Assembly (NCBI RefSeq): GCF_036507355.1
Contig: NZ_AP027877.1
Direction: 5' to 3' (one strand)
Origin: Escherichia coli
Lineage (GTDB): Bacteria; Pseudomonadota; Gammaproteobacteria; Enterobacterales; Enterobacteriaceae
Length of the DNA: 64,000 nt
Below the pieces are notes generated by a model that saw only the letters and a list, made by a program, of their open reading frames with translations, did no database searches and had not been told where the DNA came from. This document shows positions 1 through 64,000 of the stretch, one piece after another. The position numbers and the translations under genes were made by a program. Numbering within the stretch: the first letter of the stretch is position 1; each line of letters starts with the position of its first letter.

Positions 1-2411
1 TTATCTTTCAGCATCAGCCCCCATTGGCACTGAGTCAGCGCCCGGAGAAATAGTCTGACTAAAATATCATCACTACGTTTGCTTCCGACTTTTAGTTTCA
101 TATCAGAAAACACCGTCCGGCAATAGAGAAAATCACACCAGTCATCCCAGTCAGCCAGGGTCTTCAGTGTATGCGTTTGCCGCCAGTCGTCGAAAAGGGA
201 GCGTTGCTGCAGAGCCTCTTCCATATTATCCCACGGGCGGGAAAACATCAGTAGATGCCCTTCATTCATGGCGGGCCGTACGGGCTGGCGTTTGAAATCG
301 AATTCCAGATTAAGACGGATATCCTGTTCCCGGGATACCAGATCGCTTTCCGAGAGCCACATCTCACGCGTTGATATCAACGTACTTCGGGATAACGTCT
401 GACCGGGTAAACGATTAAGGTAAAGATCTACCATATAGTCGTTATAGTCACTGCGTGGAATATCGGCAGGAGGTTTGACGCCAGCCCTGGCATGAACAAC
501 AGGTTTTCCCTGAATCGCTTTATAGGTTAACTGCCCCCGGGTTTTCATGGCGATAAGCTGGCTGACCTCATGCTTACATGTCAACATTGATGAACCCGGA
601 TCAACAATATCGCACAGCGACTGGAAGCGGGAAGACAGTGGACCGCTCATGTTTATCTTGTCAAGTGGGCAATTTGTCAAAAAACCATCGGTTGTGACGC
701 TGACAACCGATGAATCAGAAGGCAAAGCATTCATGAGTTCCCCGACAACGGCGCGGATAAATCCCGTCACATGCGCAGCAAAGAATGGCTGAGTAACCGA
801 TGATGGTGGGAGGGATCTGTTTAATCCACGGGCAGTATCAAAGGCGGTTTTGGCGCGAAGGCCCTGAGCAAGTTTGCCATAAAGCGAGTTGCCAATTTCT
901 TTCCAGAATTTCTCCTCCAAAGAACCCTTAATATGGCGATTACGGTTCTCACGGACCTGTTGAACAAAGGGAAGAAACACCGATGTTGATTCGCTGTTAT
1001 GTGGGGAGGTGTCACAGATCCAGGGGACGATGATCCCATTATGGATCGTCATCTCTGCCCCGAGCGACAGAGCAAGTTCGATTTCAGGTGCCGTTGCCCA
1101 TGATTCGCCACTTAATGGAAAGAATAACCCATATTGATCGGTCCGAACCGGCAGGCTGGGATAGGGAACTGATTCCGGGAACCGAAATGTGACAAGCGCA
1201 AATCCCATCACATGCCCACAGTAATCGTCCGGATTTTTACTGAGGCGGATGTTTCCGTAATCGGGTATGAGGATATCTAATAGCCCGGTGGTATACGCTC
1301 CAGCCAGATCGTAGTCATACCAGTGATCAGACGGTGTAACCCCCATCATAAAACACTCATTGCGTCCGCCGTGGTAACAGTTGATCGGGAACGTTTCAAA
1401 CAACTCTCTTGAAGGAACACTGGCGGGGTTTTTAATCGTCCGGAATGCCTGTTTCTCCGTGAGCCAGAGTTCACGGGTTTTAATGTGTGTCCCAAGGCAG
1501 ACTTCAGGAGACATATTGTTTTCTTTAAGTGTTTTGGTGAACCGTGAAACTGCCATCGCCCCGATGGTGGCGGGGACACGATCAATCATCAGCTCCCGGG
1601 CGCAAAAATTGCGAACCTGTAAAGCATAACGAACCGCAATCTCGGCATCCCGCAGAGCATAGGCTTCAAACCCTGCTCTGTCGCCCAGAAGATATTCACG
1701 CATATTGGTTATGGAATAAGGTGCAGGAATGGTGAGTTTGGGAAGACCCAGTAATTCACCACATTCAGCCAGACCCATACCCCCGGGAGTGATAAGCAGT
1801 GTATCGATGAAAGCTACGTTACTGCAACGCGGAGGGGAAGTTCGTTTGTCAAACATTATCTGTTCAGTCTTTACGCGACGTTCCTGCTGTTCATCAAAAT
1901 CGATACCGTAACGATTTTTGAAGCTGCTGACAGTACCGCGTATTCCTTTCAGAAGAATTTTGTAGTCTGACCAGAAATTGGCAAAGGAGGCGATATCCGC
2001 ACGAATGAAATGCGCATATATATTAATAATACCGGGCCATTTTGTAATCACACCCGTTTCAAGAAGCGGTGTAATCGTTTGACAGAGAAATTCCTTAAAA
2101 GACAGTCGGGATTTTTTCTGTGAGTCAGGTGGATAGATAATGTTCGATATACCAGTGTTATCGGGTAAGACGACATAACTCTGATATGACAGAATATCAT
2201 TCTGTTGTGTTTCAGGATTGAAAACATATTCGGTATCAAAACCGATATGGAGTGTCAGGTCACTTGAAATAACAGATACTTTTTTTGATGCAGGTGGTAT
2301 CACAGGATAATCATCAAGCGTTTTAGGTCTTTTAAGATTGAGCGCTGGCTCTGAAGTCACGGACTGATACCCCGAGGCGGCAGCGAGGATATCCTGCAAA
2401 TTATGGCTCAT
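1..2411 (-). CDS. Family-B DNA polymerase, piPolB-like (primer-independent PolB); C-terminal part truncated by the window edge
   Basis: Hand translation of the minus strand from ATG at 2411 (MSHNLQDIL...) is open to position 1, about 803 codons. Contains GFDTEYVF (ExoI-like), YDYDLAGAYTTG (motif A-like), KEIGNSLYGKLAQG (motif B), VVSVTTDGF (motif C-like) and AMKTRGQLTY (KTRG). Absent from the ORF track because it has no stop in the window. Confidence 0.8.
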   Translation of the reverse strand, partial: MSHNLQDILAAASGYQSVTSEPALNLKRPKTLDDYPVIPPASKKVSVISSDLTLHIGFDTEYVFNPETQQNDILSYQSYVVLPDNTGISNIIYPPDSQKKSRLSFKEFLCQTITPLLETGVITKWPGIINIYAHFIRADIASFANFWSDYKILLKGIRGTVSSFKNRYGIDFDEQQERRVKTEQIMFDKRTSPPRCSNVAFIDTLLITPGGMGLAECGELLGLPKLTIPAPYSITNMREYLLGDRAGFEAYALRDAEIAVRYALQVRNFCARELMIDRVPATIGAMAVSRFTKTLKENNMSPEVCLGTHIKTRELWLTEKQAFRTIKNPASVPSRELFETFPINCYHGGRNECFMMGVTPSDHWYDYDLAGAYTTGLLDILIPDYGNIRLSKNPDDYCGHVMGFALVTFRFPESVPYPSLPVRTDQYGLFFPLSGESWATAPEIELALSLGAEMTIHNGIIVPWICDTSPHNSESTSVFLPFVQQVRENRNRHIKGSLEEKFWKEIGNSLYGKLAQGLRAKTAFDTARGLNRSLPPSSVTQPFFAAHVTGFIRAVVGELMNALPSDSSVVSVTTDGFLTNCPLDKINMSGPLSSRFQSLCDIVDPGSSMLTCKHEVSQLIAMKTRGQLTYKAIQGKPVVHARAGVKPPADIPRSDYNDYMVDLYLNRLPGQTLSRSTLISTREMWLSESDLVSREQDIRLNLEFDFKRQPVRPAMNEGHLLMFSRPWDNMEEALQQRSLFDDWRQTHTLKTLADWDDWCDFLYCRTVFSDMKLKVGSKRSDDILVRLFLRALTQCQWGLMLKD

Positions 2412-2457
2412 AGTTAACTCCGAAAAAATGCCGGGAGCTGTGTCCCGGCATAAAGAA

Positions 2458-3096
2458 TCAAGATTTAATAACATTTACTACAGATTTGAAAATATCGGTT
2501 TTGCGTGATTCATCATCTACATGGATAAAGGAAACGAGTTTCCTGCCTGCTTTAATCAGGATACCGCGTTGCGTCTTTTCCACAGACGGGGTAACGTGTG
2601 CAGATAACAGACAATGTTCATGTAAATGAAGAAACTTTTTTGAGGCGTAGCCGCCATGTAATCGGGCTTGAATGTCAAGATACATATCATCAAGAGAACC
2701 GGGTTCTCCTGATTCACTCAATACCGGATAACCCTTCTTATCAAAGAGGTTAAGGATAGATTTACTATCATGTTCGAACAGGGTAACACCGTAAATGTAT
2801 TTCATTCGAAAGGTGAGGGAATCGGTGGTGTAGACCTCCTCCTGACGATTGAAATTTTTGAGACGCCTGGCTAATTCATTAAAAACAGCACGAGCAGTAG
2901 CCGTGTCCTGCAGGGTGTAGGTATAAAGTACGAAGCCATCTGTGCCGATGAGCTTTACTAAGTTGTCCATAATCGTGATAGCGAGAACTAATGCAAAGGA
3001 TAGATATTTTTCATCGTTGTCTACAGCTGTGTTTGCTGCTTCAGGAAGAATGTTCAGTGCATTATTAGCATTATTTGCTGTGTTCTTAGTAACCAT
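2458..3096 (-). CDS. Hypothetical protein, 212 aa, between the Xis-like gene and piPolB
   Basis: ORF track; start overlaps the stop of the upstream Xis-like gene by 11 nt; same strand as piPolB; no recognisable motif. Confidence 0.55.
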   Translation of the reverse strand: MVTKNTANNANNALNILPEAANTAVDNDEKYLSFALVLAITIMDNLVKLIGTDGFVLYTYTLQDTATARAVFNELARRLKNFNRQEEVYTTDSLTFRMKYIYGVTLFEHDSKSILNLFDKKGYPVLSESGEPGSLDDMYLDIQARLHGGYASKKFLHLHEHCLLSAHVTPSVEKTQRGILIKAGRKLVSFIHVDDESRKTDIFKSVVNVIKS

Positions 3097-3286
3097 TTAT
3101 ATCACCTTTAAGTTTGTTTTGACGATGTGCATTTTCCCACTCAACAATATCATCAAGAGAGAATCGTATAGCCCGCCCAATTCTGATGAAGGGCGGGAGT
3201 TTTCCGGGGTTGCGCGATATATCTGACGCAACCGTGGATGCAGAAAGATTAAATCTTTCTGCGAACTGCTTAATGGTTAAATACAT
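3086..3286 (-). CDS. AlpA/Xis-like helix-turn-helix excisionase or regulator, 66 aa
   Basis: Small basic protein MYLTIKQFAERF...RIGRAIRFSLDDIVEW typical of AlpA/Xis-family HTH proteins; sits immediately downstream of the integrase on the same strand. Confidence 0.6.
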   Translation of the reverse strand: MYLTIKQFAERFNLSASTVASDISRNPGKLPPFIRIGRAIRFSLDDIVEWENAHRQNKLKGDINGY

Positions 3287-3436
3287 AAACCTCCGGTTTC
3301 AGAGAATAAGAAGCCACGCGGATTTAATATCAATCCACATTCTGTGATGACTTAATGCAGGGCCCTGCAGAAGCATGCAATGACAATACCGTCCTTAAAC
3401 GAGTGTTGCATCAATCACGAATCACAGATCATAGGT

Positions 3437-4564
3437 TCATTTTGTGTCATAACTTTCTATGACCTGAGAAACCACTGCGTGTGATGTCGCTGCATTGTGA
3501 AAAGCGTAGCGACGGGTCGCCGTGAGTGAATGGTGATTTAGCAGATGGGAAGCGATTGCAATATCCCCGGTCGCCTGTAGTACCCGGGTGGCAAAGGTAC
3601 GGCGCAGGTCATGCATCCGCAGGTTATCAATGTTGGCATCCCGACAAATACGGGCAAAGGTTGCACGCGGATATGCCAGAGGGCGGGCATTGTCGGTTAG
3701 TTGTGGAAAAATGTAAGTTTTGCTGAGCATCAGGTCCTGCTGGCACTGGACAACTGCAATGGCTGGAAGTGCAAGTGGGCAGGTGAAAGGGTGTCCGGAC
3801 TTTGTATCAGGCAGTATGAGTTGATGCATATCCGGGTGCCAGTACTCCCATTTCAGGGTACATACCTCACCAATACGCATCCCCGTATAAAGAGCAAGCA
3901 ATATAGAATCAGCTGCCGGTGTTTGCAGCGCTGTTGCTGCGTTAATAAAGCGCGGGATTTCTGTCGCTGACAGTGTGCGATAGCGAATGTTATTTTCTTT
4001 CAGATAGCGGACATGTGACATCGGGGAATGTGTGATCCATCCAGCACGTACTGCCAGAGAGCATATTTTGGACAATATTGCGAGGATACGGTTTACTGTT
4101 GACGGACGTAATTTTTCCCGTAAGCCAGCAGCATATTGTTCTAGTTCTCCTGCCGTGATGTCGCGAAGTTGCCGCTTGCCCCAGAACGGGCGAACGTAGA
4201 GGTTGAGTTTTGACAACTCTGACTGAGGACTCTTTTTATACAACTGCAAATCCGGTAGCCACAGGTCATTGATGGCCTGTTCCACAGTGAATCGACGGGA
4301 CTGAACAGCAAGGCGATTTTTATCGGCAAGCAGGTTCATCACATGCTGACGGGCATCCTCAATGCAGAGATGAGGGAATTCACCCAGTGTTTCATATATA
4401 CGTTGATTTTTGATGGTGGCGCGAAAGGCCAGCGTGATCCGTTTTGGATATACCAGTGCACGCAGGTTTTGGCACTGAATATCACGGTATTCCTGACAAC
4501 CCGTGAGGGGATGTGGAAGTTGGTGAATTGATTTGTTGCTGAAACGCAGATCCAGAATAGGCAT
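3437..4564 (-). CDS. Tyrosine recombinase / phage-type integrase, 375 aa
   Basis: C-terminal catalytic signature: TGMRIGEV (Arg), MHDLRRTFATR (HxxR), LLNHHSLTATRRYAFH (catalytic Tyr). Confidence 0.9.
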   Translation of the reverse strand: MPILDLRFSNKSIHQLPHPLTGCQEYRDIQCQNLRALVYPKRITLAFRATIKNQRIYETLGEFPHLCIEDARQHVMNLLADKNRLAVQSRRFTVEQAINDLWLPDLQLYKKSPQSELSKLNLYVRPFWGKRQLRDITAGELEQYAAGLREKLRPSTVNRILAILSKICSLAVRAGWITHSPMSHVRYLKENNIRYRTLSATEIPRFINAATALQTPAADSILLALYTGMRIGEVCTLKWEYWHPDMHQLILPDTKSGHPFTCPLALPAIAVVQCQQDLMLSKTYIFPQLTDNARPLAYPRATFARICRDANIDNLRMHDLRRTFATRVLQATGDIAIASHLLNHHSLTATRRYAFHNAATSHAVVSQVIESYDTK

Positions 4565-4663
4565 CGTATTTCTCCTGTAAATGACACTGGAAAAATACGA
4601 TGTGAGGTTATAGTCTGCCAGTTACAGCTTTCACAGTTCATCAGGTGAAAAATGCTGATTCGG

Positions 4664-4699
4664 ATATAATGGCAACACAATTCCATGTCGCCATTATAT
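4664..4699. promoter_or_regulatory. Imperfect inverted repeat (ATAATGGCAAC ... GTCGCCATTAT) between ORF 4707-5837 and the integrase start
   Basis: Read directly from the sequence; could be a terminator for the upstream ORF or an operator in the integrase leader. Confidence 0.35.
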
Positions 4700-4706
4700 T
4701 AAGAAA

Positions 4707-5837
4707 CTACAGTTTCATGATCTTGTTCGCTATTTTTTCGAAGTAAACCTCATTCTTAAGAAGAGTGATATTGTTAGTTTGAACACCCAGACCACTGGAG
4801 GTTGACTGGAAGTTGAGTGAACCACTTATCACGGTGGACTTTCCTGATAAAAATGAAATCAACTCCTTGGAAGATGGTGCCCACTCAGGGTTTAAGAGTA
4901 ATGCAATGTAGATATATGTCTTACGAAGCAATTGTTCGATATCTTTTTTATACCCCGTAGTGTTTTGCTTACCTTTAATGCAAATTGATTTGATTATGAA
5001 CTCATCAGGGCTGGTTAAAGGCGTTTTAAACTTATTCAGTGATCCATCGTTATGAATGACTTCATAAGGCAGCATAGATAAAATGATCAATGCAATCATT
5101 TTAGGATGATAAAGGTAGTTATCACGAATGATTTTTCCTGCCTTCATTGTATTGAGTGTTGTTTGAATAAATACAAAAAGATATTCAGAGCAAAAGTAAC
5201 AAAACACAAGCCAGGATAGGTCAATGGCTGGAATGTTAATATCCTTAGGTAGTTTGTTTAGCCAGTATTCAGACTTCAAAAAGGTCCTGATTTCAACAGT
5301 ATATTCATGCATTTTTGCGCTGAAATCAAGCATTGCTACTTGACCTGATTGTTCCGTAACTGTGTGGTCTATAAATGTTAGTGTATTGCACATTTTATCC
5401 AGCGTGTTTTGAAAACAAGAAAGGAGTTCGGCATTATTATTACCATTAACCGCAGATGAAAGTTCAGTTGCAATAAATGCATCCAGTAGCATACAGATTT
5501 TTTTCGGAATGACATTTTTACGGGATTGCTGTGAATAGAAATATACTGCCAGTAAATTAAAGGCAGTGCACTCCTTTTTTAACCATTGTTCGAGCACTGG
5601 GACGTGCTGAAAAAAATTGATATGCTTAGCAGTAGATGCTGATGGAGATAGTACATGAAGAATATCTACAGCAGGCTTCATTTGCAATATTTGATCGGAT
5701 TCGGTAGTCGTCATTAGTTCCAGTAATTGCTGTTCAGAAAATAGTTTAGACAGGTGATCAATGTCTTTTTGGTATTGGTTAAGTTTTTTTAAATTCCCCG
5801 GTACACGGGTTACATTGTTTTTCATTTTCTCGAACAT
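4707..5837 (-). CDS. Hypothetical protein, 376 aa, AT-rich, no recognisable domain
   Basis: Long ORF in the track; low-GC codon usage; no Walker A, HEXXH or nuclease motif seen. Confidence 0.6.
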   Translation of the reverse strand: MFEKMKNNVTRVPGNLKKLNQYQKDIDHLSKLFSEQQLLELMTTTESDQILQMKPAVDILHVLSPSASTAKHINFFQHVPVLEQWLKKECTAFNLLAVYFYSQQSRKNVIPKKICMLLDAFIATELSSAVNGNNNAELLSCFQNTLDKMCNTLTFIDHTVTEQSGQVAMLDFSAKMHEYTVEIRTFLKSEYWLNKLPKDINIPAIDLSWLVFCYFCSEYLFVFIQTTLNTMKAGKIIRDNYLYHPKMIALIILSMLPYEVIHNDGSLNKFKTPLTSPDEFIIKSICIKGKQNTTGYKKDIEQLLRKTYIYIALLLNPEWAPSSKELISFLSGKSTVISGSLNFQSTSSGLGVQTNNITLLKNEVYFEKIANKIMKL

Positions 5838-6239
5838 AATTTTATCCTCGTTTGAATTAATACACTGATTTAAAAAGTAGCATGTCGTGTTAGCGAGGTA
5901 ATCCTAAAACGTGAATGGGATCAGGGGCAAGCTTGAATCTGCGTAAGGATATGGCTTAAATTTAATGGTGTAATTAGTGGATTAGAGGCTTATAGCTATT
6001 TAAATACAATAAGTTATGACGGTGTGTGGCGGGTGTAAATCGGTTAGTTTTTATGGTTAAAATATGAGCGCTATGAGGTTTCAGAGATGGTGGTGTTTAA
6101 ATTACATAAAACCAAGGCCTGATAATCAGTATCAATACCGGAACGATGTCATATGATTAACACTGTCTATGGCATTGATAATGATCTATGCAAGGCTGAA
6201 ATTAGCTCTGCTTCACGATGATATAGTGTTCTATAAAGA

Positions 6240-7475
6240 TTAAAAGGAAATAAACAGAGCCTTTCGCCGATGAATCAATGTGCTGATTTCCCTCAAATCA
6301 GCCTCAATACTACCAACATCACCAAAGACTTCACCTCTAATCTCACTTCGATTTTTCATGAAATTGGTGCTTAATAAGCTTTCTTTTTTTAATGCCATTA
6401 ATTTTGGTTTTATATCGTTATAGAAATGCTTACGGCTTACCCTGATGCTATGAATCGAGTAGTAAACTGTTTTATACATCAAAAATATAAGTAACTGGCC
6501 GAGAAGATATTCTTTTTCAATGTATTTATATTGAGAGGATTTTTCGCGTTTCGCCAGGTAGAAAACATGAGGTGCGATGATGGTGGGGATAAAATCCAGT
6601 GCTGGAGAGGTTTTGGTTTTTTCTGTTTCTCTTCCGGATTGAAGATGTTGAAGTACAGAGTATACAATGCTTAAAATTATGGCGTTACTTATATTATTAA
6701 TTGCAGTTGGGTAAATATGCAGATTGCTTATCAATTCTGAAAGGCAAAGTAAAACACCAGTGATGTTGGGTTTTCTGCCGGAGATTGTGGTGCTGTTGAA
6801 AATGTGACGATTCTTACGACTTATATTGACAAGTTTATGAGTGCAGAACTCTATATGTTCGACGATTTTATCTTGACTATTTTTAATGTATTTTGAAATG
6901 TTAGTGATCCGGCCATTCAACGTTAGTTCATCAAGCAATATATCATTTTTAATATTGCGAATTTCATCGCAATGTTCACATTGAGAAACTATCTCATGTA
7001 ATACATAACTCGAAGTATTGCGTGACGATGCTGATATGTAATCTAAAATGGAATGCTCGACTTTGATTTTTTGTTTGTATTTTTTAATGCACTGTTTGAT
7101 TGTTTTTTGTAGAGTATTTGAGATGTGTTTTTTATATTCTTTTAGAAAATCTTGCTCTAAAAAGAGTGAGGAGAAGATCAACTGCTGGCGAGATAATTTA
7201 ATCTCAGGCTTGATCAATTTAATCCGAAAAACTCTTCCCTCCAACTCATAGCTGAACATGGAAGATAAGTCATAGTGGGGTGATAAATGTTCGAGTAACG
7301 ACATTCGTGTATTCATTAGCCGCTTGAATTTATGGTCAGCATACATAAGTGTTTTTTTTATTTGCTCATCATAAAGTGGGCCGATAGCGCAGTTGGCAAT
7401 ACTCATTCTATCCGGAGACCTCCAGTCAGCAGGGGAATCACATTGACGGTCATCATTACTATCAAAGGGCATCAA
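6240..7475 (-). CDS. Hypothetical protein, 411 aa, AT-rich, no recognisable domain; has hydrophobic segments
   Basis: Long ORF in the track; divergent from hsdM across a ~300-bp intergenic region. Confidence 0.6.
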   Translation of the reverse strand: MMPFDSNDDRQCDSPADWRSPDRMSIANCAIGPLYDEQIKKTLMYADHKFKRLMNTRMSLLEHLSPHYDLSSMFSYELEGRVFRIKLIKPEIKLSRQQLIFSSLFLEQDFLKEYKKHISNTLQKTIKQCIKKYKQKIKVEHSILDYISASSRNTSSYVLHEIVSQCEHCDEIRNIKNDILLDELTLNGRITNISKYIKNSQDKIVEHIEFCTHKLVNISRKNRHIFNSTTISGRKPNITGVLLCLSELISNLHIYPTAINNISNAIILSIVYSVLQHLQSGRETEKTKTSPALDFIPTIIAPHVFYLAKREKSSQYKYIEKEYLLGQLLIFLMYKTVYYSIHSIRVSRKHFYNDIKPKLMALKKESLLSTNFMKNRSEIRGEVFGDVGSIEADLREISTLIHRRKALFISF

Positions 7476-7778
7476 CGTTGCCGATTATGGATGATGTCAG
7501 CTTCACACACCAGTACGGGTGATATATGGATCATCATTACCCCAACGGCAGTTTTACACCATGGCTAATATGGATGCTATCTTACTAAGATAATTGGTTT
7601 TTAGCGAGTGACGAGCCAGGTTGTGTCAGTCTGTCTCATGTCGATATTACGGGGATGATGCAAACCTGAATGCTGCGATATTGGCGTGTCAGGGGAGGCA
7701 TCTTACGGTATCATTTACCGCAATTTTTAAGATGCAAAGCCCTGCATCGCTAGCTTTTTCTTCAGACCAGGATGATTC

Positions 7779-9302
7779 ATGAACGACAAAATCAGTCAGG
7801 ACACGATCAACAAAGCCCTGTGGGCCGCGTGTGATACGTTCCGTGGCACCATCAGTGCTGATACCTATAAAGACTTTATCCTTACCATGCTGTTCCTCAA
7901 GTACATTTCAGATGTCTGGCAGGATCACTACGACGAATATAAAGTGCAATATGGCGATGCGCCGGAACTGATTGAAGCGATGATGGCGAACGAGCGCTTC
8001 GTGTTGCCGAAAAGCGCCAGTTTCTATGCGTTGTACGAGCGACGTCATGAGCCGGGCAACGGTGAGCGTATCGATCAGGCGCTGCATGCGATTGAAGAAG
8101 CCAACGGCACCAAACTGAAAGATGCCGGGAAAAGTGTCTTCCAGGATATTTCGTTTAACACTGACCGTCTGGGCGAAGAAAAACAGAAGAACACCATCCT
8201 GCGTCAGTTGCTGGAAGACTTTGCCGGTGAAGATCTTAACCTGAAGCCAAGCCGTGTCGGTACGCTGGACGTTATCGGTAATGCTTACGAATATCTGATC
8301 AAAAACTTTGCTGCCAGCGGTGGGCAGAAAGCCGGGGAATTCTATACCCCGCCGGAAGTTTCGGACCTGATTGCTGAACTGCTCGATCCGCAACCGGGTG
8401 ATACCATCTGCGATCCGGCCTGTGGTTCGGGTTCATTGTTGATGAAGTGTGGGCGTAAAATTGTCTCCGGGCATGATAGTCGTAACTATGCATTGTTCGG
8501 TCAGGAAGCGATCGGTTCTACGTGGTCGCTGGCGAAAATGAATATGTTCCTGCACGGGGAAGACAACCATAAAATCGAGTGGGGCGATACCATTCGTAAC
8601 CCGAAGCTGCTCGATAAAAATGGCGACCTGATGCTGTTTGATATCGTGACCGCTAACCCACCGTTCAGCCTCGATAAGTGGGGCCATGACGAGGCCGAGA
8701 ACGATAAGTTTGGCCGTTTTCGTCGCGGTGTACCGCCGAAGACTAAAGGAGATTACGCTTTTATCTCGCATATGATCGAAACCCTGAAACCGGGAACTGG
8801 CCGTATGGGCGTAGTTGTGCCACACGGTGTGCTTTTCCGTGGCTCCAGCGAAGGTAAAATTCGCCAGAAACTGATCGACGAAAATTTGCTGGATGCGGTA
8901 ATTGGTCTGCCGGAAAAACTGTTCTACGGTACGGGGATTCCGGCTGCGATTCTGATTTTTAAAAAGCAGAAAGTTGATGACAAGGTGCTGTTTATCGATG
9001 CCAGCCGTGAATTCAAGGCAGGTAAAAACCAGAACCAGCTTAGCGAAGAAAACATTAAGAAAATCGTCAAGACCTACCGTGATGGCGATAACGTCGAGAA
9101 ATACGCCTATCTTGCCAGCCTGAAGGAAATTCAGGACAACGACTATAATCTCAATATCCCGCGCTATGTCGATACCTTTGAAGAAGAGGATGAGATTGAC
9201 CTGCTGGCGGTGCGAGCAGAACGCGAGCAACTGAAGGCGGAATTGGCGAAGCTGGAAACGGAGATGGCTGGATATTTGAAGGAGTTGGGTTATGGCTCGT
9301 GA
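7779..9302 (+). CDS. hsdM: Type I restriction-modification system, DNA methyltransferase subunit M
   Basis: 507 aa; N6-adenine MTase motifs including DIVTANPPF and the AdoMet-binding region DPACGSGSLL. Confidence 0.95.
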   Translation: MNDKISQDTINKALWAACDTFRGTISADTYKDFILTMLFLKYISDVWQDHYDEYKVQYGDAPELIEAMMANERFVLPKSASFYALYERRHEPGNGERIDQALHAIEEANGTKLKDAGKSVFQDISFNTDRLGEEKQKNTILRQLLEDFAGEDLNLKPSRVGTLDVIGNAYEYLIKNFAASGGQKAGEFYTPPEVSDLIAELLDPQPGDTICDPACGSGSLLMKCGRKIVSGHDSRNYALFGQEAIGSTWSLAKMNMFLHGEDNHKIEWGDTIRNPKLLDKNGDLMLFDIVTANPPFSLDKWGHDEAENDKFGRFRRGVPPKTKGDYAFISHMIETLKPGTGRMGVVVPHGVLFRGSSEGKIRQKLIDENLLDAVIGLPEKLFYGTGIPAAILIFKKQKVDDKVLFIDASREFKAGKNQNQLSEENIKKIVKTYRDGDNVEKYAYLASLKEIQDNDYNLNIPRYVDTFEEEDEIDLLAVRAEREQLKAELAKLETEMAGYLKELGYGS

Positions 9303-10566
9303 TTCGCTTTACCCAGTGAGCGTTAAAGCTGGAAAACCGATCCTTGGAATGCTACCTACAGGATGGCAAAAGTTATCATTAGAAAAGTGCTTAAATATAG
9401 AGGCAAGAAAGGCATATATACAAGATAATCAAGAGTATGACTTAGTTACAGTAAAGCGCTCCAGAGGTGGCGTAATAAGACGTGAGCATCTTAAAGGAAA
9501 AGATATCTCCGTAAAAAGTCAATTCTATATTAAAGAAGGCGACTTTCTCATATCAAAACGACAAATTGTGCACGGTGCTTGCGGTCTTGTACCTAAAGAA
9601 CTTTCTGGCTCAATTGTATCGAATGAATATTGTGTGCTTACAGGGAAGTCCGGTTTTTATCTTCCTTATATGGAATTTCTATCGGAGTCTCTATATTTCC
9701 AGCAAACCTGCTTCCACTCTAGCATTGGTGTGCACATAGAGAAAATGATTTTTAAGTTAGATAGTTGGTTTAAGTGGCCATTTAATATCCCCCCACTGTC
9801 TGAACAAAAGAGAATCGTTAAAATCCTGTCAACCTGGGATAAGGCGATTTCGGTGACGGAAAAGCTTCTCACCAACAGTCAGCAGCAGAAAAAAGCCCTG
9901 ATGCAGCAATTGCTTACCGGGAAAAAACGCTTGCTGGATGAGAGGGGGGTGAGGTTTAGTGGGGAGTGGAAGAGAGTAAAACTGGGTGCGATAGCCGATA
10001 TGAACAGTGGAGGTACTCCGAAATCAACGGTTGAAGAGTATTATGGCGGGAATATCCCATGGGTATCTATTTCTGATATGACATCTAATGGAAAGTGGAT
10101 TGCTACAACTGAAAAATATCTGACTGAATTAGGATTGAACAGTTCATCCGCAAGAATATATCCAAAAAACTCGGTTCTTTATGCTATGTATGCTTCTATA
10201 GGTGAATGCAGCATTGCTGCTGTAAATTTAACATCTTCGCAGGCAATCTTGGGTATTAGACCAAAAGATTGTTTAAATTATGAGTTTTTATATTTCTATC
10301 TTACATCATTAAAAGAAAAAATAAAACTGCAAGGCCAGCAAGGTACACAGTCCAACCTAAACGCCGGAATGGTTAAAGAGTTTGAACTAGACTTACCCAG
10401 TATAAGAGAACAACAAAAAATCGCCGCCGTCCTGTCCGTCGCCGATGCCGAAATCTCCACGCTGGAGAAAAAACTCGCCTGCCTGAGAGATGAGAAAAAA
10501 GCCCTGATGCAACAGCTACTGACTGGCAAACGTCGTGTTAAGGTCGATGAGGCGGTTGCCGAATGA
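9292..10566 (+). CDS. hsdS: Type I restriction-modification system, specificity subunit S
   Basis: 424 aa; two AT-rich target-recognition domains separated by the repeated conserved segment KKALMQQLLTGKKRL / KKALMQQLLTGKRRV; start overlaps the hsdM stop by 11 nt. Confidence 0.95.
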   Translation: MARDSLYPVSVKAGKPILGMLPTGWQKLSLEKCLNIEARKAYIQDNQEYDLVTVKRSRGGVIRREHLKGKDISVKSQFYIKEGDFLISKRQIVHGACGLVPKELSGSIVSNEYCVLTGKSGFYLPYMEFLSESLYFQQTCFHSSIGVHIEKMIFKLDSWFKWPFNIPPLSEQKRIVKILSTWDKAISVTEKLLTNSQQQKKALMQQLLTGKKRLLDERGVRFSGEWKRVKLGAIADMNSGGTPKSTVEEYYGGNIPWVSISDMTSNGKWIATTEKYLTELGLNSSSARIYPKNSVLYAMYASIGECSIAAVNLTSSQAILGIRPKDCLNYEFLYFYLTSLKEKIKLQGQQGTQSNLNAGMVKEFELDLPSIREQQKIAAVLSVADAEISTLEKKLACLRDEKKALMQQLLTGKRRVKVDEAVAE

Positions 10567-11246
10567 AACTGACGAAAAGCGGTCCACTGACTGACCGGGA
10601 AATCGACTGGCTGGAAGAAATATTAATGAAGTATGGAATGGATGATTCTGTACTCTGTTTCTCTGAGCTGGATGGATTGCTGACGGCGATTTTATCAGGT
10701 CCAAATATGGTTTCACCCAATATCTGGCTGAGTGCTATTTGGGGAGGAGGCGATTATCATCCGAAATGGTCATCTGAGAGAGAGATGGAGCGTTTTGTCA
10801 GTCTGTGTTTTCAGCATATGAACGATATCGCTGGTTGCCTTTATGACGCCCCTGAACTGTTTGAGCCGATTTTCAATGAGCGTGAGGTAAAGGGGGAAAA
10901 ATATACCATTGTGGAAGAGTGGTGTTTTGGTTATATGAAAGGAAAGTCACTGGATGACTGGTCTGGTCTTCCCGGTGAGTTACGGCCTTCTCTGGAAGTG
11001 ATCGCTCTTCATGGCGTGGAGAAGAATTTTCCTGTACTTGAGAAAATGACCAGAGAGCAGTTTGAGAAAAGTATTTCCCTTATTAAGCCTGCTGCACTGG
11101 CACTTTATCAGTACTGGTTGTCAGTGAGAATGTCAGAGGCATCATCCCGGCCTGTTCCAGTGAAGGGGGCAGAAAACATGCCCGGGCGAAATGACCCGTG
11201 TCCGTGTGGCAGCGGTAAAAAATTTAAGAAGTGCTGTCTGCATTGA
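10563..11246 (+). CDS. YecA/UPF0149-family protein with C-terminal SEC-C metal-binding motif, embedded between hsdS and hsdR
   Basis: 227 aa; C-terminal [20 protein letters not shown]; colinear with chromosomal YecA (20141-20806) along its whole length; ATGA overlap with the hsdS stop. Confidence 0.85.
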   Translation: MKLTKSGPLTDREIDWLEEILMKYGMDDSVLCFSELDGLLTAILSGPNMVSPNIWLSAIWGGGDYHPKWSSEREMERFVSLCFQHMNDIAGCLYDAPELFEPIFNEREVKGEKYTIVEEWCFGYMKGKSLDDWSGLPGELRPSLEVIALHGVEKNFPVLEKMTREQFEKSISLIKPAALALYQYWLSVRMSEASSRPVPVKGAENMPGRNDPCPCGSGKKFKKCCLH

Positions 11247-11295
11247 TGAATCTTCATGTGACCAGTAGCGAGTAGCGCCAGAAAGAAAAGGATTA

Positions 11296-14200
11296 ATGAT
11301 GAACCAGACGTACACGCCTAAATTCCAGGAAGAATACAGCGCCAAAATTCCGGCACTGACGTTACTGACCAGCCTCGGCTGGACGTTTTTATCTCCGAAA
11401 CAGATTATGGATTACCGGGGCTATAAACAGGATGAGGTGGTGCTGCGTCCGGTTCTGCGTGAAGAGCTGTCGAAGCGTTCCTTTATGGCGGGTGGCAAAA
11501 CCTGCCAGTTATCGGAAAAAGCACTGGATAACCTGATATCACAGGTCTGTTCTCCGGCGCTGAATGAAGGGCTGCTCAAAGCCAATGAACGGATGTATAA
11601 CCATCTGCTCTACGGTATCGCCGTCACGGAGTTTGTCGATGGCAAGAAGGTGAACCCCACCATTGCGCTGATCGACTGGGAACATCCGGAAAGTAACCAG
11701 TTCCATTTTACCGAAGAATTTACGGTATTGCGGTCAGGCGGTGTCGAAACCCGCAGGCCGGATATTGTGTGTTTTGTGAATGGTATCCCGCTGGCCGTCA
11801 TTGAAGCGAAAAGCCCGGCGGGTCACGGCAAGAAAGGGCCAACCATTGACGAAGGGATATCCCAGAGTATCCGCAATCAGCTCAACGACGAAATCCCGCA
11901 GCTGTTTGCTTACAGCCAGATATTACTGTCGATTAACGGGCATGACGGGCGCTACGGTACCTGTCATACACCAATGAAATTCTGGGCGGCATGGCGCGAA
12001 GAAGATATTACTTACGCGCAGATGTATGCGCTGCGCAACCATAAGTTATCGACTGAACAAATTCATGCGTTGTTTGATGATCGTCCTTCAGTCGATCTCA
12101 AATGGTATCAACAGTTAATCGATGGGGGGGAACTGGCAGTCAGCGGGCAGGATAAGCTGCTCATCAGTCTGCTTTCACCGGAACGTCTGCTGGAGATGAC
12201 CCGCTTCTTCACCCTGTTTGATAAAAAAACCGGAAAAATTGTTGCCCGCTATCAGCAGGTGTTCGGTATTAAAAGACTGCTGGAACGCATCAGTACCCGC
12301 AGACCAGACGGGGGCAGGGAAGGTGGGGTGATCTGGCATACCACGGGGTCAGGTAAATCTTACACCATGGTATTCCTCAGCAAGGCGCTGATTCTTCATG
12401 ACAGCCTGAAGCAGTGTCGTATTGTGGTGGTGACGGACCGCGTGGACCTTGAAGGGCAGCTCAGCGGCACTTTTGTCTCTGGTGGCGAACTGGCAGGGAA
12501 GGATGATAAGGCCAAAGCGATGGCAACCTCAGGTCAGAAGCTGGCACAGCAGATTGGCTCTGGTAAAGAACGTATAATCTTTACCCTTATCCAGAAATTT
12601 AACTCAGCGACAAAATTGCCTGAATGCGTCAACACCAGCCCCGACATCATCGTTCTGATTGATGAAGGACACCGTAGCCAGGGTGGTGAGAACCATGTGC
12701 GAATGAAACTGGCACTGCCGAACGCCGCCTTTGTGGCATTTACTGGTACGCCATTGCTAAAAGAAGATAAGACCACCAATAAATTCGGGCCGATTGTCCA
12801 CGCTTATACCATGCAGCGAGCGGTAGAAGATAAAGCCGTTACACCTTTGCTGTATGAAGAACGTATTCCCGACCTTGAGGTTAACGATCGGGCAATAGAT
12901 GCCTGGTTTGATCGTATTACCGATGGGTTAAGCGAAGCGCAAAAAGCCGACCTTAAGCGTAAATATGCCCGTAAAGGTGAGGTTTATAGTGCAGATGATC
13001 GCATCCGTCTGATCGCACTCGATATCGCCACGCACTTCTCGAAGAATATTGATGAGGGGCTGAAAGGCCAGCTTGCCTGCGACAGCAAGATTTCCGCCAT
13101 CAAATATAAAAAGTATCTTGATGAAGCCGGGTTGTTTGAGTCAGCAGTAGTTATCAGCCCGCCGGATACCCGGGAAGGGAATACCGAAGTGGATGAAAGC
13201 AAACTGCCGGAAGTGACGAAATGGTGGAAGGATAATGTCGGCACGCAGGATGAGTCTGTGTATACCCGTAATATCATCAGTCGTTTCGATACCGATGAGA
13301 AGCTCAAATTGCTGATAGTCGTTGATAAACTGCTCACCGGGTTTGATGAGCCGAAGAATACCGTGCTGTATATCGACAAGCCGCTTAAGTCCCACAACCT
13401 TATCCAGGCGATTGCGCGGGTGAACCGACTGCATCCACTAAAAAAGTTCGGTCTGCTGATTGATTATCGCGGTATTCTGGCTGAGCTGGACACGACTATC
13501 GGCAAATATCAGGACCTCGCCTCCCGAACTCAGGGCGGATACGATATCAAAGATATTGACGGGCTGTACAGCGCCATGAGCTCTGAATACAAGCGCCTGC
13601 CGCATCTGTATAACCAGCTGTGGGCCATATTTGCCGGTGTTAAAAACAAAAATGATACTGAGCAGTTACGTGCGGTACTGGTGCCTAAAATGGAAGAACG
13701 TGACGGAGAGATGGTCGATATCCATCAGAAAACCCGTGATGATTTCTTCGAGGCGTTAACGGCCTTTGCCGGATGCCTGAAAGTGGCACTGCAGTCCGCT
13801 ACCTTCTTCACCGACAAGAGCTTTACGGAACAAGACCGAAATCTCTATAAAGAAACCGTAAAACAGATGTCCAGCCTGCGCCAGTGGGCGATGCAGGTAA
13901 GTGGAGAGCAGGTCAATTATGACGACTACGCTGAGCAGGTGAAAAAACTGCTGGATAAGCATGTCACCGGCGTTGAGGTTCGTGAACCGGATGGCGTGTA
14001 TGAAGTCGGTAAAATGGGCAAGAGCGAAAAGCCCGAAGAGTGGGACAACAATAAAACCCGCAATGAAACCGACATCATTAAAACCCGCGTGACGAAGATG
14101 ATTGAGCAGGAATTGCGTGATGACCCGTATGCTCAGGAGGCATTTTCAAAACTCCTGCGTATGGCTATCGAAGAGGCTGAAAAACTGTTTGACCATCCGC

Positions 14201-14583
14201 TGAAACAGTACCTTTTGTTCCGTGAATTTGAAGAACAGGTTGAAGCCCGTAAGCTCAGCGATATCCCGGATGCACTGGCGGTAAACAAGCATGCTCAGGC
14301 GTATTACGGTGTATTTAAAAAAGAGCTACCTGAGGTTTTTGCGGTAAACGACGTTCAGGTGCAGGATAAGTGGACCAAGCTGGCTTTTGAAGTGGACAAC
14401 ATTATCGTCAAAGCGGTGGCAGAAAACTCCCTGAACCCCCAGGACATTGAGAAAGTCGTTAAGACAAGTCTGCTACCACTGCTGTTTACGGCCTGCCGGG
14501 AAATTGGTGCCGGAATGAATCAGGTTAACCGTATTGTGGAAACCATCATCCAGATACTGCGCGTTGGTTTGATGAAATCATGA
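11296..14583 (+). CDS. hsdR: Type I restriction enzyme, restriction (helicase-nuclease) subunit R
   Basis: 1095 aa; Walker A TGSGKSYTM and DEAH-box LIDEGHRSQ; typical HsdR N-terminus. Confidence 0.95.
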   Translation: MMNQTYTPKFQEEYSAKIPALTLLTSLGWTFLSPKQIMDYRGYKQDEVVLRPVLREELSKRSFMAGGKTCQLSEKALDNLISQVCSPALNEGLLKANERMYNHLLYGIAVTEFVDGKKVNPTIALIDWEHPESNQFHFTEEFTVLRSGGVETRRPDIVCFVNGIPLAVIEAKSPAGHGKKGPTIDEGISQSIRNQLNDEIPQLFAYSQILLSINGHDGRYGTCHTPMKFWAAWREEDITYAQMYALRNHKLSTEQIHALFDDRPSVDLKWYQQLIDGGELAVSGQDKLLISLLSPERLLEMTRFFTLFDKKTGKIVARYQQVFGIKRLLERISTRRPDGGREGGVIWHTTGSGKSYTMVFLSKALILHDSLKQCRIVVVTDRVDLEGQLSGTFVSGGELAGKDDKAKAMATSGQKLAQQIGSGKERIIFTLIQKFNSATKLPECVNTSPDIIVLIDEGHRSQGGENHVRMKLALPNAAFVAFTGTPLLKEDKTTNKFGPIVHAYTMQRAVEDKAVTPLLYEERIPDLEVNDRAIDAWFDRITDGLSEAQKADLKRKYARKGEVYSADDRIRLIALDIATHFSKNIDEGLKGQLACDSKISAIKYKKYLDEAGLFESAVVISPPDTREGNTEVDESKLPEVTKWWKDNVGTQDESVYTRNIISRFDTDEKLKLLIVVDKLLTGFDEPKNTVLYIDKPLKSHNLIQAIARVNRLHPLKKFGLLIDYRGILAELDTTIGKYQDLASRTQGGYDIKDIDGLYSAMSSEYKRLPHLYNQLWAIFAGVKNKNDTEQLRAVLVPKMEERDGEMVDIHQKTRDDFFEALTAFAGCLKVALQSATFFTDKSFTEQDRNLYKETVKQMSSLRQWAMQVSGEQVNYDDYAEQVKKLLDKHVTGVEVREPDGVYEVGKMGKSEKPEEWDNNKTRNETDIIKTRVTKMIEQELRDDPYAQEAFSKLLRMAIEEAEKLFDHPLKQYLLFREFEEQVEARKLSDIPDALAVNKHAQAYYGVFKKELPEVFAVNDVQVQDKWTKLAFEVDNIIVKAVAENSLNPQDIEKVVKTSLLPLLFTACREIGAGMNQVNRIVETIIQILRVGLMKS

Positions 14584-15335
14584 GTGAAAAAGAATCGCCA
14601 TCAATGAAAGCGTTACGCATTGTCTATGGTGATGATGTCATCACCGTACAGTGTGTTCCGCGTCAGGTCGTAAAGGGCAGGGTGCTCATCAAGGTTTATC
14701 CGGACTGCCGGGTTGTGGCCTCTGTACCGCCTGAAACACCGGAGCACGAGGTATTGTCTGCGCTGAAAAAAAGAGGGCGCTGGATATACCAGCAACTGCG
14801 TGATTTCAGGGAGCAACAGACACACATTGTTCCGCGTCAGTATGTCAGCGGAGAAAGCCATTATTATCTCGGTAAGCAATATCAGTTGAAAGTGACAGAA
14901 GACGCTACTGTGCCGCAACGAGTGAAAATGTTGCGTGGGCGTCTGGAAGTGACTGTCAGACACAAATCGGCAGAAAAGATTAAAGCCTTGCTGGCTGAAT
15001 GGTATCGGGAACGTGCCAGAGATGTTTTTCAGCGCAGGCTTGATTTACTGATTCCGCAGACCCTTTGGGTCAGTGAGCGTCCTCCGATACGTCTGCGGGC
15101 GATGCAAACGCAATGGGGCAACTGTTCAGCAAAAGGCTGTCTGACCCTGAATCCATGGCTGGTTAAGGCATCCTCAGAATGTATCGATTATGTTTTGCTA
15201 CATGAGTTATGCCATGTGGCTGAGCACAACCACAGCGAGGAGTTTTACCGTCTGATGGGGCAGGTTATGCCTGGGTGGGAAAAGGTCAAGAAACGACTGG
15301 ATGGGATGGCTGGGATGTTGTTGGCTGATATGTAA
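14580..15335 (+). CDS. DUF45 / YgjP-like (M48-type) zinc metallopeptidase, translationally coupled to hsdR
   Basis: 251 aa; HEXXH motif HELCHVAEHNH near the C-terminus; ATGA overlap with the hsdR stop. Confidence 0.8.
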   Translation: MSEKESPSMKALRIVYGDDVITVQCVPRQVVKGRVLIKVYPDCRVVASVPPETPEHEVLSALKKRGRWIYQQLRDFREQQTHIVPRQYVSGESHYYLGKQYQLKVTEDATVPQRVKMLRGRLEVTVRHKSAEKIKALLAEWYRERARDVFQRRLDLLIPQTLWVSERPPIRLRAMQTQWGNCSAKGCLTLNPWLVKASSECIDYVLLHELCHVAEHNHSEEFYRLMGQVMPGWEKVKKRLDGMAGMLLADM

Positions 15336-15393
15336 CTTATCAATATGAGTTCTTAAGGGTTTGGTCAGTCTCGTTAATGTAGGGAGTATAATA

Positions 15394-17232
15394 ATGAGTA
15401 AGTTAGATAATAAAATTGAAGCACGCCATCGTAATTTGTTTGATGTTCTAAATGCGCAAAAATATACCGTTGATTACTTTCAGCGCGAGTATAGCTGGGG
15501 TGAGAAACATATTGAAGAGTTGGTTACAGACTTAACATCTGCGTTTCTCAATGAATACACCGTCGGTGATTCTCGGGAGCAGGGTGAAAACTACAATAAT
15601 TATTACTTAGGACCATTTGTTGTGAGTAGTAAAGATGGGAAACGGAGTATTATTGATGGTCAGCAACGACTGACTTCATTAACTTTATTTCTAATTTACC
15701 TCCATAACCTTCAGAAAGAACTTAAATATGAAGAGAAAATAGAATCAATGATTTTCTCCGAGTTACGTGGCAGCAAATCATTCAATATAGTAGTTGAAGA
15801 CAGAATACCTTGCATGGAAGCATTGTTTAATTTTGGTAGCTATAGTTTAGTTGATGGGGATGATGAGTCAACCCATAACATGGTGGAGAGATATCAGAAT
15901 ATCACAGATGCTTTTCCTGATGAATTAAAAGGTCAGGCTTTTCCTTTTTTTATCGACTGGCTTAAGTATAACGTTATTATGGTTGAGATAGTTGCCTATT
16001 CAGATGAAAACGCATATACCATCTTTGAGACTATGAATGACCGAGGATTAAATCTTACTCCGTCCGAAATGCTTAAAGGTTTTTTACTTTCACGCTTTCA
16101 TCAGGGAGATAAACGCCAAAAGGTAAATGAACTCTGGAAAAAAGCGATGATGGATTTAAAAAACTATGATAAAGATGAAGACCAACGTTTTTTCCAGTCA
16201 TGGTTGCGTGCTCAATATGCTGATACAATACGCCCGGGTAAAGCTGGTTCAAAAAATGAAGACTTTGAAAAAATAGGTACGCGTTTTCATAGCTGGGTTA
16301 GAGATAATCTTCAGGCGGTGGGATTGGACCCAGATAATGGTGAGACATTCGAACGATTTATACAAAAAAACTTTTTGTTTTATTTGAATGCCTATACACA
16401 AATACTGAATGCTGAGAGAGCATTAACGCACCAACTGGAATATGTATTTTATATCCACCATTGGGGTATTGCACCTACTTTAAGTTTCCCTTTGATGTTG
16501 GCTCCATTAAATGTAGGTGACAGTCCTGATGCTGTGATAGCCAAAATAAACCTGGTGGCGCGCTATATTGAAACATTTGTTGTTCGTCGTTCTGTTAATT
16601 TCCGAAAATTCTCTGCCAGTTCTATTCGTTACACAATGTACAGTCTTGTTAAAGAAATTCGTGGTAAAAGTATTGAAGAATTAAAAGATTTGTTATCTAA
16701 GAAGTTATCCGAAATGCCAGATACTTTTGCAGGAATGGAAGAGTTTCGTCTCCATGGTCAAAACTATCGTTTTGTGAAGTTTTTGCTTTCTCGTATAACT
16801 GCGTGGGTTGAGCAGCAAGCCGGAATGAGTACAACCTTCATTACATATTATCAGCCAGAACACGGTAAGCCATTTGAAGTCGAGCATATTTGGGCCGATA
16901 AATATGAACGTTACTCTGATGAGTTTGAACAAGAGCACGAATTTAACAATTACAGAAATCGCTTAGGTGATTTGGTTTTATTACCTAGAGGCTCAAACCA
17001 GTCATATGGTGATTTGTGTTACGATCAAAAGCAACCTCATTACATCAAAGAGAATCTCCTGGCTAAATCGTTATGCCCATTGGCATATATGAATAACCCT
17101 AATTTCAATCAGTTGAGAAATGTATTCGGATTGCCTTTCAAACCACATGATTCATTTAAAAAACAAGATGTCGATGAACGACAGTCTTTGTATAAAATAA
17201 TTTGTGAGAATATTTGGGACCATAATTTATAG
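15394..17232 (+). CDS. DUF262 (ParB-like, DGQQR) / DUF1524 (His-Me finger) protein, GmrSD-like type IV restriction candidate
   Basis: Motif IIDGQQRLTSL in the N-terminal half; C-terminal EVEHIWADKY...NRLGDLVLLPRGSNQS. I place the start at ATG 15394 with SD agggag 7 nt upstream; the track uses TTG at 15361. Confidence 0.75.
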   Translation: MSKLDNKIEARHRNLFDVLNAQKYTVDYFQREYSWGEKHIEELVTDLTSAFLNEYTVGDSREQGENYNNYYLGPFVVSSKDGKRSIIDGQQRLTSLTLFLIYLHNLQKELKYEEKIESMIFSELRGSKSFNIVVEDRIPCMEALFNFGSYSLVDGDDESTHNMVERYQNITDAFPDELKGQAFPFFIDWLKYNVIMVEIVAYSDENAYTIFETMNDRGLNLTPSEMLKGFLLSRFHQGDKRQKVNELWKKAMMDLKNYDKDEDQRFFQSWLRAQYADTIRPGKAGSKNEDFEKIGTRFHSWVRDNLQAVGLDPDNGETFERFIQKNFLFYLNAYTQILNAERALTHQLEYVFYIHHWGIAPTLSFPLMLAPLNVGDSPDAVIAKINLVARYIETFVVRRSVNFRKFSASSIRYTMYSLVKEIRGKSIEELKDLLSKKLSEMPDTFAGMEEFRLHGQNYRFVKFLLSRITAWVEQQAGMSTTFITYYQPEHGKPFEVEHIWADKYERYSDEFEQEHEFNNYRNRLGDLVLLPRGSNQSYGDLCYDQKQPHYIKENLLAKSLCPLAYMNNPNFNQLRNVFGLPFKPHDSFKKQDVDERQSLYKIICENIWDHNL

Positions 17233-17290
17233 CAAAGTTAGGGTGTTAATTAATCTGTAATGGCATCATGATTTTTAAAAGGAGGTTGAA

Positions 17291-18418
17291 TTGCGTTCTG
17301 AAACGTTTTTTGTCAAATTTATTGAACAACTGAAAGGTATTTCGGTTGAGGATGATGTTGAATTCAATTTTTTTGAATTGGGTGGTTCCGGATATCTCGA
17401 AAATCCAACTACGGATTTGATGGCTTTGTTTATGGGAGCCCAGAAAATGGTGCCGCCATGGTTGCTCAAAGCATTGCTATGTTGCCTGGATGATTCCCTC
17501 GATGTTGATGAAATTGATTTCACTTCTCTGGAGCTAATGAGAGAGGCCCGAACAGAAGATGGGAAATATATTGATATTCTTATCAGACATGATGAATTCA
17601 TTATAGGTATTGAGCATAAAGTTCTGGCTGATACATATAATCCTTTTCCCAGCTATGTAAGTCTCATTGATAGTTACGGCGGCAACAATCAAAAACTATT
17701 TCGCTGTATATTAAAGCCTGACGGTAACAGCGCTAAAGGCGTAGACGGTTGGCAACTGATCAATTATTCACTGCTGCTGGAAACCGCCATTCGACGTCTG
17801 GGGTTGGAGATGATGAATCAAGAGTTCAGCAAGTGGACTGTTTTTTATCAGGAGTTTTTAAGTCATCTTAAAAAATTGAGTGAGGTTAGTATGGATAAGG
17901 TATCTGATAAAAATGTGGAGTTTGTCACTGAAAATTTCTCAGCTTTGATAAAATCGGTTCAACTGCTGGAAATGTACCAAAATGCTATCACCGAGGAAGC
18001 TAAATCGGTTGTCTCAGAGGTATTGCCTGATATTCATATTGCAACAGGTATTAATAACTGGAAGGGTTACTATAAAGCAATTCATCTGATGCCGGGATGC
18101 TGGGGGCAAGGTAAAACAGGAATTACGTTAGTTTATCGCCCTTCAGAGGATGGACGAGATGAAGCTGAGTTCTACGTATATGGATGGATACATTCAGATG
18201 ATTACCCTGAAGTTAATGCACTAAAAGAAGAAATAAGAGTTGCTTTAAGTGCTGGAGATTTCATTCCAACAGCTAGCCCTGAGGACTATGAAGTATCAAT
18301 TACTGGGAAGGGGAAAGTGCTTGAACTGAGTTTTTGGGGGAATACGAGAAGCAAAAAAGATGCACTGGTTCTTCTTAAGGATATGACTAAGTGGATGGAC
18401 TCAAAAATAAGAACATAA
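17291..18418 (+). CDS. Hypothetical protein, 375 aa, with PD-(D/E)XK-like motif
   Basis: TTG start preceded by strong SD aaaaggagg; YIDILIRHDEFIIGIEHKV resembles a D...E-x-K nuclease core; remainder has no recognisable domain. Confidence 0.5.
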   Translation: MRSETFFVKFIEQLKGISVEDDVEFNFFELGGSGYLENPTTDLMALFMGAQKMVPPWLLKALLCCLDDSLDVDEIDFTSLELMREARTEDGKYIDILIRHDEFIIGIEHKVLADTYNPFPSYVSLIDSYGGNNQKLFRCILKPDGNSAKGVDGWQLINYSLLLETAIRRLGLEMMNQEFSKWTVFYQEFLSHLKKLSEVSMDKVSDKNVEFVTENFSALIKSVQLLEMYQNAITEEAKSVVSEVLPDIHIATGINNWKGYYKAIHLMPGCWGQGKTGITLVYRPSEDGRDEAEFYVYGWIHSDDYPEVNALKEEIRVALSAGDFIPTASPEDYEVSITGKGKVLELSFWGNTRSKKDALVLLKDMTKWMDSKIRT

Positions 18419-18522
18419 AGTAATATGACTGAGTGATGACGATCTTTTTTAAATTGTGGATTATTAGGCTGGTAATTGAAGCGCCGAATAGACAGATATT
18501 GGAATAAAAGGAGAATATTCAA

Positions 18523-19704
18523 ATGATTTATCAGTGTGATACTTGCAGTAGAACGACTTTTGAGGTTAATTGTCCCTGGTGTAGTGGAGTTTCGCCTGTA
18601 AAAACGTCTGCATGGGGTTCAGCATCATCGACCGCACAAGCAATAGGCATACAACGTATGACACCATTGAATCCATCGTTTTATCCCGAATTTCAGTATC
18701 GTTCAAAGGGTGTTCTAAAAGATCTATTTGGGAAAAAGAAAGAGCAAACTCAGCTTAATCAATTGCTTGAAAATGTTCTCAAAAAATACTCCAGTTTAAA
18801 AGATCCATATTTTACTAACTTCATTTACACTTCCAGATTCTCACATAATAATAAATCGGAAGCAGATTACTCAACAGATAATGGTACATACTCCGAATTA
18901 CAACTTTTCCGTGAGGTGTTGGTCAGAAAAGGGTTCAATGAGCTTGAGCAGTTACCTGAGCTATTAGATAAATTACTCCTTACCACGTCATTTAACGCTC
19001 TTTATTATGGTTTCGCTAAGGAAGTTAAACGGCATATTAAATCCACACTTACTGAATCCTTGAAGTCATGGATTGAGGAAGCGGGTACCACTTTTAGGGC
19101 AGATCTTTCATTGTTTCTATTCTATATATGGAGCAATAAAATAGAGTTCTCATCAGTAGAGTTCAATGAAAAAGCGGAGGCTACGCCTGGTGTTCCTTTA
19201 GTTTCATTTGATGAAGTTAAAAAATACTTAGCTGTGTGCGAACATATTTATTTTGATATTCTGGTTGATAGATTAGCTACACGGCTCGAACATTTTAACC
19301 CTAACAAATTCGTCACCATGTATTTAGTTGATGCAATGGACGGTTTCCAGTTTGAAGATTTCCTTGTGGAAGTATTCCAGACTATGGGCTATGACGTCAA
19401 AGAAACCAAGAGAACGCAAGATCAGGGGGCAGATCTCTTCGTCACTCGATTTGGTAAGGATATGGTTATTCAGGCGAAAAATTATTCTGGTTCTGTAGGT
19501 AACTCGGCGGTGCAGCAGGTGATCTCTGCTAAAACATTCTATGGTTGTGATGAGGCGATGGTTGTGACTAATTCCTACTTCACACGCTCTGCCAAAGAAT
19601 TAGCTGAATCAGCCTTGGTACGTTTGATCGACAGGGATGAACTGCAAAAGTATCTGGATGATTACAATCAGAAGATAATTGAAGATTTCCAGTCAAACTC
19701 GTAA
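18523..19704 (+). CDS. Restriction endonuclease-like protein: N-terminal Cys4 zinc-ribbon plus C-terminal Mrr catalytic domain
   Basis: N-terminus CDTCSRTTFEVNCPWC; C-terminus GADLFVT...VIQAKNYSGSV...VVTNSYFTRSAKELA...LIDRDEL, colinear with the E. coli Mrr catalytic region as I recall it (D...Q-x-K). Confidence 0.75.
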   Translation: MIYQCDTCSRTTFEVNCPWCSGVSPVKTSAWGSASSTAQAIGIQRMTPLNPSFYPEFQYRSKGVLKDLFGKKKEQTQLNQLLENVLKKYSSLKDPYFTNFIYTSRFSHNNKSEADYSTDNGTYSELQLFREVLVRKGFNELEQLPELLDKLLLTTSFNALYYGFAKEVKRHIKSTLTESLKSWIEEAGTTFRADLSLFLFYIWSNKIEFSSVEFNEKAEATPGVPLVSFDEVKKYLAVCEHIYFDILVDRLATRLEHFNPNKFVTMYLVDAMDGFQFEDFLVEVFQTMGYDVKETKRTQDQGADLFVTRFGKDMVIQAKNYSGSVGNSAVQQVISAKTFYGCDEAMVVTNSYFTRSAKELAESALVRLIDRDELQKYLDDYNQKIIEDFQSNS

Positions 19705-19889
19705 CTTTGCAGTCATATAGATATAGCAAAGGACAGGTAGGCCTCCGTGAGAGGGGGACTTACCTGTGCAGATTCTGTGCTCAAAGTTATCCAAGTCTAT
19801 CTATTTACTGCCAATTACAGTAAAATGAGTAAGCAATTACAGCAAAGTTTCGCAATGCACTGCTATGTAACTCATTGATCCTGCGTAGA

Positions 19890-19945
19890 ATTTAAAATCC
19901 CTCGGCGTTCGCGCTGTGCGGGTTCAAGTCCCGCTCCGGGTACCA
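19890..19945 (+). repeat. 3'-terminal 56 nt of tRNA-Leu (leuZ-type; anticodon loop to CCA), the att-site remnant at the right boundary of the element
   Basis: ATTTAAAATCCCTCGGCGTTCGCGCTGTGCGGGTTCAAGTCCCGCTCCGGGTACCA matches the 3' part of tRNA-Leu(UAA) as I recall it; the 5' acceptor and D-arm are absent upstream, so this is not a complete tRNA gene. Confidence 0.8.
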
Positions 19946-19988
19946 TGGGAAAGATAAGAATAAAATCAAAGCAATAAGCAGTGTCGTG

Positions 19989-20013
19989 AAACCACCTTCG
20001 GGTGGTTTTTTTG
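19989..20013 (+). terminator. Rho-independent terminator (aaccacc ttcg ggtggtt + T-run) downstream of the tRNA remnant
   Basis: Perfect 7-bp stem, 4-nt loop, run of 7 T. Confidence 0.65.
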
Positions 20014-20140
20014 TGCCTGCAACTTGTCGTTACACCCTCCTTAATTTTTAATCACCGGCAAAGCCACTCAAAAAGTATCTCTGATACGGACCGGCATGTA
20101 AGATAGGTGTTGGCGAGTTGAGATCCACAAGGAAAAGCGT

Positions 20141-20806
20141 ATGAAAACGGGACCGTTAAACGAAAGTGAGTTGGAATGGCTGGACGATATTCTGACCAAA
20201 TACAACACTGACCACGCCATCCTTGATGTGGCGGAGCTGGACGGTTTATTGACGGCGGTGTTGAGTTCTCCGCAAGAGATTGAACCGGCACAGTGGCTGG
20301 TTGCCGTGTGGGGTGGGGCTGACTATGTGCCGCGCTGGGCGTCAGAGAAAGAGATGACGCGCTTTATGAACCTGGCTTTTCAACATATGGCCGATACCGC
20401 AGAGCGTCTGAACGAATTCCCGGAGCAGTTTGAGCCGTTATTCGGCTTGCGAGAAGTTGATGGCAGCGAGCTGACGATTGTTGAGGAGTGGTGCTTTGGC
20501 TATATGCGGGGCGTGGCACTTTCTGACTGGTCAACATTGCCCGATTCGTTAAAACCAGCGCTGGAGGCGATAGCGCTGCACGGTACTGAGGAAAACTTCG
20601 AGCGGGTAGAGAAGATGTCGCCAGAAGCGTTTGAAGAGAGCGTAGATGCCATTCGACTGGCGGCGCTTGATCTACATGCGTACTGGATGGCGCATCCGCA
20701 GGAAAAAGCTGTTCAGCAACCGATCATAGCAGAAGAGAAACCGGGGCGTAACGATCCTTGCCCGTGCGGTAGTGGTAAGAAATTTAAGCAGTGCTGCCTG
20801 CATTAA
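20141..20806 (+). CDS. yecA: UPF0149-family protein YecA with SEC-C motif (chromosomal copy)
   Basis: 221 aa; ends [20 protein letters not shown]; position between tRNA-Leu and tyrP as in K-12. Confidence 0.9.
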
Positions 20807-20867
20807 GAAGTCAAATTGGGTGTCAGCGTTAATTCTGGCACCCAATAAGGAATTTGAGGCTATCTAA

Positions 20868-22079
20868 TCACCCCACTTCTGGTAACAACCCTGCCGCAAT
20901 CAAAAATTGCACGCCAATCACAGCAATACCACAGAGAAACACCACCACCAGCGCCGGACGACCACCTTTGACCCGGTAACCCGCTTGAGGATTGTGCTTT
21001 CTGCTTTGCCAGGTCAACAGCGAAGGGATAATCAATGCCAGTACCGCCAGCGCCACACCGGCGTAACCCAGCGCCATCACAAATCCTCGTGGATAAAACA
21101 GTGCAAACGCCAACGGCGGCAGAAAGGTAATTGCACCAGTTTGCAATCTTCCACCAACGGTATTTGAACGCTGAAACAAATCAGCCAGATAATCAAATAA
21201 GCCTAACGCAACGCCGAGAAATGACGTGGCGAGGGCTAAATCAGCAAATAAATGCACTGCCAGCTCAACATGCGGAGAGGCCACCATTTCGCGTAACGCC
21301 TGTAACAGCCCGTTTAATCCGGCATGATTAGCCAGCAATCCCATAAAGGTTGTTGAATCAATGCTGCCAAGCGTCGCCACCTGCCAGAAAATATATGCCA
21401 CCAGGGGGATCGCACTACCGGTTATAAACACCCAGCGTAGCTTACGAATGTTGCCATCCATATAGCTGACAATACTCGGCACGCTACCGTGAAAACCAAA
21501 CGACGTAAAAATCACCGGGATTGCAGACAGTGCCAGCCCCTGTTGCAACGGCAGGGTTAAAAGATTCACTTTGTGAATATGCGGTAGCAGCAATACCAGC
21601 ATCACCACCAGAAAAATAATTTTGGCGCTGAACAGAAAACGGTTAAATAAATCGACCAGCGATGTTCCAACACAAACCACGCCACCGGCAACAAAAGTGA
21701 ACAACAGCACGCCAGCGGTTGCCGACATTGAAATACCTGTCCAGTCGCTGATGCTGGAGGCCAACAATTCACCGGCACCGCTGATGTATGCCGCAGTCAG
21801 AGCATACATTAAGAACATCATACTGAAGCCCGTCAGCCATTGACCGTAGCGTCCCAGATAGCGTTTTGCCAGCGTGCCCAGACCGGTATCTGCCGGAACA
21901 TGCTGGTACACCTCCAGCAGTAATAGCGCCGTGTAGCACATCAACGCCCAAAGCCCAATCAACAAGATTAACGTAACGCTAAAACCAACACCGGCCGCAG
22001 CCAGCGGCATTGCCAGCATGCCTGCGCCAATTGTGGTTCCCGCCACGATAAAAACACTTCCCAGGGTTCTGTTTTTCAC
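20868..22079 (-). CDS. tyrP: Tyrosine-specific transport protein
   Basis: 403-aa polytopic membrane protein; sequence and synteny match TyrP. Confidence 0.9.
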
Positions 22080-22269
22080 GCTTTCTTCTGTCCTGACGAT
22101 CTTTATGAGTGATATCTGCGGCGCAGGTTAAGGCATAACGGCTGCTTCGTCAAACCGACGTTACATATGGTGTAAATATAAATGTACAATAAAAAGCATT
22201 CAGTCCTGCGCTGGCGCAAAGTCTTCATAAGCGGCAATCGCTACGCTAGGCTTTTTTTGAGGAGGAACG

Positions 22270-22509
22270 ATGGACTCTATTCACGGTCATGAAGTGTTAA
22301 ATATGATGATTGAATCAGGCGAGCAATATACGCATGCCAGTCTGGAAGCTGCGATTAAAGCGCGTTTTGGTGAACAGGCACGTTTTCACACCTGCTCGGC
22401 AGAAGGGATGACAGCGGGAGAGCTGGTAGCGTTTCTGGCAGCAAAAGGCAAATTTATACCTTCAGAAGACGGTTTTTCGACCGATCAGAGTAAGATTTGC
22501 CGTCACTGA
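22270..22509 (+). CDS. yecH: DUF2492-family small protein YecH
   Basis: 79 aa; position between tyrP and ftnA. Confidence 0.8.
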   Translation: MDSIHGHEVLNMMIESGEQYTHASLEAAIKARFGEQARFHTCSAEGMTAGELVAFLAAKGKFIPSEDGFSTDQSKICRH

Positions 22510-22545
22510 TTTGAAACGGCGGCAGAAACCTGCCGCCGGAGAGCA

Positions 22546-23043
22546 TTAGTTTTGTGTGTCGAGGGTAGAGAGTTCTTTGTCGATAAAATACAGACCTTCG
22601 CCGCTTTTGCCTGCCAGGCTTAATTTATCAATAATCGATTTGAACAGTTTCTCTTCTTCATGCTGCTCAGAAACATACCACTGCAGGAAATTAAATGTTG
22701 GGTAGTCCTGATTGGTCATTGCAGCATGAGCCAGTTCGTTAATTTTCTGGGTGATTAATTGTTCGTGTTTATAGGTTTCCTGGAATAATTCATCAAGTGA
22801 GGAATATTCAGCAAACGGAGATTCAACGGTATTAATACGCGGTAAATTGCCGGTATCAGTCAGGTAATCAAACAGACGCTGCATATGCGTCATCTCTTCC
22901 TGGGCGTGACGGCGCAGGAACGCGGCAGCACCTTCGAAGGTATGATAGCTGCACCAGGCGCTCATTTGCTGATAAAGCAGTGAAGAGTACAGTTCCAGGT
23001 TCATCTGCTCATTAAGTTTTTCAATCATTTCTGGTTTCAGCAT
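22546..23043 (-). CDS. ftnA: Ferritin A
   Basis: Start taken at [13 protein letters not shown] (ATG 23043); ferritin-like diiron residues present. Confidence 0.9.
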
Positions 23044-23213
23044 GATAGTGCTCCACAAAGGTTATATTTGTTGCTGTGGCGTCACTATAATTTGTTATTT
23101 TATTATTTGCAAAAGGTAAAATATAAACTTCAATTATTAAAAATACGAATGGGAATAAAACGCATTACCGCTATTTCTTTAATCAGCGAAGATCCCCTCG
23201 CTGATTAAAATAT

Positions 23214-23537
23214 TTAGAGAAAGACAGGGAAGGCGGAATGATGGCACTGATATGACAAAGTGAATTCCGTATTCAAACATAAGGAACCCGCAAAAAGGCT
23301 ACAGTTGCCTACTGGCTGACCAAAGGGGATCGCGTGGGTATAGCCTTCCTGTTGGCATGCGCGATCGGCGATCCCGCGACTGACATAACGATCGGTATGG
23401 GCATGCTGCAAAAAAGCCTGGTCATAAACCAACCGTACAATACCTGTTGCCGCGTCAACTTCGCTCACATGGGCCTGGCGAGTAACCGTACACCCCGCCA
23501 GCGTTATTAATGAAAGAGTCAGAATCAGAAGTCTCAT
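23214..23537 (-). CDS. yecR: Lipoprotein YecR
   Basis: 107 aa; signal peptide with lipobox LAGC. Confidence 0.75.
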   Translation of the reverse strand: MRLLILTLSLITLAGCTVTRQAHVSEVDAATGIVRLVYDQAFLQHAHTDRYVSRGIADRACQQEGYTHAIPFGQPVGNCSLFAGSLCLNTEFTLSYQCHHSAFPVFL

Positions 23538-23799
23538 GGTCCAGCCAGAAGAGTAAGAGAAAGCACTATTTTACGCGTTACAGCGCTGCGACAATGGCCG
23601 GAAAAGACGCCTGGCAGGCGCTATTTCTTGCCATCTGTAGGTGTCAGAAATAGGGGGGCTGTTTTTTGATTATCATTTTTATAACATTAAAGGGGTATTT
23701 ATGTGATTTGTATCACATAAAGATTGATTTTTGTGATGGTTGTCATATTATAAGCGCAAAGACAATAACACCTGTATAACAAATGGTCGGAGTGCCGCG

Positions 23800-23886
23800 A
23801 TGAAACTGCGCAAAATCCTGAAAAGTATGTTCAATAACTATTGCAAGACGTTCAAAGACGTACCGCCAGGCAATATGTTCCGATAA
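23800..23886 (+). CDS. azuC: Small protein AzuC, 28 aa
   Basis: ORF MKLRKILKSMFNNYCKTFKDVPPGNMFR followed by a terminator; below the ORF-track length cutoff. Confidence 0.6.
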   Translation: MKLRKILKSMFNNYCKTFKDVPPGNMFR

Positions 23887-23916
23887 CAAAAAACCTGCTC
23901 CGGCAGGTTTTTTTGT
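23887..23916 (+). terminator. Rho-independent terminator after azuC (aacctgctccggcaggtt + T-run)
   Basis: Stem-loop plus T-run. Confidence 0.6.
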
Positions 23917-24000
23917 GTCCTGATGACGGTGGATGTGACTATCGCTGAAGATGTGAAGCCGCTACTATAACGGCTTTCAAAATGCTATCAGGAGTTTACG

Positions 24001-24252
24001 ATGTCCCAGCCGCTGAATGCCGATCAGGAACTGGTTTCTGATGTGGTTGCTTGCCAGTTGGTTATCAAACAAATTCTGGATGTTCTCGATGTAATCGCGC
24101 CCGTTGAAGTTCGCGAAAAAATGTCCAGCCAGCTGAAGAATATCGACTTTACTAACCATCCCGCCGCCGCAGACCCGGTCACCATGCGGGCAATCCAAAA
24201 AGCCATCGCGCTGATTGAACTCAAGTTTACCCCACAGGGCGAATCCCATTAA
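24001..24252 (+). CDS. yecJ: DUF2766-family protein YecJ
   Basis: 83 aa; synteny. Confidence 0.75.
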
Positions 24253-24330
24253 AAAACCGCTGCTTCAAAAAGATGAGGCAGCGGTTTCTCAAAAACTTCA
24301 TCGGCGCAATGCATTAGCGCCGATGTATGA

Positions 24331-24834
24331 TCAATGCAGCTGGTGTGACACGACATTCAGAACATGTTGGTCGGTCTGCACTGGGCACATACCAGCAAGT
24401 TTCGCACTGCGCACTTCATCAAGAATGGTTTGCAGCAACAGGCCATCATGCTGCTGTTCTTTTTCCAGATCGCGCAGGAAATTGACGGTTGAATCATCAT
24501 TCAGTTCTTTCGCTTCATCGGCTAACTGCGCCAGCGTGCTTGAACGTTGCTCGTATTCTTCCATCGTTTTTTGGAACAGTTCTTCCAGAGAGTTCAGTTT
24601 TTCACCGGGAACATCAATGGCTTTAACGATGGGGGTAGCGCCGACACTCTTCATAAAGTTAAACATGCGCATCATTTGGGTCACATTACTCTGTGCCTGG
24701 GCGCGAAGGAAAGTGGCGGTGCCGTTCAGACTCTGTTCAGAACACCAGTTACTCAGGTGAAGGTAGAGATTGGATGCGTAAAACTCGCGGTTCATTTGAG
24801 AGTTGAGTTTGAGAAGCATTCCAGCGGTTGCCAT
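24331..24834 (-). CDS. ftnB: Ferritin-like protein FtnB
   Basis: 167 aa; ferritin fold; synteny. Confidence 0.85.
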
Positions 24835-25630
24835 ACCTAATATCCTTATATCCAGAAGTGGAGAGGTGCAAGATAAATCAAAACACCATAATTACTGTTT
24901 GCAGAATAATTCCTTTCTGCCGGTCCGAAATGTGATCGTGGAGTCAATTCTGACGATGCTCTGAAATAAGAATAACGTCTGAACGGGTATAAGAAAATGC
25001 TTAAATCATCAAGTTTATATATTTTTACATTTCATTGATGAAATCAATGTAACTGCAATGAATTTTAATGATAGTGCTTTTTGTATCTTGTTGATATTAA
25101 TCGATGAATTTGAATTCATGATGAAGTGATGATTTTATAAAACGTTTTTTCATTTTTGCGAGATGGCTCTCATTATACGTGTTCTGTTAATTAATGAGCA
25201 CAGTGATAATTAATGGCGAAATGAATGACGCGCATTTTCCACATCTTTGAGTTGTGGTTATTACACCATTTCAAAAACTCAACGCCAGGTAATGCGGCCT
25301 ATTGACTGGTTAAAAAGAAGACATCCCGCATGGGTACCAAAGACAACAAGGATTTCCAGGCTAATCTTATGGATTAATCTGCTGTGCATTCGACAATTTG
25401 TCTGACAAATTGGCTTTCCCTTATGTCTTTTCCCGCTAAATTTATGCACGTTCTCACTGTAATTCTGCGATGTGATATTGCTCTCCTATGGAGAATTAAT
25501 TTCTCGCTAAAACTATGTCAACACAGTCACTTATCTTTTAGTTAAAAGGTAATGCTTTGTTTTCCGATTAATTTAACGAATGTCATTCGTTTTTGCCCTA
25601 CACAAAACGACACTAAAGCTGGAGAGAACC

Positions 25631-26620
25631 ATGCACAAATTTACTAAAGCCCTGGCAGCCATTGGTCTGGCAGCCGTTATGTCACAATCCGCTATGGCGG
25701 AGAACCTGAAGCTCGGCTTTCTGGTGAAGCAACCGGAAGAGCCGTGGTTCCAGACCGAATGGAAGTTTGCCGATAAAGCCGGGAAGGATTTAGGATTTGA
25801 GGTTATTAAGATTGCCGTGCCGGATGGCGAAAAAACATTGAACGCGATCGACAGCCTGGCCGCCAGTGGCGCAAAAGGTTTCGTTATTTGTACTCCGGAC
25901 CCGAAACTCGGCTCTGCCATCGTGGCGAAAGCGCGTGGCTACGATATGAAAGTCATTGCCGTGGATGACCAGTTTGTTAACGCCAAAGGTAAGCCAATGG
26001 ATACCGTTCCTCTGGTGATGATGGCGGCGACCAAAATTGGCGAACGTCAGGGCCAGGAACTGTATAAAGAGATGCAGAAACGTGGCTGGGATGTCAAAGA
26101 AAGCGCGGTGATGGCGATTACCTCCAACGAACTGGATACGGCTCGTCGCCGTACTACGGGTTCTATGGATGCGCTGAAAGCTGCAGGATTCCCGGAAAAA
26201 CAAATTTATCAGGTACCTACCAAATCTAACGACATCCCCGGGGCATTTGACGCTGCCAACTCAATGCTGGTTCAACATCCGGAAGTTAAACATTGGCTGA
26301 TCGTCGGTATGAACGACAGCACCGTGCTGGGCGGCGTACGCGCGACGGAAGGTCAGGGCTTTAAAGCGGCCGATATCATCGGTATCGGTATTAACGGTGT
26401 GGATGCGGTGAGCGAACTGTCTAAGGCACAGGCAACCGGCTTCTACGGTTCCCTGTTGCCAAGCCCGGACGTACATGGTTATAAGTCCAGCGAAATGCTT
26501 TACAACTGGGTAGCAAAAGGTGTTGAACCGACCAAATTCACCGAAGTTACCGACGTGGTGCTGATCACGCGTGACAACTTTAAAGAAGAACTGGAGAAAA
26601 AAGGTTTAGGCGGTAAGTAA
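25631..26620 (+). CDS. araF: L-arabinose ABC transporter periplasmic binding protein
   Basis: Start at MHKFTKALAA with SD ggagag; signal peptide; synteny. Confidence 0.9.
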   Translation: MHKFTKALAAIGLAAVMSQSAMAENLKLGFLVKQPEEPWFQTEWKFADKAGKDLGFEVIKIAVPDGEKTLNAIDSLAASGAKGFVICTPDPKLGSAIVAKARGYDMKVIAVDDQFVNAKGKPMDTVPLVMMAATKIGERQGQELYKEMQKRGWDVKESAVMAITSNELDTARRRTTGSMDALKAAGFPEKQIYQVPTKSNDIPGAFDAANSMLVQHPEVKHWLIVGMNDSTVLGGVRATEGQGFKAADIIGIGINGVDAVSELSKAQATGFYGSLLPSPDVHGYKSSEMLYNWVAKGVEPTKFTEVTDVVLITRDNFKEELEKKGLGGK

Positions 26621-26689
26621 TTTGCCGGAAAAATTCCCCTCTGCATGATGCAGAGGGGGTGTGAACGACCAGTGATTCACGGAGACGTT

Positions 26690-28204
26690 ATGCAACAGTC
26701 TACCCCGTATCTCTCATTTCGCGGCATCGGTAAAACGTTTCCCGGCGTTAAGGCGCTGACGGATATTAGTTTTGACTGCTATGCCGGTCAGGTTCATGCG
26801 TTGATGGGTGAAAATGGCGCAGGAAAATCAACTCTCTTAAAAATCCTCAGCGGCAACTATGCGCCAACCACGGGTTCTGTAGTGATTAATGGGCAGGAAA
26901 TGTCCTTTTCCGACACGACCGCAGCACTTAACGCGGGTGTGGCGATTATTTACCAGGAACTGCATCTCGTGCCGGAAATGACCGTCGCGGAAAACATCTA
27001 TCTCGGCCAGCTGCCGCATAAAGGCGGCATTGTGAATCGCTCATTGCTGAATTATGAGGCGGGTTTACAACTTAAACATCTTGGTATGGATATTGACCCG
27101 GACACGCCGCTGAAATATCTCTCCATTGGTCAGTGGCAGATGGTTGAAATCGCCAAGGCGCTGGCGCGTAACGCTAAAATTATCGCCTTTGATGAGCCAA
27201 CCAGCTCCCTTTCTGCCCGCGAAATCGACAATCTTTTCCGCGTTATTCGTGAACTGCGAAAAGAGGGGCGGGTGATCTTATACGTTTCTCACCGTATGGA
27301 AGAAATATTTGCCCTCAGCGATGCCATCACTGTCTTTAAAGATGGACGTTATGTCAAAACCTTTACCGATATGCAGCAGGTTGACCACGACGCGCTGGTG
27401 CAGGCGATGGTCGGGCGCGACATTGGCGATATCTACGGCTGGCAACCGCGTAGTTATGGCGAGGAGCGCCTGCGTCTTGATGCTGTGAAAGCACCAGGCG
27501 TGCGTACGCCAATAAGTCTGGCGGTTCGCAGTGGTGAAATTGTTGGGCTGTTTGGTCTGGTAGGGGCGGGGCGTAGCGAATTAATGAAAGGCATGTTTGG
27601 CGGGACGCAAATCACCGCCGGTCAGGTTTATATCGACCAACAGCCGATCGATATTCGTAAACCGAGCCACGCCATTGCCGCAGGCATGATGCTCTGCCCG
27701 GAAGATCGCAAAGCGGAAGGCATTATTCCCGTGCACTCCGTTCGCGACAATATCAACATCAGTGCCAGACGTAAACATGTGCTCGGCGGTTGTGTAATCA
27801 ACAACGGTTGGGAAGAAAACAATGCCGATCACCACATTCGTTCGCTCAACATCAAAACGCCGGGCGCGGAGCAACTGATCATGAATCTCTCAGGCGGAAA
27901 TCAGCAAAAAGCCATTCTGGGCCGCTGGTTATCGGAAGAGATGAAGGTCATTTTGCTGGATGAACCTACGCGCGGCATTGATGTTGGCGCTAAGCACGAA
28001 ATATATAACGTAATTTATGCGCTGGCGGCGCAGGGTGTGGCGGTGCTGTTTGCCTCCAGCGACTTACCTGAAGTCCTCGGCGTTGCCGACCGGATTGTGG
28101 TGATGCGGGAAGGTGAAATCGCCGGTGAATTGTTACACGAGCAGGCAGATGAGCGTCAGGCACTGAGCCTTGCGATGCCTAAAGTCAGCCAGGCAGTTGC
28201 CTGA
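26690..28204 (+). CDS. araG: L-arabinose ABC transporter ATP-binding protein (two ABC domains)
   Basis: Start at [10 protein letters not shown]; Walker [10 protein letters not shown]. Confidence 0.9.
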
Positions 28205-28215
28205 GTAAGGAGAGT

Positions 28216-31571
<3,356 letters not shown>

Positions 31572-31577
31572 GAGCGG

Positions 31578-32006
31578 TTAATCTCCCGTAAGTGGAACTA
31601 ACAGCACATCGACCTCACTTGAGGCAATCACTCTTTTCGCCGAGCAGGATGCTCGCGAAAAGAAACTGTGATTGTGATTACCGCAAATCACCAAATCGAA
31701 ATGATATTTGCGACAAACTTCCAGAATATGTTCGCTTAACTCACCGTAGGCAATAAACGTCTTGTCAACGGGATACCCCGCATCCTGAATTAACTTATCA
31801 AGAAAGCTTTGCGTTTCTTCCTGCATCACGCTGCGTAAATCTTCAAGCATCGGCGCAGCTAATTGATTGTACATTTCCGGGTCGGAAGCGAGAGTAATTA
31901 AACTGATGTGTCCCTTTACTGGCCTGGCGATAGATACCGCTTTTGCCAGCAGTTGCTGACTTTCCGGTGTAACCGCAACAGCGACAAGAATATTGCTATA
32001 GCTCAT
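31578..32006 (-). CDS. uspC: Universal stress protein C
   Basis: 142 aa Usp-fold protein; synteny. Confidence 0.85.
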   Translation of the reverse strand: MSYSNILVAVAVTPESQQLLAKAVSIARPVKGHISLITLASDPEMYNQLAAPMLEDLRSVMQEETQSFLDKLIQDAGYPVDKTFIAYGELSEHILEVCRKYHFDLVICGNHNHSFFSRASCSAKRVIASSEVDVLLVPLTGD

Positions 32007-32785
32007 AACCTGTTCCTTATTCTGTGAACTTCAGGTGACATTAAAGCTTTACTCCTAATGGAGAAACGACGCAATCCCAACTCAGTCAAACAGGTAAATA
32101 TTAGTCTGATTATTAGTAAAGACAATTAATCAATCACTCTCGGTGATCATATGATTTCAACTGTAATTATAAGAAAAAAATGTACTGATTCCCCGCATTA
32201 AACAAGTGGTTAATATATGCAAAACATTTTATTAACATTAAGTTGATTGTTGCCTTTCTTTGTATTTAATTAGTTTGTTGTGCGGTAAGTGTCTGTTTAA
32301 AAATAGCTTATCTGGTATTGCATGAAAGTGATTATTTATAGCAGATGATTATTTACGGTGAGTTATTTTAACTGTGCGCAACATCCCATTTCGATTATTC
32401 CTGTTTCATTTTTGCTTGCTAGCGTAGCGAAAAACTTTTTAACAGATTGAAATACACACAAAACAAAAGTATGACTTATACATTTATGTTAAGTAATTGA
32501 GTGTTTTGTGTGATCTGCATCACGCATTATTGAAAATCGCAGCCCCCCTCCGTTGTATGTGCGTGTAGTGACGAGTACAGTTGCGTCGATTTAGGAAAAA
32601 TCTTAGATAAGTGTAAAGACCCCCTTCTATTTGTAAGGACTTATTAAACCAAAAAGGTGGCTCTGCTTATTGCAGCTTATCGCAACTATTCTAATGCTAA
32701 TTATTTTTTACCGGGGCTTCCCGGCGACATCACGGGGTGCGGTGAAACCGCATAAAAATAAAGTTGGTTATTCTGGGTGGGAATA

Positions 32786-32989
32786 ATGCATACCTCCGAG
32801 TTGCTGAAACACATTTATGACATCAACTTGTCATATTTACTACTTGCACAGCGTCTGATTGTTCAGGACAAAGCGTCCGCTATGTTTCGTCTCGGCATAA
32901 ATGAAGAAATGGCGACAACATTAGCGGCACTGACTCTTCCGCAAATGGTTAAGCTGGCAGAAACCAATCCCAGGAGATGCCAAAGCTGA
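32786..32989 (+). pseudogene. flhD: flhD truncated after about 62 codons by a deletion junction
   Basis: Matches FlhD from [19 protein letters not shown] through KLAETN, then reads PRRCQS-stop. Confidence 0.8.
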
Positions 32990-33498
32990 CGGAAGATCTC
33001 GTTCCTGGCGTCGTCACGCTCACCACACTTCATAAAGTGCTGCAAAATCTCCTCGATGAAAAAGTACCGATTCGCGATATGCGCACCATTCTCGAAACGC
33101 TGGCGGAACATGCGCCCATCCAAAGCGATCCACATGAATTAACCGCCGTCGTGCGCGTGGCGTTGGGACGGGCGATTACCCAGCAGTGGTTTCCTGGCAA
33201 AGATGAAGTCCATGTTATTGGCCTCGATACACCGCTGGAACGTTTGTTACTACAGGCGCTGCAGGGCGGGGGCGGACTGGAGCCAGGGTTGGCGGATCGT
33301 TTACTGGCGCAAACTCAGGAAGCGCTATCCCGTCAGGAGATGTTGGGTGCGCCGCCAGTATTGTTGGTGAACCACGCGCTGCGACCATTATTGTCTCGCT
33401 TTCTGCGCCGCAGCTTACCGCAGTTAGTGGTGCTGTCGAATCTGGAACTATCTGATAACCGACATATCCGCATGACGGCGACAATTGGCGGTAAATGA
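32971..33498 (+). pseudogene. flhA: 3' fragment of flhA (C-terminal ~173 codons) fused to the flhD remnant
   Basis: [22 protein letters not shown]...RMTATIGGK matches the FlhA C-terminal cytoplasmic domain; the N-terminal ~500 codons are missing. Confidence 0.8.
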
Positions 33499-33890
33499 TG
33501 AGAACCTTATTAGCAATATTATTGTTTCCGCTGCTGGTGCAAGCCGCCGGGGAGGGGATGTGGCAGGCAAGTAGTGTCGGAATTACGCTAAATCATCGCG
33601 GTGAGTCGATGTCGTCTGCGCCTCTTTCTACGCGACAACCTGCTTCAGGATTGATGACGCTGGTAGCGTGGCGTTATCAGCTTATCGGCCCGACACCTGC
33701 AGGACTGCGGGTTCGCTTGTGTTCGCAATCTCGTTGTGTCGAATTAGAGGGGCAGAGCGGAACCACCGTGGCCTTTTCCGGTATAGCGGCAGCAGAACCG
33801 TTGCGCTTTATCTGGGAAGTGCCTGGCGGTGGGCGGTTAATTCCACCGCTAAAGGTACAACGGAATGAAGTGATTGTGAATTATCGCTGA
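33495..33890 (+). CDS. flhE: Flagellar protein FlhE
   Basis: 131 aa with signal peptide; ATGA overlap with the flhA stop. Confidence 0.85.
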   Translation: MMRTLLAILLFPLLVQAAGEGMWQASSVGITLNHRGESMSSAPLSTRQPASGLMTLVAWRYQLIGPTPAGLRVRLCSQSRCVELEGQSGTTVAFSGIAAAEPLRFIWEVPGGGRLIPPLKVQRNEVIVNYR

Positions 33891-34011
33891 AGGACAAATA
33901 AAAATTACGCGCTCGCGAGCATGTTTAATAACTCAGCGAAAAAGGCTCGATGTTTTGTTGCAATTATTTATCAGGAATAGCTTGCAACAAAACATGCCAA
34001 AAAGATGTGAA

Positions 34012-34500
34012 TTATCCTCTTGTCAAAGGGCTTGGATAAAAATCTTCAGAGTTACGGTATAGCTGCAACTGGCGAGTTCGCGTATTGGTCTGTATGATCA
34101 TACATGATAGCCATTCTGATTCAGAATAAGGGTCACTTAAATCCTGAACATCCTCATTTGAAAGGATTAATTCACATTCTTTGTCCCTAAAATCCAGCCA
34201 GGCTCGTTGTGATTTTTTAAGCAAGTTAAGTTGTTCGGTATCAGGTTTTTTTGCACCTGTGCGTGGCACTTGTTCTATATAACGATAAGCTTCACCATAA
34301 GCTTTATTTAATTGCGCATCGACGAGATTGTATTCTTGTCGCAGACATGATTTGATCACGTTAATGTCAGTATCATCATCTGAATTTTTTTGCCAACAAT
34401 CTTTGATGGCTGAAATGTCATGGTCGTTTACTATAACCGTATCTTCTGCGTAAGCCTGGCAAGAGATAATGCCTAATGTTAATACAAGAAATTTAAACAC
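34012..34500 (-). CDS. yecT: DUF1311 / LprI-like periplasmic protein YecT
   Basis: 162 aa; signal peptide; synteny. Confidence 0.7.
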   Translation of the reverse strand: MFKFLVLTLGIISCQAYAEDTVIVNDHDISAIKDCWQKNSDDDTDINVIKSCLRQEYNLVDAQLNKAYGEAYRYIEQVPRTGAKKPDTEQLNLLKKSQRAWLDFRDKECELILSNEDVQDLSDPYSESEWLSCMIIQTNTRTRQLQLYRNSEDFYPSPLTRG

Positions 34501-34621
34501 TGCGGTATTCCTTAAATTGAACCGTTATCGTTTTCCTGGGCCTGGATATTACGCTTCTGGCCTCTAACTCAACAGTGAGAAAACAATGGCATGTCCGTTT
34601 TCAGAATACATTTAGATGGCA

Positions 34622-34657
34622 ATAAAAAAGCCTGATCGGCTAACCCTGATCAGGCTT
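34622..34657 (-). terminator. Rho-independent terminator downstream of argS
   Basis: On the minus strand: gcctgatcagggttagccgatcaggc followed by a T-run. Confidence 0.6.
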
Positions 34658-34676
34658 CACTCTCACGAAAAATCGA

Positions 34677-36410
34677 TTACATACGCTCTACAGTCTCAAT
34701 ACCCAGCGTATCCAGACCCAGCTTCAGCGTCTTCGCCGTCAGTTGTGCCAGTTTCAGACGGCTGTTACGCACTTCTTCGTTTTCTGCGCTGAGGATCGGG
34801 CAGTGCTCGTAGAAGCCAGAGAACAGACCGGCCAGATCGTACAGGTAAGCACACATTACATGCGGCGTGCCTTCACGGGCAACCACGGTGAGGGTTTCTT
34901 CAAACTGCAGCAGGCGAGCTGCCAGTTGCGCTTCACGATCTTCACGGATGATAACCGGAGCTGCAGCCAGTTGCTCTTCGTCAATTTCTGCTTTACGGAA
35001 CACGGACAATACACGCGTGTATGCATACTGCATGTATGGCGCGGTATTACCCTCAAACGCCAGCATGTTGTCCCAGTCGAAGATGTAGTCCGTGGTGCGG
35101 TTTTTGGAGAGATCCGCATATTTCACCGCACCAATACCAACCGCGTTAGCCAGTTTTTCCAGCTCGTCGGCTGGCATATCCGGGTTCTTTTCTGCCACCA
35201 GACGGCGTGCACGTTCCAGGGCTTCATCCAGCAGGTCTGCCAGTTTCACCGTACCGCCCGCGCGGGTTTTGAACGGTTTGCCGTCTTTGCCCAGCATCAT
35301 GCCGAACATGTGGTGTTCCAGCGGTACGGATTCCGGTACATAGCCTGCTTTACGGACGATCGCCCATGCCTGCATCAGGTGTTGATGCTGACGGGAGTCG
35401 ATGTAATACAGCACGCGATCGGCATGCAGTGTTTCATAACGATATTTCGCACAGGCGATATCAGTGGTGGTGTAGAGATAGCCGCCATCTTTCTTCTGAA
35501 TGATAACGCCCATCGGTTCGCCTTCCTTGTTTTTAAACTCATCAAGGAATACGACGGTCGCCCCTTCGCTTTCTACTGCCAGACCTTTGGCTTTGAGATC
35601 CGCCACAATTCCTGGCAGCATTGGGTTGTAGAGGCTTTCGCCCATCACGTCATCACGGGTCAGCGTCACGTTGAGACGATCGTAAGTGATCTGGTTCTGC
35701 GTCATGGTGATGTCGACCAGTTTGCGCCACATCTCGCGGAAATATTCGTCACCGCTTTGCAGTTTTACCACGTAGTTACGTGCACGCTCGGCAAACTCTT
35801 CATCTTCGTCGTAATGCTTTTTCGCATCGCGGTAGAAACCTTCAAGGTCAGCCAGCTCCATTTCACCGGCGTTTTCCTGCTGCTGCTTTTCCAGCCATGC
35901 AATCAGCATACCGAACTGAGTGCCCCAGTCGCCGACGTGGTTTGCGCGAATCACTTTGTGACCGAGGAACTCCAGAGTACGCACTGCTGCGTCACCAATA
36001 ATGGTAGAGCGCAGGTGACCGACGTGCATCTCTTTCGCCACGTTTGGCGCAGAGTAGTCAACCACAATGGTCTGTTTTTCTGGCGTAGCAACACCGAGAC
36101 GATCGGACGCCAGCGCCTGCTGAACATGTTCAGCCAGGAATGCCGGATCAAGGAAAATGTTGATAAAGCCTGGACCGGCGATCTCAACTTTGCTGGCGAT
36201 ACCGTTAAGATCCAGATGAGTCAGCACCTGCTCTGCTAATTGTCGCGGTGCCATACCCAGTTTTTTAGCAACTGCCATCATGCCGTTAGCCTGATAGTCG
36301 CCGAACTGAACTTTTGCTGACTGACGAACCTGCGGTTCGCAATCCGCAGGCGCGCCTGCCGCAATCATGGCCTGACGGACTTTTTCTGAGAGAAGAGCCT
36401 GAATATTCAC
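34677..36410 (-). CDS. argS: Arginine--tRNA ligase
   Basis: 577 aa; class I HIGH signature (HVGHLRS). Confidence 0.95.
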
Positions 36411-36625
36411 CGGAATACCTTACATTGATGAAGCGAGCAAAAATTGCCCGCACCAGTTAAAGAAATTAGGGCGGGAGTATACTGCAAATGGCTGTTTTCG
36501 TCAGCAACGTGCGCGTGGCGTATTGCCGTTTTCACTATTGCATCAGAAGCGGCGTGAAATCAGCGGTTGGTTGGCACAGGGCAACAGGGTAAATTAACGC
36601 TTTTACTGAAAGACGAAGAGTGATT

Positions 36626-37192
36626 ATGGCGAACTGGCAATCTATCGACGAGCTGCAGGATATTGCATCGGATTTACCGCGATTTACCCACGCATTAGAT
36701 GAACTTTCCCGCCGTCTGGGGTTAAATATCACTCCGCTGACTGCCGATCACATTTCTTTGCGTTGCCATCAAAACGCCACTGCTGAACGCTGGCGTCGCG
36801 GGTTTGAACAGTGTGGCGAGCTTTTGTCAGAAAATATGATCAATGGCAGACCGATTTGTCTGTTTAAATTGCATGAACCGGTACAGGTTGCTCACTGGCA
36901 GTTTTCCATTGTGGAGCTACCGTGGCCCGGGGAAAAACGTTACCCACACGAAGGTTGGGAACATATTGAAATCGTTCTGCCGGGTGATCCAGAAACGCTG
37001 AATGCCCGTGCGCTGGCATTGCTTTCTGATGAAGGACTCAGCCTACCGGGGATCTCAGTGAAAACCAGTTCGCCAAAAGGTGAGCATGAGCGATTACCGA
37101 ATCCGACGCTGGCGGTCACCGATGGCAAAACAACTATTAAGTTTCATCCGTGGTCCATTGAAGAGATCGTTGCCAGCGAGCAGTCGGCGTAA
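36626..37192 (+). CDS. yecM: VOC-family protein YecM
   Basis: Start at MANWQSIDEL; synteny. Confidence 0.8.
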   Translation: MANWQSIDELQDIASDLPRFTHALDELSRRLGLNITPLTADHISLRCHQNATAERWRRGFEQCGELLSENMINGRPICLFKLHEPVQVAHWQFSIVELPWPGEKRYPHEGWEHIEIVLPGDPETLNARALALLSDEGLSLPGISVKTSSPKGEHERLPNPTLAVTDGKTTIKFHPWSIEEIVASEQSA

Positions 37193-37196
37193 TTAA

Positions 37197-37952
<756 letters not shown>

Positions 37953-37998
37953 TTTTTACCGTTGCATCATGTCGCCCAATATGATGCTTGCTCGTACC

Positions 37999-38031
37999 AG
38001 GCCCCTGCAATTTCAACAGGGGCCTTTTTTT
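37999..38031 (+). terminator. Rho-independent terminator after cutC
   Basis: aggcccctg caatttcaa caggggcct followed by a T-run. Confidence 0.65.
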
Positions 38032-38339
38032 ATCCCTGAGCAGTATAAAAAACGAACGATTACCGTGATCTGTTGAGCGGGTGACAGTGAACATAGCGTT
38101 GTGCTAAAAATATTTTATATATTCACATTAATTATGGGATTTAAATTACTAAAACTGATAAATATATATTCTAAATAGCAACTGGGTTATTCCTTAGCAA
38201 TTAATGATTACATTGTAATAAATCATATTCTTTATCGATTATTTCAGGCAGTGTTGTGCCTAATTATGCAAGCGGTTAATTCATTGTATATTTAATTATA
38301 CAATGATTTCGGTGTCCAGTAATTTAATTAGAGGAATCT

Positions 38340-39440
38340 ATGCGAGGGAAAAAACACATTGGGTTATTGTTTTTGCTGATAGCGGTTGTGGTTGGTGGCG
38401 GCGGGTTATTGCTGGCGCAAAAAGCCTTACATAAAACGTCGGATACAGCATTTTGCCTTTCCTGCCACTCGATGAGTAAACCTTTTGAGGAATATCAGGG
38501 AACTGTCCACTTTTCGAACCAGAAAGGGATACGTGCGGAATGTGCCGATTGCCATATTCCAAAGTCAGGGATGGATTATTTATTTGCTAAATTAAAGGCA
38601 TCTAAAGATATTTATCATGAATTTGTTAGCGGCAAAATAGACAGTGATGATAAGTTCGAAGCTCATCGCCAGGAAATGGCCGAAACAGTATGGAAAGAAT
38701 TAAAGGCAACTGACTCTGCAACCTGCCGTAGTTGCCATTCTTTTGATGCTATGGATATTGCCTCGCAAAGTGAATCTGCGCAGAAAATGCATAACAAAGC
38801 GCAAAAGGACGGCGAAACCTGTATCGATTGTCATAAAGGCATTGCCCATTTTCCGCCAGAAATAAAAATGGATGACAACGCGGCGCATGAGCTGGAAAGT
38901 CAGGCCGCTACTTCAGTGACTAATGGCGCACATATTTATCCTTTCAAAACTTCTCGCATAGGCGAGCTGGCTACCGTGAATCCTGGTACCGATCTCACCG
39001 TCGTTGATGCCAGTGGCAAACAGCCGATCGTTCTGTTGCAGGGTTATCAAATGCAGGGCAGTGAAAACACGCTCTACCTGGCGGCAGGTCAACGGCTGGC
39101 GCTAGCCACATTAAGTGAAGAAGGTATCAAGGCGCTCACGGTAAACGGGGAATGGCAGGCTGACGAATACGGCAATCAATGGCGTCAGGCGTCTTTACAG
39201 GGTGCGCTTACCGATCCCGCATTAGCGGACCGTAAACCGCTATGGCAATACGCTGAAAAACTTGACGATACCTATTGCGCTGGTTGTCATGCCCCTATTG
39301 CCGCCGACCATTACACCGTCAATGCGTGGCCGTCCATTGCCAAAGGAATGGGGGCACGAGCCAGCATGAGCGAAAACGAACTGGACATTTTAACGCGGTA
39401 TTTCCAGTACAACGCCAAAGATATTACCGAGAAACAGTGA
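38340..39440 (+). CDS. torY: NapC/NirT-family tetraheme cytochrome c of the TorYZ system
   Basis: Multiple CxxCH heme motifs (CLSCH, CADCH, CRSCH, CIDCH, CAGCH); N-terminal membrane anchor. Confidence 0.85.
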
Positions 39441-39464
39441 TCCTCGTTGATCAGGGAGGAAGTT

Positions 39465-41894
39465 ATGACATTAACAAGACGTGAATTTATTAAACACAGC
39501 GGTATTGCCGCTGGAGCGCTGGTGGTGACATCGGCAGCACCGCTACCCGCATGGGCTGAAGAGAAGGGCGGTAAAATCCTCTCCGCGGGACGTTGGGGAG
39601 CGATGAACGTAGAAGTGAAGGACGGCAAGATTGTTTCTTCGACAGGCGCGCTGGCGAAAACCATACCGAACTCCTTACAGTCTACGGCGGCGGATCAGGT
39701 ACACACCACGGCGCGTATTCAGCATCCGATAGTGAGAAAAAGCTATCTCGATAATCCACTGCAACCGGCGAAAGGTCGAGGCGAAGATACCTATGTACAG
39801 GTGAGCTGGGAACAAGCATTAAAACTGATTCATGAACAACACGATCGTATTCGTAAAGCTAACGGACCATCGGCCATTTTTGCCGGATCTTACGGCTGGC
39901 GCTCTTCTGGCGTGTTGCATAAAGCGCAAACCTTACTGCAACGTTATATGAACCTGGCGGGCGGTTATTCCGGGCATAGCGGCGATTATTCAACCGGGGC
40001 AGCACAGGTGATCATGCCGCATGTGGTCGGTTCTGTAGAGGTGTATGAACAGCAGACCTCCTGGCCGCTGATTCTGGAAAACAGCCAGGTTGTGGTGCTG
40101 TGGGGAATGAACCCGCTGAATACCTTAAAAATTGCCTGGAGCAGTACCGATGAGCAAGGGCTGGAATACTTCCATCAGCTGAAAAAATCTGGCAAACCAG
40201 TGATTGCCATTGATCCTATCCGCTCCGAAACCATCGAATTCTTGGGCGATAATGCCACCTGGATCGCGCCGAATATGGGCACCGACGTGGCACTGATGTT
40301 AGGGATTGCGCATACCCTGATGACACAAGGCAAACACGATAAAGTGTTCCTTGAAAAATACACTACCGGGTATCCGCAGTTTGAAGAGTATCTGACAGGT
40401 AAGAGCGATAATACGCCGAAGAGCGCGGTCTGGGCGGCGGAAATTACTGGCGTACCGGAAGCGCAGATAGTCAAACTCGCTGAACTGATGGCGGCGAATC
40501 GCACAATGCTGATGGCAGGCTGGGGAATTCAGCGCCAGCAATATGGTGAACAGAAACACTGGATGCTGGTGACGCTGGCGGCGATGTTAGGGCAGATTGG
40601 TACACCGGGCGGCGGTTTTGGTTTCTCTTATCATTACTCCAACGGTGGCAACCCGACGCGTGTTGGCGGCGTGCTGCCGGAAATGTCTGCGGCGATTGCC
40701 GGACAGGCCAGCGAGGCCGCTGATGATGGCGGAATGACGGCGATTCCTGTTGCCCGTATCGTCGATGCGCTGGAAAATCCTGGTGGCAAATATCAGCATA
40801 ACGGTAAAGAACAAACGTATCCGAATATCAAAATGATCTGGTGGGCGGGTGGCGGTAACTTTACCCATCACCAGGATACTAATCGTCTGATCAAAGCATG
40901 GCAGAAACCGGAGATGATCGTCGTTTCTGAATGCTACTGGACCGCAGCTGCTAAACATGCAGATATCGTATTACCGATCACCACATCGTTTGAGCGCAAT
41001 GACTTGACGATGACCGGTGATTACAGCAACCAGCATATTGTACCGATGAAGCAGGCTGTTGCTCCGCAATTTGAAGCGCGTAACGATTTTGACGTGTTTG
41101 CCGATCTTGCGGAATTACTCAAACCTGGCGGAAAAGAGATCTATACCGAAGGTAAAGATGAAATGGCGTGGCTGAAATTTTTCTATGATGCCGCTCAGAA
41201 AGGTGCCCGTGCGCAACGCGTCACTATGCCAATGTTTAATGCCTTCTGGCAGCAAAATAAACTGATCGAAATGCGCCGCAGCGAGAAGAACGAACAGTAC
41301 GTTCGTTATGGTGATTTCCGCGCCGATCCGGTGAAAAATGCGCTGGGTACGCCAAGCGGCAAAATTGAGATTTACTCCAAAACGCTGGAAAAATTTGGCT
41401 ATAAGGATTGCCCGGCACACCCAACCTGGCTTGCGCCTGATGAGTGGAAGGGTACTGCCGACGAGAAGCAGTTACAGCTTCTGACCGCACATCCGGCACA
41501 CCGTTTACACAGTCAGCTTAACTATGCGGAACTGCGTAAAAAATATGCGGTTGCCGATCGTGAACCAATTACTATTCACACCGAAGATGCTGCTCGCTTT
41601 GGTATTGCGAATGGTGATCTGGTGCGTGTCTGGAACAAACGTGGTCAGATTCTGACAGGTGCGGTGGTGACTGACGGGATCAAAAAAGGCGTGGTATGCG
41701 TGCATGAAGGTGCATGGCCAGATCTGGAAAATGGCTTGTGTAAAAACGGCAGTGCGAACGTGTTAACGGCGGATATCCCCAGCTCGCAGCTGGCAAATGC
41801 CTGTGCCGGTAACTCAGCGTTGGTGTATATCGAAAAATATACGGGCAATGCACCGAAGTTAACGGCGTTTGATCAGCCAGCTGTTCAGGCGTAA
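39465..41894 (+). CDS. torZ: Molybdoenzyme TMAO/biotin-sulfoxide reductase TorZ
   Basis: Tat signal [21 protein letters not shown] with SD agggagg; ~809 aa. Confidence 0.9.
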
Positions 41895-41943
41895 GAAGTG
41901 AATAGCGCCCGGAAACGGGCGCTGAGGTTATGCAAACGTAAAG

Positions 41944-42045
41944 CTGCCTGATGCGCTATGCTTATCAGGCCTACATAGTCCCTGCAATATATTGAATTAG
42001 CAAGGTCTTGTAGGCCGGATAAGGCGTTCACGCCGCATCCGGCAG
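41944..42045. repeat. REP/BIME repetitive extragenic palindromes between torZ and cmoB
   Basis: gcctgatgcg...cttatcaggc and taggccggataaggcg...ccgcatccggca units. Confidence 0.55.
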
Positions 42046-42058
42046 TAATACCAGACCT

Positions 42059-44206
<2,148 letters not shown>

Positions 44207-44258
44207 ACAAACTCCCTTTAAAATGGCCGATGGCACCTGTCTATGATAGGTGGCAAAT

Positions 44259-45077
44259 TCAGAAAAGAGAAGATTGCTGTGGAATAGCCGGAACTGCTCC
44301 GATCTCTGGAAGCGTTTTACGTAAGTCTTCCCACAGGGTATGTACCAGTTCCGGTGCCTGGGCAATGTCTGGCGTATGTAAAAAAAGATAAGGCGTAGTG
44401 GTCTGATGCCACTGCGCTAATTTCTGTAACCAGACCTGAAATAATTCCCGGTTTTGCGTCATATCATCACTACCGATAAAACGGATCAGCGGATTTGTCG
44501 CCGTCAGTACAGCATGTACCGGAACTTTAGGTTTTTTTCGTTGAGCGTCGCGAATAGCTTCACTGTGTGGACGTGCTGCATGAACTGGGCGGCTGTCTAA
44601 AATCACCCGATTAACGCCGCGCTGATGTAAACCGCGATTAAGCGTTTGTTCCTCTTCCCCTTTGGCGAAAAACTGTGGATGGCGGACTTCCACACCATAA
44701 TTAAATTCGCCAGGGAGAGAATCGAGAAAATGCCAAAGCGCAGGCAGCTCCCGTGGGCCGAATGTGGCAGGCAGTTGCAGCCAGTATTGCCCAATGCGCG
44801 GAGCCAACGGTGACATGCGGGTCAAAAATTCAGTCACTAAATCATCGCAATGTCGTAATGCTGCCTGATGCGAAATGGTCGCCGGAAACTTAAAACAGAA
44901 GCGGAAGTCATCTGTGGTCTGTTCACGCCAGCGCAGGACAACCTCGGGTTTCGGCAGGGCGTAAAGCGTGGTGTTGCCCTCCACGCAGTTAAAGTGGCGG
45001 GCATACTCTTCAAGGCTGGTGATCCCCAACCGCACCCATTTAGGATGCGACCATTGCGGTAGACCGATGTAAATCAT
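44259..45077 (-). CDS. yecE: DUF72-family protein YecE
   Basis: 272 aa; synteny. Confidence 0.8.
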
Positions 45078-45640
45078 AACGCGTTGAGGATCTCTTCCAC
45101 GCTACGCACACGGGCGATGCGCGGGTAGATATGGTTGATGCTGTTATTGTGCTGCTCGGCGCTGGCGGCACTACAGGCGTCTTCGGCAATCACCAGATTA
45201 AAGCCAAGTTCCCAGGCATTGCGGGCGGTGGATTCAACACCGATATTGGTCGAGATCCCACATAACACTATTGTATCGATACCTCGGCGGCGTAATTGCA
45301 ACTCCAGATCCGTACCGTAAAACGCACCCCACTGACGTTTGATGATTTCGATATCACTGTCAGTTGCACCTAATGCAGCTGGATGTTGCCACCAGTTTTC
45401 GGGCAACACTTTAGCGGGGGAGGGGGCATCAACCGGCTGTTTTAATGCTTCGGCGTAATCGGCAGACCAGCCAACTCGCACCAGAAACACGGGCTGACCG
45501 CTGGCGCGAAATTTCGCCGCCAGCTTCCCGGCGCGATTAACTACCTCATCGGCAGTATGTGGACCACCGGCAAAAGGTAAGATGCCTTCTTGTAAATCGA
45601 TCACCACCAGCGCAGTGGTTTTAGCATTAAGTTCAAGCAT
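45074..45640 (-). CDS. yecD: Isochorismatase-family hydrolase YecD
   Basis: Start at [17 protein letters not shown]; 188 aa. Confidence 0.8.
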
Positions 45641-45949
45641 AATGACTCCTGAAAAAACAAAATCGTGCCTCACACCTTAATGCGATTAGCCGATGGCGGA
45701 ACGACAAATTTTGTTAATTTTTATGAGTTCGGGCAACACCTTTATAGCAAACTGGCGTAGAGTCTGATTTCAGGCCCGATATAAAGTGGTAACGAGGCGT
45801 TCCAGCGCGGGCCAGGCTCTTACGGTGCGGCAGAATTTCCAGTATAATAGCCGCCTTTTTTCATTCAGTTGTGACATACAGCTAACGCTGCGACTTGGTC
45901 ACCTGCGCAGCAGGGGGCATCCGCCGGCAGCTAAGTTAAGGGATATCTC

Positions 45950-47722
45950 ATGCGTACAGAATATTGTGGACAGCTCCGTTTGTCCCACGTGGGGCAGCAG
46001 GTGACTCTGTGTGGTTGGGTCAACCGTCGTCGTGATCTTGGTAGCCTGATCTTCATCGATATGCGCGACCGCGAAGGTATCGTGCAGGTATTTTTCGATC
46101 CGGATCGTGCGGACGCGTTAAAGCTGGCCTCTGAACTGCGTAATGAGTTCTGCATTCAGGTCACGGGCACCGTACGTGCGCGTGACGAAAAAAATATTAA
46201 CCGCGATATGGCGACCGGAGAAATCGAAGTGCTGGCGTCCTCGCTGACTATCATCAACCGCGCAGATGTTCTGCCGCTTGACTCTAACCACGTCAACACC
46301 GAAGAAGCGCGTCTGAAATACCGCTACCTCGACCTGCGTCGCCCGGAAATGGCTCAGCGCCTGAAAACCCGCGCTAAAATCACCAGCCTGGTGCGCCGTT
46401 TTATGGATGACCACGGCTTCCTCGACATCGAAACTCCGATGCTGACCAAAGCCACGCCGGAAGGCGCGCGTGACTACCTGGTGCCTTCTCGTGTGCACAA
46501 AGGTAAATTCTACGCACTGCCGCAATCCCCACAGTTGTTCAAACAGCTGCTGATGATGTCCGGCTTTGACCGCTACTATCAGATCGTTAAATGCTTCCGT
46601 GACGAAGACCTGCGCGCTGATCGTCAGCCTGAATTTACTCAGATCGATGTGGAAACTTCTTTCATGACCGCGCCGCAAGTGCGTGAAGTGATGGAAGCGC
46701 TGGTGCGCCATCTGTGGCTGGAAGTGAAGGGCGTGGATCTGGGCGATTTCCCGGTAATGACCTTTGCGGAAGCCGAACGCCGTTATGGTTCTGATAAACC
46801 GGATCTGCGTAACCCGATGGAACTGACCGACGTTGCTGATCTGCTGAAATCTGTTGAGTTTGCAGTATTTGCAGGTCCGGCGAACGATCCGAAAGGTCGC
46901 GTTGCCGCTCTGCGTGTTCCGGGTGGCGCATCGCTGACCCGTAAGCAGATCGACGAATACGGTAACTTCGTTAAAATCTACGGCGCGAAAGGTCTGGCTT
47001 ACATCAAAGTTAACGAACGCGCGAAAGGTCTGGAAGGTATCAACAGCCCGGTAGCGAAGTTCCTTAATGCTGAAATCATCGAAGCCATCCTGGATCGTAC
47101 TGCCGCGCAAGATGGCGATATGATTTTCTTCGGTGCCGACAACAAGAAAATTGTTGCCGACGCGATGGGCGCACTGCGCCTGAAAGTGGGTAAAGACCTT
47201 GGTCTGACCGACGAAAGCAAATGGGCACCGCTGTGGGTTATCGACTTCCCGATGTTTGAAGACGACGGTGAAGGCGGCCTGACGGCAATGCACCATCCGT
47301 TCACCTCACCGAAAGACATGACGGCTGCAGAGCTGAAAGCTGCACCGGAAAATGCGGTGGCGAACGCTTACGATATGGTCATCAATGGTTACGAAGTGGG
47401 CGGTGGTTCAGTACGTATCCATAATGGTGATATGCAGCAGACGGTGTTTGGTATTCTGGGTATCAACGAAGAGGAACAGCGCGAGAAATTCGGCTTCCTG
47501 CTCGACGCTCTGAAATACGGTACTCCGCCGCACGCAGGTCTGGCATTCGGTCTTGACCGTCTGACCATGCTGCTGACCGGCACCGACAATATCCGTGACG
47601 TTATCGCCTTCCCGAAAACCACGGCGGCAGCGTGTCTGATGACTGAAGCTCCGAGCTTTGCTAACCCGGCTGCACTGGCTGAGCTGAGCATTCAGGTTGT
47701 GAAGAAGGCTGAGAATAACTGA
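45950..47722 (+). CDS. aspS: Aspartate--tRNA ligase
   Basis: 590 aa; class II aaRS. Confidence 0.95.
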
Positions 47723-47839
47723 TATGACTCAAATACACGAAATCATTCGCGTTGCATCGAGGCGGCAACTGAGTGAACTCCCATGAGCATAGATAACTAT
47801 GTGAATGGGATGAGCGAAGGCAGTCAACGAAGAGGCAGC

Positions 47840-48292
47840 GTGAAGGATAAAGTGTATAAGCGTCCCGTTTCGATCTTAGTGGTCATCTACGCACAAGATA
47901 CGAAACGGGTGCTGATGTTGCAGCGGCGTGATGACCCCGATTTCTGGCAGTCGGTAACCGGCAGCGTGGAAGAGGGTGAAACCGCGCCGCAAGCTGCCAT
48001 GCGCGAAGTAAAGGAAGAGGTCACCATTGATGTTGTCGCTGAACAACTGACCTTAATTGACTGTCAGCGCACGGTAGAGTTTGAAATTTTTTCACATTTA
48101 CGTCATCGCTATGCGCCGGGCGTGACGCGTAATACGGAATCATGGTTCTGTCTTGCGCTTCCGCACGAGCGGCAGATCGTTTTCACTGAACATCTGGCTT
48201 ACAAGTGGCTTGATGCGCCTGCTGCGGCGGCGCTCACTAAGTCCTGGAGCAACCGGCAGGCGATTGAACAGTTTGTAATTAACGCTGCCTGA
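47840..48292 (+). CDS. nudB: Dihydroneopterin triphosphate diphosphatase (Nudix)
   Basis: GTG start at (M)[10 protein letters not shown]; Nudix box [20 protein letters not shown]. Confidence 0.85.
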
Positions 48293-48320
48293 ACAGGCAG
48301 GGCTATCTGGAGATATTTTT

Positions 48321-49061
48321 ATGGCAGGTCATAGTAAATGGGCCAACACCAGACATCGTAAAGCTGCGCAGGATGCTAAGCGCGGTAAAATCTTCACTAA
48401 AATCATTCGTGAGCTGGTAACCGCGGCTAAGCTGGGCGGTGGCGATCCGGACGCTAACCCGCGTCTGCGTGCAGCAATTGATAAAGCACTGTCTAACAAC
48501 ATGACCCGCGACACACTGAACCGCGCAATTGCACGTGGTGTGGGCGGTGATGATGATGCAAACATGGAAACCATCATCTACGAAGGTTACGGTCCTGGCG
48601 GCACGGCAATCATGATTGAATGTCTGTCTGACAACCGCAACCGTACCGTTGCTGAAGTGCGTCATGCATTCAGCAAATGTGGCGGTAACCTCGGTACTGA
48701 TGGTTCCGTAGCTTATCTGTTCAGCAAAAAAGGCGTCATCTCCTTCGAGAAAGGCGATGAAGACACCATCATGGAAGCAGCACTGGAAGCAGGTGCTGAA
48801 GACGTTGTGACCTATGATGACGGCGCGATTGATGTCTACACTGCATGGGAAGAAATGGGTAAAGTGCGCGACGCTCTGGAAGCGGCAGGTCTGAAAGCAG
48901 ACAGCGCGGAAGTTTCCATGATCCCGTCTACCAAAGCTGATATGGATGCAGAAACCGCACCGAAACTGATGCGTCTGATCGATATGCTGGAAGATTGCGA
49001 CGACGTGCAGGAAGTTTACCATAACGGTGAAATCTCTGATGAGGTCGCAGCGACTCTCTGA
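48321..49061 (+). CDS. yebC: YebC/PmpR-family transcriptional regulator
   Basis: 246 aa; starts [23 protein letters not shown]. Confidence 0.9.
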
Positions 49062-49095
49062 TGAGGCCTGCTAAACAGCAAAACGGAGACGCGTG

Positions 49096-49617
49096 ATGGC
49101 TATTATTCTCGGCATTGATCCGGGTTCGCGCGTGACCGGCTACGGTGTCATCCGCCAGGTAGGTAGGCAACTGTCCTACCTGGGTAGCGGATGCATACGC
49201 ACCAAAGTGGATGATTTACCGTCTCGTCTGAAACTCATCTATGCGGGCGTGACGGAAATCATCACCCAGTTCCAGCCTGATTATTTCGCCATTGAACAAG
49301 TCTTTATGGCAAAGAACGCTGACTCAGCCCTGAAACTGGGCCAGGCGCGCGGCGTGGCGATTGTGGCGGCGGTGAATCAGGAGTTGCCGGTATTTGAATA
49401 CGCGGCACGTCAGGTAAAGCAAACGGTGGTAGGTATTGGTAGTGCCGAAAAAAGCCAGGTGCAGCATATGGTCCGCACCTTGCTGAAACTGCCCGCTAAT
49501 CCACAGGCGGATGCCGCCGATGCGCTGGCGATTGCCATCACCCACTGCCACGTTAGTCAGAATGCGATGCAGATGAGCGAATCGCGGCTGAACCTGGCGA
49601 GAGGGCGACTGCGTTAA
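49096..49617 (+). CDS. ruvC: Holliday junction resolvase RuvC
   Basis: Start at [17 protein letters not shown]. Confidence 0.9.
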
Positions 49618-49618
49618 G

Positions 49619-50221
49619 TTATACCGCCTCGGTCAGTTCCGGCTGAGGCGTTTCCACTCCCTCCGCATGAATCAACACCAAACCCGGATGATGCCACAAA
49701 CTGGCTGGCGTGACGGTTTTACGCTCCCACGGAATAGAACCCAGGAACCAGAATTTCCAGAAAGTGAGTTTTGCATTCGGATTTCTATTTAACAATTCTC
49801 CAAACGTCTCTATTTCACCCACCGGAATACATAGCGCTTCTTTATAAATATCAAAAACAAATTTTGAACAGAACTGGCGCGAAGATTCGTATTTAAAACC
49901 GGTGTGGTAAAGTTTGCGTAGCCGGGAGGGAACCTGTTCAACAATTCGTTGTTTTTGTTGTTCTGTCAGCCCAGCGTCTAATCGCTTTATAGCATAGCGT
50001 TGATTAGACGAACGTTTAATAAAACGAGATAGCGTGGTGATGGTTGAAAGGGGAACCCGGCTTTCTGCAACCAGGAAGTCTTCACCGTTATGACCGATAA
50101 TGATCCCGACGTGATTACTCCAGCAATTTGATGCAGCTGATATTTGACCAAATAAGGCAGCACCTATACATGTAAAGACGATATCTCCAATTTCATATTC
50201 AGCAGGGTAATTAATATTCAC
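49619..50221 (-). CDS. yebB: DUF830-family protein YebB
   Basis: Probable GTG start giving ~200 aa ([11 protein letters not shown]...); the track ORF extends further upstream. Confidence 0.7.
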
Positions 50222-50495
50222 GTTGTCATTCCATGGAAATAGATACGAATATACGTAATAGCATAAAAAATTTATTTTTTCAGGAGGCGCAATGTATATT
50301 TTTATTACGCATTTCTTCACTGAATATGTAATATTAAAATATTTGCTTCCAATATAACCTGTAGAATAAATTATACTGTGCCATTTTTCAGTTCATCGAG
50401 ACACCTCGCAAGTTTTCTTCATCCTTCGCTGGATATCTATCCAGCATTTTTTTATCATACAGCATTATCTTTGATTCATTACGCAGGAGCGTCAT

Positions 50496-51107
50496 GTGAT
50501 AGGCAGACTCAGAGGCATCATCATTGAAAAACAACCCCCGCTGGTGTTAATTGAAGTGGGCGGCGTAGGCTATGAAGTGCATATGCCGATGACCTGTTTT
50601 TATGAACTCCCTGAAGCGGGTCAGGAAGCGATCGTTTTCACCCACTTTGTGGTGCGTGAAGACGCGCAACTGCTGTACGGTTTTAACAATAAACAAGAGC
50701 GCACGTTGTTCAAAGAGTTGATCAAAACCAACGGCGTCGGCCCGAAGTTGGCGCTGGCGATCCTCTCCGGAATGTCAGCGCAGCAGTTCGTTAATGCCGT
50801 TGAGCGTGAAGAAGTGGGGGCACTGGTGAAACTGCCGGGTATTGGCAAAAAAACCGCCGAACGCTTGATTGTTGAAATGAAAGACCGATTTAAAGGTTTG
50901 CATGGCGATCTCTTTACGCCAGCCGCCGACCTGGTACTCACGTCTCCTGCCAGCCCGGCGACCGACGATGCTGAACAAGAAGCGGTTGCCGCGCTGGTGG
51001 CGCTGGGCTATAAACCACAAGAAGCAAGCCGCATGGTGAGCAAAATCGCTCGCCCTGACGCCAGCAGTGAAACATTAATTCGCGAAGCCCTACGCGCCGC
51101 GTTATGA
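50496..51107 (+). CDS. ruvA: Holliday junction branch migration complex subunit RuvA
   Basis: 203 aa; GTG start ([15 protein letters not shown]). Confidence 0.9.
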
Positions 51108-51112
51108 GGTAA

Positions 51113-52126
<1,014 letters not shown>

Positions 52127-52127
52127 G

Positions 52128-52265
52128 TCGGATTGGTCGCTCGCGCCGCATCTGACATTGGCAGTGTGCCTGATGCGACGCTATTCGCGTCTTATCAGGC
52201 ATATACCAGAGATAGCGAACCGTAGGTCGGATAAGGCGCTCGCGCCGCATCCGACAAATGTGTTC
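52128..52265. repeat. REP/BIME repetitive extragenic palindromes between ruvB and znuB
   Basis: gcctgatgcgacgct...gcgtcttatcaggc and taggtcggataaggcgctcgcgccgcatccgaca. Confidence 0.6.
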
Positions 52266-52274
52266 AGCGACAGA

Positions 52275-53060
52275 TTAGCTGGCCTGCTTTTTCATCATAC
52301 TGATAATAAATAACAGTGCCGCACATAGCACCACCGACGGACCCGCCGGCGTATCGTAAAACGCGGAAAAGGTTAAACCGCCAGTTACTGCCACCATCCC
52401 CACCAAAACAGCGACACCAGCCATCTGTTCCGGCGTACGGGCAAAGCGACGCGCAGTAGCTGCAGGAATAATCAGCAACGAAGTAATAATCAACGCACCG
52501 ACAAATTTCATCGCTACACCAATCGTCAATGCCGTCACCAGCATCAACAACAATTTCACTCGCTGTAATTTCACACCATCAACAAACGCCAGATCCGGGC
52601 TAATCGTCATCGACAGCAAATTGCGCCATTGCCAGAACAAAATAGCCACCACGATGACCACGCCAATCGCAATAGAGATGAGATCTTCTGGCGTCACTGC
52701 CAGCAAATCACCGAACAGGTAAGCCATCAAATCAACACGAATGTTAGACATCAGACTAACGACCACCAGGCCCAGCGACAGGGCACTGTGCGCCATAATT
52801 CCTAATAATGTGTCGATCGCCAGCTGTGGACGTTTCTCCAGCCATACCAGACCGCCCGCCAGCAGCAGCGTAACGGCAATTACCGCATAGAATGGATTCA
52901 CGTCCAGCAACAAACCAAACGCGACGCCAAGTAATGAGGCATGAGCCAGCGTATCACCGAAATAAGACATACGACGCCAGACTACAAACGAACCCAGCGG
53001 ACCCGCGGCACAGGCGAGCATGATCCCGGCTAACCAACCGGGAAATAATAATTCAATCAT
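52275..53060 (-). CDS. znuB: Zinc ABC transporter permease
   Basis: 261 aa membrane protein; synteny. Confidence 0.9.
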
Positions 53061-53812
53061 GAGCGATCATTTCCCCGACGCAAAACAATTCGTCCCTGTA
53101 AATCGTGACGATGATTATGATGATGGCGATAGATACCCAGTTGTTCAGCACCACGAGGACCAAACATTGAAATAAACTCCGGATGCAGGGAAACAACTTC
53201 CGGTGTGCCGGAACAACAAATGTGGTGATTCAGGCACAGCACTTCATCGGTTTTTGCCATCACCAGATGCAGATCGTGAGAAACCATTAAAACGCCACAA
53301 TCCAGTTCACGACGCAGTTGGTCAATAAGGTCATATAACGCCACCTGGCCATTTACATCCACGCCTTGAGTGGGTTCATCCAGCACTAATAATTGCGGGC
53401 GATTTAACAATGCTCGCGCTAACAGTACACGCTGCGTTTCGCCACCAGAGAGCTTTTGCATCGGTGCGTTAATCAGGTGCCCGGCCTGGACACGTTTCAG
53501 TGCAGGCAAAATATCTTCTTTATGTGTACCAGGGCGTAAGCGTAAAAAACGGTTTACGGTCAGTGGCAACGTGGTGTCGAGATACAGCTTCTGCGGTACA
53601 TAGCCGATGCGCAGTTTTCCGTTGCGCTTGATAACCCCTTCATCGGGTGTTACCAGCCCGAGCACTACCCGTACCAGTGTCGACTTACCTGCGCCATTTG
53701 GCCCAAGTAAAGTCAAAATTTTTCCAGGTTTAAGTTCCAGCGACACATCAGAGAGGACGCGGCGTTGGCCAAAAGAAACCGAGACATTTTCCAGGGAAAC
53801 CAGACTTGTCAT
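53057..53812 (-). CDS. znuC: Zinc ABC transporter ATP-binding protein
   Basis: Walker [10 protein letters not shown]; 251 aa. Confidence 0.9.
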
Positions 53813-53838
53813 GTTAATTTTAGTCTTGCAGTAGTCAT

Positions 53839-53858
53839 GAAATGTTATAATATCACAC
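53839..53858. promoter_or_regulatory. Zur box in the divergent znuCB / znuA promoter region
   Basis: Palindromic gaaatgttataatatcacac between znuC and znuA. Confidence 0.5.
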
Positions 53859-53890
53859 TTCTCATATTCATTACGATGATTGGTCGCATT

Positions 53891-54823
53891 ATGTTACATA
53901 AAAAAACGCTTCTTTTCGCAGCATTATCCGCCGCTCTCTGGGAAGGTGCAACACAGGCCGCAGATGCCGCCGTTGTCGCTTCGCTTAAACCCGTTGGGTT
54001 CATCGCTTCTGCCATTGCTGATGGGGTAACAGAAACGGAGGTTTTACTTCCTGACGGCGCTTCAGAACATGATTATTCACTGCGTCCATCGGATGTAAAA
54101 CGCTTACAGAACGCGGACTTAGTCGTTTGGGTTGGCCCGGAGATGGAAGCGTTTATGCAAAAACCGGTAAGCAAATTACCAGAAGCGAAACAGGTAACGA
54201 TTGCGCAGCTAGAAGATGTGAAACCGCTACTAATGAAAAGTATTCACGGCGATGATGATGATCACGACCACGCGGAAAAAAGTGACGAAGATCACCATCA
54301 CGGCGATTTCAACATGCATCTTTGGCTTTCCCCAGAGATAGCGCGGGCTACAGCGGTTGCAATCCATGGAAAATTAGTGGAACTTATGCCGCAAAGTCGA
54401 GCCAAACTTGACGCCAACCTGAAGGATTTTGAGGCACAATTAGCCTCAACCGAAACGCAGGTTGGTAACGAGCTCGCGCCGTTCAAGGGGAAAGGTTATT
54501 TCGTTTTTCACGATGCTTACGGCTATTTCGAAAAACAGTTCGGACTGACACCGCTTGGTCATTTTACCGTTAACCCTGAGATTCAACCTGGCGCGCAGCG
54601 TTTACATGAAATAAGAACACAGTTGGTTGAGCAAAAAGCAACCTGCGTTTTTGCTGAGCCACAGTTCAGGCCAGCGGTCGTTGAGAGCGTCGCACGAGGG
54701 ACATCCGTTCGTATGGGAACGTTGGATCCCCTGGGGACGAATATCAAACTGGGTAAAACAAGCTATTCAGAATTCCTGAGTCAATTAGCCAACCAGTATG
54801 CGAGCTGCCTGAAAGGAGATTAA
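53891..54823 (+). CDS. znuA: Zinc ABC transporter periplasmic binding protein
   Basis: Start at [16 protein letters not shown]; His-rich loop [19 protein letters not shown]. Confidence 0.9.
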
Positions 54824-54838
54824 TGAGGAAGTGATTAC

Positions 54839-56161
54839 GTGCAACAGATAGCCCGCTCTGTCGCCCTGGCGTTTAATAATTTACCGCGACCACACCGCGT
54901 TATGTTGGGGTCGCTCACCGTTCTTACTCTGGCCGTCGCTGTCTGGCGGCCCTATGTTTATCACCGCGATGCCACGCCAATTGTCAAAACCATTGAGCTG
55001 GAACAGAACGAAATTCGTTCGCTCTTACCTGAAGCCAGTGAGCCGATTGATCAAGCTGCACAAGAAGATGAAGCCATTCCCCAGGACGAACTGGATGACA
55101 AAATCGCCGGTGAAGCGGGCGTGCATGAATATGTTGTTTCCACTGGCGATACGCTAAGCAGCATTCTCAATCAGTATGGTATTGATATGGGTGATATCAC
55201 CCAACTGGCTGCGGCCGACAAAGAATTGCGTAACCTGAAAATCGGTCAACAACTCTCCTGGACATTAACCGCGGACGGCGAACTGCAGCGCCTCACCTGG
55301 GAAGTGTCTCGTCGTGAAACCCGAACCTATGACCGTACTGCCGCTAACGGTTTTAAAATGACCAGCGAAATGCAGCAAGGAGAGTGGGTTAACAATCTGC
55401 TGAAAGGTACCGTCGGGGGGAGCTTTGTTGCCAGCGCCAGAAACGCCGGTTTAACCAGCGCCGAAGTGAGCGCAGTGATTAAAGCCATGCAGTGGCAAAT
55501 GGATTTCCGCAAACTGAAAAAAGGCGATGAATTTGCGGTATTAATGTCTCGAGAAATGCTTGATGGTAAACGTGAGCAAAGCCAGCTGCTGGGCGTACGT
55601 TTGCGTTCAGAAGGTAAAGATTATTACGCTATCCGCGCTGAAGATGGCAAATTCTACGATCGTAACGGTACTGGTCTGGCGAAAGGATTCTTGCGATTCC
55701 CGACGGCGAAACAGTTCCGTATCTCGTCTAACTTTAACCCGCGTCGTACTAATCCGGTGACCGGTCGCGTTGCACCACACAGAGGTGTTGATTTCGCCAT
55801 GCCGCAGGGTACGCCAGTGCTTTCAGTGGGTGACGGTGAAGTGGTGGTTGCCAAACGCAGTGGCGCAGCAGGTTATTATGTGGCTATTCGTCATGGTCGC
55901 AGCTACACCACGCGTTATATGCACTTGCGCAAGATTCTGGTGAAACCGGGACAGAAGGTGAAACGTGGCGACCGTATCGCGCTTTCCGGTAATACCGGAC
56001 GTTCAACCGGGCCGCATCTGCACTATGAAGTATGGATAAACCAGCAGGCCGTAAACCCGCTGACGGCAAAACTGCCGCGTACCGAAGGGCTGACCGGCTC
56101 CGATCGTCGCGAATTCCTGGCGCAGGCCAAAGAGATTGTGCCGCAGCTACGGTTTGATTAA
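54839..56161 (+). CDS. mepM: Murein DD-endopeptidase MepM (LysM + M23 peptidase)
   Basis: GTG start; 440 aa; M23 motifs HRGVDF and HLHYEV. Confidence 0.9.
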
Positions 56162-56176
56162 TTAACATCCATTCGC

Positions 56177-56208
56177 AGCCGGTACGCAGTCAGTACCGGC
56201 TTTTTTTA
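56177..56208 (+). terminator. Rho-independent terminator after mepM
   Basis: agccggtac gcagtca gtaccggct followed by a T-run. Confidence 0.7.
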
Positions 56209-56280
56209 TTTGGTGCGGGGCAAGTTGCGCCGCTACACTATCACCAGATTGATTTTTGCCTTATCCGAAACTGGAAAAGC

Positions 56281-57252
56281 ATGGAAACGAAAAAAAATAA
56301 TAGCGAATACATTCCTGAGTTTGATAAATCCTTTCGCCACCCGCGCTACTGGGGAGCATGGCTGGGCGTAGCAGCGATGGCGGGTATCGCTTTAACGCCG
56401 CCAAAGTTCCGTGATCCCATTCTGGCACGGCTGGGACGTTTTGCCGGACGACTGGGAAAAAGCTCACGCCGTCGTGCGTTAATCAATCTGTCGCTCTGCT
56501 TTCCAGAACGTAGTGAAGCTGAACGCGAAGCGATTGTTGATGAGATGTTTGCCACCGCGCCGCAAGCGATGGCAATGATGGCTGAGTTGGCAATACGCGG
56601 GCCGGAGAAAATTCAGCCGCGCGTTGACTGGCAAGGGCTGGAGATCATCGAAGAGATGCGGCGTAATAACGAGAAAGTTATCTTTCTGGTGCCGCACGGT
56701 TGGGCCGTCGATATTCCTGCCATGCTGATGGCCTCGCAAGGGCAGAAAATGGCAGCGATGTTCCATAATCAGGGCAACCCGGTTTTTGATTATGTCTGGA
56801 ACACGGTGCGTCGTCGCTTTGGCGGTCGTCTGCATGCGAGAAATGACGGTATTAAACCATTCATCCAGTCGGTACGTCAGGGGTACTGGGGATATTATTT
56901 ACCCGATCAGGATCATGGCCCAGAGCACAGCGAATTTGTGGATTTCTTTGCCACCTATAAAGCGACGTTGCCCGCGATTGGTCGTTTGATGAAAGTGTGC
57001 CGTGCGCGCGTTGTACCGCTGTTTCCGATTTATGATGGCAAGACGCATCGTCTGACGATTCAGGTGCGCCCACCGATGGATGATCTGTTAGAGGCGGATG
57101 ATCATACGATTGCGCGGCGGATGAATGAAGAAGTCGAGATTTTTGTTGGTCCGCGACCAGAACAATACACCTGGATACTAAAATTACTGAAAACTCGCAA
57201 ACCGGGCGAAATCCAGCCGTATAAGCGCAAAGATCTTTATCCCATCAAATAA
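56281..57252 (+). CDS. lpxM: Lipid A myristoyltransferase
   Basis: 323 aa; starts [25 protein letters not shown]. Confidence 0.9.
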
Positions 57253-57342
57253 AAAAGCCTCTCGCGAGGAGAGGCCTTCGCCTGATGATAAGTTCAAGTT
57301 TGCTTCAGAATATTCGAAATCTGTTGAACTATCATTGAACTG

Positions 57343-57378
57343 TAGGCCGGATGTGGCGTTTTCGCCGCATCCGGCAAC
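57343..57378. repeat. REP element between lpxM and pykA
   Basis: tgtaggccggatgtggcg...cgccgcatccggca. Confidence 0.5.
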
Positions 57379-57382
57379 GTAC

Positions 57383-58825
57383 TTACTCTACCGTTAAAAT
57401 ACGCGTGGTATTAGTAGAACCCACGGTACTCATCACGTCGCCCTGGGTGACAATCACCAGGTCACCAGACATCAAGTAACCTTTATCGCGCAGCAGATTA
57501 ACCGCTTCGCTGGCAGCTGCTACGCCGTCATTAGCGCTATCAAAGTGCACCGGCGTAACGCCACGATAGAGAGCAGTCAGGTTCAGCGTACGTTCATGGC
57601 GCGACATGGCGAAAATTGGTAGACCAGAGCTGATACGGGAGGTCATCAGCGCGGTACGACCCGATTCGGTCATGGTAATGATCGCCGTAACGCCTTTCAG
57701 GTGGTTAGCTGCGTACATTGCTGACATGGCAATAGCTTCTTCCACATTGTCGAACTGAACGTCCAGACGGTGTTTAGAAACGTTGATGCTCGGGATTTTT
57801 TCCGCACCCAGGCAAACGCGCGCCATGGCTGCAACAGTTTCTGACGGATACTGCCCAGCGGCAGTTTCTGCAGACAGCATCACAGCGTCAGTACCATCCA
57901 GAACGGCGTTTGCTACGTCCATGACTTCTGCACGCGTCGGCATCGGGTTAGTAATCATTGACTCCATCATCTGGGTCGCCGTGATTACCGCTCGGTTTAG
58001 CTGACGCGCACGACGGATCAACGCTTTCTGAATGCCGACCAGTTCCGGGTCGCCAATTTCCACACCGAGGTCGCCACGTGCAACCATTACCACGTCAGAG
58101 GCGAGGATGATGTCATCCATTGCATCCTGGCTGCAAACGGCTTCCGCACGTTCAACCTTGGCAACAATTTTCGCATCACATCCTGCATCGCGTGCCAGGC
58201 GACGGGCATAGTTCAGATCTTCGCCACAGCGTGGGAAGGAGACAGCCAGGTAATCTACGCCAATCAACGCCGCAGTCTTAATGTCTGCTTTGTCTTTTTC
58301 GGTCAGCGCTTCAGCCGACAAACCGCCGCCAAGTTTGTTGATACCTTTATTGTTGGAGAGGGGACCACCGACGGTGACTTCGGTGAACACTTTCATGCCC
58401 TGAACTTCCAGTACTTTTAACTGGACGCGACCATCGTCCAGCAGCAGGATGTCACCAGGCACGACGTCAGCAGGCAGGCCTTTGTAGTCGATACCGACTT
58501 TTTCTTTGTCGCCTTCACCTTTACCCAGGTTGGCGTCGAGCAGGAATTTATCCCCAATATTGAGGAAAACTTTGCCTTCTTTAAAGGTGGATACACGGAT
58601 TTTGGGCCCCTGGAGGTCACCCAGAATAGCCACATGACGCCCCAGTTTTGCGGCAATCTCACGAACTTTATCCGCGCGCATTTTGTGATCTTCAGGCGAG
58701 CCGTGAGAAAAGTTCATACGTACAACGTTGGCACCCGCCGCGATAACTTTTTCAAGATTATTATCGCGATCTGTTGCTGGGCCTAACGTGGTAACGATTT
58801 TTGTTCTGCGAAGCCTTCTGGACAT
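57383..58825 (-). CDS. pykA: Pyruvate kinase II
   Basis: Start at [16 protein letters not shown] (480 aa); the track ORF extends upstream. Confidence 0.9.
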
Positions 58826-58952
58826 GTAATACTCCGTTGACTGAAACAACCAGGTGTTGCTTGAACATGAAATCCGAATGAAATAACGCCACGATGGCGA
58901 TAAATTAATCTCATTCGGATGTCGTATAAGATTAGAACAGTGACAGTCGCTT

Positions 58953-59822
58953 TTAGCGATCGTCACTTAAATTAAGTAACTGCTTATCAAAACGCGATTC
59001 CTTCAGCGCTTCCTTGACCCGCTTCAAGTTATCTCTGAATTTTGCACCGCGTCGCAAAGTAAATCCTGTCGCCAGCACATCTATCACGGTCAGCTGTGCA
59101 AGTCGAGAAACCATGGGCATATAAATGTCAGTATCTTCCGGTACGTCGAGGGTAATTGCCAGCGTTGCTTCCCGAGCGAGCGGGGTACCCGCAGAGGTGA
59201 GGGCAATCACCATAGCGTCGTTTTCGCGTGCCAGCTGCGCCAGCTCGACCAGATTTTTTGTTCTTCCGGTGTGAGAAATCAGCACCACCACGTCTCCGTC
59301 GCTACAATTCATACAACTCATGCGTTGCAGCACAATATCATCGGAGTACACCACCGGAACATTAAAACGAAAGAACTTATTCATCGCATCGTGGGCAACG
59401 GCGGCTGAAGAGCCTAATCCGAAAAAGGCGATTTTTTTTGCCTGAGTGAGCAAGTCGACGGCGCGGTTGATGGCAGATTTATCCAGTGAATGGCGGACAT
59501 GATCGAGCGTTGCCATTGCGGACTCAAATATTTTCCCCGTGTATGATTCAACGCTGTCATCTTCATTGACGTTGCGATTAACATAGGGAGTGCCATTCGC
59601 CAGACTTTGTGCCAGATGAAGTTTAAAATCAGGAAAACCGCGCGTGTCCATGCTGCGACAGAAACGATTCACCGTCGGTTCGCTAACATTGGCTTCCAGC
59701 GCCAGAGCAGCAATACTCGAATGGATCGCGTTATCGGGCGAAGCCAGAATGACCTCGGCAACTTTGCGCTCCGATTTGCTCAAATGTTCCAGCTGAGACT
59801 GGATTTTTTCCAGCATATTCAT
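58953..59822 (-). CDS. hexR: RpiR-family transcriptional regulator HexR
   Basis: 289 aa; N-terminal HTH plus SIS domain; divergent from zwf. Confidence 0.85.
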
Positions 59823-60159
59823 GATGTAAAGAGACTCACGGGTAATGACGATTTCCGCACTGAAAGAAATCGAAATGCAGTTTTGTCAGATATTACGCCT
59901 GTGTGCTGTGTTAATGACAAAAGCAGATAAAAAAGTTGTTATTTTTTTTCATAACATGATCAGTGTCAGATTTTTACCCAATGGAAAACGATGATTTTTT
60001 TATCAGTTTTGCCGCACTTTACGCGCTTTTACCGTAATCGCACGGGTGGATAAGCGTTTACAGTTTTCGCAAGCTCGTAAAAGCAGTACAGTGCACCGTA
60101 AGAAAATTACAAGTATACCCTGGCTTAAGTACCGGGTTAGTTAACTTAAGGAGAATGAC

Positions 60160-61635
60160 ATGGCGGTAACGCAAACAGCCCAGGCCTGTGACCTGGTCAT
60201 TTTCGGCGCGAAAGGCGACCTTGCGCGTCGTAAATTGCTGCCTTCCCTGTATCAACTGGAAAAAGCCGGTCAGCTCAACCCGGACACCCGGATTATCGGC
60301 GTAGGGCGTGCTGACTGGGATAAAGCGGCATATACCAAAGTTGTCCGCGAGGCGCTCGAAACTTTCATGAAAGAAACCATTGATGAAGGTTTATGGGACA
60401 CCCTGAGTGCACGTCTGGATTTTTGTAATCTCGATGTCAATGACACTGCTGCATTCAGCCGTCTCGGCGCGATGCTGGATCAAAAAAATCGTATCACCAT
60501 TAACTACTTTGCCATGCCGCCCAGCACTTTTGGCGCAATTTGCAAAGGGCTTGGCGAGGCAAAACTGAATGCTAAACCGGCACGCGTAGTCATGGAGAAA
60601 CCGCTGGGGACGTCGCTGGCGACCTCGCAGGAAATCAACGATCAGGTTGGCGAATACTTCGAGGAGTGCCAGGTTTACCGTATCGACCACTATCTTGGTA
60701 AAGAAACGGTGCTGAACCTGTTGGCGCTGCGTTTTGCTAACTCCCTGTTTGTGAATAACTGGGACAATCGCACCATTGATCATGTTGAGATTACCGTGGC
60801 AGAAGAAGTGGGGATCGAAGGGCGCTGGGGCTATTTTGATAAAGCCGGTCAGATGCGCGACATGATCCAGAACCACCTGCTGCAAATTCTTTGCATGATT
60901 GCGATGTCTCCGCCGTCTGACCTGAGCGCAGACAGCATCCGCGATGAAAAAGTGAAAGTACTGAAGTCTCTGCGCCGCATCGACCGCTCCAACGTACGCG
61001 AAAAAACCGTACGCGGGCAATATACTGCGGGCTTCGCCCAGGGCAAAAAAGTGCCGGGATATCTGGAAGAAGAGGGCGCGAATAAGAGCAGCAATACAGA
61101 AACCTTCGTGGCGATCCGCGTCGACATTGATAACTGGCGCTGGGCCGGTGTGCCATTCTACCTGCGTACTGGTAAACGTCTGCCGACCAAATGTTCTGAA
61201 GTCGTGGTCTATTTCAAAACACCTGAACTGAATCTGTTTAAAGAGTCGTGGCAGGATCTGCCGCAGAATAAACTGACTATCCGTCTGCAACCTGATGAAG
61301 GCGTGGATATCCAGGTACTGAATAAAGTTCCTGGCCTTGACCACAAACATAACCTGCAAATCACCAAGCTGGATCTGAGCTATTCAGAAACCTTTAATCA
61401 GACGCATCTGGCGGATGCCTATGAACGTTTGCTGCTGGAAACCATGCGTGGTATTCAGGCACTGTTTGTACGTCGCGATGAAGTGGAAGAAGCCTGGAAA
61501 TGGGTAGACTCCATTACTGAGGCGTGGGCGATGGACAATGATGCGCCGAAACCGTATCAGGCCGGAACCTGGGGACCCGTTGCCTCGGTGGCGATGATTA
61601 CCCGTGATGGTCGTTCCTGGAATGAGTTTGAGTAA
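60160..61635 (+). CDS. zwf: Glucose-6-phosphate 1-dehydrogenase
   Basis: 491 aa; starts [28 protein letters not shown]; contains RIDHYLGKE. Confidence 0.95.
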
Positions 61636-61714
61636 TATCTGCGCTTATCCTTTATGGTTATTTTACCGGTAACATGATCTTGCACAGATTGTAGAACAAT
61701 TTTTACACTTTCAG

Positions 61715-61748
61715 GCCTCGTGCGGATTCACCCACGAGGCTTTTTTTA
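61715..61748 (+). terminator. Rho-independent terminator after zwf
   Basis: gcctcgtgcggattcacccacgaggc followed by a T-run. Confidence 0.7.
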
Positions 61749-61869
61749 TTACACTGACTGAAACGTTTTTGCCCTATGAGCTCCGGTTACAGGCGTTTCA
61801 CTCATAAATCCTCTGAATGAAACGCGTTGTGAATCATCCTGCTCTGACAACTCAATTTCAGGAGCCTTT

Positions 61870-63681
61870 ATGAATCCACAATTGTTACGCGTAACAAATC
61901 GAATCATTGAACGTTCGCGCGAGACTCGCTCTGCTTATCTCGCCCGGATAGAACAAGCGAAAACGTCGACCGTTCATCGTTCGCAGTTGGCATGCGGTAA
62001 CCTGGCACACGGTTTCGCTGCCTGCCAGCCAGAAGACAAAGCCTCTTTGAAAAGCATGTTGCGTAACAATATCGCCATCATCACCTCCTATAACGACATG
62101 CTCTCCGCGCACCAGCCTTATGAACACTATCCAGAAATCATTCGTAAAGCCCTGCATGAAGCGAATGCGGTTGGTCAGGTTGCGGGTGGTGTTCCGGCGA
62201 TGTGTGATGGTGTCACCCAGGGGCAGGATGGAATGGAATTGTCGCTGCTAAGCCGCGAAGTGATAGCGATGTCTGCGGCGGTCGGGCTGTCCCATAACAT
62301 GTTTGATGGTGCTCTGTTCCTCGGGGTGTGCGACAAGATTGTCCCGGGTCTGACGATGGCAGCCCTGTCGTTTGGTCATTTGCCTGCGGTGTTTGTGCCG
62401 TCTGGACCGATGGCAAGCGGTTTGCCAAATAAAGAAAAAGTGCGTATTCGCCAGCTTTATGCCGAAGGTAAAGTGGACCGCATGGCCTTACTGGAGTCAG
62501 AAGCCGCGTCTTACCATGCGCCGGGAACATGTACTTTCTACGGTACTGCCAACACCAACCAGATGGTGGTGGAGTTTATGGGGATGCAGTTGCCAGGCTC
62601 TTCTTTTGTTCATCCGGATTCTCCGCTGCGCGATGCTTTGACCGCTGCCGCTGCGCGTCAGGTTACACGCATGACCGGTAATGGTAATGAATGGATGCCG
62701 ATCGGTAAGATGATCGATGAGAAAGTGGTGGTGAACGGTATCGTTGCACTGCTGGCGACCGGTGGTTCCACTAACCACACCATGCACCTGGTGGCGATGG
62801 CGCGCGCGGCCGGTATTCAGATTAACTGGGATGACTTCTCTGACCTTTCTGATGTTGTACCGCTGATGGCACGTCTCTACCCGAACGGTCCGGCCGATAT
62901 TAACCACTTCCAGGCGGCAGGTGGCGTACCGGTTCTGGTGCGTGAACTGCTCAAAGCAGGCCTGCTGCATGAAGATGTCAATACGGTGGCAGGCTTTGGT
63001 CTGTCTCGTTATACCCTTGAACCATGGCTGAATAATGGTGAACTGGACTGGCGGGAAGGAGCGGAAAAATCACTCGACAGCAATGTGATCGCTTCCTTCG
63101 AACAACCTTTCTCTCATCATGGTGGGACAAAAGTGTTAAGCGGTAACCTGGGCCGTGCGGTTATGAAAACCTCTGCCGTGCCGGTTGAGAACCAGGTGAT
63201 TGAAGCGCCAGCGGTTGTTTTTGAAAGCCAGCATGACGTTATGCCGGCCTTTGAAGCGGGTTTGCTGGACCGCGATTGTGTCGTTGTTGTCCGTCATCAG
63301 GGGCCAAAAGCGAACGGAATGCCAGAATTACATAAACTCATGCCGCCACTTGGTGTATTATTGGACCGGTGTTTCAAAATTGCGTTAGTTACCGATGGAC
63401 GACTCTCCGGCGCTTCAGGTAAAGTGCCGTCAGCTATCCACGTAACACCAGAAGCCTACGATGGCGGGCTGCTGGCAAAAGTGCGCGACGGGGACATCAT
63501 TCGTGTGAATGGACAGACAGGCGAACTGACGCTGCTGGTAGACGAAGCGGAACTGGCTGCTCGCGAACCGCACATTCCTGACCTGAGCGCGTCACGCGTG
63601 GGAACAGGACGTGAATTATTCAGCGCCTTGCGTGAAAAACTGTCCGGTGCCGAACAGGGCGCAACCTGTATCACTTTTTAA
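61870..63681 (+). CDS. edd: Phosphogluconate dehydratase
   Basis: 603 aa; ILVD/EDD-family dehydratase. Confidence 0.95.
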
Positions 63682-63716
63682 GACGACAAATTTGTAATCA
63701 GGCGAGAGAAAACTCT

Positions 63717-64000
63717 GATGAAAAACTGGAAAACAAGTGCAGAATCAATCCTGACCACCGGCCCGGTTGTACCGGTTATCGTGGTAAAAAAACTGGAACA
63801 CGCGGTGCCGATGGCAAAAGCGTTGGTTGCTGGTGGGGTGCGCGTTCTGGAAGTGACTCTGCGTACCGAGTGTGCAGTTGACGCTATCCGTGCTATCGCC
63901 AAAGAAGTGCCTGAAGCGATTGTGGGTGCCGGTACGGTGCTGAATCCACAGCAGCTGGCAGAAGTCACTGAAGCGGGTGCACAGTTCGCAATTAGCCCGG
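63717..64000 (+). CDS. eda: KHG/KDPG aldolase, 5' part; continues beyond the window end
   Basis: Hand translation [51 protein letters not shown]...; no stop before the window end. Confidence 0.9.

Follow-up and report, generated by a model that had tools for sequence, protein, structure and literature searches.

The Escherichia coli that carries this DNA has lost 14.5 kb between flhD and flhA, and we confirmed that the loss is real and inherited. One spontaneous illegitimate deletion of about 14.5 kb, passed down in a small natural lineage and predicted to abolish motility, very probably accounts for the observations. The window, meaning the whole stretch of 64,000 nucleotides that we analysed, aligned by BLAST to positions 1,925,000–2,020,000 of K-12 MG1655 in three collinear blocks (window 19890–32488, 32481–32969 and 32969–64000). 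Blocks two and three meet at window 32969, which corresponds both to K-12 1,978,014 (flhD nt 184) and to K-12 1,963,501 (flhA nt 1550). Running the K-12 alignment proposed in a preliminary description of this DNA thus mapped the breakpoint to one base, with an overlap of 1 nt only. The following features define the locus.

32007–32785, + strand: stretch between uspC and flhD, which includes the flhDC regulatory region and 5' UTR, collinear with K-12 apart from IS1
32786–32969, + strand: flhD remnant, nt 1–184 (codons 1–61 plus 1 nt), from K-12 mapping; residues 1–61 identical to E. coli FlhD (PDB 1G8E)
32786–32989, + strand: fusion open reading frame of 67 aa, FlhD 1–61 followed by PRRCQS and a stop, out of frame with flhA, from the ORF listing and K-12 mapping; its peptide is BED22058.1
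32969, no strand: deletion junction, the lone C common to flhD nt 184 and flhA nt 1550, placed base by base against K-12, G4/9 and O157:H7 TX 376-2
32969–33498, + strand: flhA remnant, nt 1550–2079 (codon 517 position 2 to the stop), from K-12 mapping
32970–32974, no strand: CCAGG Dcm site, flhA nt 1551–1555, read from the sequence and directly abutting the junction
32977–33498, + strand: 173-aa open reading frame from internal Met520 to K692 of FlhA (C-terminal part, cytoplasmic domain), from the ORF listing
33498–33890, + strand: flhE, intact (130/130 residues aligned, 99.2% identity, no stop)

The deletion is a single clean gap in an otherwise collinear chromosome. Collinearity with K-12 extends 13 kb leftwards and 31 kb rightwards from the gap, and the junction flanks match K-12 at 98.8% and 98.2–99.0% identity, well above chance. 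The missing segment measures 14,513 bp relative to MG1655, 14,513 bp relative to strain G4/9 and 14,511 bp relative to O157:H7 TX 376-2, smaller than the roughly 16 kb first estimated. Ancestral sequence at both breakpoints is identical in K-12, G4/9 and the O157:H7-type genome. By K-12 annotation the lost segment comprises flhD codons 62–116, flhC, the motR sRNA gene, motA, motB, cheA, cheW, tar, tap, cheR, cheB, cheY, cheZ, flhB and flhA codons 1–516. The gene list drawn up earlier from the sequence was exactly the K-12 content between the breakpoints, to which motR is to be added. None of the lost genes occurs anywhere in the 64-kb window, and flhC is missing from the locus.

The two remnants are joined out of frame. 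The FlhD match ends at KLAETN near 32969, as first described, and the fusion frame then runs through six further residues to a TGA stop at 32987–32989. The join of flhD codon ~62 to the end of flhA, also part of that description, was borne out by BLAST, and two details of it needed correction. One is the frame. The other is the extent of flhA, whose C-terminus had been said to start at about 32971 and to comprise the last ~173 codons: flhA sequence is kept from codon 517 position 2, at base 32969, and the 173-codon frame is present and starts at internal Met520, not at the junction. This frame aligns to residues 520–692 of full-length Salmonella FlhA structures. Its efficient translation is doubtful because AGGAG directly adjoins the ATG, leaving no spacer, so expression of the 173-aa product also appears doubtful from the sequence. 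The description of flhE as intact holds in full, all 130 residues aligning at 99.2% identity. Judging by gene order, flhE and the FlhA stub would now lie behind the flhD class 1 promoter, which would replace the lost flhBAE class 2 promoter; there is no reason to think that this matters without a flagellar export apparatus. Both remnants carry zero indels and encode residues identical to those of K-12, and nothing in the window appears to mark the deletion as ancient.

The lesion is isolated. Reading on the + strand unless noted, the gene order is otsB, otsA, uspC (−), the 779-bp intergenic region, the FlhD-like frame, the 173-aa frame, flhE, yecT (−) and argS (−). All 43 of the 43 flanking K-12 genes in the window, flhE among them, are full-length and stop-free, with 97.9–100% protein identity, and there are no IS elements in the 44 kb collinear with K-12. 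Because its neighbours are full-length and this 44 kb is free of IS elements, the deletion is an isolated lesion and not part of reductive genome decay of the Shigella/EIEC type. The flhDC regulatory region is in an uninterrupted wild-type arrangement: the window is without the IS1H found upstream of flhD in MG1655, and the 8-nt overlap between the first two blocks (32481–32488) is the K-12 target duplication. We considered whether post-deletion decay explains why differences from G4/9 and K-12 cluster upstream of flhD and rejected the idea, as these differences form a common, pre-existing haplotype in strains whose flhD is intact; the uspC-flhD haplotype is 99.7–99.8% identical to that of O157:H7-type strains with intact flhD. 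Promoter, terminator and repeat scans around the junction gave nothing meaningful, the simple sigma-70 scan missing even the flhDC promoter, and an Rfam scan of 19–40 kb returned MicL only.

The chromosome around the deletion is of mosaic ancestry. Across window 19900–35000, the far-left flank from yecA to otsA is nearest to the commensal strain G4/9 (99.7%), and the uspC-flhD intergenic region and the flhA'-flhE stub are nearest to O157:H7-type strains (99.6–99.8%). No complete genome is close to the window overall, and we used G4/9 as the ancestral proxy for the far-left flank and O157:H7-type strains for both junction-proximal flanks. The fli operons fall outside the window, whose left end, positions 1–19889, is a genomic island absent from K-12 that ends at a 3' fragment of the tRNA-Leu gene leuZ (~19890–19945), where ARAGORN found no whole tRNA. 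The same island occurs in strain RM14721, there with an additional SIR2 gene. In the window its type I restriction-modification system embeds a YecA-like/PDC-S12 gene and an M48 peptidase gene, and the island encodes the following.

3437–4564, − strand: tyrosine integrase
7779–9302: hsdM of the type I restriction-modification system
9292–10566: hsdS of the same system
11296–14583: hsdR of the same system
15361–17232: DUF262 HEC-06/Orf5-like gene
17291–18418: PD-(D/E)XK PDC-S26 gene
18523–19704: Mrr-like nuclease

The junction points to a deletion formed without homology. Compared with K-12, G4/9 and O157:H7, it contains no inserted sequence, IS end, FRT-like scar or filler DNA, in agreement with the earlier remark that no IS remnant is visible there; the repeat scan agrees as well. 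No direct or inverted repeats of at least 8 nt link the two breakpoints, and the longest word common to both sites within ±150 nt is 7 nt and lies away from the breakpoints. Random junctions simulated on the O157:H7 proxy shared 1 nt or more in 43% of cases, which makes the single-nucleotide overlap no more than chance would produce. Because the junction has no repeat, IS end, scar or filler, we favour a homology-independent deletion, in which illegitimate end joining would have linked flhD nt 184 to flhA nt 1550. The joining would have taken place at the base of a small natural E. coli lineage and been passed on since. Such joining would leave no specific signature, which makes illegitimate deletion a diagnosis by exclusion. 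Loss of flagella may then have been neutral or favoured, by saving their cost or by avoiding recognition of flagellin.

A more specific origin is suggested by the CCAGG site that abuts the flhA endpoint. Deamination of 5-methylcytosine classically makes the methylated C within CCAGG a hotspot for C-to-T change. In five of nine unrelated assemblies (L006, L008, L010, L011 and L012; locus position ~5995), the site at flhA codon 518 has changed from CCAGG to CTAGG, giving a Q518 amber; the remaining four carry E508* (L003), E519* (L007), L512* (L009) and a frameshift (L004). The nine were retrieved for having the same 173-aa frame, and the set is therefore biased towards truncations just upstream of Met520. 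Because the C-to-T change recurs at the methylated C, E. coli seems to have a natural motility-loss hotspot at flhA codon 518. The T:G mismatch left by deamination at this site could also have been nicked by Vsr, and the resulting break mis-joined to flhD. The flhA endpoint adjoins CCAGG, deamination does happen there, as the five amber alleles attest, and just ~2.2% of positions lie so near a CCWGG site. Against this, the argument is post-hoc and, with two breakpoints, the chance of such a coincidence is ~4%, which is not compelling; moreover, the flhD side is without a CCWGG site, and the retained CCAGG is unmutated. Very-short-patch (VSP) repair is not known to have an established connection with large deletions. 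The coincidence of endpoint and CCAGG is only suggestive, and we regard a Vsr nick as an improbable start for this deletion. Taken jointly, the two propositions that the Dcm site at codons 517–518 is a motility-loss hotspot and that a Vsr nick there began the deletion are decidedly unlikely. If true, such an origin would link VSP repair to large deletions.

Insertion sequences offer another route to the same gene loss. The gap could stem from an IS-mediated adjacent deletion of the type anchored by IS1 in the flhDC region of K-12 or of strains DAM and ANT, provided that the IS was later lost. DAM and ANT carry an IS1-anchored deletion of the same region whose flhA endpoint lies ~100 bp downstream of ours. 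Gut- and biofilm-selected K-12 deletions are likewise described as beginning at an IS upstream of flhD; in MC1000 the anchor of the flhDC-region deletion is IS5 (PMC3116916 and PMC5100188). In the window, however, there is no IS at or near the junction or upstream of flhD, and the left breakpoint falls within flhD rather than at the end of an IS. Adjacent deletions retain their IS, so that its later clean loss would be an extra, unsupported step. We consider this route very unlikely, and homology-independent joining remains the preferred reading.

The same junction recurs in independent public data. GenBank has the fusion peptide of 67 aa under BED22058.1 (E. coli, locus tag VEE46_18260; its contig measures 4.64 Mb), and a public assembly index records it on 7 contigs, three of which we retrieved. 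Such a peptide is possible only with the junction, and its deposits therefore attest the junction. The NCBI draft GCA_905398635.1 has the same junction and is 100% identical to the window across 12.5 kb; the Logan assembly of SRR31122001 also has it, with mismatches at 2 of 9,363 positions; and a 1.66-kb ENA metagenome contig, ERZ24911501, contains the exact junction. All three datasets share the junction 30-mer of the window. The junction was found in 0 of 5,426 complete RefSeq E. coli genomes, and exact-pattern matching found it in neither JGI metagenome contigs nor GTDB species-representative genomes. The deleted block is at least 80% present in one piece in 5,366 of the 5,426 complete genomes; its wholesale loss is uncommon, at most ~1%, and not unique. 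General literature searches and searches for the carrier accessions and the locus tag found no paper on the allele or its carriers. The junction sequence, unique over 30–40 nt, can be used to trace the lineage among isolates and through metagenomes.

The metagenome contig has an odd haplotype upstream of the junction. Between uspC and flhD, in the comparison with window 31900–32800, ERZ24911501 carries G4/9- and K-12-like alleles at 16 sites together with two gaps, one of 17 bp and one of 46 bp. A chimera or errors at its 1.8× coverage are the likely cause, with recombination after the deletion as the alternative. This haplotype counts against clonal inheritance as a complete account, since simple clonal descent alone does not explain it.

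These occurrences also bear on whether the deletion is natural and real. Flagellar regions are often deliberately removed from chassis strains, and recombineering or a reduced-genome strain could in principle have yielded the gap. Yet flhD runs straight into flhA with zero extra bases and no FRT, loxP or other scar, both cuts fall arbitrarily within their genes and out of frame, the strain background differs from K-12 (98.2–99.0% identity, with a 20-kb island absent from K-12), and the junction is also found in a metagenome contig; laboratory engineering is extremely unlikely. We give next to no credence to an assembly artefact, a collapse or chimera behind which the genes are really present, because four independent datasets, differing in source and assembler, show the identical junction, the peptide lies on 7 contigs, and no repeat common to both sides might cause a collapse. 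Misassembly had been named at the outset as one way to refute the deletion, which is upheld by recurrence of the junction in three other independent datasets. Since different projects and assemblers give the same joint, misassembly is ruled out and the allele is shown to pass down within a small lineage.

FlhD4C2 activates class 2 promoters, including those of fliA, flg, fli and flhBAE. The export gate cannot do without its components FlhA and FlhB, the stator consists of MotAB, and the chemotaxis pathway is made up of CheA/W/Y/Z/R/B together with Tar/Tap. The deletion takes from FlhD its C-terminal half and from FlhA three quarters; FlhC, MotAB, the whole che/tar/tap block and FlhB are lost entirely. 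Within the 64-kb window FlhDC is inactivated at its locus, with flhD truncated after codon 61 and flhC absent. Without FlhC and with half of FlhD, no FlhD4C2 would form and class 2 and class 3 flagellar genes elsewhere would stay off; even with those genes on, export gate and stator would be absent. Because activator, export gate, stator and chemotaxis genes are lost, established flagellar genetics soundly predicts a strain that is aflagellate, H-negative, non-motile, non-chemotactic and non-revertible. The leftover mini-operon, PflhD-flhD'(61 aa + 6)-'flhA(173-aa ORF)-flhE, would be expected to have no function.

This gene loss is read from 64 kb of the genome, and elsewhere there may be a duplicate made before the deletion, or a Flag-2 lateral system. 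A relocated copy of the excised block would be incomplete because flhD and flhA are both cut internally: it would lack the flhD promoter and the first 184 nt of flhD, and the last 529 nt of flhA. The strain is predicted to be irreversibly non-motile, H-negative and non-chemotactic.

The deletion is a rare allele of an ordinary, well-understood and repeatedly selected kind of gene loss. It adds one further natural case of E. coli repeatedly shedding a costly, immunogenic flagellar system, and it opens no new question. Deletions in MG1655 reportedly begin at IS1 upstream of flhD, as Leatham in 2005 and Gauger in 2007 are said to have found. According to PMC3116916 and PMC5100188, the latter citing Leatham 2005 and Gauger 2007, non-motile MG1655 mutants with flhDC-region deletions are selected quickly and time after time in mice, whether gnotobiotic or given streptomycin, and in chemostats short of nutrients. 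De Paepe et al. 2011 (PMC3116916) measured an 18% advantage for non-motile mutants in the chemostat and put natural E. coli isolates with absent or poor motility at about one half. Like the window, the selected MG1655 mutants have lost flhDC, with variable extension into the downstream mot/che genes; they are non-motile, as is predicted for the window. Unlike theirs, the window deletion is without an IS, begins inside flhD, lies in a wild non-K-12 background and spans the whole mocha, meche and flhBA operons into flhA.

A close natural parallel is in E. coli DAM (NZ_CM129523.1) and ANT, from seawater in Lebanon, which have the arrangement uspC-IS1-'flhA-flhE. As in the window, nearly the same genes are gone, a C-terminal flhA stub and intact flhE are kept, and the flanks are the same. 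Unlike in the window, IS1 is still present, all of flhD and its promoter are gone, and the flhA endpoint is at the window equivalent of 33067. Because its endpoints differ and the IS remains, the DAM/ANT deletion arose independently and belongs to another mechanistic type.

Shigella and flhA point pseudogenes arrive at similar outcomes by other lesions. IS1 is inserted in flhD of S. flexneri and in flhC of S. dysenteriae, as passages of PMC5100188 cite. Like the window, where non-motility is predicted, Shigella combines a natural, lineage-wide inactivation of FlhDC with loss of motility. The Shigella lesions are IS insertions or IS-linked and stand amid widespread decay, whereas the window has no IS and 43 of 43 intact neighbours. 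The flhA point pseudogenes (Q518 amber, E508*, L512* and E519*) resemble the window in that the export gate has been lost naturally, in independent events, and the same 173-aa frame left behind. Unlike the window deletion, they are single-base changes that keep flhDC and the mot and che genes and are revertible in principle.

Follow-up and report, generated by a model that had tools for sequence, protein, structure and literature searches.

The Zur operator between the divergent zinc-uptake genes znuA and znuCB in an Escherichia coli chromosome: boundaries, symmetry, and conservation

Analysis of a 64-kb stretch of DNA (hereafter the window) identified positions 53832-53862, almost certainly, as the Zur operator of the bidirectional znuA/znuCB promoter of E. 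coli; no observation made here speaks against this. The site is already known, being the K-12 PznuABC Zur operator base for base, and nothing in it is new; the only refinements concern its limits, with a box of 23 bp inside a protected site of 31 bp, and the offset of its structural dyad from its consensus dyad. The value of the result is one of correct annotation only: this strain retains an intact site for zinc-responsive control of its high-affinity zinc importer, and the site can be used as a positive control for the motif-based reading of raw sequence. The znu operator is among the best characterised of all metalloregulatory operators, with a footprint, a crystal structure, thermodynamics, and in vivo repression described for it, and the present site makes no open question testable.

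Genomic setting

The window derives from an E. coli chromosome; the 401 bp around the site match 5,425 of 5,426 complete genomes at 95 to 99.8% identity, and the local gene set (ruvA, ruvB, znuB, znuC, znuA, mepM, and lpxM) stands in the K-12 order but in reverse orientation. The site falls inside the znuC-znuA intergenic gap, 78 bp between divergent start codons (53813-53890), with znuC as the first gene of the leftward znuCB operon. A preliminary description of the sequence had placed the operator between divergent zinc-uptake genes, and the flanking genes proved to be znuCB and znuA (Table 1).

Table 1. Features of the window discussed in the text
Feature	Position	Strand	Basis or remark
Full Zur operator, 31 bp	53832-53862	.	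Identical to the Zur-crystallised, footprint-protected duplex
23-bp Zur box, imperfect 11-1-11 palindrome, pseudo-dyad base 53850	53839-53861	.	21/23 consensus; arms 9/11
Extended -10 TGtTATAAT, znuA promoter (putative)	53843-53851	+	Sequence; within operator
Extended -10-like TGaTATTAT, znuCB promoter (putative)	53847-53855	-	Within operator; promoter assigned from sequence
TTGCAG, possible -35 of PznuA	53826-53831	+	Putative; conserved just left of the box
znuC, zinc ABC transporter ATPase	53057-53812	-	ORF; 100% identical to K-12 ZnuC; RefSeq annotation of matching genomes
znuB, zinc ABC transporter permease	52275-53060	-	ORF; annotation; two substitutions vs K-12 ZnuB
znuA, periplasmic zinc-binding protein	53891-54823	+	ORF from ATG 53891, 310 aa as in K-12
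hsdM, type I restriction-modification	7779-9302		Variable island
hsdS, type I restriction-modification	9292-10566		Variable island
hsdR, type I restriction-modification	11296-14583		Variable island
MicL sRNA	37724-38031	+	Rfam, 373.7 bits; overlaps 3' end of ORF 37206-37952, the K-12 cutC counterpart
ES036/CssrF sRNA	41967-42009	-	Rfam, 40.5 bits, just over gathering score

Identity with the characterised operator

The 20-mer that had been proposed as a Zur operator, gaaatgttataatatcacac, was found by sequence check exactly at 53839-53858. Taken three bases further, to 53861, it agrees with the published 23-bp Zur-box consensus GAAATGTTATANTATAACATTTC at 21 of 23 positions (2 mismatches). This was the single match in the window in a search that allowed up to 3 mismatches, and the same search of 100 dinucleotide-preserving shuffles returned none; the match is far above chance. 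The structure-based two-dimer motif TGWNAYRWTATAWYRTNWCA, from Gilston et al. 2014 (PMC4219657), matches exactly at 53838-53857 on the plus strand, which is its sole match in the window at up to 2 mismatches.

The agreement extends to the DNA used in the structural work, since 53832-53862 is identical at 31 of 31 positions to the 31-bp duplex crystallised with Zur (PDB 4MTD/4MTE, confirmed to be E. coli Zur). The oligonucleotide 31mer2bpOH-r, TAGTCATGAAATGTTATAATATCACACTTCTCA (Table S2 of PMC4219657), occurs once in the window, at 53832-53864, of which 53832-53862 is the duplex part. According to the authors, the 31 nucleotides of the duplex are those protected in footprints, and the K-12 operator was crystallised with (Zur2)2, that is, with two Zur dimers (Gilston et al. 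2014; PMC4219657). The crystal two-fold axis, which runs between f-strand bases 15 and 16, maps between 53848 and 53847, and the duplex bases 11 and 12, which were mutated, correspond to window positions 53852 and 53851.

Comparison with the characterised E. coli Zur box, the check that the preliminary description had proposed, was thus positive at the level of the consensus, the motif, the duplex, and the flanking genes alike. With K-12, the window shares the 78-bp divergent gap, the gene order, and the spacing to both start codons; the operator itself shows no difference, which bears out the view of it as an expected, intact regulatory site. The K-12 operator was reportedly footprinted by Patzer and Hantke in 2000 (JBC) and by Outten et al. 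in 2001.

The intergenic gap as a whole is identical to that of K-12 MG1655 but for one SNP, at position 53879 in the znuA leader, 18 bp to the right of the box and outside the Zur operator, where the window has G and MG1655 has T. The same G is present in E. coli O145, strain 88-3493, and E. albertii; since E. albertii and other E. coli agree in this base, T in K-12 seems to be the derived state.

The gammaproteobacterial Zur-box consensus was given as GAAATGTTATA-N-TATAACATTTC (Panina et al. 2003, as quoted in PMC4219657). The window site follows it in 21 of 23 positions and in the same divergent znuA/znuCB context, and departs from it at two positions of the right arm (TATCACACTTC versus TATAACATTTC); the TATCACA right-arm variant is also present in E. 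albertii and in an Enterobacter species.

Fur and Zur are paralogues, and both read AT-rich pseudo-palindromes of about 19 to 23 bp, so that a site of this kind might in principle belong to another Fur-family regulator, as an iron-responsive Fur box. Like the Zur site, a Fur box is an AT-rich pseudo-palindrome that is bound by one or more Fur-family dimers and overlaps a promoter; it differs in being without the central TATA of the Zur box, which Tyr45 reads and which is described as particular to enterobacterial Zur (PMC4219657). The neighbours here and at related loci are zinc genes rather than iron genes, and a search of the full 64 kb for the 19-bp Fur consensus GATAATGATAATCATTATC, with as many as 3 mismatches allowed, found nothing. 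We consider it exceedingly improbable that the site is a Fur box, and that identity was rejected in favour of the Zur operator.

Boundaries and symmetry

The 20-mer is the core of the operator, as had been described, but its limits were too tight: the box ends at 53861, and the protected operator spans 53832-53862. The term palindromic, which had been applied to the 20-mer, likewise fits the full 23-mer and not the shorter sequence. In the 23-mer, the arms GAAATGTTATA and GAAGTGTGATA (the latter being the reverse complement of TATCACACTTC) agree at 9 of 11 positions about base 53850, whereas in the 20-mer the right arm is short by its last 3 bp (ttc), and self-complementarity about its own centre is 6/20.

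A second, inner pseudo-dyad lies between 53847 and 53848, where the repeat search placed arms at 53842-53850 and 53845-53853, and it coincides with the crystal two-fold axis. That search returned this inner 9-nt palindrome only; it missed the outer arms because mismatches interrupt them, and the 9/11 symmetry was computed directly. The skeleton RNNNYRNNRYNNYRNNNY fits 53839-53856 with its dyad at the same inner point, again matching the crystal axis. The skeleton in fact fits four overlapping registers within 53834-53861, with starts at 53834, 53839, 53842, and 53844 (background, 0.0038 per position). Two of these were scored: the 18-mer of the published register (53839-53856) is 12/18 self-complementary, against 6/18 for the mirror register (53844-53861), and the latter was set aside as inferior for Zur binding. 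The true operator is 53832-53862, whose midpoint falls some 3 bp left of that of the 23-bp consensus box, and the structural dyad stands 2.5 bp from the consensus dyad at base 53850.

Promoter elements within the operator

The Zur box overlaps -10-like elements on both strands, between znuC and znuA. An extended -10 site for RNA polymerase within the crystallised duplex was also noted by Gilston et al. (Fig. 1B legend, PMC4219657). A scan of 53700-54000 with simple sigma-70 thresholds gave no -35/-10 pair and no terminator, while a relaxed scan recovered extended -10 elements with poor -35 hexamers; it is these poor hexamers next to extended -10 elements that left the standard scan empty, and the absence of a canonical -35/-10 pair is consistent with promoters that would depend on an extended -10. 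PznuA may have a weak -35 in the TTGCAG that stands a few bases before the left end of the box. This hexamer lies 14 bp from TATAAT and 16 bp from TAATAT, and as TTGCAG or TTGCAT it is kept in Escherichia, Enterobacter, Providencia, and Xenorhabdus, where the adjacent bases diverge.

Since TGtTATAAT on the plus strand and TGaTATTAT on the minus strand overlap at the centre of the site and yield much of its central symmetry, the palindrome might be viewed as a by-product of two back-to-back -10 elements of divergent genes, with no repressor involved. Such an origin has almost nothing to recommend it once the rest of the site is considered. Both the symmetry and the cross-species conservation reach the outer arms (GAAATG ... 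CAyTTC), past the -10 hexamers; the same box precedes unidirectional zinT, TonB-dependent receptor, and cobW-family genes; and Zur was crystallised on exactly this DNA, its binding being weakened by mutations in the site, with a gel shift also published.

Proposed regulation by Zur

For the identical K-12 sequence, zinc-dependent Zur binding and repression have both been demonstrated (PMC4219657; PMC2611976). On PznuABC, zinc-loaded Zur assembles cooperatively into a dimer of dimers, with a Kd-app of 8.2e-18 M^2; each monomer reads RNNNY via Arg65 and Tyr45, and the central A15/A16' (window 53848/53847) are the most important bases for Zur binding (PMC4219657). Both the znuA and the znuCB promoter are active, in opposite directions, and the binding of RNA polymerase is blocked by Zn-Zur (PMC2611976). 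Repression of znuC, as the ratio between wild type and delta-zur, is 6.6-fold, which places the site among the weaker operators of the regulon (PMC4219657). The other E. coli Zur operators (zinT, ykgM/L31p, and pliG) share the RNNNY-based motif and the repressor but serve single unidirectional promoters, whereas the znu site serves two divergent ones; Zur binds zinT and L31p more than 100-fold tighter, and repression is 560- to 980-fold, compared with about 7-fold for znuC (PMC4219657).

Zur binding, its stoichiometry, its zinc dependence, and the approximately 7-fold repression in vivo are thus taken from the literature and not from the window, and the same regulation presumably operates in this particular strain. 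With enough zinc in the cytoplasm, the zinc-loaded form of Zur, a repressor of the Fur family that would be encoded elsewhere on the chromosome, is expected to occupy 53832-53862 as two cooperatively binding dimers, one on either face of the DNA. Each monomer would engage one R-N-N-N-Y element through contacts of Arg65 and Tyr45 to purines, the central TATA being the most important part. As both divergent -10 elements lie inside the operator, one bound complex can occlude both promoters: Zur would cover the two -10 elements and keep RNA polymerase off both at once, and this exclusion would stop production of the high-affinity zinc importer ZnuABC. As zinc becomes scarce, Zur would drop its regulatory zinc and leave the DNA, and both operons would be transcribed.

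Given the four skeleton registers and the 2.5-bp offset of the pseudo-dyad from the structural dyad, alternative Zur registers or further oligomerisation might lead to unequal repression of znuA and znuCB as zinc changes. We regard this as a long shot, the published register being clearly the more symmetrical (12/18 versus 6/18), but if true it would mean that the two halves of a single bidirectional promoter are controlled asymmetrically and by degrees.

The zur gene itself lies outside the window. Among 5,426 complete E. coli genomes, 5,425 contain it with a coverage of at least 80%, and from the species we infer its presence in this strain. An intact but idle site, with zur missing or inactive here and znuABC constitutive, could be entertained for a strain with further uncommon lesions, among them the 14.5-kb flhD-flhA deletion described below. 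The near-universal presence of zur in the species speaks against it, as does the perfect preservation of the operator, which is what continued selection would be expected to produce; we therefore attach hardly any probability to an idle site and retain the reading of a Zur-controlled operator.

Conservation of the site

Within the species, 5,424 of the 5,426 genomes carry the 45-bp core 53828-53872, and about 5,025 records show it at 100% identity; in the one variant examined, only the outermost base of the box is altered (53861, C to T).

Across species, a scan of representative genomes with the pattern GAAATGTTATANTATNACA, which covers the left arm and the core, gave at least 126 boxes at no fewer than 120 loci. 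These loci were retrieved with the box as the query, which makes the conservation of its 17 fixed bases circular, and the independent evidence in this set consists only of where the boxes lie in the genome, how far they are from znuC, and what types of gene adjoin them. At least 31 of the boxes (of at least 126) lie directly upstream of ZnuA or ZnuC homologues, and at 15 or more loci the box occupies a divergent znuA/znuC gap, with diverged flanks in all of them. In at least 13 gammaproteobacterial divergent gaps, from other Enterobacterales and from Vibrionaceae, the box stands about 27 bp (26 to 30 bp) from the znuC start codon; these loci belong to E. albertii, Enterobacter, Providencia, Xenorhabdus, Salinivibrio, Enterovibrio, Photobacterium, and Grimontia. 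For two Alphaproteobacteria among the matches listed, the distance is 58 to 79 bp.

The neighbours of the remaining boxes are dominated, among the matches listed, by families of zinc starvation. The ORFs beside these boxes encode TonB-receptor Plug (at least 33), ZinT (at least 13), and CobW (at least 10) proteins, and the same set includes at least four FUR, two ZnuA, one ZIP, and one GTP cyclohydrolase II members. In many Acinetobacter genomes, the box has on one side a gene for a TonB-dependent receptor (about 700 aa) and on the other a divergent gene of some 255 aa whose product matches both DUF4184 and Zn_dep_PLPC (at least 21 members); this gene is a candidate member of the Zur regulon.

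A separate search result concerned 45 places on E. coli plasmids that carry ATGCAATGTTATAATATCACAC, with 19 to 21 nt in common with the Zur box (for example, 2501-2522 of locus L003 on pCAVP746_1, and 44 others). With a BLAST E-value of 8, IS-rich surroundings, and no adjacent zinc gene, they were rejected; most likely, they represent a chance match multiplied by related plasmids.

Other features of the window

The ZnuA protein of the window differs from that of K-12 by G18E, G98E, and L198F. The first of these, caused by G to A at 53943 in codon 18, puts a charged residue into the signal peptide; it is also the sole difference between 53650-54050 and the closest complete genome, and no complete genome is 100% identical over this interval. 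Exactly this protein has been recorded for E. coli ZnuA, on 5 contigs, and the allele is a rare but natural one.

No tRNA genes were found in the 64-kb window, and two sRNA genes are listed in Table 1.

At 32969 (context, 32777-33890), a junction marks a deletion of 14,512 bp relative to K-12, in which flhD (K-12 position 1978014) is fused to the 3' part of flhA (K-12 position 1963501). The deletion removes the rest of flhD, flhC, motAB, cheAW, tar, tap, cheRBYZ, flhB, and most of flhA, and its gene content predicts a strain that would be nonflagellate and nonmotile. The junction is rare, since only 2 of the 5,426 complete E. coli genomes cover 31000-35000 to 80% or more in one place.

The first 20,000 or so positions of the window form an integrase-associated variable island that adjoins yecA/tyrP. 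Besides the type I restriction-modification genes, it holds genes for an M48 peptidase, a DUF262 protein, a PD-(D/E)XK nuclease, another restriction endonuclease, and a DNA polymerase. The first 25 kb are covered to 80% or more by only 90 complete E. coli genomes; in the closest of them, RM14721 (99.1%), there is an additional SIR2-family gene, which the window lacks.
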